Source: Pseudomonadota bacterium
Lineage (GTDB): Bacteria > Pseudomonadota > Gammaproteobacteria > UBA6429 > Thiohalophilaceae
Assembly: GCA_022340685.1 (NCBI GenBank)
Contig: JAJDNN010000049.1
Coordinates: 1 to 51,925 of the forward strand
DNA length: 51,925 bases
Direction of reading: 5' to 3'
Part shown: in pieces, positions 1-51,925 of the stretch
How positions within the stretch are numbered: position 1 is the first letter of the stretch
How the letters are laid out: every line of letters begins with the position of its first letter
Program-made: the position numbers and the translations under genes
The notes under the pieces: model-generated
Told to the model about the DNA's origin: nothing
The model's input: the letters and a program-made list of their open reading frames with translations, nothing else
Database searches by the model: none

Positions 1-1142
1 AGTTGCGGCAGGCGTTCATAACTGGCAGTGCCATTGATGGTCTGGTAAGCCTGGACATTGGTCGTGAAATCCCAGTTTACGGTGCCATAGCTGACCTTGC
101 CTTGTTGGAGCAGATTGGTGGTGCTGGTGGCGTTGAGGCTGTTGCCAAAATCATCGAACCACTGGGTGTCACTGACCTTGCCGTAATCAATCAGGGTGCT
201 CCAGCCAGTCCAGGGATTACCAGTATGCTGCCAGCGGGCGGCGTAACGCTGTTCGTCGGTTACCTTGTCCCGGTTCAGGTAATCAAAATTCATCATGCCG
301 TTATTGATGCTGTGCAGATAGCGAAACTCGGTCTCCAGCATGTTGCCACGCTGGCTCATGAACCAGGGCGTAAAGGTGGCGTCATAATTGGGTGCAATGT
401 TCCAGTAGAACGGGACCTTCAGCTGGGCACCAAGATTGTCCGAGTTGCCAAAGCTGGGGAATAGAAAGCCGGTGAGCCGTTCGTCACCGATGGGAAAGCG
501 GATATACGGTAAATAGAACACGGGTATATCCTGCACCCTCATCACGACCGAACTGGCGGTACCCTGCTGAGAGGCCTGGTCGAGGGTAATGGTGCTGGCG
601 CTCAGCAGCCAGGTCGGGTCCTTGGGATCGCAGGTGGTATAGGTAGCTGATTCCAGTCCCATCACATCCTTGTTGCGCATCTCCAGTTTGTCCGCCTTGC
701 CGTTGGCGTGTTCCGTGGTGAAGTAGGCAGCGTTGCTGACCGTTGCCGTATCCTGCTGCAGATTCGCATGAATCTCCGAACCGAATATCAGCAGGCCAGG
801 GCCGAGCAGGCGGATGTTTCCTTCGGCATCGAGCAATCCGCGGGTAGCTTCGTAACGGGCATGATCCGCTTCCAGTTGCAGGTTACGGCGGCGCAGGATT
901 ACCGCGCCGCTGAACTCAGAGGCTGCCTCATGCACCAGGGTGGCCTGATCGGCCTGAATGTAAACCTGATCATCGCCACTGTCGGGTACCACGGGGATAG
1001 GCGGAAACAGGGCGGCATCGCATAAATCGTTGTTGGTAGACCAAAGCGGGGGCCGGACCGCCGCTTCCTGGGCGATCACACCTTTTCCGCTGCCAATCAG
1101 CAAGACAGCAATCAGGGAAGGGACGATGCGCGCAGTGGGCAT
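1..1142 (-). CDS. lptD: LPS-assembly outer-membrane protein LptD, N-terminal part (gene runs off the left edge)
   Basis: Absent from the ORF track because no stop lies inside the window. Reverse-strand ATG at 1142-1140, and the frame stays open down to position 3. Hand translation gives MPTARIVPSLIAVLLIGSGKGVIAQEAAV (signal peptide), then GDDQVYIQADQATLVHEA, then DERLTGFLFPSFGNSDNLGAQLKVPFYWNIAPNYDATFTPWFMSQRG. These are conserved LptD/OstA motifs. The gene is divergent from amgK-murU, as in Pseudomonas. Confidence 0.85.
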   Translation of the reverse strand, partial: MPTARIVPSLIAVLLIGSGKGVIAQEAAVRPPLWSTNNDLCDAALFPPIPVVPDSGDDQVYIQADQATLVHEAASEFSGAVILRRRNLQLEADHARYEATRGLLDAEGNIRLLGPGLLIFGSEIHANLQQDTATVSNAAYFTTEHANGKADKLEMRNKDVMGLESATYTTCDPKDPTWLLSASTITLDQASQQGTASSVVMRVQDIPVFYLPYIRFPIGDERLTGFLFPSFGNSDNLGAQLKVPFYWNIAPNYDATFTPWFMSQRGNMLETEFRYLHSINNGMMNFDYLNRDKVTDEQRYAARWQHTGNPWTGWSTLIDYGKVSDTQWFDDFGNSLNATSTTNLLQQGKVSYGTVNWDFTTNVQAYQTINGTASYERLPQ

Positions 1143-1246
1143 GGTTGGTGGTTATTTTTCTGATTATTTGTACAGGTGTGAAAGCATTATACATGGCGCA
1201 GGTCAGGCTGCTTGCGGGTCACGGGGATGTATAATGCTGTTGATTC

Positions 1247-4356
<3,110 letters not shown>

Positions 4357-4369
<13 letters not shown>

Positions 4370-5382
4370 CAGAACACGACATGCTGACAATTTATGACCA
4401 ATTACCGGACGGTCTGCTGGACTGTGATGCACGTCACCTGCATGAAATATTGCCGGGGCCGAGCCTGATCCATTTGCCAGGCCTGCACCCGGAAGCCCTG
4501 TTTGTTTCCGTGTTGCTACACGGCAATGAAACAACCGGCTGGGATGCTGTCCGGGAACTGCTTCGCAAGTATCAACGTCGCGGTCTGCCCCGTGCCATGT
4601 GCCTGTTCATCGGCAATGTTGAGGCGGCGCGTCACGCGCAACGGCACCTGCCTGGCCAACCGGACTACAACCGGATCTGGACAGCCGACGAGGCCACGCC
4701 CGAGCATCGTATGGCGCAGCACCTGTTGGGGGAACTGGCGCGGCTGGACCTGTTTGCCGCGGTGGATGTGCACAACAACACCGGCAAGAATCCTCACTAC
4801 GCCTGCGTCAACCGGCTGGAACCTGATTATTTGCACCTGGCCAGCCTGTTCAGCCGTACCGTTGTGTATTTCATCAAGCCGGATACGGTGATGTCCATGG
4901 CGATGGCGCAGTTTTGTCCCGCGGTGACCATCGAATGCGGTCAGCCGGGTGTGCCGCAAGGTATGTTACATGTGCTGGAATTCATCGATGCCTGTCTGCA
5001 TCTGGATCATTTTCCGGACCACCCGGTGGCGGCAAAGGAGCTGGATCTGTTTCACACGGTGGCCACCGTCAAGATCCCGCTGCAGCTCGAATTCGGCTTT
5101 GGTGAACAGGGTGGCGATCTGTGCCTGCTGCCGGATATTGATCGGCTCAATTTCAATGAGCTGCCGGCCGGGACGGCCTTTGGCCAGGTGCGGGAGGCAG
5201 ATTTCATGCCCTTTGACGTACGCGACGAACAGGGTCGGGAAGCCAGTCAGCGCTATTTCGAGATTAATGATCGCTGGGTCCAGACGCGAGTACCGGTAAT
5301 GCCGTCCATGCTGACCCTGGATCTGGATGTGATCCGGCAAGACTGTCTGTGTTATCTGATGGAACGCCTGGCGCTGACCTGA
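4357..5382 (+). CDS. Succinylglutamate desuccinylase/aspartoacylase-like (M14-type) zinc hydrolase
   Basis: 341 aa. HGNETTGWDAV (HxxE zinc site) and AVDVHNNTG (distal His) are typical of the AstE/AspA branch of M14-like hydrolases. The start overlaps the preceding stop by 13 nt. An alternative ATG lies at 4381. Confidence 0.7.
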
Positions 5383-5400
5383 GTGTGGTGCCGGACTAGA

Positions 5401-6168
5401 TCAATAGCGTAGCTTGTACCAGGCGATACCCAGGAGTTCGTGCAGCACAAAATAGTTGTTACGCAAGGCCTCGATGCTGGGCAGAAACTCCATCAGTAGA
5501 GGGGCATCCCCCCGCTGGCCCATAAAGCCGGTGGGTGCCGGGATAACTTCCAGCCCATTGGCCTCGAAGGCCATACGAGCGCGCGGCATATGGAACGCGG
5601 TGGTGACCAGATAAATGCGCTGCACACCAGCCGGTTTCAGAATGGCTGCGGACAGGCGGGCGTTTTCCCAGGTATTGCGGGATTCACTTTCCACCCAGCG
5701 CACCGGTACACCGTAATCCTTTTGCAGTGTGTCACGCATGAGTTGCGCTTCGCCCGAATGCTCGCTGGCGAACACCGTGCCGCCGGTGACCAGCAGCGGC
5801 AGATGCAACTGACGCTGCAGCCAGGCGCCATAACGGACCCGCTCCAGGGTTGCCTTCGACAGGGTGTCCTGACCGCCGTATTCCGGGGCATCGATATTGC
5901 GTCCGCCCGCCAGGATCACGATGGCCTGCGCGTTCAGATAGTGAAGATCCTTTGATGTCAGGGCGCGATCCCCTTCCAGCAGACCAGCATTAAAATTGGC
6001 CACCAGCGGCGTACTTAGTAGGACCAGCAGGGTAAAGCCGGAAAACACCAGGAATTTGCCGGTGAACGGGAAACGCCGCGCCAGGATGTAGCCCAGCAGC
6101 ATCAGCAGGATGACATTGCCTGGTGGTAGCAGGAATATCTGGATTACTTTGGTCAGCAGGATATCCAT
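5401..6168 (-). CDS. DUF218 (YdcF/ElyC-like) envelope protein
   Basis: Track ORF trimmed to the internal ATG giving MDILLTKVIQIFLLPPGN, which removes the overlap with lipA. N-terminal TM helices are followed by AIVILAGGRN and TTAFHMPRA, both typical of DUF218. Confidence 0.75.
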   Translation of the reverse strand: MDILLTKVIQIFLLPPGNVILLMLLGYILARRFPFTGKFLVFSGFTLLVLLSTPLVANFNAGLLEGDRALTSKDLHYLNAQAIVILAGGRNIDAPEYGGQDTLSKATLERVRYGAWLQRQLHLPLLVTGGTVFASEHSGEAQLMRDTLQKDYGVPVRWVESESRNTWENARLSAAILKPAGVQRIYLVTTAFHMPRARMAFEANGLEVIPAPTGFMGQRGDAPLLMEFLPSIEALRNNYFVLHELLGIAWYKLRY

Positions 6169-6190
6169 TCCGGATGGGCAGGCCTGTGGG

Positions 6191-7162
6191 CTAGATTTTC
6201 TCTCCGGCGGCCTGTTTATCGGCGTGATAGGAGGATCGGACCATCGGGCCACTGGCAACATTACTGAAGCCGAGCGCGTAGCCCAGTGTTTCCAGTTCCG
6301 CGAATTCTTCCGGCGTCACATAACGGCTGACCGGCAGGTGATGGCGGCTTGGCTGCAGGTACTGGCCCAGGGTCAGCATGTCACAGTCATGTTGGCGAAG
6401 ATCGCGCATGACCTCCGCCACTTCCTGCAAGGTTTCACCCAGCCCCAGCATCAGGCCCGATTTGGTGGGCCGGTCAGGTTGCCGTTGTTTGAACGATTGC
6501 AGCAATTGCAGGGAGCCGTGGAAGTCGGCGCCGGGCCGGGACTGGCGATAGAGTCGAGGCACAGTTTCCAGGTTGTGATTGAACACGTCCGGCGGCGTGG
6601 CTGCCAGGATGTCCAGTGCGATCTCGGCCCGACCACGAAAATCCGGCACCAGGATCTCGATACCGGTTTGCGGGCTGTGCTGCCGGGTGGCCGTGATGCA
6701 GGCGGCAAAATGGCCGGCGCCACCATCACGCAGGTCGTCCCGATCCACCGAGGTGATGACCACGTAGTTCAGTTGCATGGCGTGGATGGTGCGCGCCATG
6801 TTGTCGGGTTCCGCGGTATCCAGGGGTCCGGGCCGGCCGTGGGCAACGTCACAAAATGGACACCGCCGCGTGCAGATGTCGCCCATGATCATGAAGGTGG
6901 CGGTGCCATGCCCGAAGCACTCGCCGATATTCGGGCAGGCGGCTTCTTCACAGACCGTGTACAGGTTCTGCTGGCGCAAGATCTTTTTAAGCCGGGCTAC
7001 CGCCGGGGTGTTGGGTGCGCGGGCGCGGATCCAGCGCGGTTTGGCCAGCGGCACCGCCGGCTGAACGACCTTGACCGGGATACGGGCGGTTTTCGATTCG
7101 CCTTTCAGGGGATTGGCCGGGCGGGGCAGAACTTCATCCGGGACTTCGGTGGGTTTGGTCAT
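6191..7162 (-). CDS. lipA: Lipoyl synthase
   Basis: Radical-SAM CxxxCxxC (CTRRCPFC) plus [12 protein letters not shown]. Trimmed to the ATG at 7162-7160 ([10 protein letters not shown]), 2 nt after the lipB stop. Confidence 0.95.
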
Positions 7163-7164
7163 GA

Positions 7165-7830
7165 TCAGGGTTCGGCGGGTGCAAGTATCGGCGCATTGTA
7201 GCCCAGATGGCCCAGCAGGTGTTCGACCAGCCGCGCCCGTATTTCCGGTAACGGCGCCTCGATGCCCAGATCCCGGCACCGGGTCACGGCCTGGCCCGCA
7301 TAGCCACAGGGGTTGATGCGGGAAAAGGGTTCCAGCTCGAGATCCACGTTGAAAGCCAGACCATGATAACTGCGGCCATGGCGGATACGCAGCCCCAGCG
7401 CGGCGATCTTTGCCTTGTCCACATACACCCCCGGGGCGTCCTTGCGTCCTTCGGCCGGGATGCCGAAATCCTGTAACACGTCGATCACCGCCTGTTCCAT
7501 GCTACGCACCAGTGCCTTTACCCCCATGTGTCGCCGTTCCAGGTCCAACAGGGTATAGATCACAATCTGGCCCGGACCGTGATAGGTCACCTGGCCGCCC
7601 CGATCGACCTGTAGCACCGGTATTCGCCCCGCGGCGAGAACGTGCTCCGGTTTGGCGTTGAGACCCAGGGTAAAAATCGGGGGGTGTTCCACCAGCCACA
7701 GTTCGTCCGTTGTTTCAGCGCCGCGGCTGGCGGTAACAGCCTGCATGTCCCGCCATACCGGTTCATAGCTACGCTGACCCAGCTGGCGAATGATGATGGC
7801 AGAGGGATCGGTGCGCATCGGGCTTGGCAT
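7165..7830 (-). CDS. lipB: Octanoyltransferase
   Basis: 221 aa with [25 protein letters not shown] and PCG motifs. Lies immediately upstream of lipA. Confidence 0.9.
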
Positions 7831-7908
7831 CAGTCAGAGAGGGGATAAGGGTGGTGGTTGACGGGCATTATAGTCCAGGCGAGAGGGACGGTCCCTTATA
7901 CCGGTTTT

Positions 7909-8172
7909 TTAAAGTGTCATCACCACTGCCTCATGGGCATTGAGGTCAAGGTAAATGTTGTCGAGTTGTTGCTTGCTGGTGGCGGTCAGTGTGACTGTAA
8001 TTGCAAGATAGTTCCCTTTGCTGCTGGCGTTACGGCGCACCGCGCCATCCTTCAGATCTGGCGCATGGTTGCGGACAATGGCGATGATTTCATCTTCCAG
8101 CGTGTCACTGCGGCGGCCCATGATCTTGATGGGGAATTCGCAGGGGAAGGTTAGCAGGGTGTCTTCGCTCAT
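7909..8172 (-). CDS. ybeD: DUF493 / YbeD-family protein
   Basis: 87 aa with FPCEFPIKIMG. Conserved position upstream of lipB. Confidence 0.85.
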   Translation of the reverse strand: MSEDTLLTFPCEFPIKIMGRRSDTLEDEIIAIVRNHAPDLKDGAVRRNASSKGNYLAITVTLTATSKQQLDNIYLDLNAHEAVVMTL

Positions 8173-8227
8173 GGCGGGGATATGGGGCTCGGGCTAACCC
8201 GGTTCAAGCCCGGATCGCGCCCCAAGG

Positions 8228-9103
8228 TCACGCGGTCGTCCCGCTGCGCAGGGCCTGTTTGTAGTCCTGATAAAGGCGGTGCATATGCTGCCACACCGGG
8301 CCCGGTTTACCCGTTCCCACGGTTTTGCCATCGATGCGGGTGACGGGCAGGATTTCCTTGGTCGAGCTGGTGACCCAGATTTCGCTGGCGGATTGCAAGT
8401 CGGATTTTTTAATCACGGCTTCGCGGTAAGGCAGGCCGTGTTGCGTGGCCAGCTCGACCACCAGATCGCGCGTAATACCGGGTAACAGGCAATCGTCCTT
8501 GGGTGGCGTGACAATGACGCCCTCGCTGACGATGAACACATTACTGGCGGCCCCCTCGGTCACATCACCGGCGCGGATCAGGATGGCTTCAGCGGCACCC
8601 TGTTCGACGGCCTGCTGTCGTAACAGGATGTTGGGCAGCAGGGCGATGCTCTTGATATGACAATACTGCCAGCGAATATCGTCCAGCGTAATGGCGCTGA
8701 CGCCGTTTTGCAGCTGTTCGGCCGGCACCGGTGTGAACAGATTACTCATGATAAACACGCTGGGCATGGTGCTGCCGGGAAAGCGGTGGTCGCGTGCGGC
8801 CACTCCGCGAGTGACCTGTAGATAAATGGACTGATCACCACCATCATTTCGCTCGATGACGGTCTCGATCAGTTGCTGCCATTCGGCATCGCTGTGCGGG
8901 TTGTCAATGCGCACCGCGGCCATGCTGTTTTGGAGCCGCTGCAGGTGATGCGCGAGCCGGAAGGGTTTGCCGGCATACACCGGGATCACTTCGTACACCC
9001 CGTCGCCAAAGATGAAGCCCCGATCCAGCACCGGCACACAGGCCTCCTCCAGGGGTAGATAATTGCCGTTGAGATAGACGATTGAAGGAGACGGGTCAGT
9101 CAT
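8228..9103 (-). CDS. dat: D-amino-acid aminotransferase (fold-type IV PLP enzyme)
   Basis: 291 aa. It aligns by eye along its length with Bacillus Dat: DRGFIFGDGVYEVIPVY, YLQVTRG..RDHRFP, DIRWQYCHIKS, VTEGAASNVF and LPGITRD. Confidence 0.8.
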   Translation of the reverse strand: MTDPSPSIVYLNGNYLPLEEACVPVLDRGFIFGDGVYEVIPVYAGKPFRLAHHLQRLQNSMAAVRIDNPHSDAEWQQLIETVIERNDGGDQSIYLQVTRGVAARDHRFPGSTMPSVFIMSNLFTPVPAEQLQNGVSAITLDDIRWQYCHIKSIALLPNILLRQQAVEQGAAEAILIRAGDVTEGAASNVFIVSEGVIVTPPKDDCLLPGITRDLVVELATQHGLPYREAVIKKSDLQSASEIWVTSSTKEILPVTRIDGKTVGTGKPGPVWQHMHRLYQDYKQALRSGTTA

Positions 9104-9197
9104 GGTTTTATGCTACAGGTTGGTTTAACAGGGGAGTGAGAGCAGTGCGGGCTGCGAGAACGTCTACCGCATCGGCTTCCATCCCTTGCTTGCCTGG

Positions 9198-10361
9198 TTA
9201 CTGAAATTTCAGTTTTATCGTGTCTACCAAGCGGCGCCACAGGCTGCCTTCGGGGATAGATTCCAGCGCTATCAGGGGACGACTGGCAATTTCCGTATCA
9301 CCCAGCATGACATTTACCGTACCGTACGGTTGACCCTTTTGGGCCGGGGCAATCAAGGTGGTTTCGACGGTCATGTTGGCCTTGACCTTGTTACGCTGGC
9401 CGCGCGGGATGGTGATATACAGATCCTCCGCTGTGCCCAGTGGCAGCATTTCCTTTGCGCCTTTCCAGATCCGCATTTCCTTCATGGGCTTGTTGGCCGC
9501 GTGTAACAGGAAAGTTTCGTAAAAACGGAAACCGTAATTGAGCAGTTTGCGACTGGCGGTAGCGCGGGCCTTGTCTGACTTGGTGCCTACCACCACGGAA
9601 ATGAGCCGCATCTCGTCTTCCTTGGCCGAGGTGACGAGACAGTAACCGGCCGATTCGGTATGGCCGGTCTTGATGCCGTCAACCCGATCATCCAGCCACA
9701 ACAGGCGATTGCGGTTGAACTGACGAATGCTGTTATAGGTGTACTCCTTGACCTTGTACCAGGCATAGTGCTCCGGGAATTCCTCGATCAGTGCGCGGGA
9801 CAGGATCGCAAGGTCATGGGCCGTTGTGTAATGATCGTCATCCGGCCAGCCGGTACTATTGGTGAAATGCGTGCCTTTCATCCCGAGCGCCATCGCATAC
9901 TGGTTCATGAGCTGGACAAAGCCATCTTCGCTGCCAGCCACATGTTCTGCCAGTGCGACGCTGGCATCATTGCCGGACTGGATGATCATTCCTTTGAGCA
10001 GATCCTCGACCGAAACCAATTTGTTTACTTCGATGAACATGCGTGAACCTTTCATCTTCCACGCCTTCTCGCTGATGCGCACTTCATCCTGCAGACTGAT
10101 GCTGCCGTCAGCAATAGCATGCAGTACTGCGTAGGCGGTCATCATCTTGGTAAGACTCGCCGGCTCGATTCGCTCATTGCTGTTGTGTTTGGCCAATACC
10201 CTGCCACTTTGGTAATCCATCAGTAGCCAGGCACTGGCGTTGAGGGTCGGTGGCGTCGGGACGGTGACGGGTGCAGCGCCGGCCTGCAGGCTGCCAAGCA
10301 ACAGCCAGAATCCGGTGCACAGGGTAGCTATGCGTAGGGTAAATAGTCTGTAATTTTTCAT
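9198..10361 (-). CDS. dacC: D-alanyl-D-alanine carboxypeptidase (PBP5/6 class)
   Basis: Trimmed to MKNYRLFTLRI (signal peptide). Motifs SLTKMMT (SxxK), SGND (SxN) and KTGHT (KTG). Confidence 0.9.
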   Translation of the reverse strand: MKNYRLFTLRIATLCTGFWLLLGSLQAGAAPVTVPTPPTLNASAWLLMDYQSGRVLAKHNSNERIEPASLTKMMTAYAVLHAIADGSISLQDEVRISEKAWKMKGSRMFIEVNKLVSVEDLLKGMIIQSGNDASVALAEHVAGSEDGFVQLMNQYAMALGMKGTHFTNSTGWPDDDHYTTAHDLAILSRALIEEFPEHYAWYKVKEYTYNSIRQFNRNRLLWLDDRVDGIKTGHTESAGYCLVTSAKEDEMRLISVVVGTKSDKARATASRKLLNYGFRFYETFLLHAANKPMKEMRIWKGAKEMLPLGTAEDLYITIPRGQRNKVKANMTVETTLIAPAQKGQPYGTVNVMLGDTEIASRPLIALESIPEGSLWRRLVDTIKLKFQ

Positions 10362-10434
10362 GGGGCAATATTCTACCCGTTCGGGCAAAAAAAAACCTGA
10401 CCTGGTTCAATGGTCCTTATTCAATTGAAAGCGG

Positions 10435-11247
10435 TCAGTCGATAACGATGTGGGGCGGGGTGAATCCCTTCCGGGTCAGGGTCATGGCCAGCTCATCCGC
10501 TTCATCAACACTGGCCAGCGGGCCAATCCGCACCCGGTACAATTTCTCATTCGCGTTGTAGGCCGACTGGATGGTCAGGCGGGTAAACTGCCGGTGCAAT
10601 TTGTCGCGCAACTGTTCGGCATTGTGACGGCTTACAAAGGCGCCAACTTGCAAGTACAGCTGCATTTCGGCCTCGGTTGCACTCTCCTCGCTGGCAGTAC
10701 GAGGGACCTGGGACGGCATCGCGCCGGGACGCAGAACGGTCACCTCCACCATCCCGGTCCCGGTGTCAATGATGCCGAGTTTTTTGGCCGCCACATAGGA
10801 AAGATCGATCAGGCGGTTCTGGTGAAACGGACCGCGGTCGTTGACGCGCACTATCACTGACTTCCGGTTTTTCAGGTTGGTGACCCGTACATAGCTGGGC
10901 AGGGGCAAGGTCTTGTGGGCCGCAGACATGGCATACATGTCATAGGGCTCGCCACTGGATGTGCGATGGCCGTGAAACTTCTTGCCATACCAGGAAGCAA
11001 TGCCCCGTTCCGAATAGCCATCGGCCGAATTCAACACCGTATAACGACGGCCATAAACGGTGTAGGAATCCGGGTTGCCATATTTGCTGAGTGGCTCGTT
11101 CCGGGGCACGGCATCGGGCACCTGGCTGACATCAATGTCGCGGACCGGTGCGCTGTCGTGGCGCTGGCTGTAACGAGACGTGGAACAACCGGCCAGGAGC
11201 AGGCCGGGGACAAGCAGGATTAAGAATGTCTTGTTTCGATAGTTCAT
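10435..11247 (-). CDS. rlpA: Septal-ring lytic transglycosylase RlpA (DPBB plus C-terminal SPOR domain)
   Basis: Lipobox LLLAGCS. ASWYGKKFHGHRTSSGEPYD DPBB motif and a SPOR-like C-terminus. 4-nt overlap with mltB. Confidence 0.9.
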   Translation of the reverse strand: MNYRNKTFLILLVPGLLLAGCSTSRYSQRHDSAPVRDIDVSQVPDAVPRNEPLSKYGNPDSYTVYGRRYTVLNSADGYSERGIASWYGKKFHGHRTSSGEPYDMYAMSAAHKTLPLPSYVRVTNLKNRKSVIVRVNDRGPFHQNRLIDLSYVAAKKLGIIDTGTGMVEVTVLRPGAMPSQVPRTASEESATEAEMQLYLQVGAFVSRHNAEQLRDKLHRQFTRLTIQSAYNANEKLYRVRIGPLASVDEADELAMTLTRKGFTPPHIVID

Positions 11248-12260
11248 TGCTTCCCGGGTGATGATTCGCTGGCCAGCTTCATGCGGCGGGACTTAATGTC
11301 CTGGCTTAACTGATAGACTGCCATCGAATACAGCGCACTATGATTATAGCGGCTGATAACATAAAAGTTGTGCCACCCAACCCAGTATTCCGGGCCGTCG
11401 CGGCCGTCCAGTTTGATCAGACTCCCTTTCAGATCCGGTGACAGGCCCTTGGGCAGAATGACGCCGTTGTCCATCAGTTGCTGCGGGGTGTAGCGTGGGG
11501 TCAGATCGCCGTCCAGAAGTTGCTTGTAACGTTCACCGTGGACCTTGACCGGAACGACGACAGGTTCGCCCGGTTGCCAGCGATGTTGTTTGAAATAATT
11601 GGCCACGCTACCAATTACATCGGCATTATCGGTCCACAGGTTACGTTTGCCGTCATTGTCAAAGTCCACCGCGTAGCGGCGGAAACTACTGGGAATGAAC
11701 TGAGGCATGCCCATAGCACCGGCATAGGAGCCGAGTTGTCCAGCCGGGGCCAAACCCTCTTCACGTGCCATAAGCAGATATTCCGTGAGCTCCTTGCGGA
11801 AAAACTGACTGCGTGGCGGATAGGCAAAGGCCAGGGTGGACAGCGCATCGAGTACCCGGTAGTTACCGGAGTTCTTACCGTAGCGGGTTTCCACTCCGAT
11901 GATCGCGATCAGGATTTCTTCCGGCACACCGTAGATTTGTTTGGCTCTGGTCAGAGTGGCGGCGTTGTTTTTCCAGAACTCGACACCGCCGCGACTGCGA
12001 TCGGCAGTCAGGAAAATCAGTCGGTATTCATACCAGGGTTTGCTTTCTGCGGGTCGCGAAATGGCATCCAGAATGCTTTGCTGGATCCGCGCTTGTTGAA
12101 ACAGTTGCTGTAATTGTTTGGCATTGAATTTGTGCTGCCGGGCCATTTCTTCAACAAACTGGTTCACCACAGCAGTATCCGGTTGCCGAGTTTCTGCCAG
12201 GGCAGTTCCACTCACAAGGAAGATCAACAGCAAGAGGGGGCGATACATCATAGGAGTCAC
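11244..12260 (-). CDS. mltB: Lytic murein transglycosylase B
   Basis: 338 aa with a signal peptide. GVETRYG, GAMGMPQFIPSSF and RYNHSALYSMAV motifs of the MltB/SltB family. Confidence 0.9.
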   Translation of the reverse strand: MTPMMYRPLLLLIFLVSGTALAETRQPDTAVVNQFVEEMARQHKFNAKQLQQLFQQARIQQSILDAISRPAESKPWYEYRLIFLTADRSRGGVEFWKNNAATLTRAKQIYGVPEEILIAIIGVETRYGKNSGNYRVLDALSTLAFAYPPRSQFFRKELTEYLLMAREEGLAPAGQLGSYAGAMGMPQFIPSSFRRYAVDFDNDGKRNLWTDNADVIGSVANYFKQHRWQPGEPVVVPVKVHGERYKQLLDGDLTPRYTPQQLMDNGVILPKGLSPDLKGSLIKLDGRDGPEYWVGWHNFYVISRYNHSALYSMAVYQLSQDIKSRRMKLASESSPGKQ

Positions 12261-12269
12261 ATCAGGTAT

Positions 12270-13409
12270 TCAGGTTGAGATCAATTTACGGTGGGTCTGG
12301 ATTGACATAAGGATACCGAATCCGGCCAACAGGGTCACGATGGATGTTCCACCATAACTGAGCAGCGGTAATGGCACACCCACTACCGGCAAAAGGCCAG
12401 ATACCATTCCCATATTAACAAATATGTAGACAAAGAAAGTCAGCGTAATACTCCCGGCCAATAATCGGCAAAAGGTGTCCTGGGCTTGAGCCGAGATGTA
12501 CAACCCGCGCCAGACCACAAACAGATACAGGCCCAGCAGGATCAATAGCCCCAGGAATCCGAATTCCTCCGAGAACACGGCGAAAATGAAATCGGTTGAG
12601 CGTTCCGGCAGAAAGTCCAGGTGAGACTGGGTCCCGTTCAACCAGCCCTTGCCATACATCCCGCCCGAGCCAATAGCGATCTTGGACTGTCTGATGTGAT
12701 AGCCGGCGCCGAGGGGATCGATATCCGGATTCAGGAAGGTGAGAACCCGGCGGCGCTGGTAGTCGTGCAGCAGATAAATCCACACTACGGGCGTGACCGC
12801 TGCGAACAGCGTGAACACCGTGGCAATCAGCCGAAAGCCCAGTCCCGCCAGCCACAGGACGAAGATACTGGCGCTGGCGATGAGCAGGGCGGTCCCCAGA
12901 TCCGGTTGCTTGGCAATCAGCAGGGTGGGGATGAGCAGGATCACGGCGGCAATGAAAATGCGTACGCGGTTCGGTGGCAGCGGCGCTTCAGCAAGATACC
13001 AGGCCAGCATCATGGGTACTGCCAGCTTCATGATTTCCGAGGGTTGAAAGCGCAGCACGCCGAGATCCAGCCAGCGTTGTGCCCCCTTGCCGATTTCGCC
13101 ACCGATGAGCACTGCAACCAGCATCAATAGCCCGATGCCGAATAGCCAGGGTGACCAGAACTGAATGGTGGACGGTGATAGCTGGGCGATCACAAACATG
13201 ACCGCAAAAGCCAGCGCCAGTCGCAGTCCCTGGCGGATGACCAGATCCAGGTTTTCATCGCCAGCGCTGTACAGAATGAACAGCCCGGCCGCGGCCAGCA
13301 ACAACAGTCCGACCAACAGGGGTAGATCGATATGCAGCCGTTGCAGAATGCGTCGTCCGGCACTGATCCGGGTCGCATCGGCAAATTCGGGTTGGGAGCT
13401 CAGGCTCAT
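12270..13409 (-). CDS. rodA: Peptidoglycan glycosyltransferase RodA (SEDS)
   Basis: 379-aa polytopic membrane protein. FQPSEIMKL, TDFIFAVFSEEFGF and LPLLSYGGTS are SEDS signatures. Confidence 0.95.
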   Translation of the reverse strand: MSLSSQPEFADATRISAGRRILQRLHIDLPLLVGLLLLAAAGLFILYSAGDENLDLVIRQGLRLALAFAVMFVIAQLSPSTIQFWSPWLFGIGLLMLVAVLIGGEIGKGAQRWLDLGVLRFQPSEIMKLAVPMMLAWYLAEAPLPPNRVRIFIAAVILLIPTLLIAKQPDLGTALLIASASIFVLWLAGLGFRLIATVFTLFAAVTPVVWIYLLHDYQRRRVLTFLNPDIDPLGAGYHIRQSKIAIGSGGMYGKGWLNGTQSHLDFLPERSTDFIFAVFSEEFGFLGLLILLGLYLFVVWRGLYISAQAQDTFCRLLAGSITLTFFVYIFVNMGMVSGLLPVVGVPLPLLSYGGTSIVTLLAGFGILMSIQTHRKLIST

Positions 13410-15265
13410 GGCGGCGTCGCCTTTAATAGATAGGCATCCAGTACCTTGCGGGCAATGGGACCCGCCACACTACCGCCGTGGCCGCCATTCTCCACGATCA
13501 CGGCAATGGCAATGCGGGGCGCCTCCACTGGGGCGAACACGATGAACAGGGCATGGTCGCGTAGTTTTTTGCTGACTTCCTTTTCATCGTATTCCTCATC
13601 CTGCTTGATGCCGAATACCTGCGCGGTGCCGGTCTTGCCGGCAGCGGTAAAGGGCAGGTTGTAACTGAGGCGGTGGGCCGTGCCCCGTGGACTGCTTATT
13701 ACGCTCTGCATGGCTTCGATCACGGTTTGCCAGTCGCTCTTGCGCACCACTGGGACTGGTGTATTCGACTGCGGTTTGAGTACCTGGTGATTTTTCTCAT
13801 CGGCATCCTGAATGGCATACAGCAATTGCGGCCGGAAGCGGCGACCGTATTCGCCCATAGTAGCGGTAATACTGGCCAGTTGCAGTGGGGTGGCGAGCAT
13901 GAAACCCTGACCAATCCCGGCAATCAACGTTTCGCCTGGATACCACACAGTGCCACGCGCGCGCCGTTTCCATTCACTGGAGGGTAGCAGTCCCGCGGCT
14001 TCACCATTCAGATCGATGCCGGTACGCTGGCCGAGGCCAAAATTCGACAGGAACTGATGCATGCGATCGATCCCCAGGTTCAACGACAGGTCGTAAAAAT
14101 AGACATCGCAGGATTGCACGATGGCCTTGGTCAGGTCGGTCTCGCCGTGGCCCTGCTTTTTCCAGTCGCGATAGCGGCGTGGATCGTTTTTCAGCGTGTA
14201 CCAGCCGGGGCAGTTCAGCGGCTTGGCCGGATTAACGACACCCAGCTCCAGCCCGGCCAGACCGATAAACGGCTTGATGGTGGAACCGGGCGGGTACTGG
14301 CCGCGCAGAGCACGATTGAACAGGGGCCGGTCCGGTGAATCGCGGAGTTGTTTGTAGGTCTTGCTATCCAGGCCATTCGCGAACAGATTAGGGTCAAACG
14401 AGGGAACACTGACGAAAGCCAGCACTGCGCCGTTATTGGGGTCCAGCGCAACCAGCGCGCCATTGTTGTCACCGAACGCTTTTTTGGCGACCGACTGCAG
14501 TTGCATGTCGAGGTTCAGGTACAGGTTTTTGCCGGGCACCGGCAGGGTGCGTTCCAGCACGTTCAAGATACGTCCGGCCGCATTGGTTTCGACCTGCTGG
14601 TAGCCGACGGTGCCGTGCAATATATCTTCGTAGTACTGTTCAACCCCGACCTTGCCAATGAAGCTGGTGCCGGCATAATCGGATGCATCGAGTTTACGCA
14701 GTTCATCCTCATTGATGCGGGAGACGTAGCCGACTGCATGGACCGCCAGCTTGCCCAGTGGATACTGGCGGGCCAGCTCGGCACGGATTTCCACACCCGG
14801 CAGGCGGTACTGGTTGACGGCAATGCGTGACACTTCTTCATCAGTCAGTCGGTATCTCAGCGTAACCCCTTCGAAGCGGCGCTTTTTGCGCCGATACTTG
14901 TGATAGCGCGCCACGTCCTCGTCGGTAAGCGGGATCAGCTTGCGCAACTCCTCGATAGTCCAGTCGAAATCGTCGATATGTTCTGGTATCAGCTCGAGGC
15001 TGAAGCTGGGCAGGTTCTGGGCCAGCAGGATGCCATTACGGTCATAGATCAAGCCACGGATGGGAGGAATGGGCAGGATATTGACCCGGTTGTTTTCCGA
15101 CAGGGTGGCAAAGTGGTCCTGGTTGATGAGTTGCAAATAAACCATGCGGGCCACCAGTGTCACTACCAACAGGCCGGTGATCACAGCGGCGATCACCAGC
15201 CGCTGGGTGAAGATATGGTATTCCCGGATGTGATCCTTGAGAGCGAGACCGTTCAGTTTGGCCAT
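13406..15265 (-). CDS. mrdA: Penicillin-binding protein 2 (elongasome transpeptidase)
   Basis: 619 aa with STIKP (SxxK), SCD-type SxN and KTGTAQ (KTG). ATGA-type overlap with rodA. Confidence 0.95.
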   Translation of the reverse strand: MAKLNGLALKDHIREYHIFTQRLVIAAVITGLLVVTLVARMVYLQLINQDHFATLSENNRVNILPIPPIRGLIYDRNGILLAQNLPSFSLELIPEHIDDFDWTIEELRKLIPLTDEDVARYHKYRRKKRRFEGVTLRYRLTDEEVSRIAVNQYRLPGVEIRAELARQYPLGKLAVHAVGYVSRINEDELRKLDASDYAGTSFIGKVGVEQYYEDILHGTVGYQQVETNAAGRILNVLERTLPVPGKNLYLNLDMQLQSVAKKAFGDNNGALVALDPNNGAVLAFVSVPSFDPNLFANGLDSKTYKQLRDSPDRPLFNRALRGQYPPGSTIKPFIGLAGLELGVVNPAKPLNCPGWYTLKNDPRRYRDWKKQGHGETDLTKAIVQSCDVYFYDLSLNLGIDRMHQFLSNFGLGQRTGIDLNGEAAGLLPSSEWKRRARGTVWYPGETLIAGIGQGFMLATPLQLASITATMGEYGRRFRPQLLYAIQDADEKNHQVLKPQSNTPVPVVRKSDWQTVIEAMQSVISSPRGTAHRLSYNLPFTAAGKTGTAQVFGIKQDEEYDEKEVSKKLRDHALFIVFAPVEAPRIAIAVIVENGGHGGSVAGPIARKVLDAYLLKATPP

Positions 15266-15266
15266 A

Positions 15267-15755
15267 TCAGACTACATGGTATGCTCGGCGAACCTGGCGC
15301 AATAACAGGTAGATCAACGGCCAGACCAGCATGGTGGTAAACGCAGAGGGCAATATGCTCCAGAAGTCCGGTGAATGCCCGGTCAGACCCTTGATCCACA
15401 GCACAATCAGGTTTTGCAACATGGTCAGGACGAAAATACTGAGTGCCTGTTGCCAAAGGGGAAACACCCGGATCCGTTGATGGAGGTGCAGCGTCAAAAA
15501 CGCCACCAGGGCCAGGGCCAGGGCATACTGACCGATCAGGGTGTCACGCAGCACATCCAGCACCAGACCCAGTAACCAGCCGATGCCGACGCTAACCCGG
15601 TTCGGCAGGGCCATGCACCAGTAAATCAGGACCAGGGTCACCCATTCGGGTCGAAGCATTTCCATCAGGCCGGGCAGGGGCACAATGCTCAACGCCAGCG
15701 CCAGCAGGAAGCTTAGCGTAATCACCCAGCCACCATGATGCTGGGTCAGACTCAC
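15267..15755 (-). CDS. mreD: Rod shape-determining protein MreD
   Basis: 162-aa hydrophobic protein. GTG start overlaps the mreC stop (GTGA). Canonical mreBCD position. Confidence 0.9.
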   Translation of the reverse strand: MSLTQHHGGWVITLSFLLALALSIVPLPGLMEMLRPEWVTLVLIYWCMALPNRVSVGIGWLLGLVLDVLRDTLIGQYALALALVAFLTLHLHQRIRVFPLWQQALSIFVLTMLQNLIVLWIKGLTGHSPDFWSILPSAFTTMLVWPLIYLLLRQVRRAYHVV

Positions 15756-16594
15756 GGGACTTCCTCCACCTCAAATTTGCAGGGGTTGGCCATTTGCGGC
15801 AGGTCGCTGACCGCCGGCCAGACCAGCAACACTTCGCGGCTGCGATCCAGCCAGGCGATCGGTTCGGCACGAATCCGGGCAAACGGCAGGGCGGGATTGG
15901 TGGTGACCTCGGTGACCCGCGCCGCCGGGTAGCCGGCCGGAAACACACAGCCCAGGCCGGAGGTGACGAGCAGATCGCCCACCTTGATGTCGGCGTTGTT
16001 AGGCAGGTTGGGGATCTCCAGCAAGCCATCCTGGCCGTGACCTACGGCCACAGCTCGCAGGCCATTGCGCAGGACCTGGACGGGCATGGCGTGGTTGGGA
16101 TCGGTGATCAACATCGCAGTGCTGGAATAGGGGTTGACGTGGATGAGTTTGCCCATGACGCCGCGCGCGTCCACGATCGGCTGGCCCCGATAAAGCAAAT
16201 CATCCCGGTCGCCCTTGTTGATTACCACCACCTTACTGAATGGGTCGAGATCCACAGCCAGCAATTCGGCAATCAGGACTTTTTCGCCGACCCGTTTGGA
16301 GGACTGGAGTAATTCACGCAGGTGGCGGTTTTCTGCTTCGATGAAGGTTAGTTTTTGTAACTGGCTGCGCAGAGCCTGATTTTCACGCTGCAATTCGTCA
16401 TTGTTTACCTGCAGGGTTTCCCGGCTGGCAAAGGCGTCAGCCGTCCAGTCGAAAAAGTCGGCCGGGAGGCTGACCAGGTACTGAATGGGATAGACGAGCA
16501 CAGCAATGCCCGACCGGATATTACGGACATAGTCCGTGCGCTGATCCAGTGTCATCAGGGTGATGGACAGCGCTGCCAGTAGTAGCAGGCGCAT
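15752..16594 (-). CDS. mreC: Rod shape-determining protein MreC (true start probably upstream, up to 16630)
   Basis: 280 aa counted from the first ATG. Coiled-coil region and VLRNGLRAVAVG / VTSGLGCVFPAGYP beta domains. The 12 in-frame codons upstream read VKHLFVQGPSIG, which matches the conserved MreC N-terminus (E. coli MKPIFSRGPSLQ). See findings. Confidence 0.9.
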   Translation of the reverse strand: MRLLLLAALSITLMTLDQRTDYVRNIRSGIAVLVYPIQYLVSLPADFFDWTADAFASRETLQVNNDELQRENQALRSQLQKLTFIEAENRHLRELLQSSKRVGEKVLIAELLAVDLDPFSKVVVINKGDRDDLLYRGQPIVDARGVMGKLIHVNPYSSTAMLITDPNHAMPVQVLRNGLRAVAVGHGQDGLLEIPNLPNNADIKVGDLLVTSGLGCVFPAGYPAARVTEVTTNPALPFARIRAEPIAWLDRSREVLLVWPAVSDLPQMANPCKFEVEEVP

Positions 16595-16707
16595 GCCAAT
16601 CGACGGGCCTTGTACAAACAGGTGCTTAACGGTAACCCCCCCGAGCCGGTCGAAACAACGTCTCTCCCAGACAGGGAAGCTGGCGCCAGTCGATCAGAGC
16701 AAGAAGA

Positions 16708-17757
<1,050 letters not shown>

Positions 17758-17884
17758 TTATCGTCTTCTGGTGAGGTGGATGTGGCTAAACGGCTACTGT
17801 AATAAAAGAGTGGGGCTTTGGGCAAGCAATCAACTGTGATAACGTTACCAATTTTCCCGCCTAGCCTCTCAAGGAGCTGTTTGG

Positions 17885-18172
17885 ATGTCGCTGGACAAAA
17901 CCGATGTAAACAAGATTGCGCATCTGGCGCGCCTCGACATCGCCGCGCCGGATATTGATGTGTATGCCTCAAACCTGTCCAGTATTCTCGACCTGGTCGC
18001 GCAAATGAACAGTGTCGACACCGACGCAGTGACACCTATGGCGCATCCCACCGACGCCGTTCAGCGCTTGCGGGAAGACAAGGTCACCGCCGTCGATCAG
18101 CGCGAAAAATTCCAGGCCATTGCCCCTCAGGTCGATGCCGGGCTGTATCTGGTGCCCAAGGTGATTGAGTAA
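17885..18172 (+). CDS. gatC: Asp/Glu-tRNA amidotransferase subunit C
   Basis: 95 aa, with VNKIAHLARLDI and LYLVPKVIE. Divergent from mreB, as in Pseudomonas. Confidence 0.95.
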   Translation: MSLDKTDVNKIAHLARLDIAAPDIDVYASNLSSILDLVAQMNSVDTDAVTPMAHPTDAVQRLREDKVTAVDQREKFQAIAPQVDAGLYLVPKVIE

Positions 18173-18199
18173 TCCCCGCTTCATTCTGCAGACCATATC

Positions 18200-19654
18200 A
18201 TGCATAACAAAACCATTGCCCAACTCGCCGCCGGTTTGCGCGCGGGTGAGTATTCCAGCCAGGAACTGACGCGGGCGATACTGGATCGCATTGCCCGACT
18301 CGACGGCAGGCTGAATAGTTTTATCACCGTCAGCGACGAACTCGCCCTGGAGCAGGCCCGACTCGCGGATCAACGCCTGGCTGCCGGTGAGGCCGGTCCG
18401 TTAACGGGTATCCCCGTGGCCCAGAAAGACATCTTCTGTAGCGACGGGGTACTGACAACCTGCGGTTCACGCATGCTGGAAAATTTCGTTGCCCCGTATG
18501 ATGCGACGGTGGTGGAACGGTTCAACGCCGCAGGTGCGGTGCTTGCGGGTAAGACCAACATGGACGAGTTCGCGATGGGCTCCTCCAACGAAACCAGCTA
18601 TTACGACCCGGTCCGCAATCCCTGGAACACCGATACGGTGCCGGGTGGTTCATCCGGGGGTTCGGCTGCCGCAGTGGCGGCGAGGCTGGTTCCCGGTTCT
18701 ACCGGTACCGACACGGGCGGTTCAATTCGACAGCCTGCTGCGTTGTGTGGCATCACCGGTCTCAAGCCCACCTACGGGCGGGTGTCGCGTTACGGCATGA
18801 TTGCCTTTGCCTCCAGTCTGGATCAGGCCGGCCCACTGGCCCGCAGTGCCGAGGATGCGGCCATTTTGCTGGGCGCCATGGCCGGTTTCGACGAACGGGA
18901 TTCTACCAGCATTGAGCACCCGGTGCCGGACTACACCGCCACACTCGCCAATGATCTCAAGGGACTGAAAGTCGGGTTGCCCAGGGAGTATTTCAGTGTG
19001 GGGCTGGATAGCGAAGTGGGCAAGGCAGTGGAGGCAGCGATTGATGAATATAAACGCATCGGCGTCGAGATGGTCGATATCAGCCTGCCCAATACCCACC
19101 TGGCGGTGCCGGCCTATTATGTGGTGGCCCCGGCCGAATGTTCCTCCAACCTGTCCCGCTTTGACGGGGTGCGGTTCGGCCATCGCTGCGACAACCCGAA
19201 GGACCTGGAAGACCTGTACAAGCGCTCCCGCGGTGAGGGTTTTGGACCGGAAGTTAAACGTCGCATTATGATCGGAACCTATGCCTTGTCGGCCGGTTAC
19301 TACGACGCCTATTACCTGAAGGCACAGAAAGTACGCCGTCTCATCAGCGATGATTTCCGGCAGGCATTCGAGCAGGTGGATGTCATCATGGGACCCACGT
19401 CACCCTCGGTGGCTTTCAAACTGGGTGAACGGACCGACGATCCCATTACGATGTACTTGTCGGACATCTATACCATTGCCGTCAATCTGGCGGGCCTGCC
19501 CGGGATGTCCATCCCGGCCGGTTTCGCGAACCAGTTGCCGGTCGGCCTGCAGATCATCGGCAATTACTTTGACGAAGCCCGCCTGCTGAATGTCGCCCAC
19601 CAGTTCCAGCAGGTCACGGATTATCATCAACAGATCCCGGTGGGGTTTGAATAA
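18200..19654 (+). CDS. gatA: Asp/Glu-tRNA amidotransferase subunit A
   Basis: 484 aa. Amidase signature [12 protein letters not shown] and [12 protein letters not shown]. Confidence 0.97.
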
Positions 19655-19820
19655 AACGCGACAGGTCAATAGCAAAGAAAGTGTGTAACAAGACTACAGG
19701 AATGAACTTTATTTTGATTCGGGTTAAACGCGTTATCACGTTCCTCGATAAAGGGTCCCCGATGCGATCTGCCTGCTGCCTTCCTGCGGTCATCGTTCCT
19801 CGTTACCAGGTATAGTATTT

Positions 19821-21254
19821 ATGCAATGGGAAACAGTAATCGGGCTGGAAATTCATACCCAGCTGGCAACCCGGTCCAAAATTTTTTCCGGGGCCTCCAC
19901 CGCCTATGGCGCGGCGCCCAACACCCAGGCCTGTGCGGTCGATCTCGGCCTGCCAGGTGTTCTGCCGGTTTTGAATGGTGAAGTGGTCAATATGGCTATC
20001 AAGTTTGGACTGGCCATCAATGCCGAGGTTGCGCCACTGTCTGTGTTTGCTCGAAAAAATTATTTCTATCCCGACCTGCCCAAAGGCTACCAGATCAGCC
20101 AGTACGAATTACCCATCGTCGGCAAGGGTGAGGTAACTATCGAACTTGACGATGGCAGTAGCAAGGTTATTGGCGTAACACGCGCCCACCTGGAAGAAGA
20201 CGCGGGCAAGTCATTGCATGAGGACTTTCACGGTATGACCGGCATTGATCTGAATCGCGCTGGTACGCCATTGCTGGAAATCGTCTCCGAGCCAGACATG
20301 TGTTCGGCGCAGGAGGCCGTGGCCTACATGAAGAAGATCCATTCCCTGGTCCGCTACCTGGAGATCAGTGACGGCAACATGCAGGAAGGCTCGTTTCGCT
20401 GCGATGCTAATGTATCAGTTCGGCCCAAAGGACAACAGAAACTCGGCACCCGCACCGAATTGAAAAATATCAATTCGTTTCGTTTCGTGGAGCGGGCCAT
20501 TGAATTTGAAGTGGAGCGCCAGATCGATCTGCTCGAGGATGGCGGCAAGGTGGTTCAGGAAACGCGCCTGTATGATCCCGCCAAGGGAGAAACCCGTTCC
20601 ATGCGTTCCAAGGAAGAGGCTATGGACTATCGTTACTTTCCCGACCCGGATCTGCTACCGGTTGAGATTACCACGGAGCATATCGAGCGGATCCGCGCCA
20701 CTCTGCCGGAACTTCCAGATGCCAAGCGGACCCGTTTTGTCAGTGCCTATGGTCTGAGTGATGACGACGCCGGCTTTTTGACAGCGAGCCGCGACGTCGC
20801 AGCCTACTATGAACAGGTCGTTGCCGAGGCGGGCGATGCCAGACTGGCGGCCAACTGGGTAAGGGGTGAACTGGCCGGTTATCTCAACCGGGAGAACACT
20901 GAAATCAACGACAGCCCGGTCAGCGCTGCGATGTTGGCAGGCCTTATTAAACGTATCCAGGACAATACCATCTCCGGCAAGATTGCCAAGGATGTCTTTG
21001 AAGGCATGTGGCAAGGCGAAGGCGATGCCGATGCCATTATCGAAAGCAAGGGACTCAGGCAGATCACCGACAGTGGGGCCCTCGAAGCCCTGGTGGATGA
21101 GGTTATTGCCAACAATCCCGAGCAAGTGGAACAGTTCCGGGCCGGTAAAGACAAGGTGCTGGGTTTCTTTGTCGGCCAGATTATGAAGGCGACCCATGGC
21201 AAGGCCAATCCGGGCCAGATAAATGCATTATTACGCAAGAAACTGAGTGACTAA
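19821..21254 (+). CDS. gatB: Asp/Glu-tRNA amidotransferase subunit B
   Basis: 477 aa. [30 protein letters not shown] and RYFPDPDL. Confidence 0.97.
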
Positions 21255-21332
21255 CGCCGGTACTGGCTGATTGACGCCGGTACTTTGGCGCGATTCCGCG
21301 TTACTCGGTACCTGTTCCTCGCCACTGATGTT

Positions 21333-22205
21333 ATGAAAGATATCCTGCAACGCTTCCTGTTTGAAAATGCGGACATCCGCGGTGACCTGGTGCATCTGGA
21401 TGCGACCTGGCAGGCGGTGCTGGACAAGCATGACTATCCCGAACCGGTGCGCAAGCTGTTGGGCGAGATGATGGTGGCGTCGGTTTTGTTGTCTGCTACG
21501 CTGAAATTCAAGGGACGGATGACTATCCAGATCCAGGGCGATGGGCCGATATCGCTAATGGTTGTCGAATGCACCAGTGAACGCACATTGCGTGGCCTGG
21601 CGCATGCGGCGGAAGATCTGCCGGATGGTGACCTTGGTACATTGGTCGGCCCGGGACGCCTTGCCATTACCCTTGAGCCGGATGACGGTCCGGAACGTTA
21701 CCAGAGTATTGTGGAACTGACCGGTGATACACTCAGTGAAGTGCTTGAAAACTACCTGGATATCTCTGAACAGCTGGACACCCGTCTCTGGTTAGCAGTG
21801 GATAACCAGCGGGCAGCCGGCCTGTTGATTCAGAAGCTGCCGGTTGCCAAGCCGCGATCGGATACCGATGCATGGAACCGGATTAGCAAACTGTCATCGA
21901 CCATCCGGGATGAAGAACTGTTGAACCTCTCCGCGCTGGAGATCATCCATCGTCTATATCACGAAGAGGGTGTGCGGGTTTTCGAAGCCGAAGCCGTCTG
22001 TTTCCGCTGCAGTTGTGATCGTGAGCGGGTAGGCAACATGCTCCGTACCCTGGGATTGGAGGAAGTTCGGTCAATTATTCGTGACGAAGGTAGCGTACGG
22101 GTTGCGTGTGAATTCTGTAACCACAAGTATGAGTTTGATGTGATAGATACCGAGCAGTTGTTCGCGGCCGAACTGCCCCCGGACGTGCCGACCACCCGGC
22201 ATTAA
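21333..22205 (+). CDS. hslO: Redox-regulated chaperone Hsp33
   Basis: The track start (TTG 21285) was trimmed to the ATG giving MKDILQRFLFENADIRGDLVHLD. C-terminal zinc centre CFRCSC ... CEFCNHKYEF. Confidence 0.9.
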   Translation: MKDILQRFLFENADIRGDLVHLDATWQAVLDKHDYPEPVRKLLGEMMVASVLLSATLKFKGRMTIQIQGDGPISLMVVECTSERTLRGLAHAAEDLPDGDLGTLVGPGRLAITLEPDDGPERYQSIVELTGDTLSEVLENYLDISEQLDTRLWLAVDNQRAAGLLIQKLPVAKPRSDTDAWNRISKLSSTIRDEELLNLSALEIIHRLYHEEGVRVFEAEAVCFRCSCDRERVGNMLRTLGLEEVRSIIRDEGSVRVACEFCNHKYEFDVIDTEQLFAAELPPDVPTTRH

Positions 22206-22246
22206 TGCCTTCCAACAGCTATAATTACAATGTGATGCAATTTTTT

Positions 22247-22474
22247 ATGAATACGAACAGGAATCACACTACCAGCCTAATGATTCTGGTCCTGATGGCG
22301 ACCATGCTGGTTTCGGCCTGCAGCAGCCAGGAAGTCAATCGGACCCTGTACAGCACCTTGGGAAATATCGGTGACCAGCAATGCAGCAAGGAAACCCTGG
22401 CTAACTGTCAGCAACAGCAGGGCTATGCAACCTATCGCAAGGAACGCGAACAGGTATTGGACGGGCAAAACTAG
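22247..22474 (+). CDS. Small putative lipoprotein (hypothetical)
   Basis: Internal ATG gives MNTNRNHTTSLMILVLMATMLVSAC|SSQE, a signal peptide plus lipobox. 75 aa. No family recognised. Confidence 0.5.
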   Translation: MNTNRNHTTSLMILVLMATMLVSACSSQEVNRTLYSTLGNIGDQQCSKETLANCQQQQGYATYRKEREQVLDGQN

Positions 22475-22559
22475 ACCGCATGGCCTGGCGGGAAGAAATG
22501 CTGCCTGGCGTCTTTCAAAAATCCGGCTAGGTCTGGATATCTCAACATCGTTATCGATT

Positions 22560-23081
22560 ATGCGCCGCGACCATGATGAACTGGGCGACTATCCTGTAAT
22601 CCCTAAGACGGAACTCGGGAAACTACGCGGGTTGGTGTTGATTACGACGCTACTTTTTCTGGCGGGGGTGCTCAGCCCGATGTTGACGGTCACCCGGTTC
22701 ATGGTAGTGAACAACACTTTTTCAGTTGTTTCCGGAATTTTCCAGCTGCTGCAAGACGGCCAGTATATCCTCTTCATTGTGGTGGCCGGATTCAGTGTGG
22801 TTTTACCCCTGCTGAAGCTATGGGTGCTTTACCGCCTAACCGGGATCGATGCACAAAAGCCCCGGCGTATGGCGCATTATCTATACTGGATGCATGAATA
22901 CGGGCGTTGGGCCATGCTGGATGTGATGGTGGTGGCAGTTTTGATCGTGGCTGTCAAACTTAAGATGGTGGCAAGTATCGAAGTCCACTATGGTCTGTAT
23001 CTGTTTGGTGGGGCAGTCCTGATGATGAGCTATCTTACCCACAGGATCGTGCGCATGACCGACACACCACGGGGCCGCTAA
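22560..23081 (+). CDS. Single-module PqiA-like (paraquat-inducible protein A family) membrane protein
   Basis: Track ORF trimmed to the ATG at 22560 (MRRDHDELGDYP). The TM pattern with FSVVSGIFQLL, VVLPLLKLWVL and YGRWAMLDVMVVAVLI resembles one PqiA repeat. Only 173 aa. Confidence 0.6.
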   Translation: MRRDHDELGDYPVIPKTELGKLRGLVLITTLLFLAGVLSPMLTVTRFMVVNNTFSVVSGIFQLLQDGQYILFIVVAGFSVVLPLLKLWVLYRLTGIDAQKPRRMAHYLYWMHEYGRWAMLDVMVVAVLIVAVKLKMVASIEVHYGLYLFGGAVLMMSYLTHRIVRMTDTPRGR

Positions 23082-23166
23082 CGTTACGTATGAGAGGCCG
23101 AGCGAAACGAGGTCCTAGCCCGTCCTCAGGAAGGGCAAACTGTCTAAGCTCCGTAAAAATTTACAT

Positions 23167-24102
23167 TCAGACATCACGCCGAAAATAGTTGTTAGTGATG
23201 TCGTTATGGATGGTGATCAGACCAGCCTGAAGTTTGTCGATATATGTGTGCAATTCGACCTGTTTGAGTCTATCTGGATTGGCGTCGAGCACGGTTTGTT
23301 GAAGTTGCTTAATGTGTTTTACGCTTTGCGCATGTCCTGGCAGGTGTTCTAAACAGGATTCCACTTCGCACAAGGTATGGTATACCGCACGCGGAAAGCT
23401 GCGCTCCTGCAACAGGAATTTCAACACATCAGGTCGTCGCACACGAATCTGAATTATGCGGCGGTACATCTGATAACCGGTTAATGATTTCAAGACGCTC
23501 ATCCATTGAATGTTTTCATACGGGGTGAGGTTTTCTTCGTGTTCTTCTTCTAATAAGTCGGCTGAGCGTACATCAATGATGCGCGTGGTCATGTCGGCGC
23601 GTTCCAGGTTTCGGCCTATGCGCAGAAAATCATAACCGATGTCGTGATACATAGTACCGGCGAGTTGACCAGTAAGGGTTTGTGCGCCGAGGATAATTTT
23701 TTGCAAATAGCTGTGACGGTTCTTGCGCGCAATTCCGGATTGGGCGTTGGACTTGGCATAGATAAACAAGTCATTAATACTTTCCCATGTTTCACGTGGA
23801 ATGATATCGCGTATAGTACGAGCATTTTCACGCGCACCTTGCAACGAGGTATGAATCGAACCGGGGTTGAGCAAGTCAGAAATCATGAATTTTAGAATGT
23901 GGCGTTCGTCGGCGATATCATGGTGTGTGTTAAAGATTTCTTCGCTACCCATGATCTCGATGATCGGTTCCCAGCCGACGTTTGCACTGCGCGGTAAATC
24001 CAAAATTAAGTTAGTGGTAACACTGAGTAGGCGTGCAGTGTTTTCAGCCCGCTCTATATAACGGGCCATCCAGTATATGTTTTCAGCCACGCGCGATAGC
24101 AT
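23167..24102 (-). CDS. Alpha-E domain protein (COG2307 / DUF403)
   Basis: 311 aa beginning MLSRVAENIYWMARYIERAENTARLL, the characteristic alpha-E N-terminus. Lies 2 nt downstream of the ATP-grasp gene, with a GGAGGGAGG Shine-Dalgarno sequence. Confidence 0.85.
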   Translation of the reverse strand: MLSRVAENIYWMARYIERAENTARLLSVTTNLILDLPRSANVGWEPIIEIMGSEEIFNTHHDIADERHILKFMISDLLNPGSIHTSLQGARENARTIRDIIPRETWESINDLFIYAKSNAQSGIARKNRHSYLQKIILGAQTLTGQLAGTMYHDIGYDFLRIGRNLERADMTTRIIDVRSADLLEEEHEENLTPYENIQWMSVLKSLTGYQMYRRIIQIRVRRPDVLKFLLQERSFPRAVYHTLCEVESCLEHLPGHAQSVKHIKQLQQTVLDANPDRLKQVELHTYIDKLQAGLITIHNDITNNYFRRDV

Positions 24103-24104
24103 AT

Positions 24105-25562
24105 TTAGCCTCCCTCCATGTCGACAATCCAGGTATCTTTGGAACCGCCTCCTTGTGAGGAGTTGACCACAGTAGAGCCTTTGCGTAAGGCCACGCGGGT
24201 CAGCCCGCCTGTGGTGACGTATGTGTTATCACGGCCGGACAAAATAAATGGGCGCAGATCCATGTGCCGGGGTTCCACCCGGTTACCGACCAGGGTAGGT
24301 GCGGTGGACAGGGTGAGCATAGGTTGTGCCACATAGTTACGAGCATCACGCTTGATTAAACGTTTGAATTTTTCCCTTTCCTGTTTGCTGGCCTGCGGAC
24401 CAATCAGCATGCCATAACCACCGGATTCGTTGGCGGGCTTGACCACCAGCTTGTCGATGTTTTCCAGAACATGGTTGCGTTCGATTTTGTTATTGCATTT
24501 GTAGGTCGGTACGTTGGGAATCAGTGCGTCTTCACCGAGATAATATTTTATGATCTCCGGCACATAAGCGTACACAACTTTATCATCAGCCACACCGGCA
24601 CCTGGTGCATTGGCCAATGCTACATTACCTGCCTTCCAGGCTCGCATTAAACCCGGAACACCGAGCATGGAGTCCGGTTGAAATACCTCAGGGTCGATGA
24701 ACATGTCATCAATACGCCGATAGATTACGTCGACACGTGACAGACCCTCGACTGCGCGCATGTACACGACATCTTTGTCATCCACATACAGGTCACTACC
24801 TTCCACCAGTTCGGCGCCCATTTGTTGTGCCAGGTAGGAGTGTTCAAAGTAAGCAGAGTTATAAATACCAGGTGTCAGTACCACGATCTCCGGTTGTTCG
24901 ATGTCTCGCGGTGATATCGACGCAAGAGTGTCGTACAGTTGTGAGGGATAGTCATCCACCGGCAGAATGTTGTAGTCTTCAAATAAATCCGGAAACACGC
25001 GTTTCATGACCATGCGGTTTTCCAACATGTACGAGACACCGGATGGGACACGCAGGTTATCTTCTAACACGTACACTGTGCCTTTATCGTCGCGTACCAA
25101 GTCTGAACCACAGATGTGCGCCCAGATATTACTTGGCGGTGTAATGCCAACGCATTGTGGTCGAAAGTTTACTGAGTCTTGCAATAACTCGGAGGGAAAA
25201 ACTTTATCTTTGACTATTTTTTGATCGTGATACAAATCATCGATAAACAGGTTTAATGCCTGTACGCGTTGTTTGAGTCCACGTTCAATCTGGTCCCATT
25301 CATTTTTATTTATGATTCTAGGGATAATGTCGAACGGCCAGGCTCGATCAATGGAGCCTTCTGCTTCGCTATATACGGTGAAGGTAATCCCCATTACATG
25401 AATTGCCAGCTCAGCTGCGGCTTTGTAATCTTCTATTTCTTTATCATTTAGAGCGCGTAGATAATCGCATAGAGGTTTGGCTGCATCGCGGGGTTTGTTT
25501 GCAGCGCGGATAAGTTCATCATAGATGCCTTTTACTTTGTAACTGCCCCATCGAATGGCCAT
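24105..25562 (-). CDS. Circularly permuted type-2 ATP-grasp protein (COG2308; DUF404/DUF407)
   Basis: 485 aa. The overall pattern (GITFTVY, DRAWPFDIIPRI, VLEDNLRVPSGVSYMLENR, VVKPANESGGYGM) matches the cpATP-grasp family that pairs with alpha-E. Confidence 0.85.
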   Translation of the reverse strand: MAIRWGSYKVKGIYDELIRAANKPRDAAKPLCDYLRALNDKEIEDYKAAAELAIHVMGITFTVYSEAEGSIDRAWPFDIIPRIINKNEWDQIERGLKQRVQALNLFIDDLYHDQKIVKDKVFPSELLQDSVNFRPQCVGITPPSNIWAHICGSDLVRDDKGTVYVLEDNLRVPSGVSYMLENRMVMKRVFPDLFEDYNILPVDDYPSQLYDTLASISPRDIEQPEIVVLTPGIYNSAYFEHSYLAQQMGAELVEGSDLYVDDKDVVYMRAVEGLSRVDVIYRRIDDMFIDPEVFQPDSMLGVPGLMRAWKAGNVALANAPGAGVADDKVVYAYVPEIIKYYLGEDALIPNVPTYKCNNKIERNHVLENIDKLVVKPANESGGYGMLIGPQASKQEREKFKRLIKRDARNYVAQPMLTLSTAPTLVGNRVEPRHMDLRPFILSGRDNTYVTTGGLTRVALRKGSTVVNSSQGGGSKDTWIVDMEGG

Positions 25563-25587
25563 AAAAATCGTATTGCTTATGAATGTG

Positions 25588-25604
25588 AATTGACTATATC
25601 AATT
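25588..25604. promoter_or_regulatory. 17-bp inverted repeat AATTGA-ctata-TCAATT flanked by GAATGT direct repeats (candidate operator)
   Basis: Read directly in the 142-bp divergent region between the ATP-grasp and Anbu genes: atGAATGTgAATTGACTATATCAATTggtatatgGAATGTaa. Confidence 0.3.
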
Positions 25605-25704
25605 GGTATATGGAATGTAAAATGAGCGCGCAGTTTTAACTATTTTGTGTTATTAAAATGACCCTTCGCACAATTTTGGTGCGTCTGCCAGGAAAAAAAG
25701 AACA

Positions 25705-26439
25705 ATGACCTATTGTGTAGCAATTAAGGTGGATGAAGGCCTTGTGCTGGCGTCCGATTCACGCACCAATGCGGGGGTGGACTATATTCGTACCTACAGC
25801 AAGATGCATACGTTTAACTGGCCAAACGACAGAACGCTGGTCATTTTAATGTCTGGCAACCTGGCCACTACCCAGGCGGTTATGAATCAAATACATCATG
25901 ACCTGGAGAATGAGGGTGACCACTTTAATTTGCGCAAAGCCAAGCACTTGTTTGAAATCGCTCATTACGTAGGATGTGTTAGTCAGAAAGAACAGGGTGA
26001 ACACGCTAAGGCATTTAAAGACAATTGCGAAACTCTGGAAGCCAATTTTATTGTTGGTGGTCAGATTGGTGAACAGGATGATGAAATTTATCTGGTTTAC
26101 CCTGAGGGGAATTATATTACCGTGTCACCGGAAACCCCATACATGCAAATCGGTGAAACCAAGTATGGCAAACCGATTCTGGATAGAATTATTACTGGTG
26201 AGATCAGTCTGAATGATGCAGCCCGTTGCGCTCTGGTCTCACTGGATTCCACCATGCGCAGTAATATTTCTGTAGGTCCACCATTGGAACTGGCCATTTA
26301 CACAGCAAACTCTCTGGCCGAACCACGTTACTACAAAATTGATCTAAACACACCGTTGTACACAGAGATACAAGAGCGTTGGGGTGAAGGATTACAACAG
26401 GCATTTAAAAACCTACCCAAGTTTGAGTGGGAAAGTTAA
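25705..26439 (+). CDS. Anbu-type proteasome beta-subunit homologue (Ntn hydrolase)
   Basis: 244 aa starting MTYCVAIKVDEGLVLASDSRTNAG. Thr follows the initiator Met directly, so there is no propeptide. Later GGQI...IYLVYPEGN and a proteasome-beta-like core. Linked to cpATP-grasp and alpha-E as in Anbu operons. Confidence 0.8.
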   Translation: MTYCVAIKVDEGLVLASDSRTNAGVDYIRTYSKMHTFNWPNDRTLVILMSGNLATTQAVMNQIHHDLENEGDHFNLRKAKHLFEIAHYVGCVSQKEQGEHAKAFKDNCETLEANFIVGGQIGEQDDEIYLVYPEGNYITVSPETPYMQIGETKYGKPILDRIITGEISLNDAARCALVSLDSTMRSNISVGPPLELAIYTANSLAEPRYYKIDLNTPLYTEIQERWGEGLQQAFKNLPKFEWES

Positions 26440-26445
26440 TTTTTA

Positions 26446-27519
26446 TCAGGTTGACATTACAACACGGTGAATAAACTCCAGTTTATTAATCACCATTGGT
26501 GAATGCTCAAATGGGTACGGATCGGGAAACCCCAGGCTGCGATTCAACTCATTGAGCGTGCGCATTAGTTTCACCAGTTGTGCGATGATGCTGCCAAAGT
26601 CATGAAACTCAAGCCAATCGCGTAAATTATTTTGGGTATATTTGATTTCATCACCTTGAATACCGACATGATGATGGCTAGCAGTTTCCAGAACGTCCAT
26701 AAAATGCAGGTAGTGCGCCCAGCTTTCGGCCCAGTCCTCCCAGGGATGTGAGCTAGCATATGCACTGATGAAATTATCCGGCCAGTTGTCTTGTGGGCCG
26801 TTTTGATAATACAGTGATAATGAGCTTTTGTAATCATTACGTTCGTCACCGAATAGCATACGAAACTCATCAAGCCGATCCGTTCGTGCAATAAACTGGT
26901 CCCAGTAGTAGTGCCCGATCTCATGACGAAAGTGCCCCAAGATAGTGCGATAAGCTTCATTCATGAGTACCCGGATTTTTTCGCGCTCGCTGTCGTCGGC
27001 TTCCAGAATATTAATGGTAATGGTGCCGGCATTGTGACCAGTCATAATTTCCTGATAGGTCACCATTTCCTCAGAGAACATATCAAATCCCTTGATATCT
27101 TCCATAAATCGAAAGGCCAGGCCGCGGTCCTTATTTTGATGATAAGTAATGATCGGCAGGCGCAGGGTCAACAAGGTGTAGATAAGGCGCCGTTTAGCAT
27201 TTTCTAACTTCCGCCAGCGTTGTTCGTTCTCAGATTTGGATAAGTCTGGAATAACTTCGTTCAGCCGACAAGCTAGACAATATGATTCATTTTCCCTGGC
27301 GGGTATCAACCAGTTGCAGACGTTGGAATTTTGATAATTGTCACACTTGCGAAAATTTAGACTGGGGTCGCTATCTGATTGCCAATCACCCGCCTCTGTT
27401 TGGACCAGGGGTATTACATCCAGTCTATCTGGGTCAAAACCCAATGATTTACCACACTGCAAACACTGAGTGTTGTCAAAATACAAGGTATTTCCACATG
27501 TGCAATTAAATGTTCGCAA
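26446..27519 (-). CDS. Zinc-ribbon plus HExxH metallopeptidase-like protein (Peptidase_Mx-type)
   Basis: 357 aa. TTG start 5 nt after GAGGT. N-terminal CTCGN...CLQCG ribbon and HEIGHYYW (HExxH). Tail-to-tail with Anbu, separated by a 6-bp gap. Confidence 0.75.
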   Translation of the reverse strand: MRTFNCTCGNTLYFDNTQCLQCGKSLGFDPDRLDVIPLVQTEAGDWQSDSDPSLNFRKCDNYQNSNVCNWLIPARENESYCLACRLNEVIPDLSKSENEQRWRKLENAKRRLIYTLLTLRLPIITYHQNKDRGLAFRFMEDIKGFDMFSEEMVTYQEIMTGHNAGTITINILEADDSEREKIRVLMNEAYRTILGHFRHEIGHYYWDQFIARTDRLDEFRMLFGDERNDYKSSLSLYYQNGPQDNWPDNFISAYASSHPWEDWAESWAHYLHFMDVLETASHHHVGIQGDEIKYTQNNLRDWLEFHDFGSIIAQLVKLMRTLNELNRSLGFPDPYPFEHSPMVINKLEFIHRVVMST

Positions 27520-27784
27520 GGTTTACCTCGATTTTAATTTTAGCATAACGATAAGAGCATCATGGGATGGTAACATTAAATATCGAAACGAAAATGAGTT
27601 TACATATAGTAATATATAATATTAAGAGAAATGGGAATATATTAGGTGTTGTAATACTGAAAAGATTATAAACAGTATGAAATAAAGGTATGGAAAAACA
27701 GAGATATTCACGTGCTTAGCTAATTGCTAACTGATTGCCTCATGTAATTGACTAACAAATTTTAAAATTTTTCGCAAAAACTAC

Positions 27785-28222
27785 TTACGTTACTAATAAT
27801 TCATTTATTTTAAATGAGCAACCAAAGTATGATGCTATATTTTCCGTTACCCCTTTAATCTGGTTTCGCTCGTATTCCTGTTTTTCCTTAGTGCCCCAAA
27901 CAACATTTGGCCAGCAATAATCTCCTTTTTGTCTACCTACTACATGGATATGCAATTGTCTTACAATATTTCCGATTGCAGCTACATTTAATTTTTCGAT
28001 TGAATATGTCGACTTGATAAAAAGAGATTGTTCGCAAATTGTTTTATACAAACTATCCTGTTCATCTTGGCCGAGTTCATATATTTCTATTTTTTTAGTT
28101 TCTGGTACTAGAATAAACCATGGCACGAGAGCATTATTCATTAATAATAAATTGATTCCATTTAATTTACCAAGAACTATACAGTCCTTCTCCAACCGCG
28201 GATCCAATTTGAAGTTACTCAT
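27785..28222 (-). CDS. HIT-family (histidine triad) nucleotide hydrolase/transferase
   Basis: Histidine triad QLHIHVVGR. The track start is TTG at 28267. The ATG at 28222 (MSNFKLDPRLEKDC) is more likely. Very AT-rich coding sequence: hand count 21/60 GC on line 28021. Confidence 0.7.
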   Translation of the reverse strand: MSNFKLDPRLEKDCIVLGKLNGINLLLMNNALVPWFILVPETKKIEIYELGQDEQDSLYKTICEQSLFIKSTYSIEKLNVAAIGNIVRQLHIHVVGRQKGDYCWPNVVWGTKEKQEYERNQIKGVTENIASYFGCSFKINELLVT

Positions 28223-28282
28223 TCTCACATGCCATTTTGCTAATGAATTTTTAATATAATTTTTCAAAACCTGGTTCGTTTT

Positions 28283-29026
28283 TCAGGCCGTGCCGCAGCC
28301 ACTGCAGCCCGGGTCTTTTTTCAGGGTCAGGGTACGCCACTCCATGTGCAGGGCATCGAGTAGTAGCAGGCGGCCATGCAGGGTTTCCCCCATGCCAGCC
28401 AGGATCTTGATTGCCTCGGTGGCCTGAATCGCGCCGATGATGCCGACCAGTGGCGCGAGGACGCCATTTTCACTGCAGCGGTTGTCAAGTTCTCCCTCCT
28501 CCCGGTACAGGCAGCGGTAGCAGGGGCCATCGCCGTTGTTCAGGAATACCGCCACCTGGCCTTCCATCCGGATCGCCGCACCCGAAACCAGCGGCACCCC
28601 GGCTGCCACACAGGCATCGTTGACTGCAAAGCGGGTGGCAAAGTTATCGCTGCCATCCAGCACCACGTCGGCTGCGGTGATGTGCTGCTGCAGTTCCATG
28701 CCTTCCAGCTTGTGATCGACAAGCGTGAGTTTGACATCGGGGTTGAGCTTTCGCAGGGCATCGCGTGCCGATTCCACCTTGGGTCTGCCAATGTCATCGG
28801 TGTGGTGAATAATCTGGCGCTGCAGGTTGGAAAGCTCCACCGTATCGAAATCGACCAGCACCAGATGGCCAACACCAGCGGCGGCCAGGTACATGGCCGC
28901 CGGTGAGCCCAGTCCACCCAGTCCAATGATCAGGACAGTGGCATCGAGCAGCTTCTGTTGCCCGGCCACATCGAATTGAGGCAGCATGATTTGACGGCTG
29001 TAGCGAAGAAGTTGGGCGTCATCCAT
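28283..29026 (-). CDS. moeB: Molybdopterin-synthase adenylyltransferase (ThiF/MoeB E1-like)
   Basis: 247 aa. RYSRQIMLPQFDVAGQQKL, GLGGLGSP nucleotide loop, and zinc CxxC pairs CYRC and CSGC. Follows prmC, as in Pseudomonas. Confidence 0.85.
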   Translation of the reverse strand: MDDAQLLRYSRQIMLPQFDVAGQQKLLDATVLIIGLGGLGSPAAMYLAAAGVGHLVLVDFDTVELSNLQRQIIHHTDDIGRPKVESARDALRKLNPDVKLTLVDHKLEGMELQQHITAADVVLDGSDNFATRFAVNDACVAAGVPLVSGAAIRMEGQVAVFLNNGDGPCYRCLYREEGELDNRCSENGVLAPLVGIIGAIQATEAIKILAGMGETLHGRLLLLDALHMEWRTLTLKKDPGCSGCGTA

Positions 29027-29133
29027 AAATACGGGGACGAGTGACGAGGGACGAATGGCGAGTATAGCAGAGGGTAAGGTTTGCCTTTAGGCATGCGCCG
29101 GTTTTAGTACCGGGTGCGGGTCCCGGGGATGGA

Positions 29134-30000
29134 TTAAGTATCGGCATCTTGCAGGGTCGCAGGATTCCGGGCGATGGCGACGCGAGGCTGACCTGCCAGG
29201 TCCTGAAAATCCTCGACCTTATCAAACCCGGCCCCGCGCAGCAGGGCGACAACGGCATCAGCCTGGTCATACCCGTGTTCCAGCAACAGCCAGCCACCCG
29301 GGGCAAGGTGTTGGCGGGCCCGGCCGGTGAGGATGCGGATGGCATCCAGTCCGTCCTCGCCGGCTACCAGGGCGGTGATCGGTTCAAACCGGACATCGCC
29401 CTGCGACAAATGGGGATCCGCCCGGCACACGTAGGGCGGGTTGCTCACAATTAGTTGAAACGGTGGCTCGTCCTGGAGCGGTGCCAGCCAGTCGCCTTCA
29501 ACAAAGGTAATATTGTGTAGGTTGAGCTCTTGCGCGTTGGTACGGGCAACGGCCAACGCTTCGGCCGACAGGTCGGTGGCGATGATCGCGCAGGCCGGGC
29601 GCTCGCTGGCCAACGCCAGGGCAATGGCACCGCTGCCGGTACCGAGGTCGGCAATACGCCAGTTCGCGGTGGTCGGGATCCGCGCCAGGGCGAGTTCGAC
29701 CAGGCGCTCGGTTGCCGGGCGAGGGATCAGCGTAGCGGAGCTTACGTGCAGATCCAGCGTCCAGAAAGCCTGTCGGCCCAGCAGATGCGCGACCGGTTCG
29801 CCGCTGGCACGGCGTTTGAGCAGTTGTATGAACCGATGTTCCTGTTGCGGGTTCAATGCATGGTCCGGCCAGGTATGCAGCCAGGTGCGATCGCGCCCCA
29901 GTACCCGAGCCAGCAGCAACTCCGCATCGAGGCGGGCGGTCTCATGCAGGGGCGCCAGTTTTTGTGTTGCGTCTTCGAGGGCAGTCTTGATGTGGGTCAT
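29134..30000 (-). CDS. prmC: Release-factor glutamine N5-methyltransferase
   Basis: Track ORF (start 30192) trimmed to the ATG at 30000-29998 (MTHIKTALEDATQ). Motifs DLGTGSGAIALALA (SAM binding) and NPPY. Confidence 0.9.
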   Translation of the reverse strand: MTHIKTALEDATQKLAPLHETARLDAELLLARVLGRDRTWLHTWPDHALNPQQEHRFIQLLKRRASGEPVAHLLGRQAFWTLDLHVSSATLIPRPATERLVELALARIPTTANWRIADLGTGSGAIALALASERPACAIIATDLSAEALAVARTNAQELNLHNITFVEGDWLAPLQDEPPFQLIVSNPPYVCRADPHLSQGDVRFEPITALVAGEDGLDAIRILTGRARQHLAPGGWLLLEHGYDQADAVVALLRGAGFDKVEDFQDLAGQPRVAIARNPATLQDADT

Positions 30001-30157
30001 GGTGGGTGGCGTACTGGACGGAACTGGATCGGTGAGGGTCTGGCCGGGTTGGTGTGTGGCTGGTACTGTAGCTGAATCAACGCATCCAAGACGCAGCCAA
30101 CAAGACGAGGGTAGCAGTGAAGCCGGAACGGGTGCAAACCAACAGACGGGGAAGCCC

Positions 30158-30520
30158 ATGAAGCAGCAATCCAACCCGATGCGGACCTTCATTGGTGTAG
30201 CCTATCTTTTCTTGATTGTCGCCCAGTTGCTGCAAGCGTTCGGTATCGCCCGCTATACGCCGGTGCTGCGTCAATTCTGGGACTGGTATGGTCTGGCACT
30301 GCCTTCGCAACTGCTCTATTACTATCAAACCACGGGTCTGTTCTGGGTGTTGCCCGGCCTCACCTTTCTCATCGGACTTGATGTGTTACGCCGGCAGAAA
30401 CTATTGTTCGGGTATGCCACTGCCAGCTTTGTGGTATCGGGCTTGCTTACCCTGGTAGTGCAACTGTGGCTGATCGGTCCATTATTCAGCCCCTTCGAGT
30501 CAATGATCATTAATCGGTGA
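30158..30520 (+). CDS. Hypothetical small membrane protein (3-4 TM helices)
   Basis: Only the last 120 codons of track ORF 29513..30520 are kept. They start at an ATG preceded by GGGGAAG: MKQQSNPMRTFIGVAYLFLIVAQLL, followed by several hydrophobic helices. No family recognised. Confidence 0.45.
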   Translation: MKQQSNPMRTFIGVAYLFLIVAQLLQAFGIARYTPVLRQFWDWYGLALPSQLLYYYQTTGLFWVLPGLTFLIGLDVLRRQKLLFGYATASFVVSGLLTLVVQLWLIGPLFSPFESMIINR

Positions 30521-30910
30521 ACCGGATATTCTGTCGGCCGGGAGGTAACCAGTCAGCCAGTCGATAGCCTCGGTTTCCTTGCGAAAGATCCGGGCAGGGT
30601 AGGGAGGTGAGTGATACCACAGAAACATCCGGGCAAAGTGTTGCTGCATGAAACTGCTTACCAGCAGGGCGGACGCCGAGGTAATCGCGGCAACTTCCTG
30701 GCTGGCCGCATAATCCAGCGCCGCCCATTCAATACTCATGGTGTCGCCACACTCTGCATAAACCAGCACCGGCTGTGGCAGGGTGGAGATGGCAAGATGC
30801 CTTTGATGAGCGCAATGCATGTCGGCGAGTTTAATTTTGCCACGACCCCAACCAATACGGATGATGCCGTGCTCGTCCAGCCAGACTTTGGGGTATGACA
30901 CTCCGGTCAT
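30500..30910 (-). CDS. Hypothetical 136-aa protein directly downstream of prfA
   Basis: The ATG lies 5 nt after the prfA stop, with AGGA upstream. Soluble-looking sequence (MTGVSYPKVWLDEHGIIRIGWG). No family recognised with confidence. Confidence 0.5.
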   Translation of the reverse strand: MTGVSYPKVWLDEHGIIRIGWGRGKIKLADMHCAHQRHLAISTLPQPVLVYAECGDTMSIEWAALDYAASQEVAAITSASALLVSSFMQQHFARMFLWYHSPPYPARIFRKETEAIDWLTGYLPADRISGSPINDH

Positions 30911-30915
30911 GGGGA

Positions 30916-32025
30916 TTATCCTGTTGCCCGTTCTTCTCCTTGTCCTTCTCCAAGTGTAGCAAGTAAATCGGCCTGGTATTCGGCAATCAGTGGGTCAATG
31001 ATTTCATCCAGGTTGCCCGCCATGATCTCGTCAAGCTTGTACAGGGTCAGGTTTATGCGATGATCGGTGACCCTGCCCTGGGGAAAATTGTAGGTACGGA
31101 TCCGCTCGGAGCGATCGCCGCTACCCACCAGCAGCTTGCGCGTCTGGGCTTGCTCGGTCTGTTGTTTTTCCTGCTCCTGTTGGAACAATTTGGCCTTCAG
31201 CAGCGACATGGCACGGGCGCGGTTTTTGTGCTGGGAGCGCTCGTCCTGACATTCCACCACAATCCCGCTGGGGAGGTGGGTGAGTCGAATCGCCGAGTCA
31301 GTCTTGTTGACATGCTGGCCACCGGCGCCGGAGGCGCGATAGGTATCCACTTTCAAATCTGCCGGATTGATGTCTACTGCCACAAGCTCATCGGCTTCCG
31401 GTATGACCGCGACGGTGCAGGCTGAGGTGTGAATGCGGCCCTGGGATTCGGTTTCGGGCACACGTTGCACGCGATGACCCCCTGATTCGAATTTAAGCCG
31501 GGAATAGATGCTGGTTCCTTCGATGCGCAGGATGATTTCCTTGTATCCACCATGTTCGCCGAGACTGGCGCTGACCACCGCCAGCTTCCAGTGATGATGC
31601 TCGGCATAGCGCGCATACATGCGGTACAAGTCGCCGGCAAACAGGGCTGCCTCATCACCACCGGCACCGGCGCGGATTTCAAGATAGATATTCTTCTCAT
31701 CGTTGGGATCCCTAGGCAACATCAGCATTTGCAGTTGCTGTTCCAGCAGCATCTGGTGCGCCTTGGCCGTATCCAGTTCCTGAGCGGCCATCTCCTTCAT
31801 TTCGACGTCATCCTCATCCAGCATTTGCCGGGCAGCGTCCATGTCCGCAAGGGTGCGCTGATACTGGTGAAATACCTCGATTACCGGATTGAGCTGTGCG
31901 CGTTCCTGGGACAGAGTTCGAAAGCGATTTTGATCTGCAATGACGCCCGGATCGGCCAGCAAGGCGTTTATTTCTTCCAGGCGTTCAGCCAGGGATTCCA
32001 GTTTGGTTTTAATGGAAGCCTTCAT
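30916..32025 (-). CDS. prfA: Peptide chain release factor 1
   Basis: 369 aa. [11 protein letters not shown] (GGQ), [18 protein letters not shown] (PxT region) and [20 protein letters not shown]. Confidence 0.97.
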
Positions 32026-32035
32026 GTAGCCGGGA

Positions 32036-33301
32036 TCAATTTTCGCTGTCTTTCAGATCGAACAGCTCGCGTGCCTTGTCGAGCAGGTCTTCCCGACCCT
32101 CGAAAGCGGCACGATTCATCTGCACAGTGGGTTGGTGCAGCAGCTTGTTGGTCAGGGTACGGGCCAGTTCGTTCATCACTTCATTCGCGTCCTTACCGGC
32201 GGCAATCTGGCGTTGAGCTTGTTGCAGGGCTCTATCCCTGATTTGTTCGGCCTGCTCGCGGTAACTGCGGATCACGTCGACGGCTTCCAGGGAACGCAGC
32301 CAACCCATGTAATGTTCTACCTGGGTTTCGATAATTTCCTCGGCCAATTGTGCTGCTTCTTCGCGCGACTGGCGGCCTTCCTCGATGACCTCATGCAGGT
32401 CATCGACAGTGTAGAGATAGACGTCAGACAGTTCCCCGACTTCCGGTTCAATGTCGCGCGGCACGGCGATATCCACCATGAAAACAGGGCGATGTTTACG
32501 CAGTTTGAGGGCCCGTTCCACGGCACCCTTGCCGAGGATAGGTAACTGGCTGGCAGTGGAGGCGATCACAATGTCGGCATCCACGAGTCGTTCGGGTATA
32601 TCGGCCAGCGCGATAGCTTCACCACGGCTGAACTGATCAGCCAGCAACCGGGCGCGTTCTACCGTGCGGTTGGCCACGATGATGGTTTTAACCTGTTGCT
32701 CGCTGAGGTGACGTGCCACCAGCTCGATAGTGTCACCAGCTCCAATCAGTAGCGCCGTGTGTTGGTCCAGACTGGAGAATATCTGCCGCGCCAGGCTTAC
32801 CGCGGCAAAGGCCACCGACACCGGGCTGGAGCCAATCGCCGTGTCGGTACGCACCTGCTTGGCCACCAGGAAGGTGTGTTGGAATAGCCGATTGAGTTGT
32901 TGGCCGAGGGTACCCGCTTGACTGGCGGCATGGTAAGCATCCTTGATCTGGCCGAGGATCTGCGGTTCTCCCAATACCAGTGAGTCCAGACCGCTGGCAA
33001 CGCGCAGGATGTGCTGGACGGCGGCATGGTCCAGGTGGGTATAGACATACGGGTCCAGATCGGTGGCGCTCAGGTGGTGGTATTCGCGGAACCAGTCAAT
33101 TACTGCCAGGCTGTCCGGATCGTCGAGGCCACAGTACAGTTCCGTACGGTTGCAGGTGGAAACGATAGCAGCTTCACTGATTGCGGTATGGCTCTGCAGG
33201 TCGTGCAGCGCCGCTTCGAGCCGGTCCGGCGCAAAGGCCACTTTCTCCCGGATCGCAACCGGGGCTGTCTTGTGGTTGATACCGAATGCCAGTAATGTCA
33301 C
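32036..33301 (-). CDS. hemA: Glutamyl-tRNA reductase
   Basis: 421 aa. [32 protein letters not shown] and [13 protein letters not shown]. Confidence 0.95.
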
Positions 33302-33476
33302 GGGGAGCCTGTAGATGGTTAGAATCGAAAAATGTGGGACAAGCCCTTGAAAAAATGGGGATCGTCAACCAATTTACAATGTATGACGTATTATAAAGGT
33401 AAAACCGCCCAAAGTCGGTTATCATTTCTTCAAGCGCGGCGGTGATTCCACTACTGTGCCTGTTATTCAGGATGTC

Positions 33477-35279
33477 ATGATGAAATTCCATTTCTATTTC
33501 CTGCCGCTGCTATTCCTCGCCTTTCAGGGTTGCACTTCGCCACCGGTCAAACCGGTGGCGCCGGATAATACCTCTACAGCGGCACCCGTTACAAAGGCGG
33601 ATACGCCGGCCAAACCGGCGGCCGGGGTCGAGGAACAGAAGGTTGCGCCCGCGCCACAGCCAAAGGTTAGTGTCGCCACGCCGCCGGCGTCTCCTGAACT
33701 GACCGGTGAAATTTTGTATTACATTTTGTCCGCTGAAATTGCCGGCCAGCGTGGCCAGATGAAAATAGCGGCATTGATGTATCTCAAGGCGGCCGAAGTA
33801 TCCAAGGATCTGGCAATTATTGAACGGGCCACCCGGGTATCAGTGTATGCACGGGATGATGTGAGCGCGCTCAAGGCGGCAAAATTGTGGGCCGCACAGC
33901 AACCGGACAGTATTGACGCGAACCAGGTTATTGCCGCGCTGTTGTTACGGCAGGGTAATGTCGATGCGTCGATCCCCTATTTCAAGAAGGTGTTGGACAG
34001 TGAGCAGCTCTCCAGCCAGAACGGCTTTCTACTCATCACCTCGCTGCTCAGTAAGGAGAAGGACAAGCAGGCCGCCCTTGATGTTATGGAGCAACTTATC
34101 GACGGGCGCGAGGATGAACCGGAAGCGATGTACGCCTATGCGCACCTGGCAATGCTGGTCGGTGAGCTGCAAGTAGCGGAAAGTACCGTCAACCAGGTGC
34201 TGGAAGTGCGGCCCGAATGGACTGATGCCCATATTCTGCGGGCCAATATTCTGTTGCGTGAGGGCAAAACCGAAGAAGTTATGAGCCTGATGAAACAGGC
34301 AGTGGACAACTATCCCGAAAACAAATCACTGCGCCTGTTCTATGCCCGCAAGCTGGTGGACGAAAAGCACTTTAAGCAGGGGCGGGACCAATTCGCGATC
34401 CTGCTTGAGCAGCAACCGGAATCAATGGACTCGGTGTATGCGCTGGGTCTGCTCAACCTGCAGTTGCAGGACACTGCCGAGGCCAGAAAATATTTTGAAA
34501 TGCTGATCGAGTCTGACAGTCGTGTAGCAGAGGCCCATTATTATCTTGGTCAATCGTATGAAATCGATAAGCAGGACGAAGCTGCTATCCGTGAATACGG
34601 CGAGATCCGTGACGGAAATTTGTATATTGATGCACAGATCCGAATCGCCATTCTGTTGGCCAGGCAGGGAAATATTGATGCAGCGCGGGAACGATTGCAG
34701 ACAGTCTCTGCCCCGACTCTGGATACGGAGTTGCGCCTGTATCTGGCGGAAGGGGAAATCCTGATTCAGGCCGGGCAGTATCTTCAGGCGTATGATGTGT
34801 ACACGGTGGCCCTGCAAGAGATGCCGGACAATATCCAACTGCTATATGCGCGTGCCTTAACGGCAGAAAAGTTGGACAGAGTGGGAAAAGCCATTGACGA
34901 TTTCAAACGTATTATCAAGCTGGAACCCAGTAATGTCGAAGCGTTGAACGCACTTGGCTATACCATGGTCGACAAGACTCCCCATGTCGAAGAAGGCATG
35001 CGTTATATCGAACAGGCCTACAAGATGAAACCGGATGATGCGGCCATTCTGGATAGCATGGGCTGGGGTTATTATCGCCTTGGGGAACATAAAAAAGCCC
35101 TGCGTTACCTGCAACAAGCGTTCAATAAAATGAAGGACCCCGAAATTGCCGCCCATCTGGGGGAAGTATTGTGGGTGAATGGTGATCACGCCGGAGCTCA
35201 ACAAGTCTGGGCCGATGCGCTGCGGGAAACACCCGAGGACAAGATCCTGATTAACGTCATCGAGCGTTTTACCAAATGA
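33477..35279 (+). CDS. Tetratricopeptide-repeat protein with signal peptide (possible lipoprotein)
   Basis: Trimmed to MMKFHFYFLPLLFLAFQGC. An Ala/Pro-rich linker is followed by many TPR-like repeats. Same position as the TPR gene upstream of lolB in Pseudomonas. Confidence 0.75.
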   Translation: MMKFHFYFLPLLFLAFQGCTSPPVKPVAPDNTSTAAPVTKADTPAKPAAGVEEQKVAPAPQPKVSVATPPASPELTGEILYYILSAEIAGQRGQMKIAALMYLKAAEVSKDLAIIERATRVSVYARDDVSALKAAKLWAAQQPDSIDANQVIAALLLRQGNVDASIPYFKKVLDSEQLSSQNGFLLITSLLSKEKDKQAALDVMEQLIDGREDEPEAMYAYAHLAMLVGELQVAESTVNQVLEVRPEWTDAHILRANILLREGKTEEVMSLMKQAVDNYPENKSLRLFYARKLVDEKHFKQGRDQFAILLEQQPESMDSVYALGLLNLQLQDTAEARKYFEMLIESDSRVAEAHYYLGQSYEIDKQDEAAIREYGEIRDGNLYIDAQIRIAILLARQGNIDAARERLQTVSAPTLDTELRLYLAEGEILIQAGQYLQAYDVYTVALQEMPDNIQLLYARALTAEKLDRVGKAIDDFKRIIKLEPSNVEALNALGYTMVDKTPHVEEGMRYIEQAYKMKPDDAAILDSMGWGYYRLGEHKKALRYLQQAFNKMKDPEIAAHLGEVLWVNGDHAGAQQVWADALRETPEDKILINVIERFTK

Positions 35280-35875
35280 AGTTGCTGGCAGGGCTTGTTG
35301 TCCTGCTGCTTGTGGGATGCGCCGGTCCGGCATCAATCAAGTCTGCCGACCCCCAGCAGGCGTGGCAGGCTCGCAAGCTTACGCTGGGCCAGTTGGCTGA
35401 GTGGCGCATGAGCGGACGCGTGTCCATAGTGCGTGGTTCCGAAGTCTGGTATCTCAATGTGCGTTGGAGCCAGCACAATGCCAACTATGACATTTATATT
35501 TCCGGTCCCCTTGGTACTGCTCCGGCCCGGCTGAGAGGGGATTATGAACAGGTTGCCCTGTACGACGCCGATCAACGCGTCTATACAGCAACCAATCCGG
35601 AACGGCTGCTCTATGATCATACCGGTATCTATATGCCGGTTTCCGGTTTGCGGTATTGGGTACTCGGTCTGCCGGATCCGGGTGATAACCATACCGGTAG
35701 TCTGGTTCTGGATGATTACGGTCGTTTGACGACATTACAGCAACAAGACTGGCAGGTGCTGATGAGTGACTATACCGATGTGGGTCACCTGCAGTTGCCG
35801 GAACGGCTGGAGATCCGGCGCAATGACGTGACTGTCAAACTGGTGGTGGATGACTGGCGTCTCACGCCGGGTTGA
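35276..35875 (+). CDS. lolB: Outer-membrane lipoprotein receptor LolB
   Basis: 199 aa. Lipobox LLLVGCAGP. ATGA-type overlap with the TPR gene. Conserved position upstream of ispE. Confidence 0.85.
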   Translation: MKLLAGLVVLLLVGCAGPASIKSADPQQAWQARKLTLGQLAEWRMSGRVSIVRGSEVWYLNVRWSQHNANYDIYISGPLGTAPARLRGDYEQVALYDADQRVYTATNPERLLYDHTGIYMPVSGLRYWVLGLPDPGDNHTGSLVLDDYGRLTTLQQQDWQVLMSDYTDVGHLQLPERLEIRRNDVTVKLVVDDWRLTPG

Positions 35876-35922
35876 ACCGGCCGGTTGAACTCCCCTTTTT
35901 TGTTGCCATTGAAACTCCCGGC

Positions 35923-36489
35923 ATGCCCAATTCCCGACGTCAGTATTTATCCGCTCTCCTCAAGGTCTTGATCATGGCTGGACTGGTGGTGGCGGCAATC
36001 CCGTTCATCGCCAGCTTGCGCGAGGGGCCGGTCGAGACGGGACGCCACAATCCATGGCAAGTGGAAGTCGATCTATCGGATCTGTCTGTCGACCGGGTTA
36101 AACGGGTGGACTGGCCGGGCGGTGAAGTGTGGATCACCCGGCGTAGTCCGGCCGAAATACAGCGGATCCAGTCTGCTGCCTCACCGCCCCTGCGCGATCC
36201 CGATTCGCACCTCAGCCGTCAGCCAGCGGTGGCGAATACTTCATTTCGCTCCCTGCGGGCGGATATTTTTGTCTTCCTGCCCCGCGAGACCCAGCGTGGA
36301 TGTCACATCCATTCAGTCGAACTGGAGGATGGCCGACCGGGATTTGTTGAGCCGTGCTACGGCGCCCGCTTCGACAGCGCCGGACGGATATTCCGCGATA
36401 GCGGTCGCCCCGAGCAACGCAACCTTCCTGTTCCGCCGTACGAACTGCTGCCGGGCAATCGCCTGAGGTTACTACAGCAAACAAGATAG
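35923..36489 (+). CDS. bc1-type Rieske-domain paralogue lacking the box II [2Fe-2S] ligands, with a Tat-like signal anchor
   Basis: The ATG at 35923 gives MPNSRRQYLSALLKVLIMAGLVVAAIPF, a twin-arginine motif plus a TM helix. The track start is TTG at 35872. WPGGEVWITRRSPAEIQ and EPCYGARFDSAGRIFRDSGRPEQRNLPVPPY align by eye with bc1 Rieske W.GKPVFIRRRT..EI and [22 protein letters not shown].IP, but the ligand Cys and His positions are replaced (E and Y). Confidence 0.6.
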   Translation: MPNSRRQYLSALLKVLIMAGLVVAAIPFIASLREGPVETGRHNPWQVEVDLSDLSVDRVKRVDWPGGEVWITRRSPAEIQRIQSAASPPLRDPDSHLSRQPAVANTSFRSLRADIFVFLPRETQRGCHIHSVELEDGRPGFVEPCYGARFDSAGRIFRDSGRPEQRNLPVPPYELLPGNRLRLLQQTR

Positions 36490-36590
36490 AGGGGGCGTCC
36501 GATTGCCATGGATTCGTTAAAGGTGGCAGTGGATATCCTGTTGCGCAGATTTAATCGGACCGGTTCCCTCCACCCGCGAAACCATCGACA

Positions 36591-37490
36591 ATGCAAACCA
36601 TGAGCACAGATTCCGATAACGGTGGATTCTGGCCGGCGCCGGCCAAGCTGAATCTGTTTTTGCACATTACCGGGCAGCGGGCCGACGGCTTTCATACGCT
36701 GCAGACCGTATTCCAGTTTCTCGACTTCGGTGACAGGTTACGCTTCCGAGTGCGGGACGACGGCGTGGTCAGCCGTACCCGTGACTTGCCGGGTGTTCCC
36801 GAAGCTGAAGATCTGGTGGTGCGGGCAGCTCGCCTGCTGCAAACAGTGAGTGGTGTACCGCAAGGGGCTGATATCGAAATCGACAAACACATCCCGATGG
36901 GTGGTGGCCTTGGCGGCGGCAGCAGCGACGCGGCCACCACCCTGGTGGCCTTGAATCGGCAGTGGGACTGCGGATTCGGTGAAGATGACCTGGCCCGGAT
37001 GGGACAGGAACTGGGGGCGGATGTGCCGGTATTCGTACGGGGCCAGGCGGCCTGGGCCGAAGGAATCGGGGAAATATTGACCCCGGTGATCTTGCCCGAG
37101 CCCTGGTTTGTGGTGCTTTGTCCCGCGTTAAGTGTTTCTACGGCAGAGGTTTTTTCCCTTCCGCAATTGCGGCGGGATTGTCCACCCATTACAATACGCG
37201 ACTTTCTCGATGGCAGGGACGTAGAAAATGTGTGCGAACCGCCGGTCCGGGCTCGCTATCCGGAGGTGGAAGCGGCCTTGCGCGATCTGGCTGTGTGGGC
37301 ACCGGCACACATGACAGGTACCGGTGCCTGTATATTTGCCCCCTTCGACAGTGAAATGAAAGCGCGGCAGGTTTTTGCGGAACTGATGGAGCGCTGGCCG
37401 GGGTTCGTGGCCAAAGGATGCAATATCAGTCCACTTCGCGCCAGGGACGAGGAATGCAGGAATGAGACAGCGTCGGGAACCCGATCTTGA
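36591..37490 (+). CDS. ispE: 4-diphosphocytidyl-2-C-methyl-D-erythritol kinase
   Basis: 299 aa. WPAPAKLNLFLHITG and IPMGGGLGGGSSDAATTL (GHMP kinase motif). Confidence 0.93.
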   Translation: MQTMSTDSDNGGFWPAPAKLNLFLHITGQRADGFHTLQTVFQFLDFGDRLRFRVRDDGVVSRTRDLPGVPEAEDLVVRAARLLQTVSGVPQGADIEIDKHIPMGGGLGGGSSDAATTLVALNRQWDCGFGEDDLARMGQELGADVPVFVRGQAAWAEGIGEILTPVILPEPWFVVLCPALSVSTAEVFSLPQLRRDCPPITIRDFLDGRDVENVCEPPVRARYPEVEAALRDLAVWAPAHMTGTGACIFAPFDSEMKARQVFAELMERWPGFVAKGCNISPLRARDEECRNETASGTRS

Positions 37491-37571
37491 GGGGCGCGAC
37501 AGGTAAACGACAACGGTTCAGTCTGGTGCAGGATGGATGCAGGGGCAAAGCCCGGTTTTCCTCAGCCACGC

Positions 37572-37592
37572 GTTCCTGGTTCCTGGTTCCTG
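37572..37592. repeat. Perfect tandem heptamer (GTTCCTG)x3
   Basis: Read directly as cGTTCCTGGTTCCTGGTTCCTGgc, 14 nt upstream of tRNA-Gln in the ispE/tRNA spacer. Confidence 0.9.
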
Positions 37593-37605
37593 GCTACTGA
37601 TTTAT

Positions 37606-37680
37606 TGGGCCGTCGCCAAGCGGTAAGGCACTGGGTTTTGATCCCAGCATTCGCAGGTTCGAATCCTGCCGGCCCAGCCA
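37606..37680 (+). tRNA. tRNA-Gln (anticodon UUG)
   Basis: 75 nt: TGGGCCG/CGGCCCA acceptor stem, CTGGG-TTTTGAT-CCCAG anticodon arm (UUG), GCAGG-TTCGAAT-CCTGC T-arm, encoded GCCA tail. Same ispE-tRNA-Gln-prs position as in Pseudomonas. Confidence 0.9.
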
Positions 37681-37757
37681 TATGTTAAGTAGCGGGTATT
37701 GTCTGACGAGTTATTTCGCCGAAAAGAGATTCTGGGACACAGTTTGCCGGGGGTAGT

Positions 37758-38711
37758 GTGGCTGATAGCAACATGATGGTGTTTACGGGTAATTCAAACC
37801 CGCAGCTGGCGCATGACATTGCGGCCCGGCTGGGTATGCCAGTGGGCAACGCCGTAGTGGGCCAGTTCAGCGACGGCGAAGTGATGGTGGAGGTAATGGA
37901 GAATGTCCGTGGCAAGGACATCTTTATAGTACAGCCAACCTGCGCACCGTCGAACGATAATCTGATGGAGTTGCTGGTGATGGTTGATGCCATCCGACGT
38001 TCCTCCGCGGCCCGCATCACGGCGGTGGTGCCGTACTTCGGTTACGCCCGCCAGGATCGGCGACCACGCTCGGCCCGGGTTCCCATCACGGCCAAGGTCG
38101 TGGCAGATATGATCGGGGTGGTGGGTACGGACCGCGTTTTGACAGTGGACCTGCATGCGGATCAGATCCAGGGCTTTTTCGATATTCCGGTCGATAACGT
38201 CTATGCCTCGCCAATTTTACTGGGAGACATCTGGCGCCAAAAGTACGATGATTTGATCGTCGTATCGCCGGACGTCGGTGGGGTAGTGAGGGCCCGGGCA
38301 ATTGCCAAGCGGCTTGATGACGCGGACCTTGCGATTATCGACAAACGCCGGCCGCGGCCGAATGAGGCCAAAATAATGAATATTATTGGTGATGTGGAAG
38401 GCCGTTCCTGCATCATCGTCGACGACATGGTGGACACCGCAGGCACGCTGTGCCAGGCGGCTGGCGCGCTGAAAGAACATGGCGCGGCAAAAGTAGTGGC
38501 CTATTGCAGTCATGCGGTTCTTTCAGGACCTGCAGTGGACAACATTTCCAATTCCAAGCTGGATGAACTGGTGGTGACCGATTCAATTCCGCTCTCCGAG
38601 GCCGCGCGGAAATGCGAACGAATCCGGCAATTGAGTATCGCTGAACTGCTGGCCGAAACCATGCGGCGCATCAGCAATGAAGAATCCGTTAGTTCACTGT
38701 ATGTGGACTGA
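37758..38711 (+). CDS. prs: Ribose-phosphate pyrophosphokinase
   Basis: 317 aa (GTG start; alternative ATG at 37773). [25 protein letters not shown] and [12 protein letters not shown]. Confidence 0.95.
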
Positions 38712-38794
38712 CACAACCACGTCACTTCTGGTCGCGGAAGTGGCGGCGTCAACCCGCTGGGTTGGCGTATTTAACCCGTAGAGGAGATAGACCA

Positions 38795-39460
38795 ATGAGC
38801 GAGAGCTTTGTGATTGAAGCCGAGCCACGTACAGACCTGGGGAAGGGTGCGAGCCGCCGCCTGCGTCGTGAAGGCAAGGTGCCCGCGATTGTGTATGGTG
38901 CAGGCAAGGAACCCGTATCAATAGCGTTGGAGCAAAATGTGTTGCTCCACCAGCTTGAAAATGAAGCCTTTTTGTCACACATCCTGACCGTCAAGGTGGG
39001 CGGCAGTGAGGAACAGGCCATTGTTAAGGATTTGCAACGCCATCCCAGCAAACCACGTGTACTGCATATGGATTTACTGCGTGTCAGCGCCAAGGAAAAA
39101 ATTCGCGTTACTGTTCCGCTGCACTTTTTGAATGAAGATATCGCACCTGGTGTGAAAGCCGGTGGCCTTGTCGCGCACAGTTTGACAGAGGTCGAAGTGT
39201 CCTGTCTGCCCAAGGACTTGCCAGAGTTTCTCGAAGTTGATCTGGCTGACGTCGATTTGGACGGAATTCTGCATCTGACCGACATCAAGTTGCCAAGTGG
39301 TGTTGAACTGGTTGAACTGACGCATGGCGAAGGTCACGACCTGCCCGTCATTAGTATTCACATGCCTCGTGCCGGTAAGGAAATCGAAGAAGAAGAGGCA
39401 GGTGAAGTCGCCGAAGGTGAAGCTGCCGAGAAAGGCGAGGCGCCTGGCGGGGAAGACTAA
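38795..39460 (+). CDS. rplY: 50S ribosomal protein L25 / general stress protein Ctc
   Basis: Trimmed to the ATG preceded by GAGGAG ([35 protein letters not shown]). Acidic C-terminal tail. Confidence 0.9.
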
Positions 39461-39493
39461 TTCCATTCCTGTATGCCGTTTCGGTAACCGGCG

Positions 39494-40096
39494 TTGTCAG
39501 CGCGTGTTGATCTTGTTGTCGGTCTGGGTAATCCCGGGCCAGAGTATGAGCACACGCGTCATAACGCCGGTTTCTGGTTTCTGGATGCCCTGGCGTACGC
39601 GCACAATGTGGGATTCCGGCAGGAGAAGAAATTCCACGGTGCCGTCGCGCGGATCGATGTTAATGGCCATGAAGTGTGGCTCCTCAAGCCCGATACATTT
39701 ATGAACCTTAGTGGTCAGGCCGTGCAGGCGCTGGCCAGTTTCTACAAAATTGAACTGACCCATATTCTGGTGGTTCATGACGATCTCGATCTTTCCCCTG
39801 GCATCGCCCGTCTCAAGCAGGGTGGCGGTCATGGCGGGCACAATGGCCTGCGTGACATCGCCAGCCGTATGGGGGGGAACGGGTTTTTACGATTACGCCT
39901 TGGTATTGGCCATCCGGGGGATCGGCAGAAAGTCACCGGCCATGTGCTGAAGAAGGCGACAGATGACGATCGCACCGAAATTGAACGTGCCATTGAACTG
40001 GCCATGCGCGTATTGCCGGATGTCGTCAACGGCGACCTGCAAAAGGCGATGAATCAGTTGCATTCGCAACCGGGAAACGGGACGCGTGACGAGTGA
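39494..40096 (+). CDS. pth: Peptidyl-tRNA hydrolase
   Basis: 200 aa (TTG start). LVVGLGNPGPEYEHTRHNAGF and GGGHGGHNGLRDI. Confidence 0.9.
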   Translation: MSARVDLVVGLGNPGPEYEHTRHNAGFWFLDALAYAHNVGFRQEKKFHGAVARIDVNGHEVWLLKPDTFMNLSGQAVQALASFYKIELTHILVVHDDLDLSPGIARLKQGGGHGGHNGLRDIASRMGGNGFLRLRLGIGHPGDRQKVTGHVLKKATDDDRTEIERAIELAMRVLPDVVNGDLQKAMNQLHSQPGNGTRDE

Positions 40097-40152
40097 AGTG
40101 GATTCCGCTCATGTCATCTGTCCCCCGTTTTCCGTAACTCGGAACTGAATAA

Positions 40153-41244
40153 ATGGGATTTAAATGTGGCATTGTAGGTTTGCCCAATGTAGGCAAGTCG
40201 ACCCTTTTCAATGCTCTGACCAAAGCGGGCATTCAGGCGGAAAACTATCCGTTCTGTACCATCGAGCCCAATGTGGGGGTGGTGCCGATGCCGGATCCCC
40301 GGCTTGATGCGCTGGCAGCCATTGTCAAACCGCAGCGGGTGTTGCCGACGACGATGGAATTTGTGGATATTGCCGGGTTGGTAGCGGGTGCGTCGAAGGG
40401 AGAGGGACTGGGTAACCAGTTTCTGGCCAATATCCGCGAGACTGATGCGATTGCCCAGGTGGTGCGCTGCTTCGGGAATGACGACGTCGTGCATGTGGCC
40501 GGCAAGGTCGATCCGCTCAATGATATTGAAGTCATCAATACGGAACTGGCGCTGGCCGATATCGACTCGGTAGAAAAAGCCATCAACAAGACGTCCAAAG
40601 TGGCCAAGTCGGGCGACAAGGATGCAAAAACCAGACTGGCTGTATTGGAGCGGATTCGGGAACACCTCAACCAGGGCGAACCGGTGCGGACGCTGGGGCT
40701 GGATGAAGACCAGCAAGTGCTGATCCGGGATCTTTTCCTGCTGACGATAAAACCCACCATGTATATCGCCAATGTGTCCGAGGATGGATTTGAAAACAAT
40801 CCATTGCTGGACGCAATGACCGGGTACGCGCAACGCGAAGGCGCACCAGTCGTCCCGGTTTGCGCCGCGATTGAAGCGGAAATGGTGGAGCTGGATGATG
40901 ATGAGAAGGCCGAGTTTCTGGCCGAGATGGGGCTCGATGAACCGGGACTGAACCGGGTGATCAGGGCCGGCTATGGTCTGCTTGGCCTGCAGACCTATTT
41001 TACCGCTGGAGTAAAGGAAGTGCGGGCCTGGACGGTATCCATCGGCGCCACCGCACCGCAGGCGGCCGGCGTGATCCATACTGACTTCGAGAAGGGGTTC
41101 ATCCGCGCTGAAGTGGTGTCCTACGATGATTTTATCCGGTATCAGGGTGAGCAGGGCGCCAAGGAAGCAGGCAAATTACGCCTGGAAGGCAAGGATTACA
41201 TTGTGCAGGACGGGGATGTGATGCATTTTCGCTTCAACGTCTAG
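40153..41244 (+). CDS. ychF: Ribosome-binding ATPase YchF
   Basis: 363 aa. [23 protein letters not shown] and the C-terminal [11 protein letters not shown]. Confidence 0.95.
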
Positions 41245-41356
41245 ACGCACTGACCCGCTTCGAGGGAACAGGAGAAACCGGTATAAAGTGATGGTAAGTA
41301 GTTGATTTGGATGGCGGTTCTTATCGCTTATCACCCCGGGTCAGGGCGCTCGCGGC

Positions 41357-41385
41357 TTGACATTAACGGGCCCTGAACGCAAAAT
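41357..41385 (+). promoter_or_regulatory. Candidate sigma70 promoter for tRNA-Met (TTGACA-17 nt-CAAAAT, then a GC-rich discriminator)
   Basis: Read directly as cTTGACAttaacgggccctgaacgCAAAATgcccgcc. The GC-rich discriminator is typical of stringently controlled stable-RNA promoters. The tRNA starts about 40 nt downstream. Confidence 0.35.
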
Positions 41386-41427
41386 GCCCGCCTTTCCGCC
41401 ACCGCAGACGGTGGTAGAGGTAACATT

Positions 41428-41504
<77 letters not shown>

Positions 41505-41519
41505 CATACAACAGGGACG

Positions 41520-41555
41520 GGCCGAGTGGCGATGAAATGCGACTCGGCCTTTTTT
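41520..41555 (+). terminator. Rho-independent terminator after tRNA-Met
   Basis: GGCCGAGT (41520-41527) pairs with ACTCGGCC (41542-41549) and is followed by TTTTTT. Confidence 0.6.
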
Positions 41556-41624
41556 CGTTTATACACTACGCTCCCCGCCACATTTCCCTTTCTGTCTAAT
41601 CACTTGCGCTAGAATGTTATAACG

Positions 41625-43145
41625 ATGGCGGGTATGGGCTATGCCCGAATTGTTACCGTGTTCAATTCTGATGCTGGATCCGCGATGGGCGAATATCGAC
41701 TGACGGCGGCCTTGTTCCTGCGCTTTCTGGCGCTGATCTATTTTTTTGCGTTCGTTTCTATCGGGGTGCAGATCCGGGGTCTTGCAGGAGAGCAGGGTAT
41801 TCTGCCATTCAGCGCAGTGCTTGAACGCTACGAGGCCATGTCGGGCATCGAGCGCTACTGGAATATCCCGACCCTGTTCTGGATCAATGCCAGCGATACT
41901 GCCCTGGTTGGTGCCGCCATCCTCGGTTGTATATTTGCGGTATTGCTGTTTTTTAATTTCCTGCCCCGCATCGCATTGATTGCCCAGTTGCTGTTATATC
42001 TGTCGCTGGTTCATGCGGGACAGTTGTTTATGAATTTCCAGTGGGACGCCCTGTTGCTGGAAGCGGGCCTGCTGGCTATTTTTCTTTCCCCCGGCTCGCG
42101 CTATACGGTGTGGCTGTTTCGCTGGCTGCTGTTCCGTTTTCGATTCCTATCGGGCCTGTCCAAACTGGTCAGTCTGGATCCGAGCTGGGCCAACCTGACC
42201 GCGGTTGTTTATTACTTTGAAGTCCAGCCGCTACCCAACTGGATTGCATGGTACGTGAACCAGTTGCCGGACTGGCTACTGGCTATCGGCGCCGGTTTTA
42301 CCCTGTTCGTAGAAATCGTCGTTCCCTTTATGATGTTTCTGCCGCGGCCGTACCGGTTTGTGGCGGGCTGGCTAACGATATTTCTGCAAATTGTAATTCT
42401 GCTGACCTCCAACCATAACTGGTTCAACCTGCTTACTATCAGCCTGTGCCTGTTTCTGTTCGACGATCAAGCACTGCGTCGGATAATGCCGGTTCGTGCC
42501 GAGTCCTGGCTGATGAAAAAACCGTTGCCGATTGGGAAGGAAGGCCGATTTTATCCCGTTGGTATGGGAATGTTGGGCGGACTGATTGTGGTAGTCAGCA
42601 TGGCGCAAATCGCCAGTCTGGTCACCGGGCAAAAAGTGGGCGGCCCCATTGGCGAAGTCGTTAATCAAGTGGAGGCCTTCCGGGTCGTCAACCGTTACCA
42701 TGTATTTCCGACCATGAAGACCGAGCGGATCGAGCTGGCTATATCCGGATCGGAAGATGGCTATCATTGGCGAGAGTACAAGTTCAAATACAAGCCGGGT
42801 GATCTGGATAAATACCCCGAGTTTGTTATTCCCCATCAACCGCGACTCGACTGGCAGATGTGGTTCGTCACCATCGATCCCTACTTTCTGCCCTGGTTCG
42901 ACAACTTCCTGCAGGCATTGCTGGAGAACTCACCAACTGTGACCGATCTACTGGCCGACAACCCCTTCCCGGATAGGGCGCCACGCTATCTGCGGGTCGA
43001 TGTCTATCGTTATCACTTCACCGACTGGCAGACCCGGGCCAGAACCGGCCAGTGGTGGACCCGGGAATATCTGGGGCCGTTCCGGCCGCTGCCTTACCTT
43101 GCCCGCCGTCCCTTGGCCAGTAATGGTGGCCATGGCCATCGATGA
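41625..43145 (+). CDS. Lipase maturation factor (LMF1-like) family polytopic membrane protein
   Basis: 506 aa (alternative ATG at 41685, MGEYRL). LFLRFLALIYFFAFVSIGVQIRGLAGEQGILPF and HQPRLDWQMWF resemble the conserved LMF family blocks. Confidence 0.7.
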   Translation: MAGMGYARIVTVFNSDAGSAMGEYRLTAALFLRFLALIYFFAFVSIGVQIRGLAGEQGILPFSAVLERYEAMSGIERYWNIPTLFWINASDTALVGAAILGCIFAVLLFFNFLPRIALIAQLLLYLSLVHAGQLFMNFQWDALLLEAGLLAIFLSPGSRYTVWLFRWLLFRFRFLSGLSKLVSLDPSWANLTAVVYYFEVQPLPNWIAWYVNQLPDWLLAIGAGFTLFVEIVVPFMMFLPRPYRFVAGWLTIFLQIVILLTSNHNWFNLLTISLCLFLFDDQALRRIMPVRAESWLMKKPLPIGKEGRFYPVGMGMLGGLIVVVSMAQIASLVTGQKVGGPIGEVVNQVEAFRVVNRYHVFPTMKTERIELAISGSEDGYHWREYKFKYKPGDLDKYPEFVIPHQPRLDWQMWFVTIDPYFLPWFDNFLQALLENSPTVTDLLADNPFPDRAPRYLRVDVYRYHFTDWQTRARTGQWWTREYLGPFRPLPYLARRPLASNGGHGHR

Positions 43146-43434
43146 GGCAGGCTGTGCCCTGGACCGATGATGAATTCGGTGGGAGAATTTCGCTTATGTG
43201 ATGTATCCAGGTGTCTTTGCGAAGGCAAAATCCGGGCAGATATTTGTTCTCGAAGTATCAGATCACGCCAAAGACTTGTCCCAAAACGCCAGATACAGCA
43301 GTGGTTGGAACATCGATGTTTTACTGTGTTCTCATTAGCCAGTGAATAAACTACGGTGGGCGTGATCGGGTGACTTACAGTGTTCCCGGTATTAAGCGCC
43401 AGAAATTATTATTGACGTAATGGGGAGACAACGT

Positions 43435-43698
43435 ATGGGCAAGATACCTGACAGCGAAGCGAAGAAGGCTTCCGCACATGGCTTTGAGATCGGCAAGGAA
43501 ATTGCCAAACACTATGACGATGAAAAACACGTGATGAATGTCCTGTGCGGTATCGTCTACATGTTGATTCTGGAAGAGAAAATCACGGCGGAGCAAGGCG
43601 TAATGACTATTTTTGAGGTGGCAAAAAATTGCAGTGTGGATCTGCAGGCGCTGGTCGATCTCACCAAGCACGTTGATAAGTCGGGTAAGCACAACTAG
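43435..43698 (+). CDS. Hypothetical small soluble protein
   Basis: The ATG at 43435 is preceded by GGGGAGA. The 87-aa charged sequence (MGKIPDSEAKKASAHGFEIGKEIAKHYDDEKH) looks more protein-like than the overlapping minus-strand ORF. No family recognised. Confidence 0.4.
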   Translation: MGKIPDSEAKKASAHGFEIGKEIAKHYDDEKHVMNVLCGIVYMLILEEKITAEQGVMTIFEVAKNCSVDLQALVDLTKHVDKSGKHN

Positions 43699-43720
43699 TA
43701 AGACGCGAATAAACGCTTTT

Positions 43721-44743
43721 TTATGCCTGCTCCATCTCCGTAGTATATTTTCCATACCGTGCTGCGCCATTCAGACGGGCGCGTTTCAAAAGGGCATCCT
43801 GTGCGGCCTTGACGTTTTCCTTTTTTCCCTGCCAGGCATGCAGGGCAGGTTGTTGCAGGGCACGTCCATAGGAGAAAGATAACTCCCACGGTTGACCGGG
43901 AAACAGTTCATTCATGGCATTCAGGTTGACGGTGGCTTCTTCCGGACCCTGGCCGCCAGACAAGAAGTTGAGACTGGGTACTGCAGCCGGTACGCAGCGG
44001 CGTAATTGTCTTACGGTTTGTGCCGCTACTTCCCCGGGATCGGCCTGCTGGGCATGGTCTTTACCGGGTACCACCATACTGGGTTTGAGAATGGTGTATT
44101 CCAGAATTACACTATGGCGATTCAACGCCTGATACACAGCATGCTGAACCGCTTCGGTCACTTCAAAACAACGTTCAATGGAGTGGTCACCGTCGATCAA
44201 AACCTCCGGTTCGACAATCGGAACAATACCCACGGATTGGCAAATGGCGGCGTAACGGGCCAGTACTTCCGCATTGGCCTCGATGGCCAATCGATGCGGG
44301 TTGTGGGTGCCGATGGGGTATACTTCACGCCACTTTGCAAAGCGTGCCCCCTGTTGTTTGTAACCTGCAAGCCGGTCTGCCAGGAAGTCGAGTCCCTGGG
44401 TAATCATGTCACCCGGCGAATTAACCAGGGGTATCTTGCCCAGATCCACCTTGATGCCAGGCACGATACCCTGCTGTTCAGCTAGCTCCGGTAGCAAGGT
44501 GCCATCATCGCTTTTCTGGGTCAGCGTTTCCTCAAACAGGATAATGCCGCTAACATAGTCACCCAAGCCAGGGGTAGTGAGCAACAGACTCCGCCACGCA
44601 CGGCGGTTATCCTCGGTGGATTCGACATCAATGGCCTTGAAGCGTTTGGCCATGGTGGGGTGACTCTCGTCGGCGGCCAGTATCCCTTTCCCCTTTTGTA
44701 CCATGTTCTCAATGGTGAGCTGCATTTCGGTCTGTGTTGACAT
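43721..44743 (-). CDS. Class I (Schiff-base) fructose-bisphosphate aldolase
   Basis: 340 aa. KGILAADESHPTMAKRF, ILKPSMVVPG (Schiff-base Lys region) and LSFSYGRALQ. Confidence 0.9.
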   Translation of the reverse strand: MSTQTEMQLTIENMVQKGKGILAADESHPTMAKRFKAIDVESTEDNRRAWRSLLLTTPGLGDYVSGIILFEETLTQKSDDGTLLPELAEQQGIVPGIKVDLGKIPLVNSPGDMITQGLDFLADRLAGYKQQGARFAKWREVYPIGTHNPHRLAIEANAEVLARYAAICQSVGIVPIVEPEVLIDGDHSIERCFEVTEAVQHAVYQALNRHSVILEYTILKPSMVVPGKDHAQQADPGEVAAQTVRQLRRCVPAAVPSLNFLSGGQGPEEATVNLNAMNELFPGQPWELSFSYGRALQQPALHAWQGKKENVKAAQDALLKRARLNGAARYGKYTTEMEQA

Positions 44744-44820
44744 GAACGATTTACCTCCAGCTTGTCAAATGGGTAGTGTTCGGGTGGATAAGATACCGCA
44801 AATTCGCACCCATTAAGACA

Positions 44821-44834
44821 CATTATTAATAATG
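44821..44834. promoter_or_regulatory. Perfect 14-bp palindrome CATTATTAATAATG in a divergent promoter region
   Basis: Self-complementary on direct reading. It lies between the aldolase start (44743) and the DUF2934 gene start (44921). Confidence 0.3.
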
Positions 44835-44920
44835 ATATATTTTCAATTAACGACCAAACAATGCAATTATTTCATGATATAAAAAATTGCGAAATTTTGG
44901 CCAGAGGAGAAACTAGGGCC

Positions 44921-45247
44921 ATGATACCTGGAGACACTGCAAGATCAACTGCGGCCAAAAAAAAGGTCGCGGGAAAAAAAGTAGCCAAAAAGAAAGTCAA
45001 CAGTAAGAAATCCACCAAAAAACAAACTACCAAAACAGCTAGTTCCTCATCCGGTCAACACAAGACAAAAAAGAACTCAGTTAGCAGTAAACGCAAGCCA
45101 AAACACAGTGGTGAACTACACCAGATGATCGCAGAAGCAGCTTACCTTCTGGCTGTGCAACGTAATTTTGTTGGAGGTTCGCCACTCGATGATTGGCTGA
45201 CAGCGGAAGCCGAGATAATAAAACAGCTGGATGATTCAGGGGACTGA
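44921..45247 (+). CDS. Lysine-rich (histone H1-like) protein with C-terminal DUF2934 domain
   Basis: ATG at 44921 after GGAGA. AAKKKVAGKKVAKKKVNSKKSTKKQTTK low-complexity basic region, then IAEAAYLLAVQRNFVGGSPLDDWLTAEAEI, the DUF2934 pattern. Confidence 0.6.
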   Translation: MIPGDTARSTAAKKKVAGKKVAKKKVNSKKSTKKQTTKTASSSSGQHKTKKNSVSSKRKPKHSGELHQMIAEAAYLLAVQRNFVGGSPLDDWLTAEAEIIKQLDDSGD

Positions 45248-45517
45248 ATGATGGAACATCGCTGTTCCTCCCGTCATGAAGAGAATTATCGTGTTATTGT
45301 TAGTGACAGGAAAGGGCAGCAATCCAGAGGAAAAGTGCTAAATGCAAGCAAAGAAGGAATTTGTGCAAAATTGGATAACGCAGTTTTTGACCAGGGTGAG
45401 GTAGTGGATGTGCAATTTCCATCAGAGGAAAACACATACTACGGTTCGGATTGCGTGGCTGCCTACGTAGTGTATGTTGACGAGGATCAGCTTGGGCTGT
45501 GGTTGCTTGACGAGTAA
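45248..45517 (+). CDS. PilZ-domain protein (putative c-di-GMP receptor)
   Basis: 89 aa. RCSSR (RxxxR) near the N-terminus and NASKEG ((D/N)xSxxG) about 20 residues later. The ATG directly abuts the upstream TGA. Confidence 0.55.
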   Translation: MMEHRCSSRHEENYRVIVSDRKGQQSRGKVLNASKEGICAKLDNAVFDQGEVVDVQFPSEENTYYGSDCVAAYVVYVDEDQLGLWLLDE

Positions 45518-45967
45518 ATCGGATTGATTGACTTCATTGCGACCAATGTATCCGGTTTGATTCCAGCTTAATACACTGGTCTTGGAGTGGAAGGGTACAA
45601 GCAATAAGACGCAGGACGGGAATTTCTTCGCGATAACTGAAAACCATGGATGGCATCCTGCCAGATACTCAAGGGGTTTCATCGGGTGCCTTTCCGGCCA
45701 ATGTTCGTCAATCGGATTGTCGTATAGCGCACTTAATCTTTATCCGCTGTCATTCGTTTCCAATCCCTGGCGAAAGTGGCCCAGCTGATACAGCAGGCTG
45801 ACCCCCACCAGGGGTATACCAAGCTCGCTGGCCGTTTTCAGATAGTCACCGGCAAGTACCCCTGGACCACCGGAATAAATGGGAAAGGCCTCCTGGAACC
45901 GGGTCTTTGCCGCATAGTTTCGTATTGCTCTTCCTGCTGCAGGACGGGTATCAGGTACTATGAAATC
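45518..45967 (-). pseudogene. Relic of an alpha-glucan (glycogen/maltodextrin) phosphorylase gene, N-terminal fragment only
   Basis: Start-less frame at 45743-45967 reads ...RFQEAFPIYSGGPGVLAGDYLKTASELGIPLVGVSLLYQLGHFRQGLETNDSG, then TAA at 45740-45742. This matches the conserved YSGGLGVLAGD..K.ASDLG.P.VGV.LLY..GYF.Q block of GT35 alpha-glucan phosphorylases. The same frame continues, much less conserved, to 45422. Confidence 0.5.
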
Positions 45968-46948
45968 TTAGCGGCTACAAAGTATTTCGGCCGCACGAAC
46001 GATATCTGACGGACGAGGAATGCAGGCCGCTTCCAGTGTGGCATTGAAGGGGATTGGGAGTTCCTTGCCGCCAATCCGAACTGGTGGAGCGTCGAGATTG
46101 AAGAAACAGTGCTCCGTCAGTCCAGCGGCAATTTCGGCACCAGTGCCCGCATAGCAACTGTCTTCCTCGACCACCAGCAAGCGATGGGTCTTGTCTACGG
46201 ATGTGGCACAGGTGGCCCAGTCGATGGGGCGCAGGCTGCGCAGGTCAATGACCTCAGCTTCGATACCTTTCTCCGCCAGTTGTTCGGCTGCGCGCAGTGA
46301 CAGGTCCAGCATGCGGGAATAGGTCACGATGGTCAGATCCTTGCCTGGCCGATGCACTCGGGCCCGGTGCATGGGGGGAGCTTCGCGGGATGTATCGAGC
46401 AGGCCCTTGCTGAAGTAGAGCAATGCGTGCTCCAGCAGAATGATGGGTTCATCACTGCGGATCGCCTGGCGCAGTTGCCACCAGGCATCCTGCGGGGTGG
46501 CGGGAACAGCAATGCGCAGACCAGGCACGTTCATCAGGGTTTGTTCCAGACGCTGAGAATGCTGCGCGGCAAGTTGTTTGGCGACACCGTCCGGCATGCG
46601 AATGACCAGGGGCATGGGAAACTGGCCGCCGGACATAAACGGGACCTTGGCCGCCATGTTGATAATGCTATCCAGTGCCAGCAGGGCAAAATTGATGGTC
46701 ATGATTTCCACCACCGGCCGCATCCCGACCAGCGCCGCTCCAACCCCAAGGCCGGTAAAGCTGCCTTCGGAAATGGGCGTGTCGCGCAAGCGCCACTCGC
46801 CGTACTTGGCGTAAAGACCCTCGGTAACCCGGTAGCTGCCACCGTAAAGTCCGACGTCCTCGCCCAACACGAACACAGAGTCATCCTCCGCCAGTTCCAT
46901 ATCCAGTGCCTGGTTCAATGCCTGCCAGTAAAATACCGTGTCACTCAT
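45968..46948 (-). CDS. 2-oxoacid (pyruvate/acetoin-type) dehydrogenase E1 component, beta subunit
   Basis: 326 aa. VFVLGEDVGLYGGSYRVTEGL and DTPISEGSFTGLGVGAA. ATGA overlap with the alpha subunit. Confidence 0.9.
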   Translation of the reverse strand: MSDTVFYWQALNQALDMELAEDDSVFVLGEDVGLYGGSYRVTEGLYAKYGEWRLRDTPISEGSFTGLGVGAALVGMRPVVEIMTINFALLALDSIINMAAKVPFMSGGQFPMPLVIRMPDGVAKQLAAQHSQRLEQTLMNVPGLRIAVPATPQDAWWQLRQAIRSDEPIILLEHALLYFSKGLLDTSREAPPMHRARVHRPGKDLTIVTYSRMLDLSLRAAEQLAEKGIEAEVIDLRSLRPIDWATCATSVDKTHRLLVVEEDSCYAGTGAEIAAGLTEHCFFNLDAPPVRIGGKELPIPFNATLEAACIPRPSDIVRAAEILCSR

Positions 46949-48000
46949 CAGATCAGTACTTCCATACCACGATTGCAGTCCAGACAGGCCTGTGCATCAG
47001 CCAGGCTGGGTTCGGGACTTTCCGTGGCAAAGCGAACCGCTGCTTCTACGGTTTCGGCTACGCCGGCCTTGAGTTCAGCCAGCGTTTCACTGGACAAATG
47101 GCCGGCCTGATCCAGATGCGTGGCCAGCTGGTCGATGCTATCGGGACCGGCGGCGGCAATCTGTTCACTGCTTGGATAGACGGGCAAAGATTCGGCGATC
47201 GCTATGGTAATGGGATCTTCTTTCTCGTAGGCTTTGACCTCGACTCTGGGCCGGTAACTGCCCGGGTCCGCCATGGAGTGACCACGGAAACGATAGGTCT
47301 CGAATTCAATGAACTGTGGACCAGTGCCATTACGGATCTGCGTTAGGGCTTCTTGGGTGGCTTGATGGACTGCCAGCACATCCATGCCGTCCACCTTGCG
47401 GGCCGGAATATGATAACCACAAGCGCGCTTATAGACTTCGGGCACAGCGGAGTGGCGGTGGATCTCAGTGCCAATCTGGTAGTGGTTGTTTTCACACACG
47501 AATAGTACCGGCAGGTCCCACAATGCCGCCATGTTCAGGCTCTCGTGGAAGGTGCCCTGGTTGACAGCGCCGTCACCGAAGAAGCAAATCACCGCTTCAG
47601 GAAGATCACGCATGGCAATGGTATAGCCGATGCCGGTGGCGACCGGGTAGGTTTCACCGACGATGGCATATCCTCCCATGAAACGCCGTTCCCGGTCGAA
47701 AAGGTGCATGGATCCGCCCATGCCACGGCAACAGCCCTCTTTTTTACCGAACAGTTCCGCCATGACACTGTTCGCCGGAATGCCGCGCACCAGGGCATGA
47801 ACATGCTCGCGATAGGTGCTGACGATATAATCGGAGGGTTCGGCGGCATGCAACACGCCTACTGCAACGGCTTCCTCGCCCGGATAGAGATGCAGAAAAC
47901 CGGCAATATTGCCCCGGCCGTATTCCTCGGCCGCCCGTTCCTCAAAGGCACGGGCGAGCAGCATGTCATGCAGCATGGTAATTAGCTTTTCTCTATCCAT
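46948..48000 (-). CDS. 2-oxoacid dehydrogenase E1 component, alpha subunit (TPP-binding)
   Basis: 350 aa. TPP motif FFGDGAVNQGTFHESLNMAALWDLPVLFVCENNHYQIGT and YRFRGHSMAD. Confidence 0.9.
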   Translation of the reverse strand: MDREKLITMLHDMLLARAFEERAAEEYGRGNIAGFLHLYPGEEAVAVGVLHAAEPSDYIVSTYREHVHALVRGIPANSVMAELFGKKEGCCRGMGGSMHLFDRERRFMGGYAIVGETYPVATGIGYTIAMRDLPEAVICFFGDGAVNQGTFHESLNMAALWDLPVLFVCENNHYQIGTEIHRHSAVPEVYKRACGYHIPARKVDGMDVLAVHQATQEALTQIRNGTGPQFIEFETYRFRGHSMADPGSYRPRVEVKAYEKEDPITIAIAESLPVYPSSEQIAAAGPDSIDQLATHLDQAGHLSSETLAELKAGVAETVEAAVRFATESPEPSLADAQACLDCNRGMEVLI

Positions 48001-48269
48001 ATTGGATTCCTGGGGTGCAGGTCCGACATTTTTTGTGTGTGAACAAGAACATCATTCTACGATTCTGATGAACTTACAATTCAAAACCGGGTAATTTTTT
48101 AACACTGTCATTGTGAAGCGACAAGTTTATTTAAGTGTTGTCCTAATAGATTTGACAATAAAGTATAGGCTTGTTTGGCTGTTTTGACTCATGACCGGAT
48201 TGCCGTCTGTAATTTGCGCGGGCAGGTTGTACCGGAAGACGGGTGACACTTTGGTGGACAGGTGTGAGC

Positions 48270-49025
48270 ATGAAAACGCAACTCAAAGCATTGACCATCG
48301 GGCTGATTGCCGGTCTAGGGGGTGGATTATTTAGTCTGGGTGGGGGAACCTTGACTGTCCCGCTGCTATTGCGCTGGCTGGGTCTGTCGGTGTTTGAGGC
48401 GCGCGGTACAGCGCTGGCAGCCGCTTTTTTACCTGCAGTTGCGGGGATGGTGTTGTATGCCCAGGCCGGCAAGGTGGATTGGCTGGCAGTGGTAATGGTC
48501 TCCGTGCCTGCCATGATGGTGGCCCCCTTGACCGGGATGTGGACAGAACGCCTTTCCGGAACACATTTACGGCGGGTATTTGGCGCCGTGGTGGTCACCG
48601 GTGCAGTGTTCCTGCTTCTGCGCGACCAGCTGCTGGGTAGTTGGGCTATCCCCGAAATTGGCAGGCCGTGGTATATGATTGGCGTCGGCATCATCGAAGG
48701 ACTGGTGGCAGGCAGTGTCGGTATCAGCGGGGGACCGGTACTGGCACCCTTGTTGGTGCTGGGACTGGGTATGCCGCAGCAACTGGCACAGGGTTGCTCG
48801 CTCGCCGCCCGGATCCCGGTGGTGATTAGTGGCAGCGTGGAAAACATGTGTCACCGACATGTCTGCCTGCGGTTATTGCCCGCCCTGTTCGCTGGAGGAT
48901 TGGTGGGGATCTGGCTTGGCAGTCGCACGGCACTGGCCCTGTCTGAATTACACTTGAGATCCTTGTTTGCTATTATCCTTCTGGTACTGGGGATCCGGTA
49001 TCTGCGTGAGAAGATCAGAACCTGA
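48270..49025 (+). CDS. TauE/SafE (TSUP) family anion exporter
   Basis: Trimmed to MKTQLKALTIGLIAGLGGGLFSLGGGTLTVPLL. Polytopic, with an internal repeat (GISGGPVLAPLLVL). Confidence 0.8.
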   Translation: MKTQLKALTIGLIAGLGGGLFSLGGGTLTVPLLLRWLGLSVFEARGTALAAAFLPAVAGMVLYAQAGKVDWLAVVMVSVPAMMVAPLTGMWTERLSGTHLRRVFGAVVVTGAVFLLLRDQLLGSWAIPEIGRPWYMIGVGIIEGLVAGSVGISGGPVLAPLLVLGLGMPQQLAQGCSLAARIPVVISGSVENMCHRHVCLRLLPALFAGGLVGIWLGSRTALALSELHLRSLFAIILLVLGIRYLREKIRT

Positions 49026-49092
49026 TTTATGACCAGAATTATCATATGCTTGCATTAGCCACATTCCCCTTTTGTCCCTATTTGAGGTAATT

Positions 49093-49533
49093 ATGTCTAC
49101 TGATACTCCCTTGATCATCGCGGCTGTTGATACTTCTTCATTTCTGGAACCGGTGGTACAGTGTGCTAACCGTATGGCGCAATGTCTTGATGCTCGCCTG
49201 GTCGTGTTGCACGTTTTTCCTGCCAAATCTGCCAATTTCGCGAATGAGGCATCGTATGGCGACATGACACTTCGGAGCAACGAGGAGCAAGATCTGGAAG
49301 CCGAGGTCAAGCTGCGCCAGGAGCTCGAGCCGCGCATCAAGGCACTGGGAATAAATCCCTCGGTACTTGAGATTATGGGCGGTTCGGCAGCTCGCACTAT
49401 TGACGAACAACTCGAAAAACGTGAGGCCGATTTGCTGGTACTCGGACAGCCCAAATCCCGGCTTAGTTCGGTAGCAACCAAGATGGCCAAAAATGCCAGT
49501 TGTGATGTCTATGTTGTTCGAGTTGGTGAATAA
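49093..49533 (+). CDS. Universal stress protein (UspA family)
   Basis: ATG after GAGG. PLIIAAVDTSS ... LVVLHV ... ADLLVLG ... SRLSSVATKMAKNASCDVYVV. Confidence 0.8.
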   Translation: MSTDTPLIIAAVDTSSFLEPVVQCANRMAQCLDARLVVLHVFPAKSANFANEASYGDMTLRSNEEQDLEAEVKLRQELEPRIKALGINPSVLEIMGGSAARTIDEQLEKREADLLVLGQPKSRLSSVATKMAKNASCDVYVVRVGE

Positions 49534-49627
49534 TTATTGATAACATTAACGTTGATACATCTTTATAGAATATAGCTATATAGCGATATTTTTAGGGCAA
49601 CATATAACACAAAAAAAGGAGAGGGTA

Positions 49628-50137
49628 ATGCGTAGACTATATTTCCTCATGCCGGACATCGAAACAACGCATGGGCTTGTTAAGGATTTACTGTTATCAC
49701 ACGTGGAGGAACGCTATATCCATGTGATTGCGAAAGAGGGGACGCCAATGGAAGAATTACCTGAGGCCTCACTCTTGCAAAAGAGCGATTTTGTCCCGGC
49801 AATTGAAAAAGGTTTGACCCTGGGTGCTATAACTGGTGTAGCGGCAGGACTGGTAGCGATGGCCTTTCCGCCCGCCGGTCTTGTTCTCGGTGGTGGCGCA
49901 GTATTGGCAATCGGAGCGGCTGGCGCAGGTGTTGGGGGACTACTGTCCAGCATGGTTGGCTCGGGTCTGCCGAATTCAAGATTGCAAAAGTTTGAAGATG
50001 ACATAAATAAGGGCGAGGTGCTGGTACTTGTCGATGTAAAACGTGCAAGGGTTGATGAAATCGAGGAACTGGTCAAGAAGCATCATCCCGAAGCGGAAAT
50101 CGAAGGTGCCGAACCCATGTCACCCCCTTTCCCATAA
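49628..50137 (+). CDS. Hypothetical membrane protein with central glycine-zipper helices (DUF1269-like)
   Basis: 169 aa after GGAGAGGG. Soluble N- and C-terminal halves flank GAITGVAAGLVAMAFPPAGLVLGGGAVLAIGAAGAGVGGLLSSMVGSG. Confidence 0.55.
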   Translation: MRRLYFLMPDIETTHGLVKDLLLSHVEERYIHVIAKEGTPMEELPEASLLQKSDFVPAIEKGLTLGAITGVAAGLVAMAFPPAGLVLGGGAVLAIGAAGAGVGGLLSSMVGSGLPNSRLQKFEDDINKGEVLVLVDVKRARVDEIEELVKKHHPEAEIEGAEPMSPPFP

Positions 50138-50281
50138 TAGTGCCGGTGTTGCCTAAACGGATGTCATGTTAATCCGTTCGTCACCCGCCAAAGCCGTATG
50201 ATAATCTTGTAATTACTTCAGTTAACCATTGATGAAACTTTATTATCTCGGTTTCCAGGCATCAGAGACAAGGTGGAACCA

Positions 50282-50725
50282 ATGCAAGATTACCGCAATA
50301 TTCTCCTGGCAACGGATCTTTCCAAGACAAGTGCTACGGTGGCGCAGCGAGCCCGTACTCTGGCACACTGCCTGGACGCTAAATTGACACTGCTATATGT
50401 CGTGGAGGGGTTTCCGGAAGATTTACCGGTAAAGTGGGTTGCTCCAGAAAACGAGGACCCCAAGATGTATTTGCAGGCGCGGGCTACAGAGGAGTTACGA
50501 GCTCTGGCTGAGCAGGCGGCCTGCCCGGATGCGGCCCTGCAAGTGGTTTTCTGTGATCGGGGTCCGTGTCGAGAGATCACGCGTTATGCAAAGGAGCAGG
50601 GTGTTGATTTGATTATCATGAGTTCACGTGGTCATCAGGGTATCAAGCGTAACCTGGGCTCAAAAGTAGGTACGGTCATCGATGATGCTGACTGTGATGT
50701 GCTGACGGTGCATTCGGCCGAGTAA
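50282..50725 (+). CDS. Universal stress protein (UspA family)
   Basis: ATG at 50282 after AAGGTGGA. ILLATDLSKTS ... LTLLYVVE ... DLIIMSSRG ... LGSKVGTVIDDADCDVLTV. Confidence 0.8.
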   Translation: MQDYRNILLATDLSKTSATVAQRARTLAHCLDAKLTLLYVVEGFPEDLPVKWVAPENEDPKMYLQARATEELRALAEQAACPDAALQVVFCDRGPCREITRYAKEQGVDLIIMSSRGHQGIKRNLGSKVGTVIDDADCDVLTVHSAE

Positions 50726-50729
50726 TTCT

Positions 50730-51925
50730 TTAACTTGTGACGGGTCCACCCAACTGCGCGCGGATCTTGTCTGCCACGCGGAACGCATTGGCATAGATGG
50801 TCCAGGTATAGGGAACACTGCCGCCGGTGGGCATGAAGCTGCCGTCGCTGACGAACAGGTTGTCGGCACCGAATACCCGGCAATCGGAATCAAGCACGGC
50901 GTGTTCAGGATCGGTGCCAAAGCGGCAGCCGCCCGCCACCAGGTTGGGGGGTGGGTCTCCGCTAATATTACTATAGATGTCCTGGGCCCCCATTGCTGTA
51001 AGAACTTTGCGCGCTTTTGTGGCGAGGTATTCCCCGACCTTAAGGTCATGAGGGTGAAAACCAACCTTCACCCTGGCTACGGGCGTTCCCCATTTATCCT
51101 TGACACGGCTATCCAGTTCGACATTACAAGTATCAGTTGGCAGCCAGTCACAGAATACTTCGAAACGCAAATAACGCGCTTCGGTAAAGTAACGGTTTAT
51201 ATTCTGTTTTAGTGGTTTGCCCCAGATCAGATCACCATTGTCATCCCATTTCTGATTATTCGCGCGTGCAATGGCATTAGGATGGCGGAATAGAAAGTCA
51301 ATGGTGCCACCCTTGAACCGGCCGGACTTTGCGTCGTCAACATAATACCAGTCCTGAAGGCCGCGATTGACAAACGGGCCGCGCTGTCGCAGGGCTTCAG
51401 CCTGTTCGGCGCCAAGATCCTTGTATGCAAACGTTCCCTGCCCGCTGCCACCGGCAGAGAATAGCAGGTTGCGACCAACCTGATGATGGTTATTGCCAAG
51501 ACCATCCGGATGTCGCGGGCCGGGTGAACTAAGCAACAGGCGTGAAGTTTCTATGGCCTGACACGCAACCACGAAGACTTTTGCCGTGACTCGCTGACGC
51601 TGACCCTGTCGATCAAAATATTCTGCGGCAATCACCTTGCCTTTGGTGTTACTGATGAGCCGGTTTACCTTGGCATGGGTATGAATTTTACAACGCCCCG
51701 TTTCTACCGCGCGGTTCAGCAGCGCGGCGCGCGCACTGCTCTTGGCACCGGTGCTGCAACCGTAACTGCCACAGAAGACCGAATAGGAACAGCTGTTACG
51801 TTGATGAGCAGGCCGCGACAGGATGGCACGGGGAGTAGGCAGACTGTGGTAGTCGAGTTTGTCACAGGCCGCATCGATCCACTGGCTAATGATATTTTCC
51901 TGCAATGGCGGATGAGGAAAGTCAG
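50730..51925 (-). CDS. GMC-family FAD oxidoreductase, C-terminal ~400 codons (gene continues past the right edge)
   Basis: C-terminal GMC pattern GGCRFGTDPEHAVLDSDCRVFGADNLFVSDGSFMPTGGSVPYTWTIYANAFRVADKI. The frame remains open upstream of the track's TTG at 51905 (..DFPHPPLQEN), so the FAD-binding N-terminus lies outside the window. Confidence 0.8.
   Translation of the reverse strand, partial: DFPHPPLQENIISQWIDAACDKLDYHSLPTPRAILSRPAHQRNSCSYSVFCGSYGCSTGAKSSARAALLNRAVETGRCKIHTHAKVNRLISNTKGKVIAAEYFDRQGQRQRVTAKVFVVACQAIETSRLLLSSPGPRHPDGLGNNHHQVGRNLLFSAGGSGQGTFAYKDLGAEQAEALRQRGPFVNRGLQDWYYVDDAKSGRFKGGTIDFLFRHPNAIARANNQKWDDNGDLIWGKPLKQNINRYFTEARYLRFEVFCDWLPTDTCNVELDSRVKDKWGTPVARVKVGFHPHDLKVGEYLATKARKVLTAMGAQDIYSNISGDPPPNLVAGGCRFGTDPEHAVLDSDCRVFGADNLFVSDGSFMPTGGSVPYTWTIYANAFRVADKIRAQLGGPVTS

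Follow-up and report, generated by a model that had tools for sequence, protein, structure and literature searches.

Do four neighboring genes in the 51.9-kb window (the whole stretch of DNA analyzed here), encoding a circularly permuted ATP-grasp ligase (cpATP-grasp), an alpha-E protein, the proteasome homologue Anbu, and a zinc-ribbon protein of the Peptidase_Mx family (Mx), form one functional unit, and what does Mx do in it? In the canonical operon, reportedly described by Valas and Bourne in 2008 and Iyer et al. in 2009 and said to have been studied also by Fuchs in 2017 and Piasecka in 2018, cpATP-grasp (COG2308) and alpha-E (COG2307) are followed by a transglutaminase-like protein (COG1305) and Anbu. 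We take P. aeruginosa PA1733 (Anbu) with its operon and the Y. bercovieri operon to be canonical examples.

Gene organization of the locus

The original prediction placed four open reading frames of 311, 485, 244, and 357 amino acids at this locus. The sequence bears out their positions and lengths, and all four domain identities (alpha-E, cpATP-grasp, Anbu, and Zn-ribbon HExxH peptidase) hold.

23167..24102, minus strand: alpha-E, 311 aa, encoded second in the ligase operon; full-length match to PF04168, E 1.6e-89
24105..25562, minus strand: circularly permuted ATP-grasp type 2 ligase, 485 aa; CP_ATPgrasp_2, PF14403, E 7e-169
24109..24117, minus strand: putative Shine-Dalgarno sequence of alpha-E, GGAGGGAGG, read from the sequence, inside the cpATP-grasp 3' end
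25563..25704, no strand: divergent control region between cpATP-grasp and Anbu, 142 bp
25593..25621, minus strand: candidate sigma-70 promoter of cpATP-grasp and alpha-E, TTTACA-N17-TGnTATAGT; prediction only
25705..26439, plus strand: Anbu-1-type proteasome homologue, 244 aa; Pfam Proteasome, E 3e-9
26446..27519, minus strand: Zn-ribbon plus Peptidase_Mx (Mx), 357 aa, TTG start; PF10005, 2e-29, and PF15887, 3e-95
26911..26925, minus strand: HEIGH zincin motif of Mx (H199-E200-x-x-H203), invariant in 53 homologues
27238..27510, minus strand: N-terminal double zinc-ribbon of Mx, residues 4-94, eight invariant Cys; Zn_ribbon_DZR_6

The cpATP-grasp and alpha-E genes lie 2 nt apart with the ribosome-binding site that had been predicted: the junction reads ...ATG GAG GGA GGC TAA at ATG, and GGAGGGAGG falls within the cpATP-grasp 3' end. 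The two genes are predicted to be translationally coupled through this embedded Shine-Dalgarno sequence, and in L082 and Caballeronia alpha-E is fused to cpATP-grasp. PDB 3N6X matches the window ligase with an E value of 5.5e-161. The cpATP-grasp of Y. bercovieri acts on ATP with release of Pi (PMC6376114).

Anbu begins MTYCVAIKVDEGLVLASDSRTNAG, with Thr immediately after Met and no propeptide, as originally read, and T1, D17, and K32 are invariant. Its identity as Anbu is confirmed by phmmer, in which the solved Anbu structures 5LOY, 5NYW, 5LOX, 5NYJ, and 5NYF match with E values of about 3e-74 to 5e-54, whereas 20S beta reaches only 3e-3. These far stronger matches rule out HslV or 20S beta identity. 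Anbu is a multisubunit, self-compartmentalizing, proteasome-like particle, and Pa-Anbu binds proteasome inhibitors (PMC5666114); published work found no Anbu peptidase activity with standard substrates (PMC6376114).

The stop codons of Anbu (TAA, 26437-26439) and Mx (TCA on the plus strand, 26446-26448) place the two genes tail to tail with 6 bp between them, in agreement with the prediction; they are convergent and not co-transcribed. The CxC...CxxC ribbon and HEIGH motif attributed to Mx are both present, and the cysteines C6xC8...C19xxC22 and a second quartet (C59, C68, C81, and C84) are likewise invariant among the 53 homologues. An AF2 model of Mx has a pLDDT of 88.6 and a pTM of 0.89, and a fold search with Mx returned no significant zincin match, the only weak one being anthrax lethal factor (E 0.12). 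Mx is a putative peptidase on the basis of its HExxH motif, its Pfam family, and this weak similarity. We know of no biochemical activity for any Peptidase_Mx protein.

The best promoter consensus match in the 142-bp control region scores 10/12 with an extended -10, and both hexamers are kept in Sulfuriflexus mobilis (L167) and in L168; the spacer between them has diverged. This divergent gap is retained in 11 other species at 87-400 bp. No sigma-54-type site was detected in the control region of the window or in the homologous regions, a difference from the canonical operon.

An HMM search of all frames found no transglutaminase (TGase) or DUF2126 homologue in the window, consistent with the original reading of the locus as a noncanonical variant without TGase, with Anbu divergently transcribed and a metallopeptidase adjacent. 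As in the canonical operon, the module combines this ligase family with a tightly coupled alpha-E and an Anbu-1-type protease retaining T1/D17/K32, and the proteins are cytoplasmic in both. It differs in carrying a Zn-ribbon Peptidase_Mx gene and no TGase, and in the position of Anbu, which is the last co-directional gene in the canonical operon but here is encoded on the other strand, flanked by Mx and the ligase operon.

Conservation and mobility of the four-gene block

The four-gene module is real, conserved, and horizontally mobile, and it is a distinct branch of the cpATP-grasp/alpha-E systems. The same layout, with Mx convergent on Anbu and cpATP-grasp and alpha-E divergent from it, is shared by 14 or more species-level lineages from several orders. 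Among 80 Mx loci, one per species, it is seen in L008-L012, L014, L017, L025, L028, and L041, with L016 rearranged; S. mobilis and L168 have it as well. Across these layouts, the Mx-Anbu gap is 2-84 bp and the cpATP-grasp-alpha-E gap is 2-8 bp.

In neighbor-joining trees without support values, Mx, cpATP-grasp, and Anbu each have their own module-specific clade, separate from canonical members, and the three components co-vary. The window Mx falls among module-linked Mx proteins, and the window Anbu belongs to a single clade comprising every Mx-linked Anbu. The window ligase lies in an Mx-linked clade with 66-80% identity across species, and it is 46-53% identical to canonical TGase/Anbu-type ligases. 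The base composition of the block is foreign in the window, with a GC3 of 0.45-0.52 versus 0.62-0.72 in the flanks, and in S. mobilis the same block sits between genes unrelated to the flanks of the window. Its mobility follows from these two observations.

Mx could in principle stand beside the Anbu/cpATP-grasp cluster by chance, as its convergent transcription with Anbu would allow and as would fit the majority of sampled Mx genes being unlinked to cpATP-grasp (absent within 10 kb for about 60%, for example in Pseudomonas, where Mx is next to ligA). This explanation is effectively refuted by the recurrence of the four-gene geometry across orders, the congruent component clades, the different chromosomal context in S. 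mobilis, and the foreign composition common to all four genes. In addition, cpATP-grasp-system genes lie within 10 kb at 31 of 80 Mx loci (one per species), versus an estimated chance well below 1% per single-copy family. The Mx/Anbu adjacency is therefore not peculiar to this genome.

Transglutaminase and the partners of Mx

The proposal that Mx systematically replaces TGase stands within Anbu-containing modules and fails beyond them. No TGase or DUF2126 gene was found within 10 kb at 11 of 12 Mx+Anbu loci, and none of 80 Anbu-1-consensus-like loci, drawn by different criteria from the Mx loci, contains Mx. These 80 loci mostly hold the canonical cpATP-grasp-alpha-E-TGase-Anbu operon; TGase is directly upstream of Anbu in about 42 (the operon is complete in 31 of these and truncated in 11), and DUF2126 is present in 6-7. 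DUF2126/TGase cpATP-grasp operons are neighbors of Mx at 13 of the 80 Mx loci, and a Caballeronia megaplasmid shows this arrangement too, so that mutual exclusion of Mx and TGase holds only among Anbu-containing modules. Because Mx co-occurs with TGase and DUF2126, it may be a function added to, rather than substituting for, TGase.

The DUF2126-type operons, such as that on the Caballeronia megaplasmid (NZ_CP071132.1), encode a transglutaminase-N/DUF2126 protein of ~1100 aa, cpATP-grasp (with alpha-E fusion), and a small TGase. They share cpATP-grasp and alpha-E with the window and often have Peptidase_Mx adjacent (L027, L034, L048, L058, L065, L082, and L174). Their ligase paralogue is just 31-35% identical to the window cpATP-grasp, and they contain TGase domains and usually lack Anbu, whereas the window has neither DUF2126 nor TGase. 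Mx, DUF2126, Anbu, and cpATP-grasp are combined in L007 and L169.

Five loci (L015, L019, L021, L043, and L074) encode Mx, cpATP-grasp, and alpha-E in that order without Anbu, which indicates that Mx is partnered primarily with the ligase pair rather than with Anbu. The core of the system is ligase, alpha-E, and peptidase, and Anbu is dispensable in the Mx-linked clade. These loci also bear on a different role for Mx, in regulation or maturation: it might process Anbu or the ligase, activate or gate either of them, or bind nucleic acid. Such a role would suit the tightly kept convergent Mx/Anbu pair, the N-terminal double Zn-ribbon, the numerous orphan Mx genes, and the inactivity of recombinant Anbu, for which an activator is thought necessary (PMC5666114, PMC6376114). 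We consider it improbable: Mx is kept where Anbu is absent and so does not serve Anbu specifically, Anbu lacks a propeptide that Mx might process, and the HExxH/HPxEDWAE core is invariant even in ribbon-less paralogues paired with another ATP-grasp.

These paralogues lack the N-terminal zinc-ribbon region and share the RHExxH and HPxEDWAE core with Mx, and their HE[ST]AH aligns with its HEIGH (hhalign probability 95.8%) despite divergence beyond BLAST-level similarity. In L168, L170, L171, and L172, the paralogue gene shares a 4-nt overlap with the gene for a D-Ala-D-Ala-ligase-type ATP-grasp, with different flanks in each of the four contexts. The operon has the same ligase/hydrolase logic as the window module, but its ATP-grasp is of the nonpermuted class and it lacks alpha-E, Anbu, and the zinc-ribbon. 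That ribbon-less Mx is translationally coupled to a classical, unrelated ATP-grasp speaks for a ligase/hydrolase couple as a general arrangement.

Proposed working of the module

We lean, by a modest margin over even odds, toward the four genes forming a self-contained, mobile, cytoplasmic ligase/hydrolase module. Here cpATP-grasp with its coupled alpha-E would use ATP to build amide bonds, either peptide or isopeptide, on some acceptor. Mx would be a dedicated hydrolase of the ligase-made linkage or its product, filling the role ascribed in canonical operons to their transglutaminase-like cysteine peptidase and probably recognizing its substrate through the zinc-ribbon domain. Anbu, an N-terminal-threonine, self-compartmentalizing peptidase, would provide an optional third activity, breaking down the marked or released polypeptide.

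In the eukaryotic tubulin tail code, the action of TTL/TTLL ATP-grasp ligases is reversed by vasohibins, which are transglutaminase-like Cys peptidases, or by the zinc metallopeptidases CCP and MATCAP. Both types of "eraser" are now seen beside a bacterial ATP-grasp "writer", here cpATP-grasp (see also PMC3495828); the analogy is functional only, and Mx is not homologous to CCP/MATCAP. The TGase-like domain of these operons was predicted to be a peptidase that reverses ATP-grasp-made peptide tags (PMC3495828). For the window module, we infer the chemistry, the order of action, any physical complex, and the substrate, and likewise the "write/erase/degrade" scheme; pull-downs of canonical operon proteins gave no stable complexes (PMC6376114).

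A possible but distinctly less probable explanation involves metabolite or nitrogen economy instead of protein tagging. The ligase pair would make a small amide-linked compound or nonribosomal oligopeptide (glutathione-, glutathionylspermidine-, or cyanophycin-like), and Mx and Anbu would recycle it. The nearest solved cpATP-grasp homologue, 3N6X, carries an annotation as putative glutathionylspermidine synthase, the gene immediately after alpha-E in L014 encodes GSP_synth+CHAP, and the partner of the Mx paralogue belongs to a class that is typically a small-molecule ligase. The module also yielded no candidate for a conserved tag or substrate gene. Nitrogen limitation strongly induces the canonical operon (PMC3235984, PMC6376114), and in marine metagenomes the domains of this operon co-vary with those of urea metabolism (PMC3597751). 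Against this, a self-compartmentalizing, proteasome-like Anbu better fits polypeptides (PMC5666114), and the double zinc-ribbon of Mx is typical for macromolecule recognition. Moreover, no sigma-54/NtrC-type promoter is detectable in the control region, and the module is not accompanied by any conserved transporter or other metabolic gene. The four-gene module, with a zinc metallopeptidase in the place of the transglutaminase, offers a simpler Anbu system for experimental testing.

Gene products of the module

We recovered the four open reading frames of the original prediction exactly as described, including the alpha-E start 2 nt past the cpATP-grasp stop (the junction reads ...GGAGGGAGGC TAA at ATG) and the tail-to-tail arrangement of the Anbu and Mx genes, whose stop codons lie 6 bp apart. 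Pfam searches gave the following assignments.

Genes of the module, with position, strand and Pfam match
23167-24102, - strand: alpha-E; Alpha-E, E 1.6e-89
24105-25562, - strand: circularly permuted ATP-grasp type 2 ligase (cpATP-grasp, or cpGrasp); CP_ATPgrasp_2 (PF14403 / COG2308), 7e-169, 562 bits, full-length match
25705-26439, + strand: Anbu, 244 aa; generic Proteasome family, 3e-9
26446-27519, - strand: Mx; Peptidase_Mx (PF15887), 3e-95, 318.5 bits against a cutoff of 27
within 26446-27519, - strand: N-terminal Zn ribbon of Mx; Zn_ribbon_DZR_6, 2e-29, 102.3 bits against a cutoff of 23.4

The cpATP-grasp matches the solved member 3N6X (E 5.5e-161), and Pi release has been reported for a homologue from Y. 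bercovieri (PMC6376114). As in the canonical Anbu operon, in which cpATP-grasp, alpha-E, transglutaminase-like (TG) and Anbu genes follow one another in that order, the cpATP-grasp and alpha-E genes are adjacent and co-directional.

Among PDB sequences, phmmer matched the 244-aa protein to the designed Anbu-1 consensus 5LOY (E 2.6e-74) and to four natural Anbu structures (E about 1e-60 to 4.8e-54, weakest for 5NYF), compared with only E 3e-3 for 20S beta subunits and no match to HslV. These sequence comparisons mark the predicted product as Anbu specifically, as had been proposed. Its N-terminus reads MTYC..., with the anticipated Ntn-hydrolase Thr (Thr1) directly after the initiator Met and no propeptide, and T1, D17 and K32 are invariant in an alignment of the window Anbu, Cons-Anbu and six Mx-linked Anbus. 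The alignment to 5LOY reaches residue 243 of 244 and spans the C-terminal region; a C-terminal helix H5 extension and an open split-ring dodecamer are features of the family.

The Mx gene starts with TTG, preceded by GAGGT, at a position that matches the N-terminus in every homologue. Both elements read earlier from this 357-aa ORF, a CxC...CxxC ribbon and HEIGH, fall in domains that score above their Pfam cutoffs. The protein has eight invariant Cys, the HEIGH motif and an invariant HPWEDWAE...HYLH block; H199, E200, H203, H258, E261, D262 and E265 are invariant in 53 sequences and are also kept in a ribbon-less subfamily. The downstream acidic/His motif is a putative source of a third metal ligand besides HExxH. 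An AlphaFold2 model built from the 53 sequences is of high confidence, with a pLDDT of 88.6 and a pTM of 0.89. Foldseek comparison of this model with the PDB returned nothing below E 1e-3; the best match, anthrax lethal factor, is weak (E 0.12) and echoes the earlier placement of DUF2248 with lethal-factor-like zincins through a weak FFAS link (PMC3650047). A search of the Mx profile against PDB sequences likewise gave no significant match, with 9URD, a 'substrate import-associated zinc metallohydrolase lipoprotein', marginal at E 0.12. Designation of Mx as a putative metallopeptidase is based on its invariant motifs and family assignment and not on a solved relative. Our literature search for the gene context of Peptidase_Mx, DUF2248 or COG4307 found nothing, the zincin survey (PMC3650047) being the only paper retrieved.

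Arrangement and distribution of Mx and Anbu loci

We scanned the Mx alignment against one genome per species, which gave 80 loci from many phyla that were annotated by tblastn and HMM searches. Separately, metagenome contigs were scanned with an Anbu alignment, using the Anbu-1 consensus as a neutral reference, and a further set of 80 loci was annotated with HMMs.

Gene orders in the two surveys (arrowheads give direction)
Mx survey, 10 loci: Mx> <Anbu cpGrasp> alphaE>, the window layout (L008-L012, L014, L017, L025, L028, L041)
Mx survey, 2 loci: other orders with Mx and Anbu, cpGrasp>alphaE>Mx> <Anbu (L016) and Mx, <DUF2126, <Anbu, cpGrasp> (L007)
Mx survey, 6 loci: Mx with cpGrasp-alphaE, no Anbu; Mx>cpGrasp>alphaE (L015, L019, L021, L043, L074) or cpGrasp>alphaE>Mx (L038)
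Mx survey, 13 loci: Mx adjoining DUF2126/TGase-type cpATP-grasp operons (L013, L027, L033, L034, L035, L040, L048, L053, L057, L058, L065, L066, L082)
Mx survey, about 49 loci: Mx with no cpATP-grasp-system gene within 10 kb, e.g. Pseudomonas (Mx after ligA)
Anbu survey, about 31 loci: complete cpGrasp>alphaE>TG>Anbu, plus 11 with truncated TG>Anbu
Anbu survey, 6-7 loci: cpGrasp>alphaE>Anbu>DUF2126
Anbu survey, 4 loci: cpGrasp>alphaE>Anbu
Anbu survey, 4 loci: Anbu>TG
Anbu survey, 2 loci: divergent arrangement (L092, L096)
Anbu survey, remaining loci: orphan or truncated

Had Mx come to lie beside Anbu by chance, the adjacency might be confined to this genome. It is not: the window layout recurs in 10 other loci among the 80, and the same block is found in two intermediate relatives, Sulfuriflexus mobilis (L167, complete genome AP018725.1) and a MAG (L168, Mx 66% identical). 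Spacing is conserved (Mx-Anbu 2-84 bp; divergent Anbu-cpGrasp 87-400 bp, 142 bp in the window; cpGrasp-alphaE 2-8 bp), and chance juxtaposition is effectively excluded.

The window belongs to a gammaproteobacterium related to Sulfuriflexus, and its Mx is 86% identical to that of S. mobilis. Flanked in the window by gatCAB-hslO and moeB-prmC-prfA-hemA, the block sits among molybdoenzyme and DsrE genes in S. mobilis, not between hslO and moeB, and GC3 of the four genes is 0.45-0.52 versus 0.62-0.72 in the window flanks. The different location and the composition shift together show that the genes move as one block. Among its hosts are Sulfuriflexus, Thiohalomonadales, Paraglaciecola, Glaciecola, Pseudidiomarina, Sedimenticola and, with the caution that MAG labels need, a MAG binned as Nitrospirota; cultured carriers are S. 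mobilis, Glaciecola sp. XM2 and Pseudidiomarina halophila.

Carriage of the Mx and Anbu block on plasmids was considered and dropped. There are 190 plasmid records with Mx matches, 135 of them from Ralstonia, and the two of the 190 that were checked hold a lone Mx and a DUF2126-type context, both without the Anbu variant. On the Caballeronia sp. M1242 megaplasmid NZ_CP071132.1 (L174, locus 1880-12652), Mx has a DUF2126/fused cpGrasp-alphaE/TGase operon on one side and another cpGrasp-alphaE operon on the other.

None of the 80 Anbu-centred loci contains Mx, so the Mx layout is a minority architecture. The canonical operon has its TGase-like gene between alpha-E and Anbu, whereas the window module has none; in agreement with the original prediction, HMMs for the small TGase and for TGase-N/DUF2126 have no match in any of the six frames across the window. 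Anbu is the last, co-directional gene of the canonical operon (about 31 reference loci), whereas in the window, as had also been proposed, it diverges from cpGrasp and converges with Mx. Among Anbu-containing modules, the Mx layout is mutually exclusive with the small transglutaminase. Valas & Bourne reported that every genome with Anbu also has a transglutaminase.

The module components co-vary in neighbour-joining trees, which carry no support values and draw on two locus samples chosen by different criteria. All 13 Mx-linked Anbus fall in one clade on a long stem, the cpATP-grasps form three clades, and the module-linked Mx proteins (n = 19) form one clade apart from orphan Mx, with the L015 Mx an outlier. 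Identity to the window cpATP-grasp is 31-35% for the DUF2126 type, 46-53% for the canonical TGase/Anbu type and 66-80% for the Mx-adjacent type, with or without Anbu.

Several variant loci were also observed. L092 (4136-5401 (-), 8774-10333 (-)) has an Mx-clade cpATP-grasp and a divergent Anbu without Mx; a Pfam-less 421-aa ORF, perhaps a further protein filling the hydrolase slot, overlaps the alpha-E stop, and a GAF/sigma-54 activator gene converges on Anbu. In L007 (Mx adjacent) and L169:8001-17089 (Mx about 3 kb off), <DUF2126 <Anbu diverge from cpGrasp>, which unites all three candidate hydrolases in one locus. In ten Pseudomonas loci (L044, L052, L054, L061-L063, L071, L073, L075, L076) the Mx orthologue lies directly downstream of NAD-dependent ligA, with no cpATP-grasp within 10 kb.

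Control region and neighbouring genes

The best sigma-70-like site predicted upstream of cpATP-grasp is TTTACA-N17-TGnTATAGT (25621-25593, - strand); the candidate hexamers are kept in L167 and L168, and the spacer has diverged. The canonical Pseudomonas operon is induced by nitrogen limitation (PMC3235984, PMC6376114), whereas a sequence scan of the control region in the window and in 12 related loci found no sigma-54 consensus. No terminator-like structure was detected by a terminator scan between the convergent Mx and Anbu genes. Rfam returned only two distant tRNAs over the window, none near the module, and the intergenic and flanking DNA of the module holds no ORF of at least 18 aa common to species that could serve as a tag or substrate.

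A defence-system identity was discarded, as PADLOC anti-phage models gave zero matches to the four module proteins and the HIT neighbour. Three neighbouring genes were likewise rejected as members, none being kept beside the module in other species. The HIT-family gene (27785-28267, in the region 27520-28267; 160 aa, Pfam HIT 1e-9) follows a 265-bp AT-rich spacer (GC 0.28) and has a third, much lower GC (GC 0.32, GC3 0.28) unlike both the host flanks and the module; given this composition and its lack of conservation with the module, it is probably a separate insertion. The ThiF/MoeB E1-like adenylyltransferase (28283-29026), two genes from Mx and tempting for the tagging idea, has host composition (GC 0.61) and belongs to the moeB-prmC-prfA-hemA stretch. 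The PqiA-like gene (22560-23081), downstream of alpha-E and convergent with it, encodes a half-size, single-domain membrane protein (173 aa as called); together with an 89-aa ORF with a lipoprotein-like N-terminus (the pair spans 22205-23081, between hslO and alpha-E), it is kept only in the window's own lineage (L001-L006).

Diguanylate-cyclase (GGDEF) genes directly flank Mx or the Mx-type module at L014:8726-9742, L019:4416-5525, L025:14396-15595, L168:6303-7964 and L173:10088-11779. The genomes concerned are several and unrelated, one case being the lone Mx of an Azospirillum plasmid, and such genes look commoner beside Mx than expected by chance.

Coupling to ATP-grasp ligases and possible role

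L168 also encodes a ribbon-less Peptidase_Mx paralogue, and the stop codon of its gene overlaps the start of a D-Ala-D-Ala-ligase-type ATP-grasp gene. L170, L171 and L172 have this overlapping pair too, where the other genes are unrelated.

Operons of ribbon-less Mx and ATP-grasp, 4-nt overlap
L168:459-2524
L170:5001-7075
L171:5001-7063
L172:4531-6617

The ribbon-less proteins carry HE[ST]AH and HPHEDWAE, and profile-profile alignment joins the two subfamilies (probability 95.8%, E 7e-9) via RHExxH, FG[DN] and YAxxHPxEDWAE. The paralogue family is large and numbers at least 7,499 clusters at E<=1e-5 among at most 8,000 candidates. The pair is conserved in four unrelated contexts, and Peptidase_Mx enzymes are thus coupled time and again to ATP-grasp ligases, which belong to two unrelated classes.

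The cpATP-grasp/alpha-E/transglutaminase/Anbu operon has resisted explanation since 2008-2009, even though structures of Anbu have been solved. To our knowledge, neither a substrate nor an activity has been established for it, and there is no agreement on whether its transglutaminase serves as cross-linker, ammonia producer or peptidase. The operon has been described in conserved order and with unknown function in four papers that make no mention of a metallopeptidase (PMC3235984, PMC5666114, PMC6376114, PMC8665760). We regard the present module as a new, conserved variant of this functionally unsolved system, with lower novelty if Iyer et al. 2009, which may already depict the Mx link, shows the association.

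What the evidence supports best is a mobile ligase/hydrolase module with a constant core of cpATP-grasp, alpha-E and a hydrolase, which here would be the Zn-ribbon Peptidase_Mx in place of the transglutaminase-like cysteine peptidase; Anbu would be an optional degradative component. The evidence leans towards a hydrolytic 'eraser' in this slot but stops short of proof, since DUF2126-type operons pair Mx with transglutaminase-domain proteins as well. The idea that the Zn-peptidase replaces the transglutaminase thus holds among Anbu-containing modules but not for the 13 of 80 Mx loci beside DUF2126/TGase-type operons. The original interpretation is supported in part: the module is a conserved, TGase-free, Mx-bearing variant, and its write/erase/degrade mechanism is putative.

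The hints cut both ways on whether the ligase makes a protein tag or, alternatively, a small amide or oligopeptide. The annotation of 3N6X as a putative glutathionylspermidine synthase points to a small product, as does a GSP_synth plus CHAP amidase (glutathionylspermidine synthase) gene right after alpha-E in a Paraglaciecola Mx and Anbu module (L014:14435-16324), whereas the proteasome-like architecture of Anbu speaks against it.

The Aravind group predicted that the transglutaminase-like domain is a peptidase reversing ATP-grasp-made peptide tags (PMC3495828). A broader proposal, which we consider rather improbable as a whole, is that the 'eraser' slot beside cpATP-grasp/alpha-E is interchangeable (TGase-like Cys peptidase, DUF2126 or Zn-ribbon Peptidase_Mx) and that the Mx-type module equips bacteria with a minimal, mobile writer-eraser-shredder that tags proteins with peptides after translation. 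Tagged targets would then be recognised by the zinc ribbon and destroyed by Anbu. If true, prokaryotes would have their own parallel to ATP-grasp/peptidase tail codes, and the eraser swap would mean that hydrolysis, not cross-linking, is the job of the canonical transglutaminase.

For the family, the best-supported reading describes a conserved, co-evolving branch where an unrelated hydrolase fold takes the place of the transglutaminase and Anbu can be lost. This argues that ligase, alpha-E and hydrolase are the constant core, and the replacement favours a 'peptidase reversing the ligase product' over cross-linking. A compact four-gene block without a transglutaminase, present in cultured organisms, offers a handle for reconstitution and genetics, and the large Peptidase_Mx family gains its first consistent functional context as a putative partner of two ATP-grasp ligase classes.
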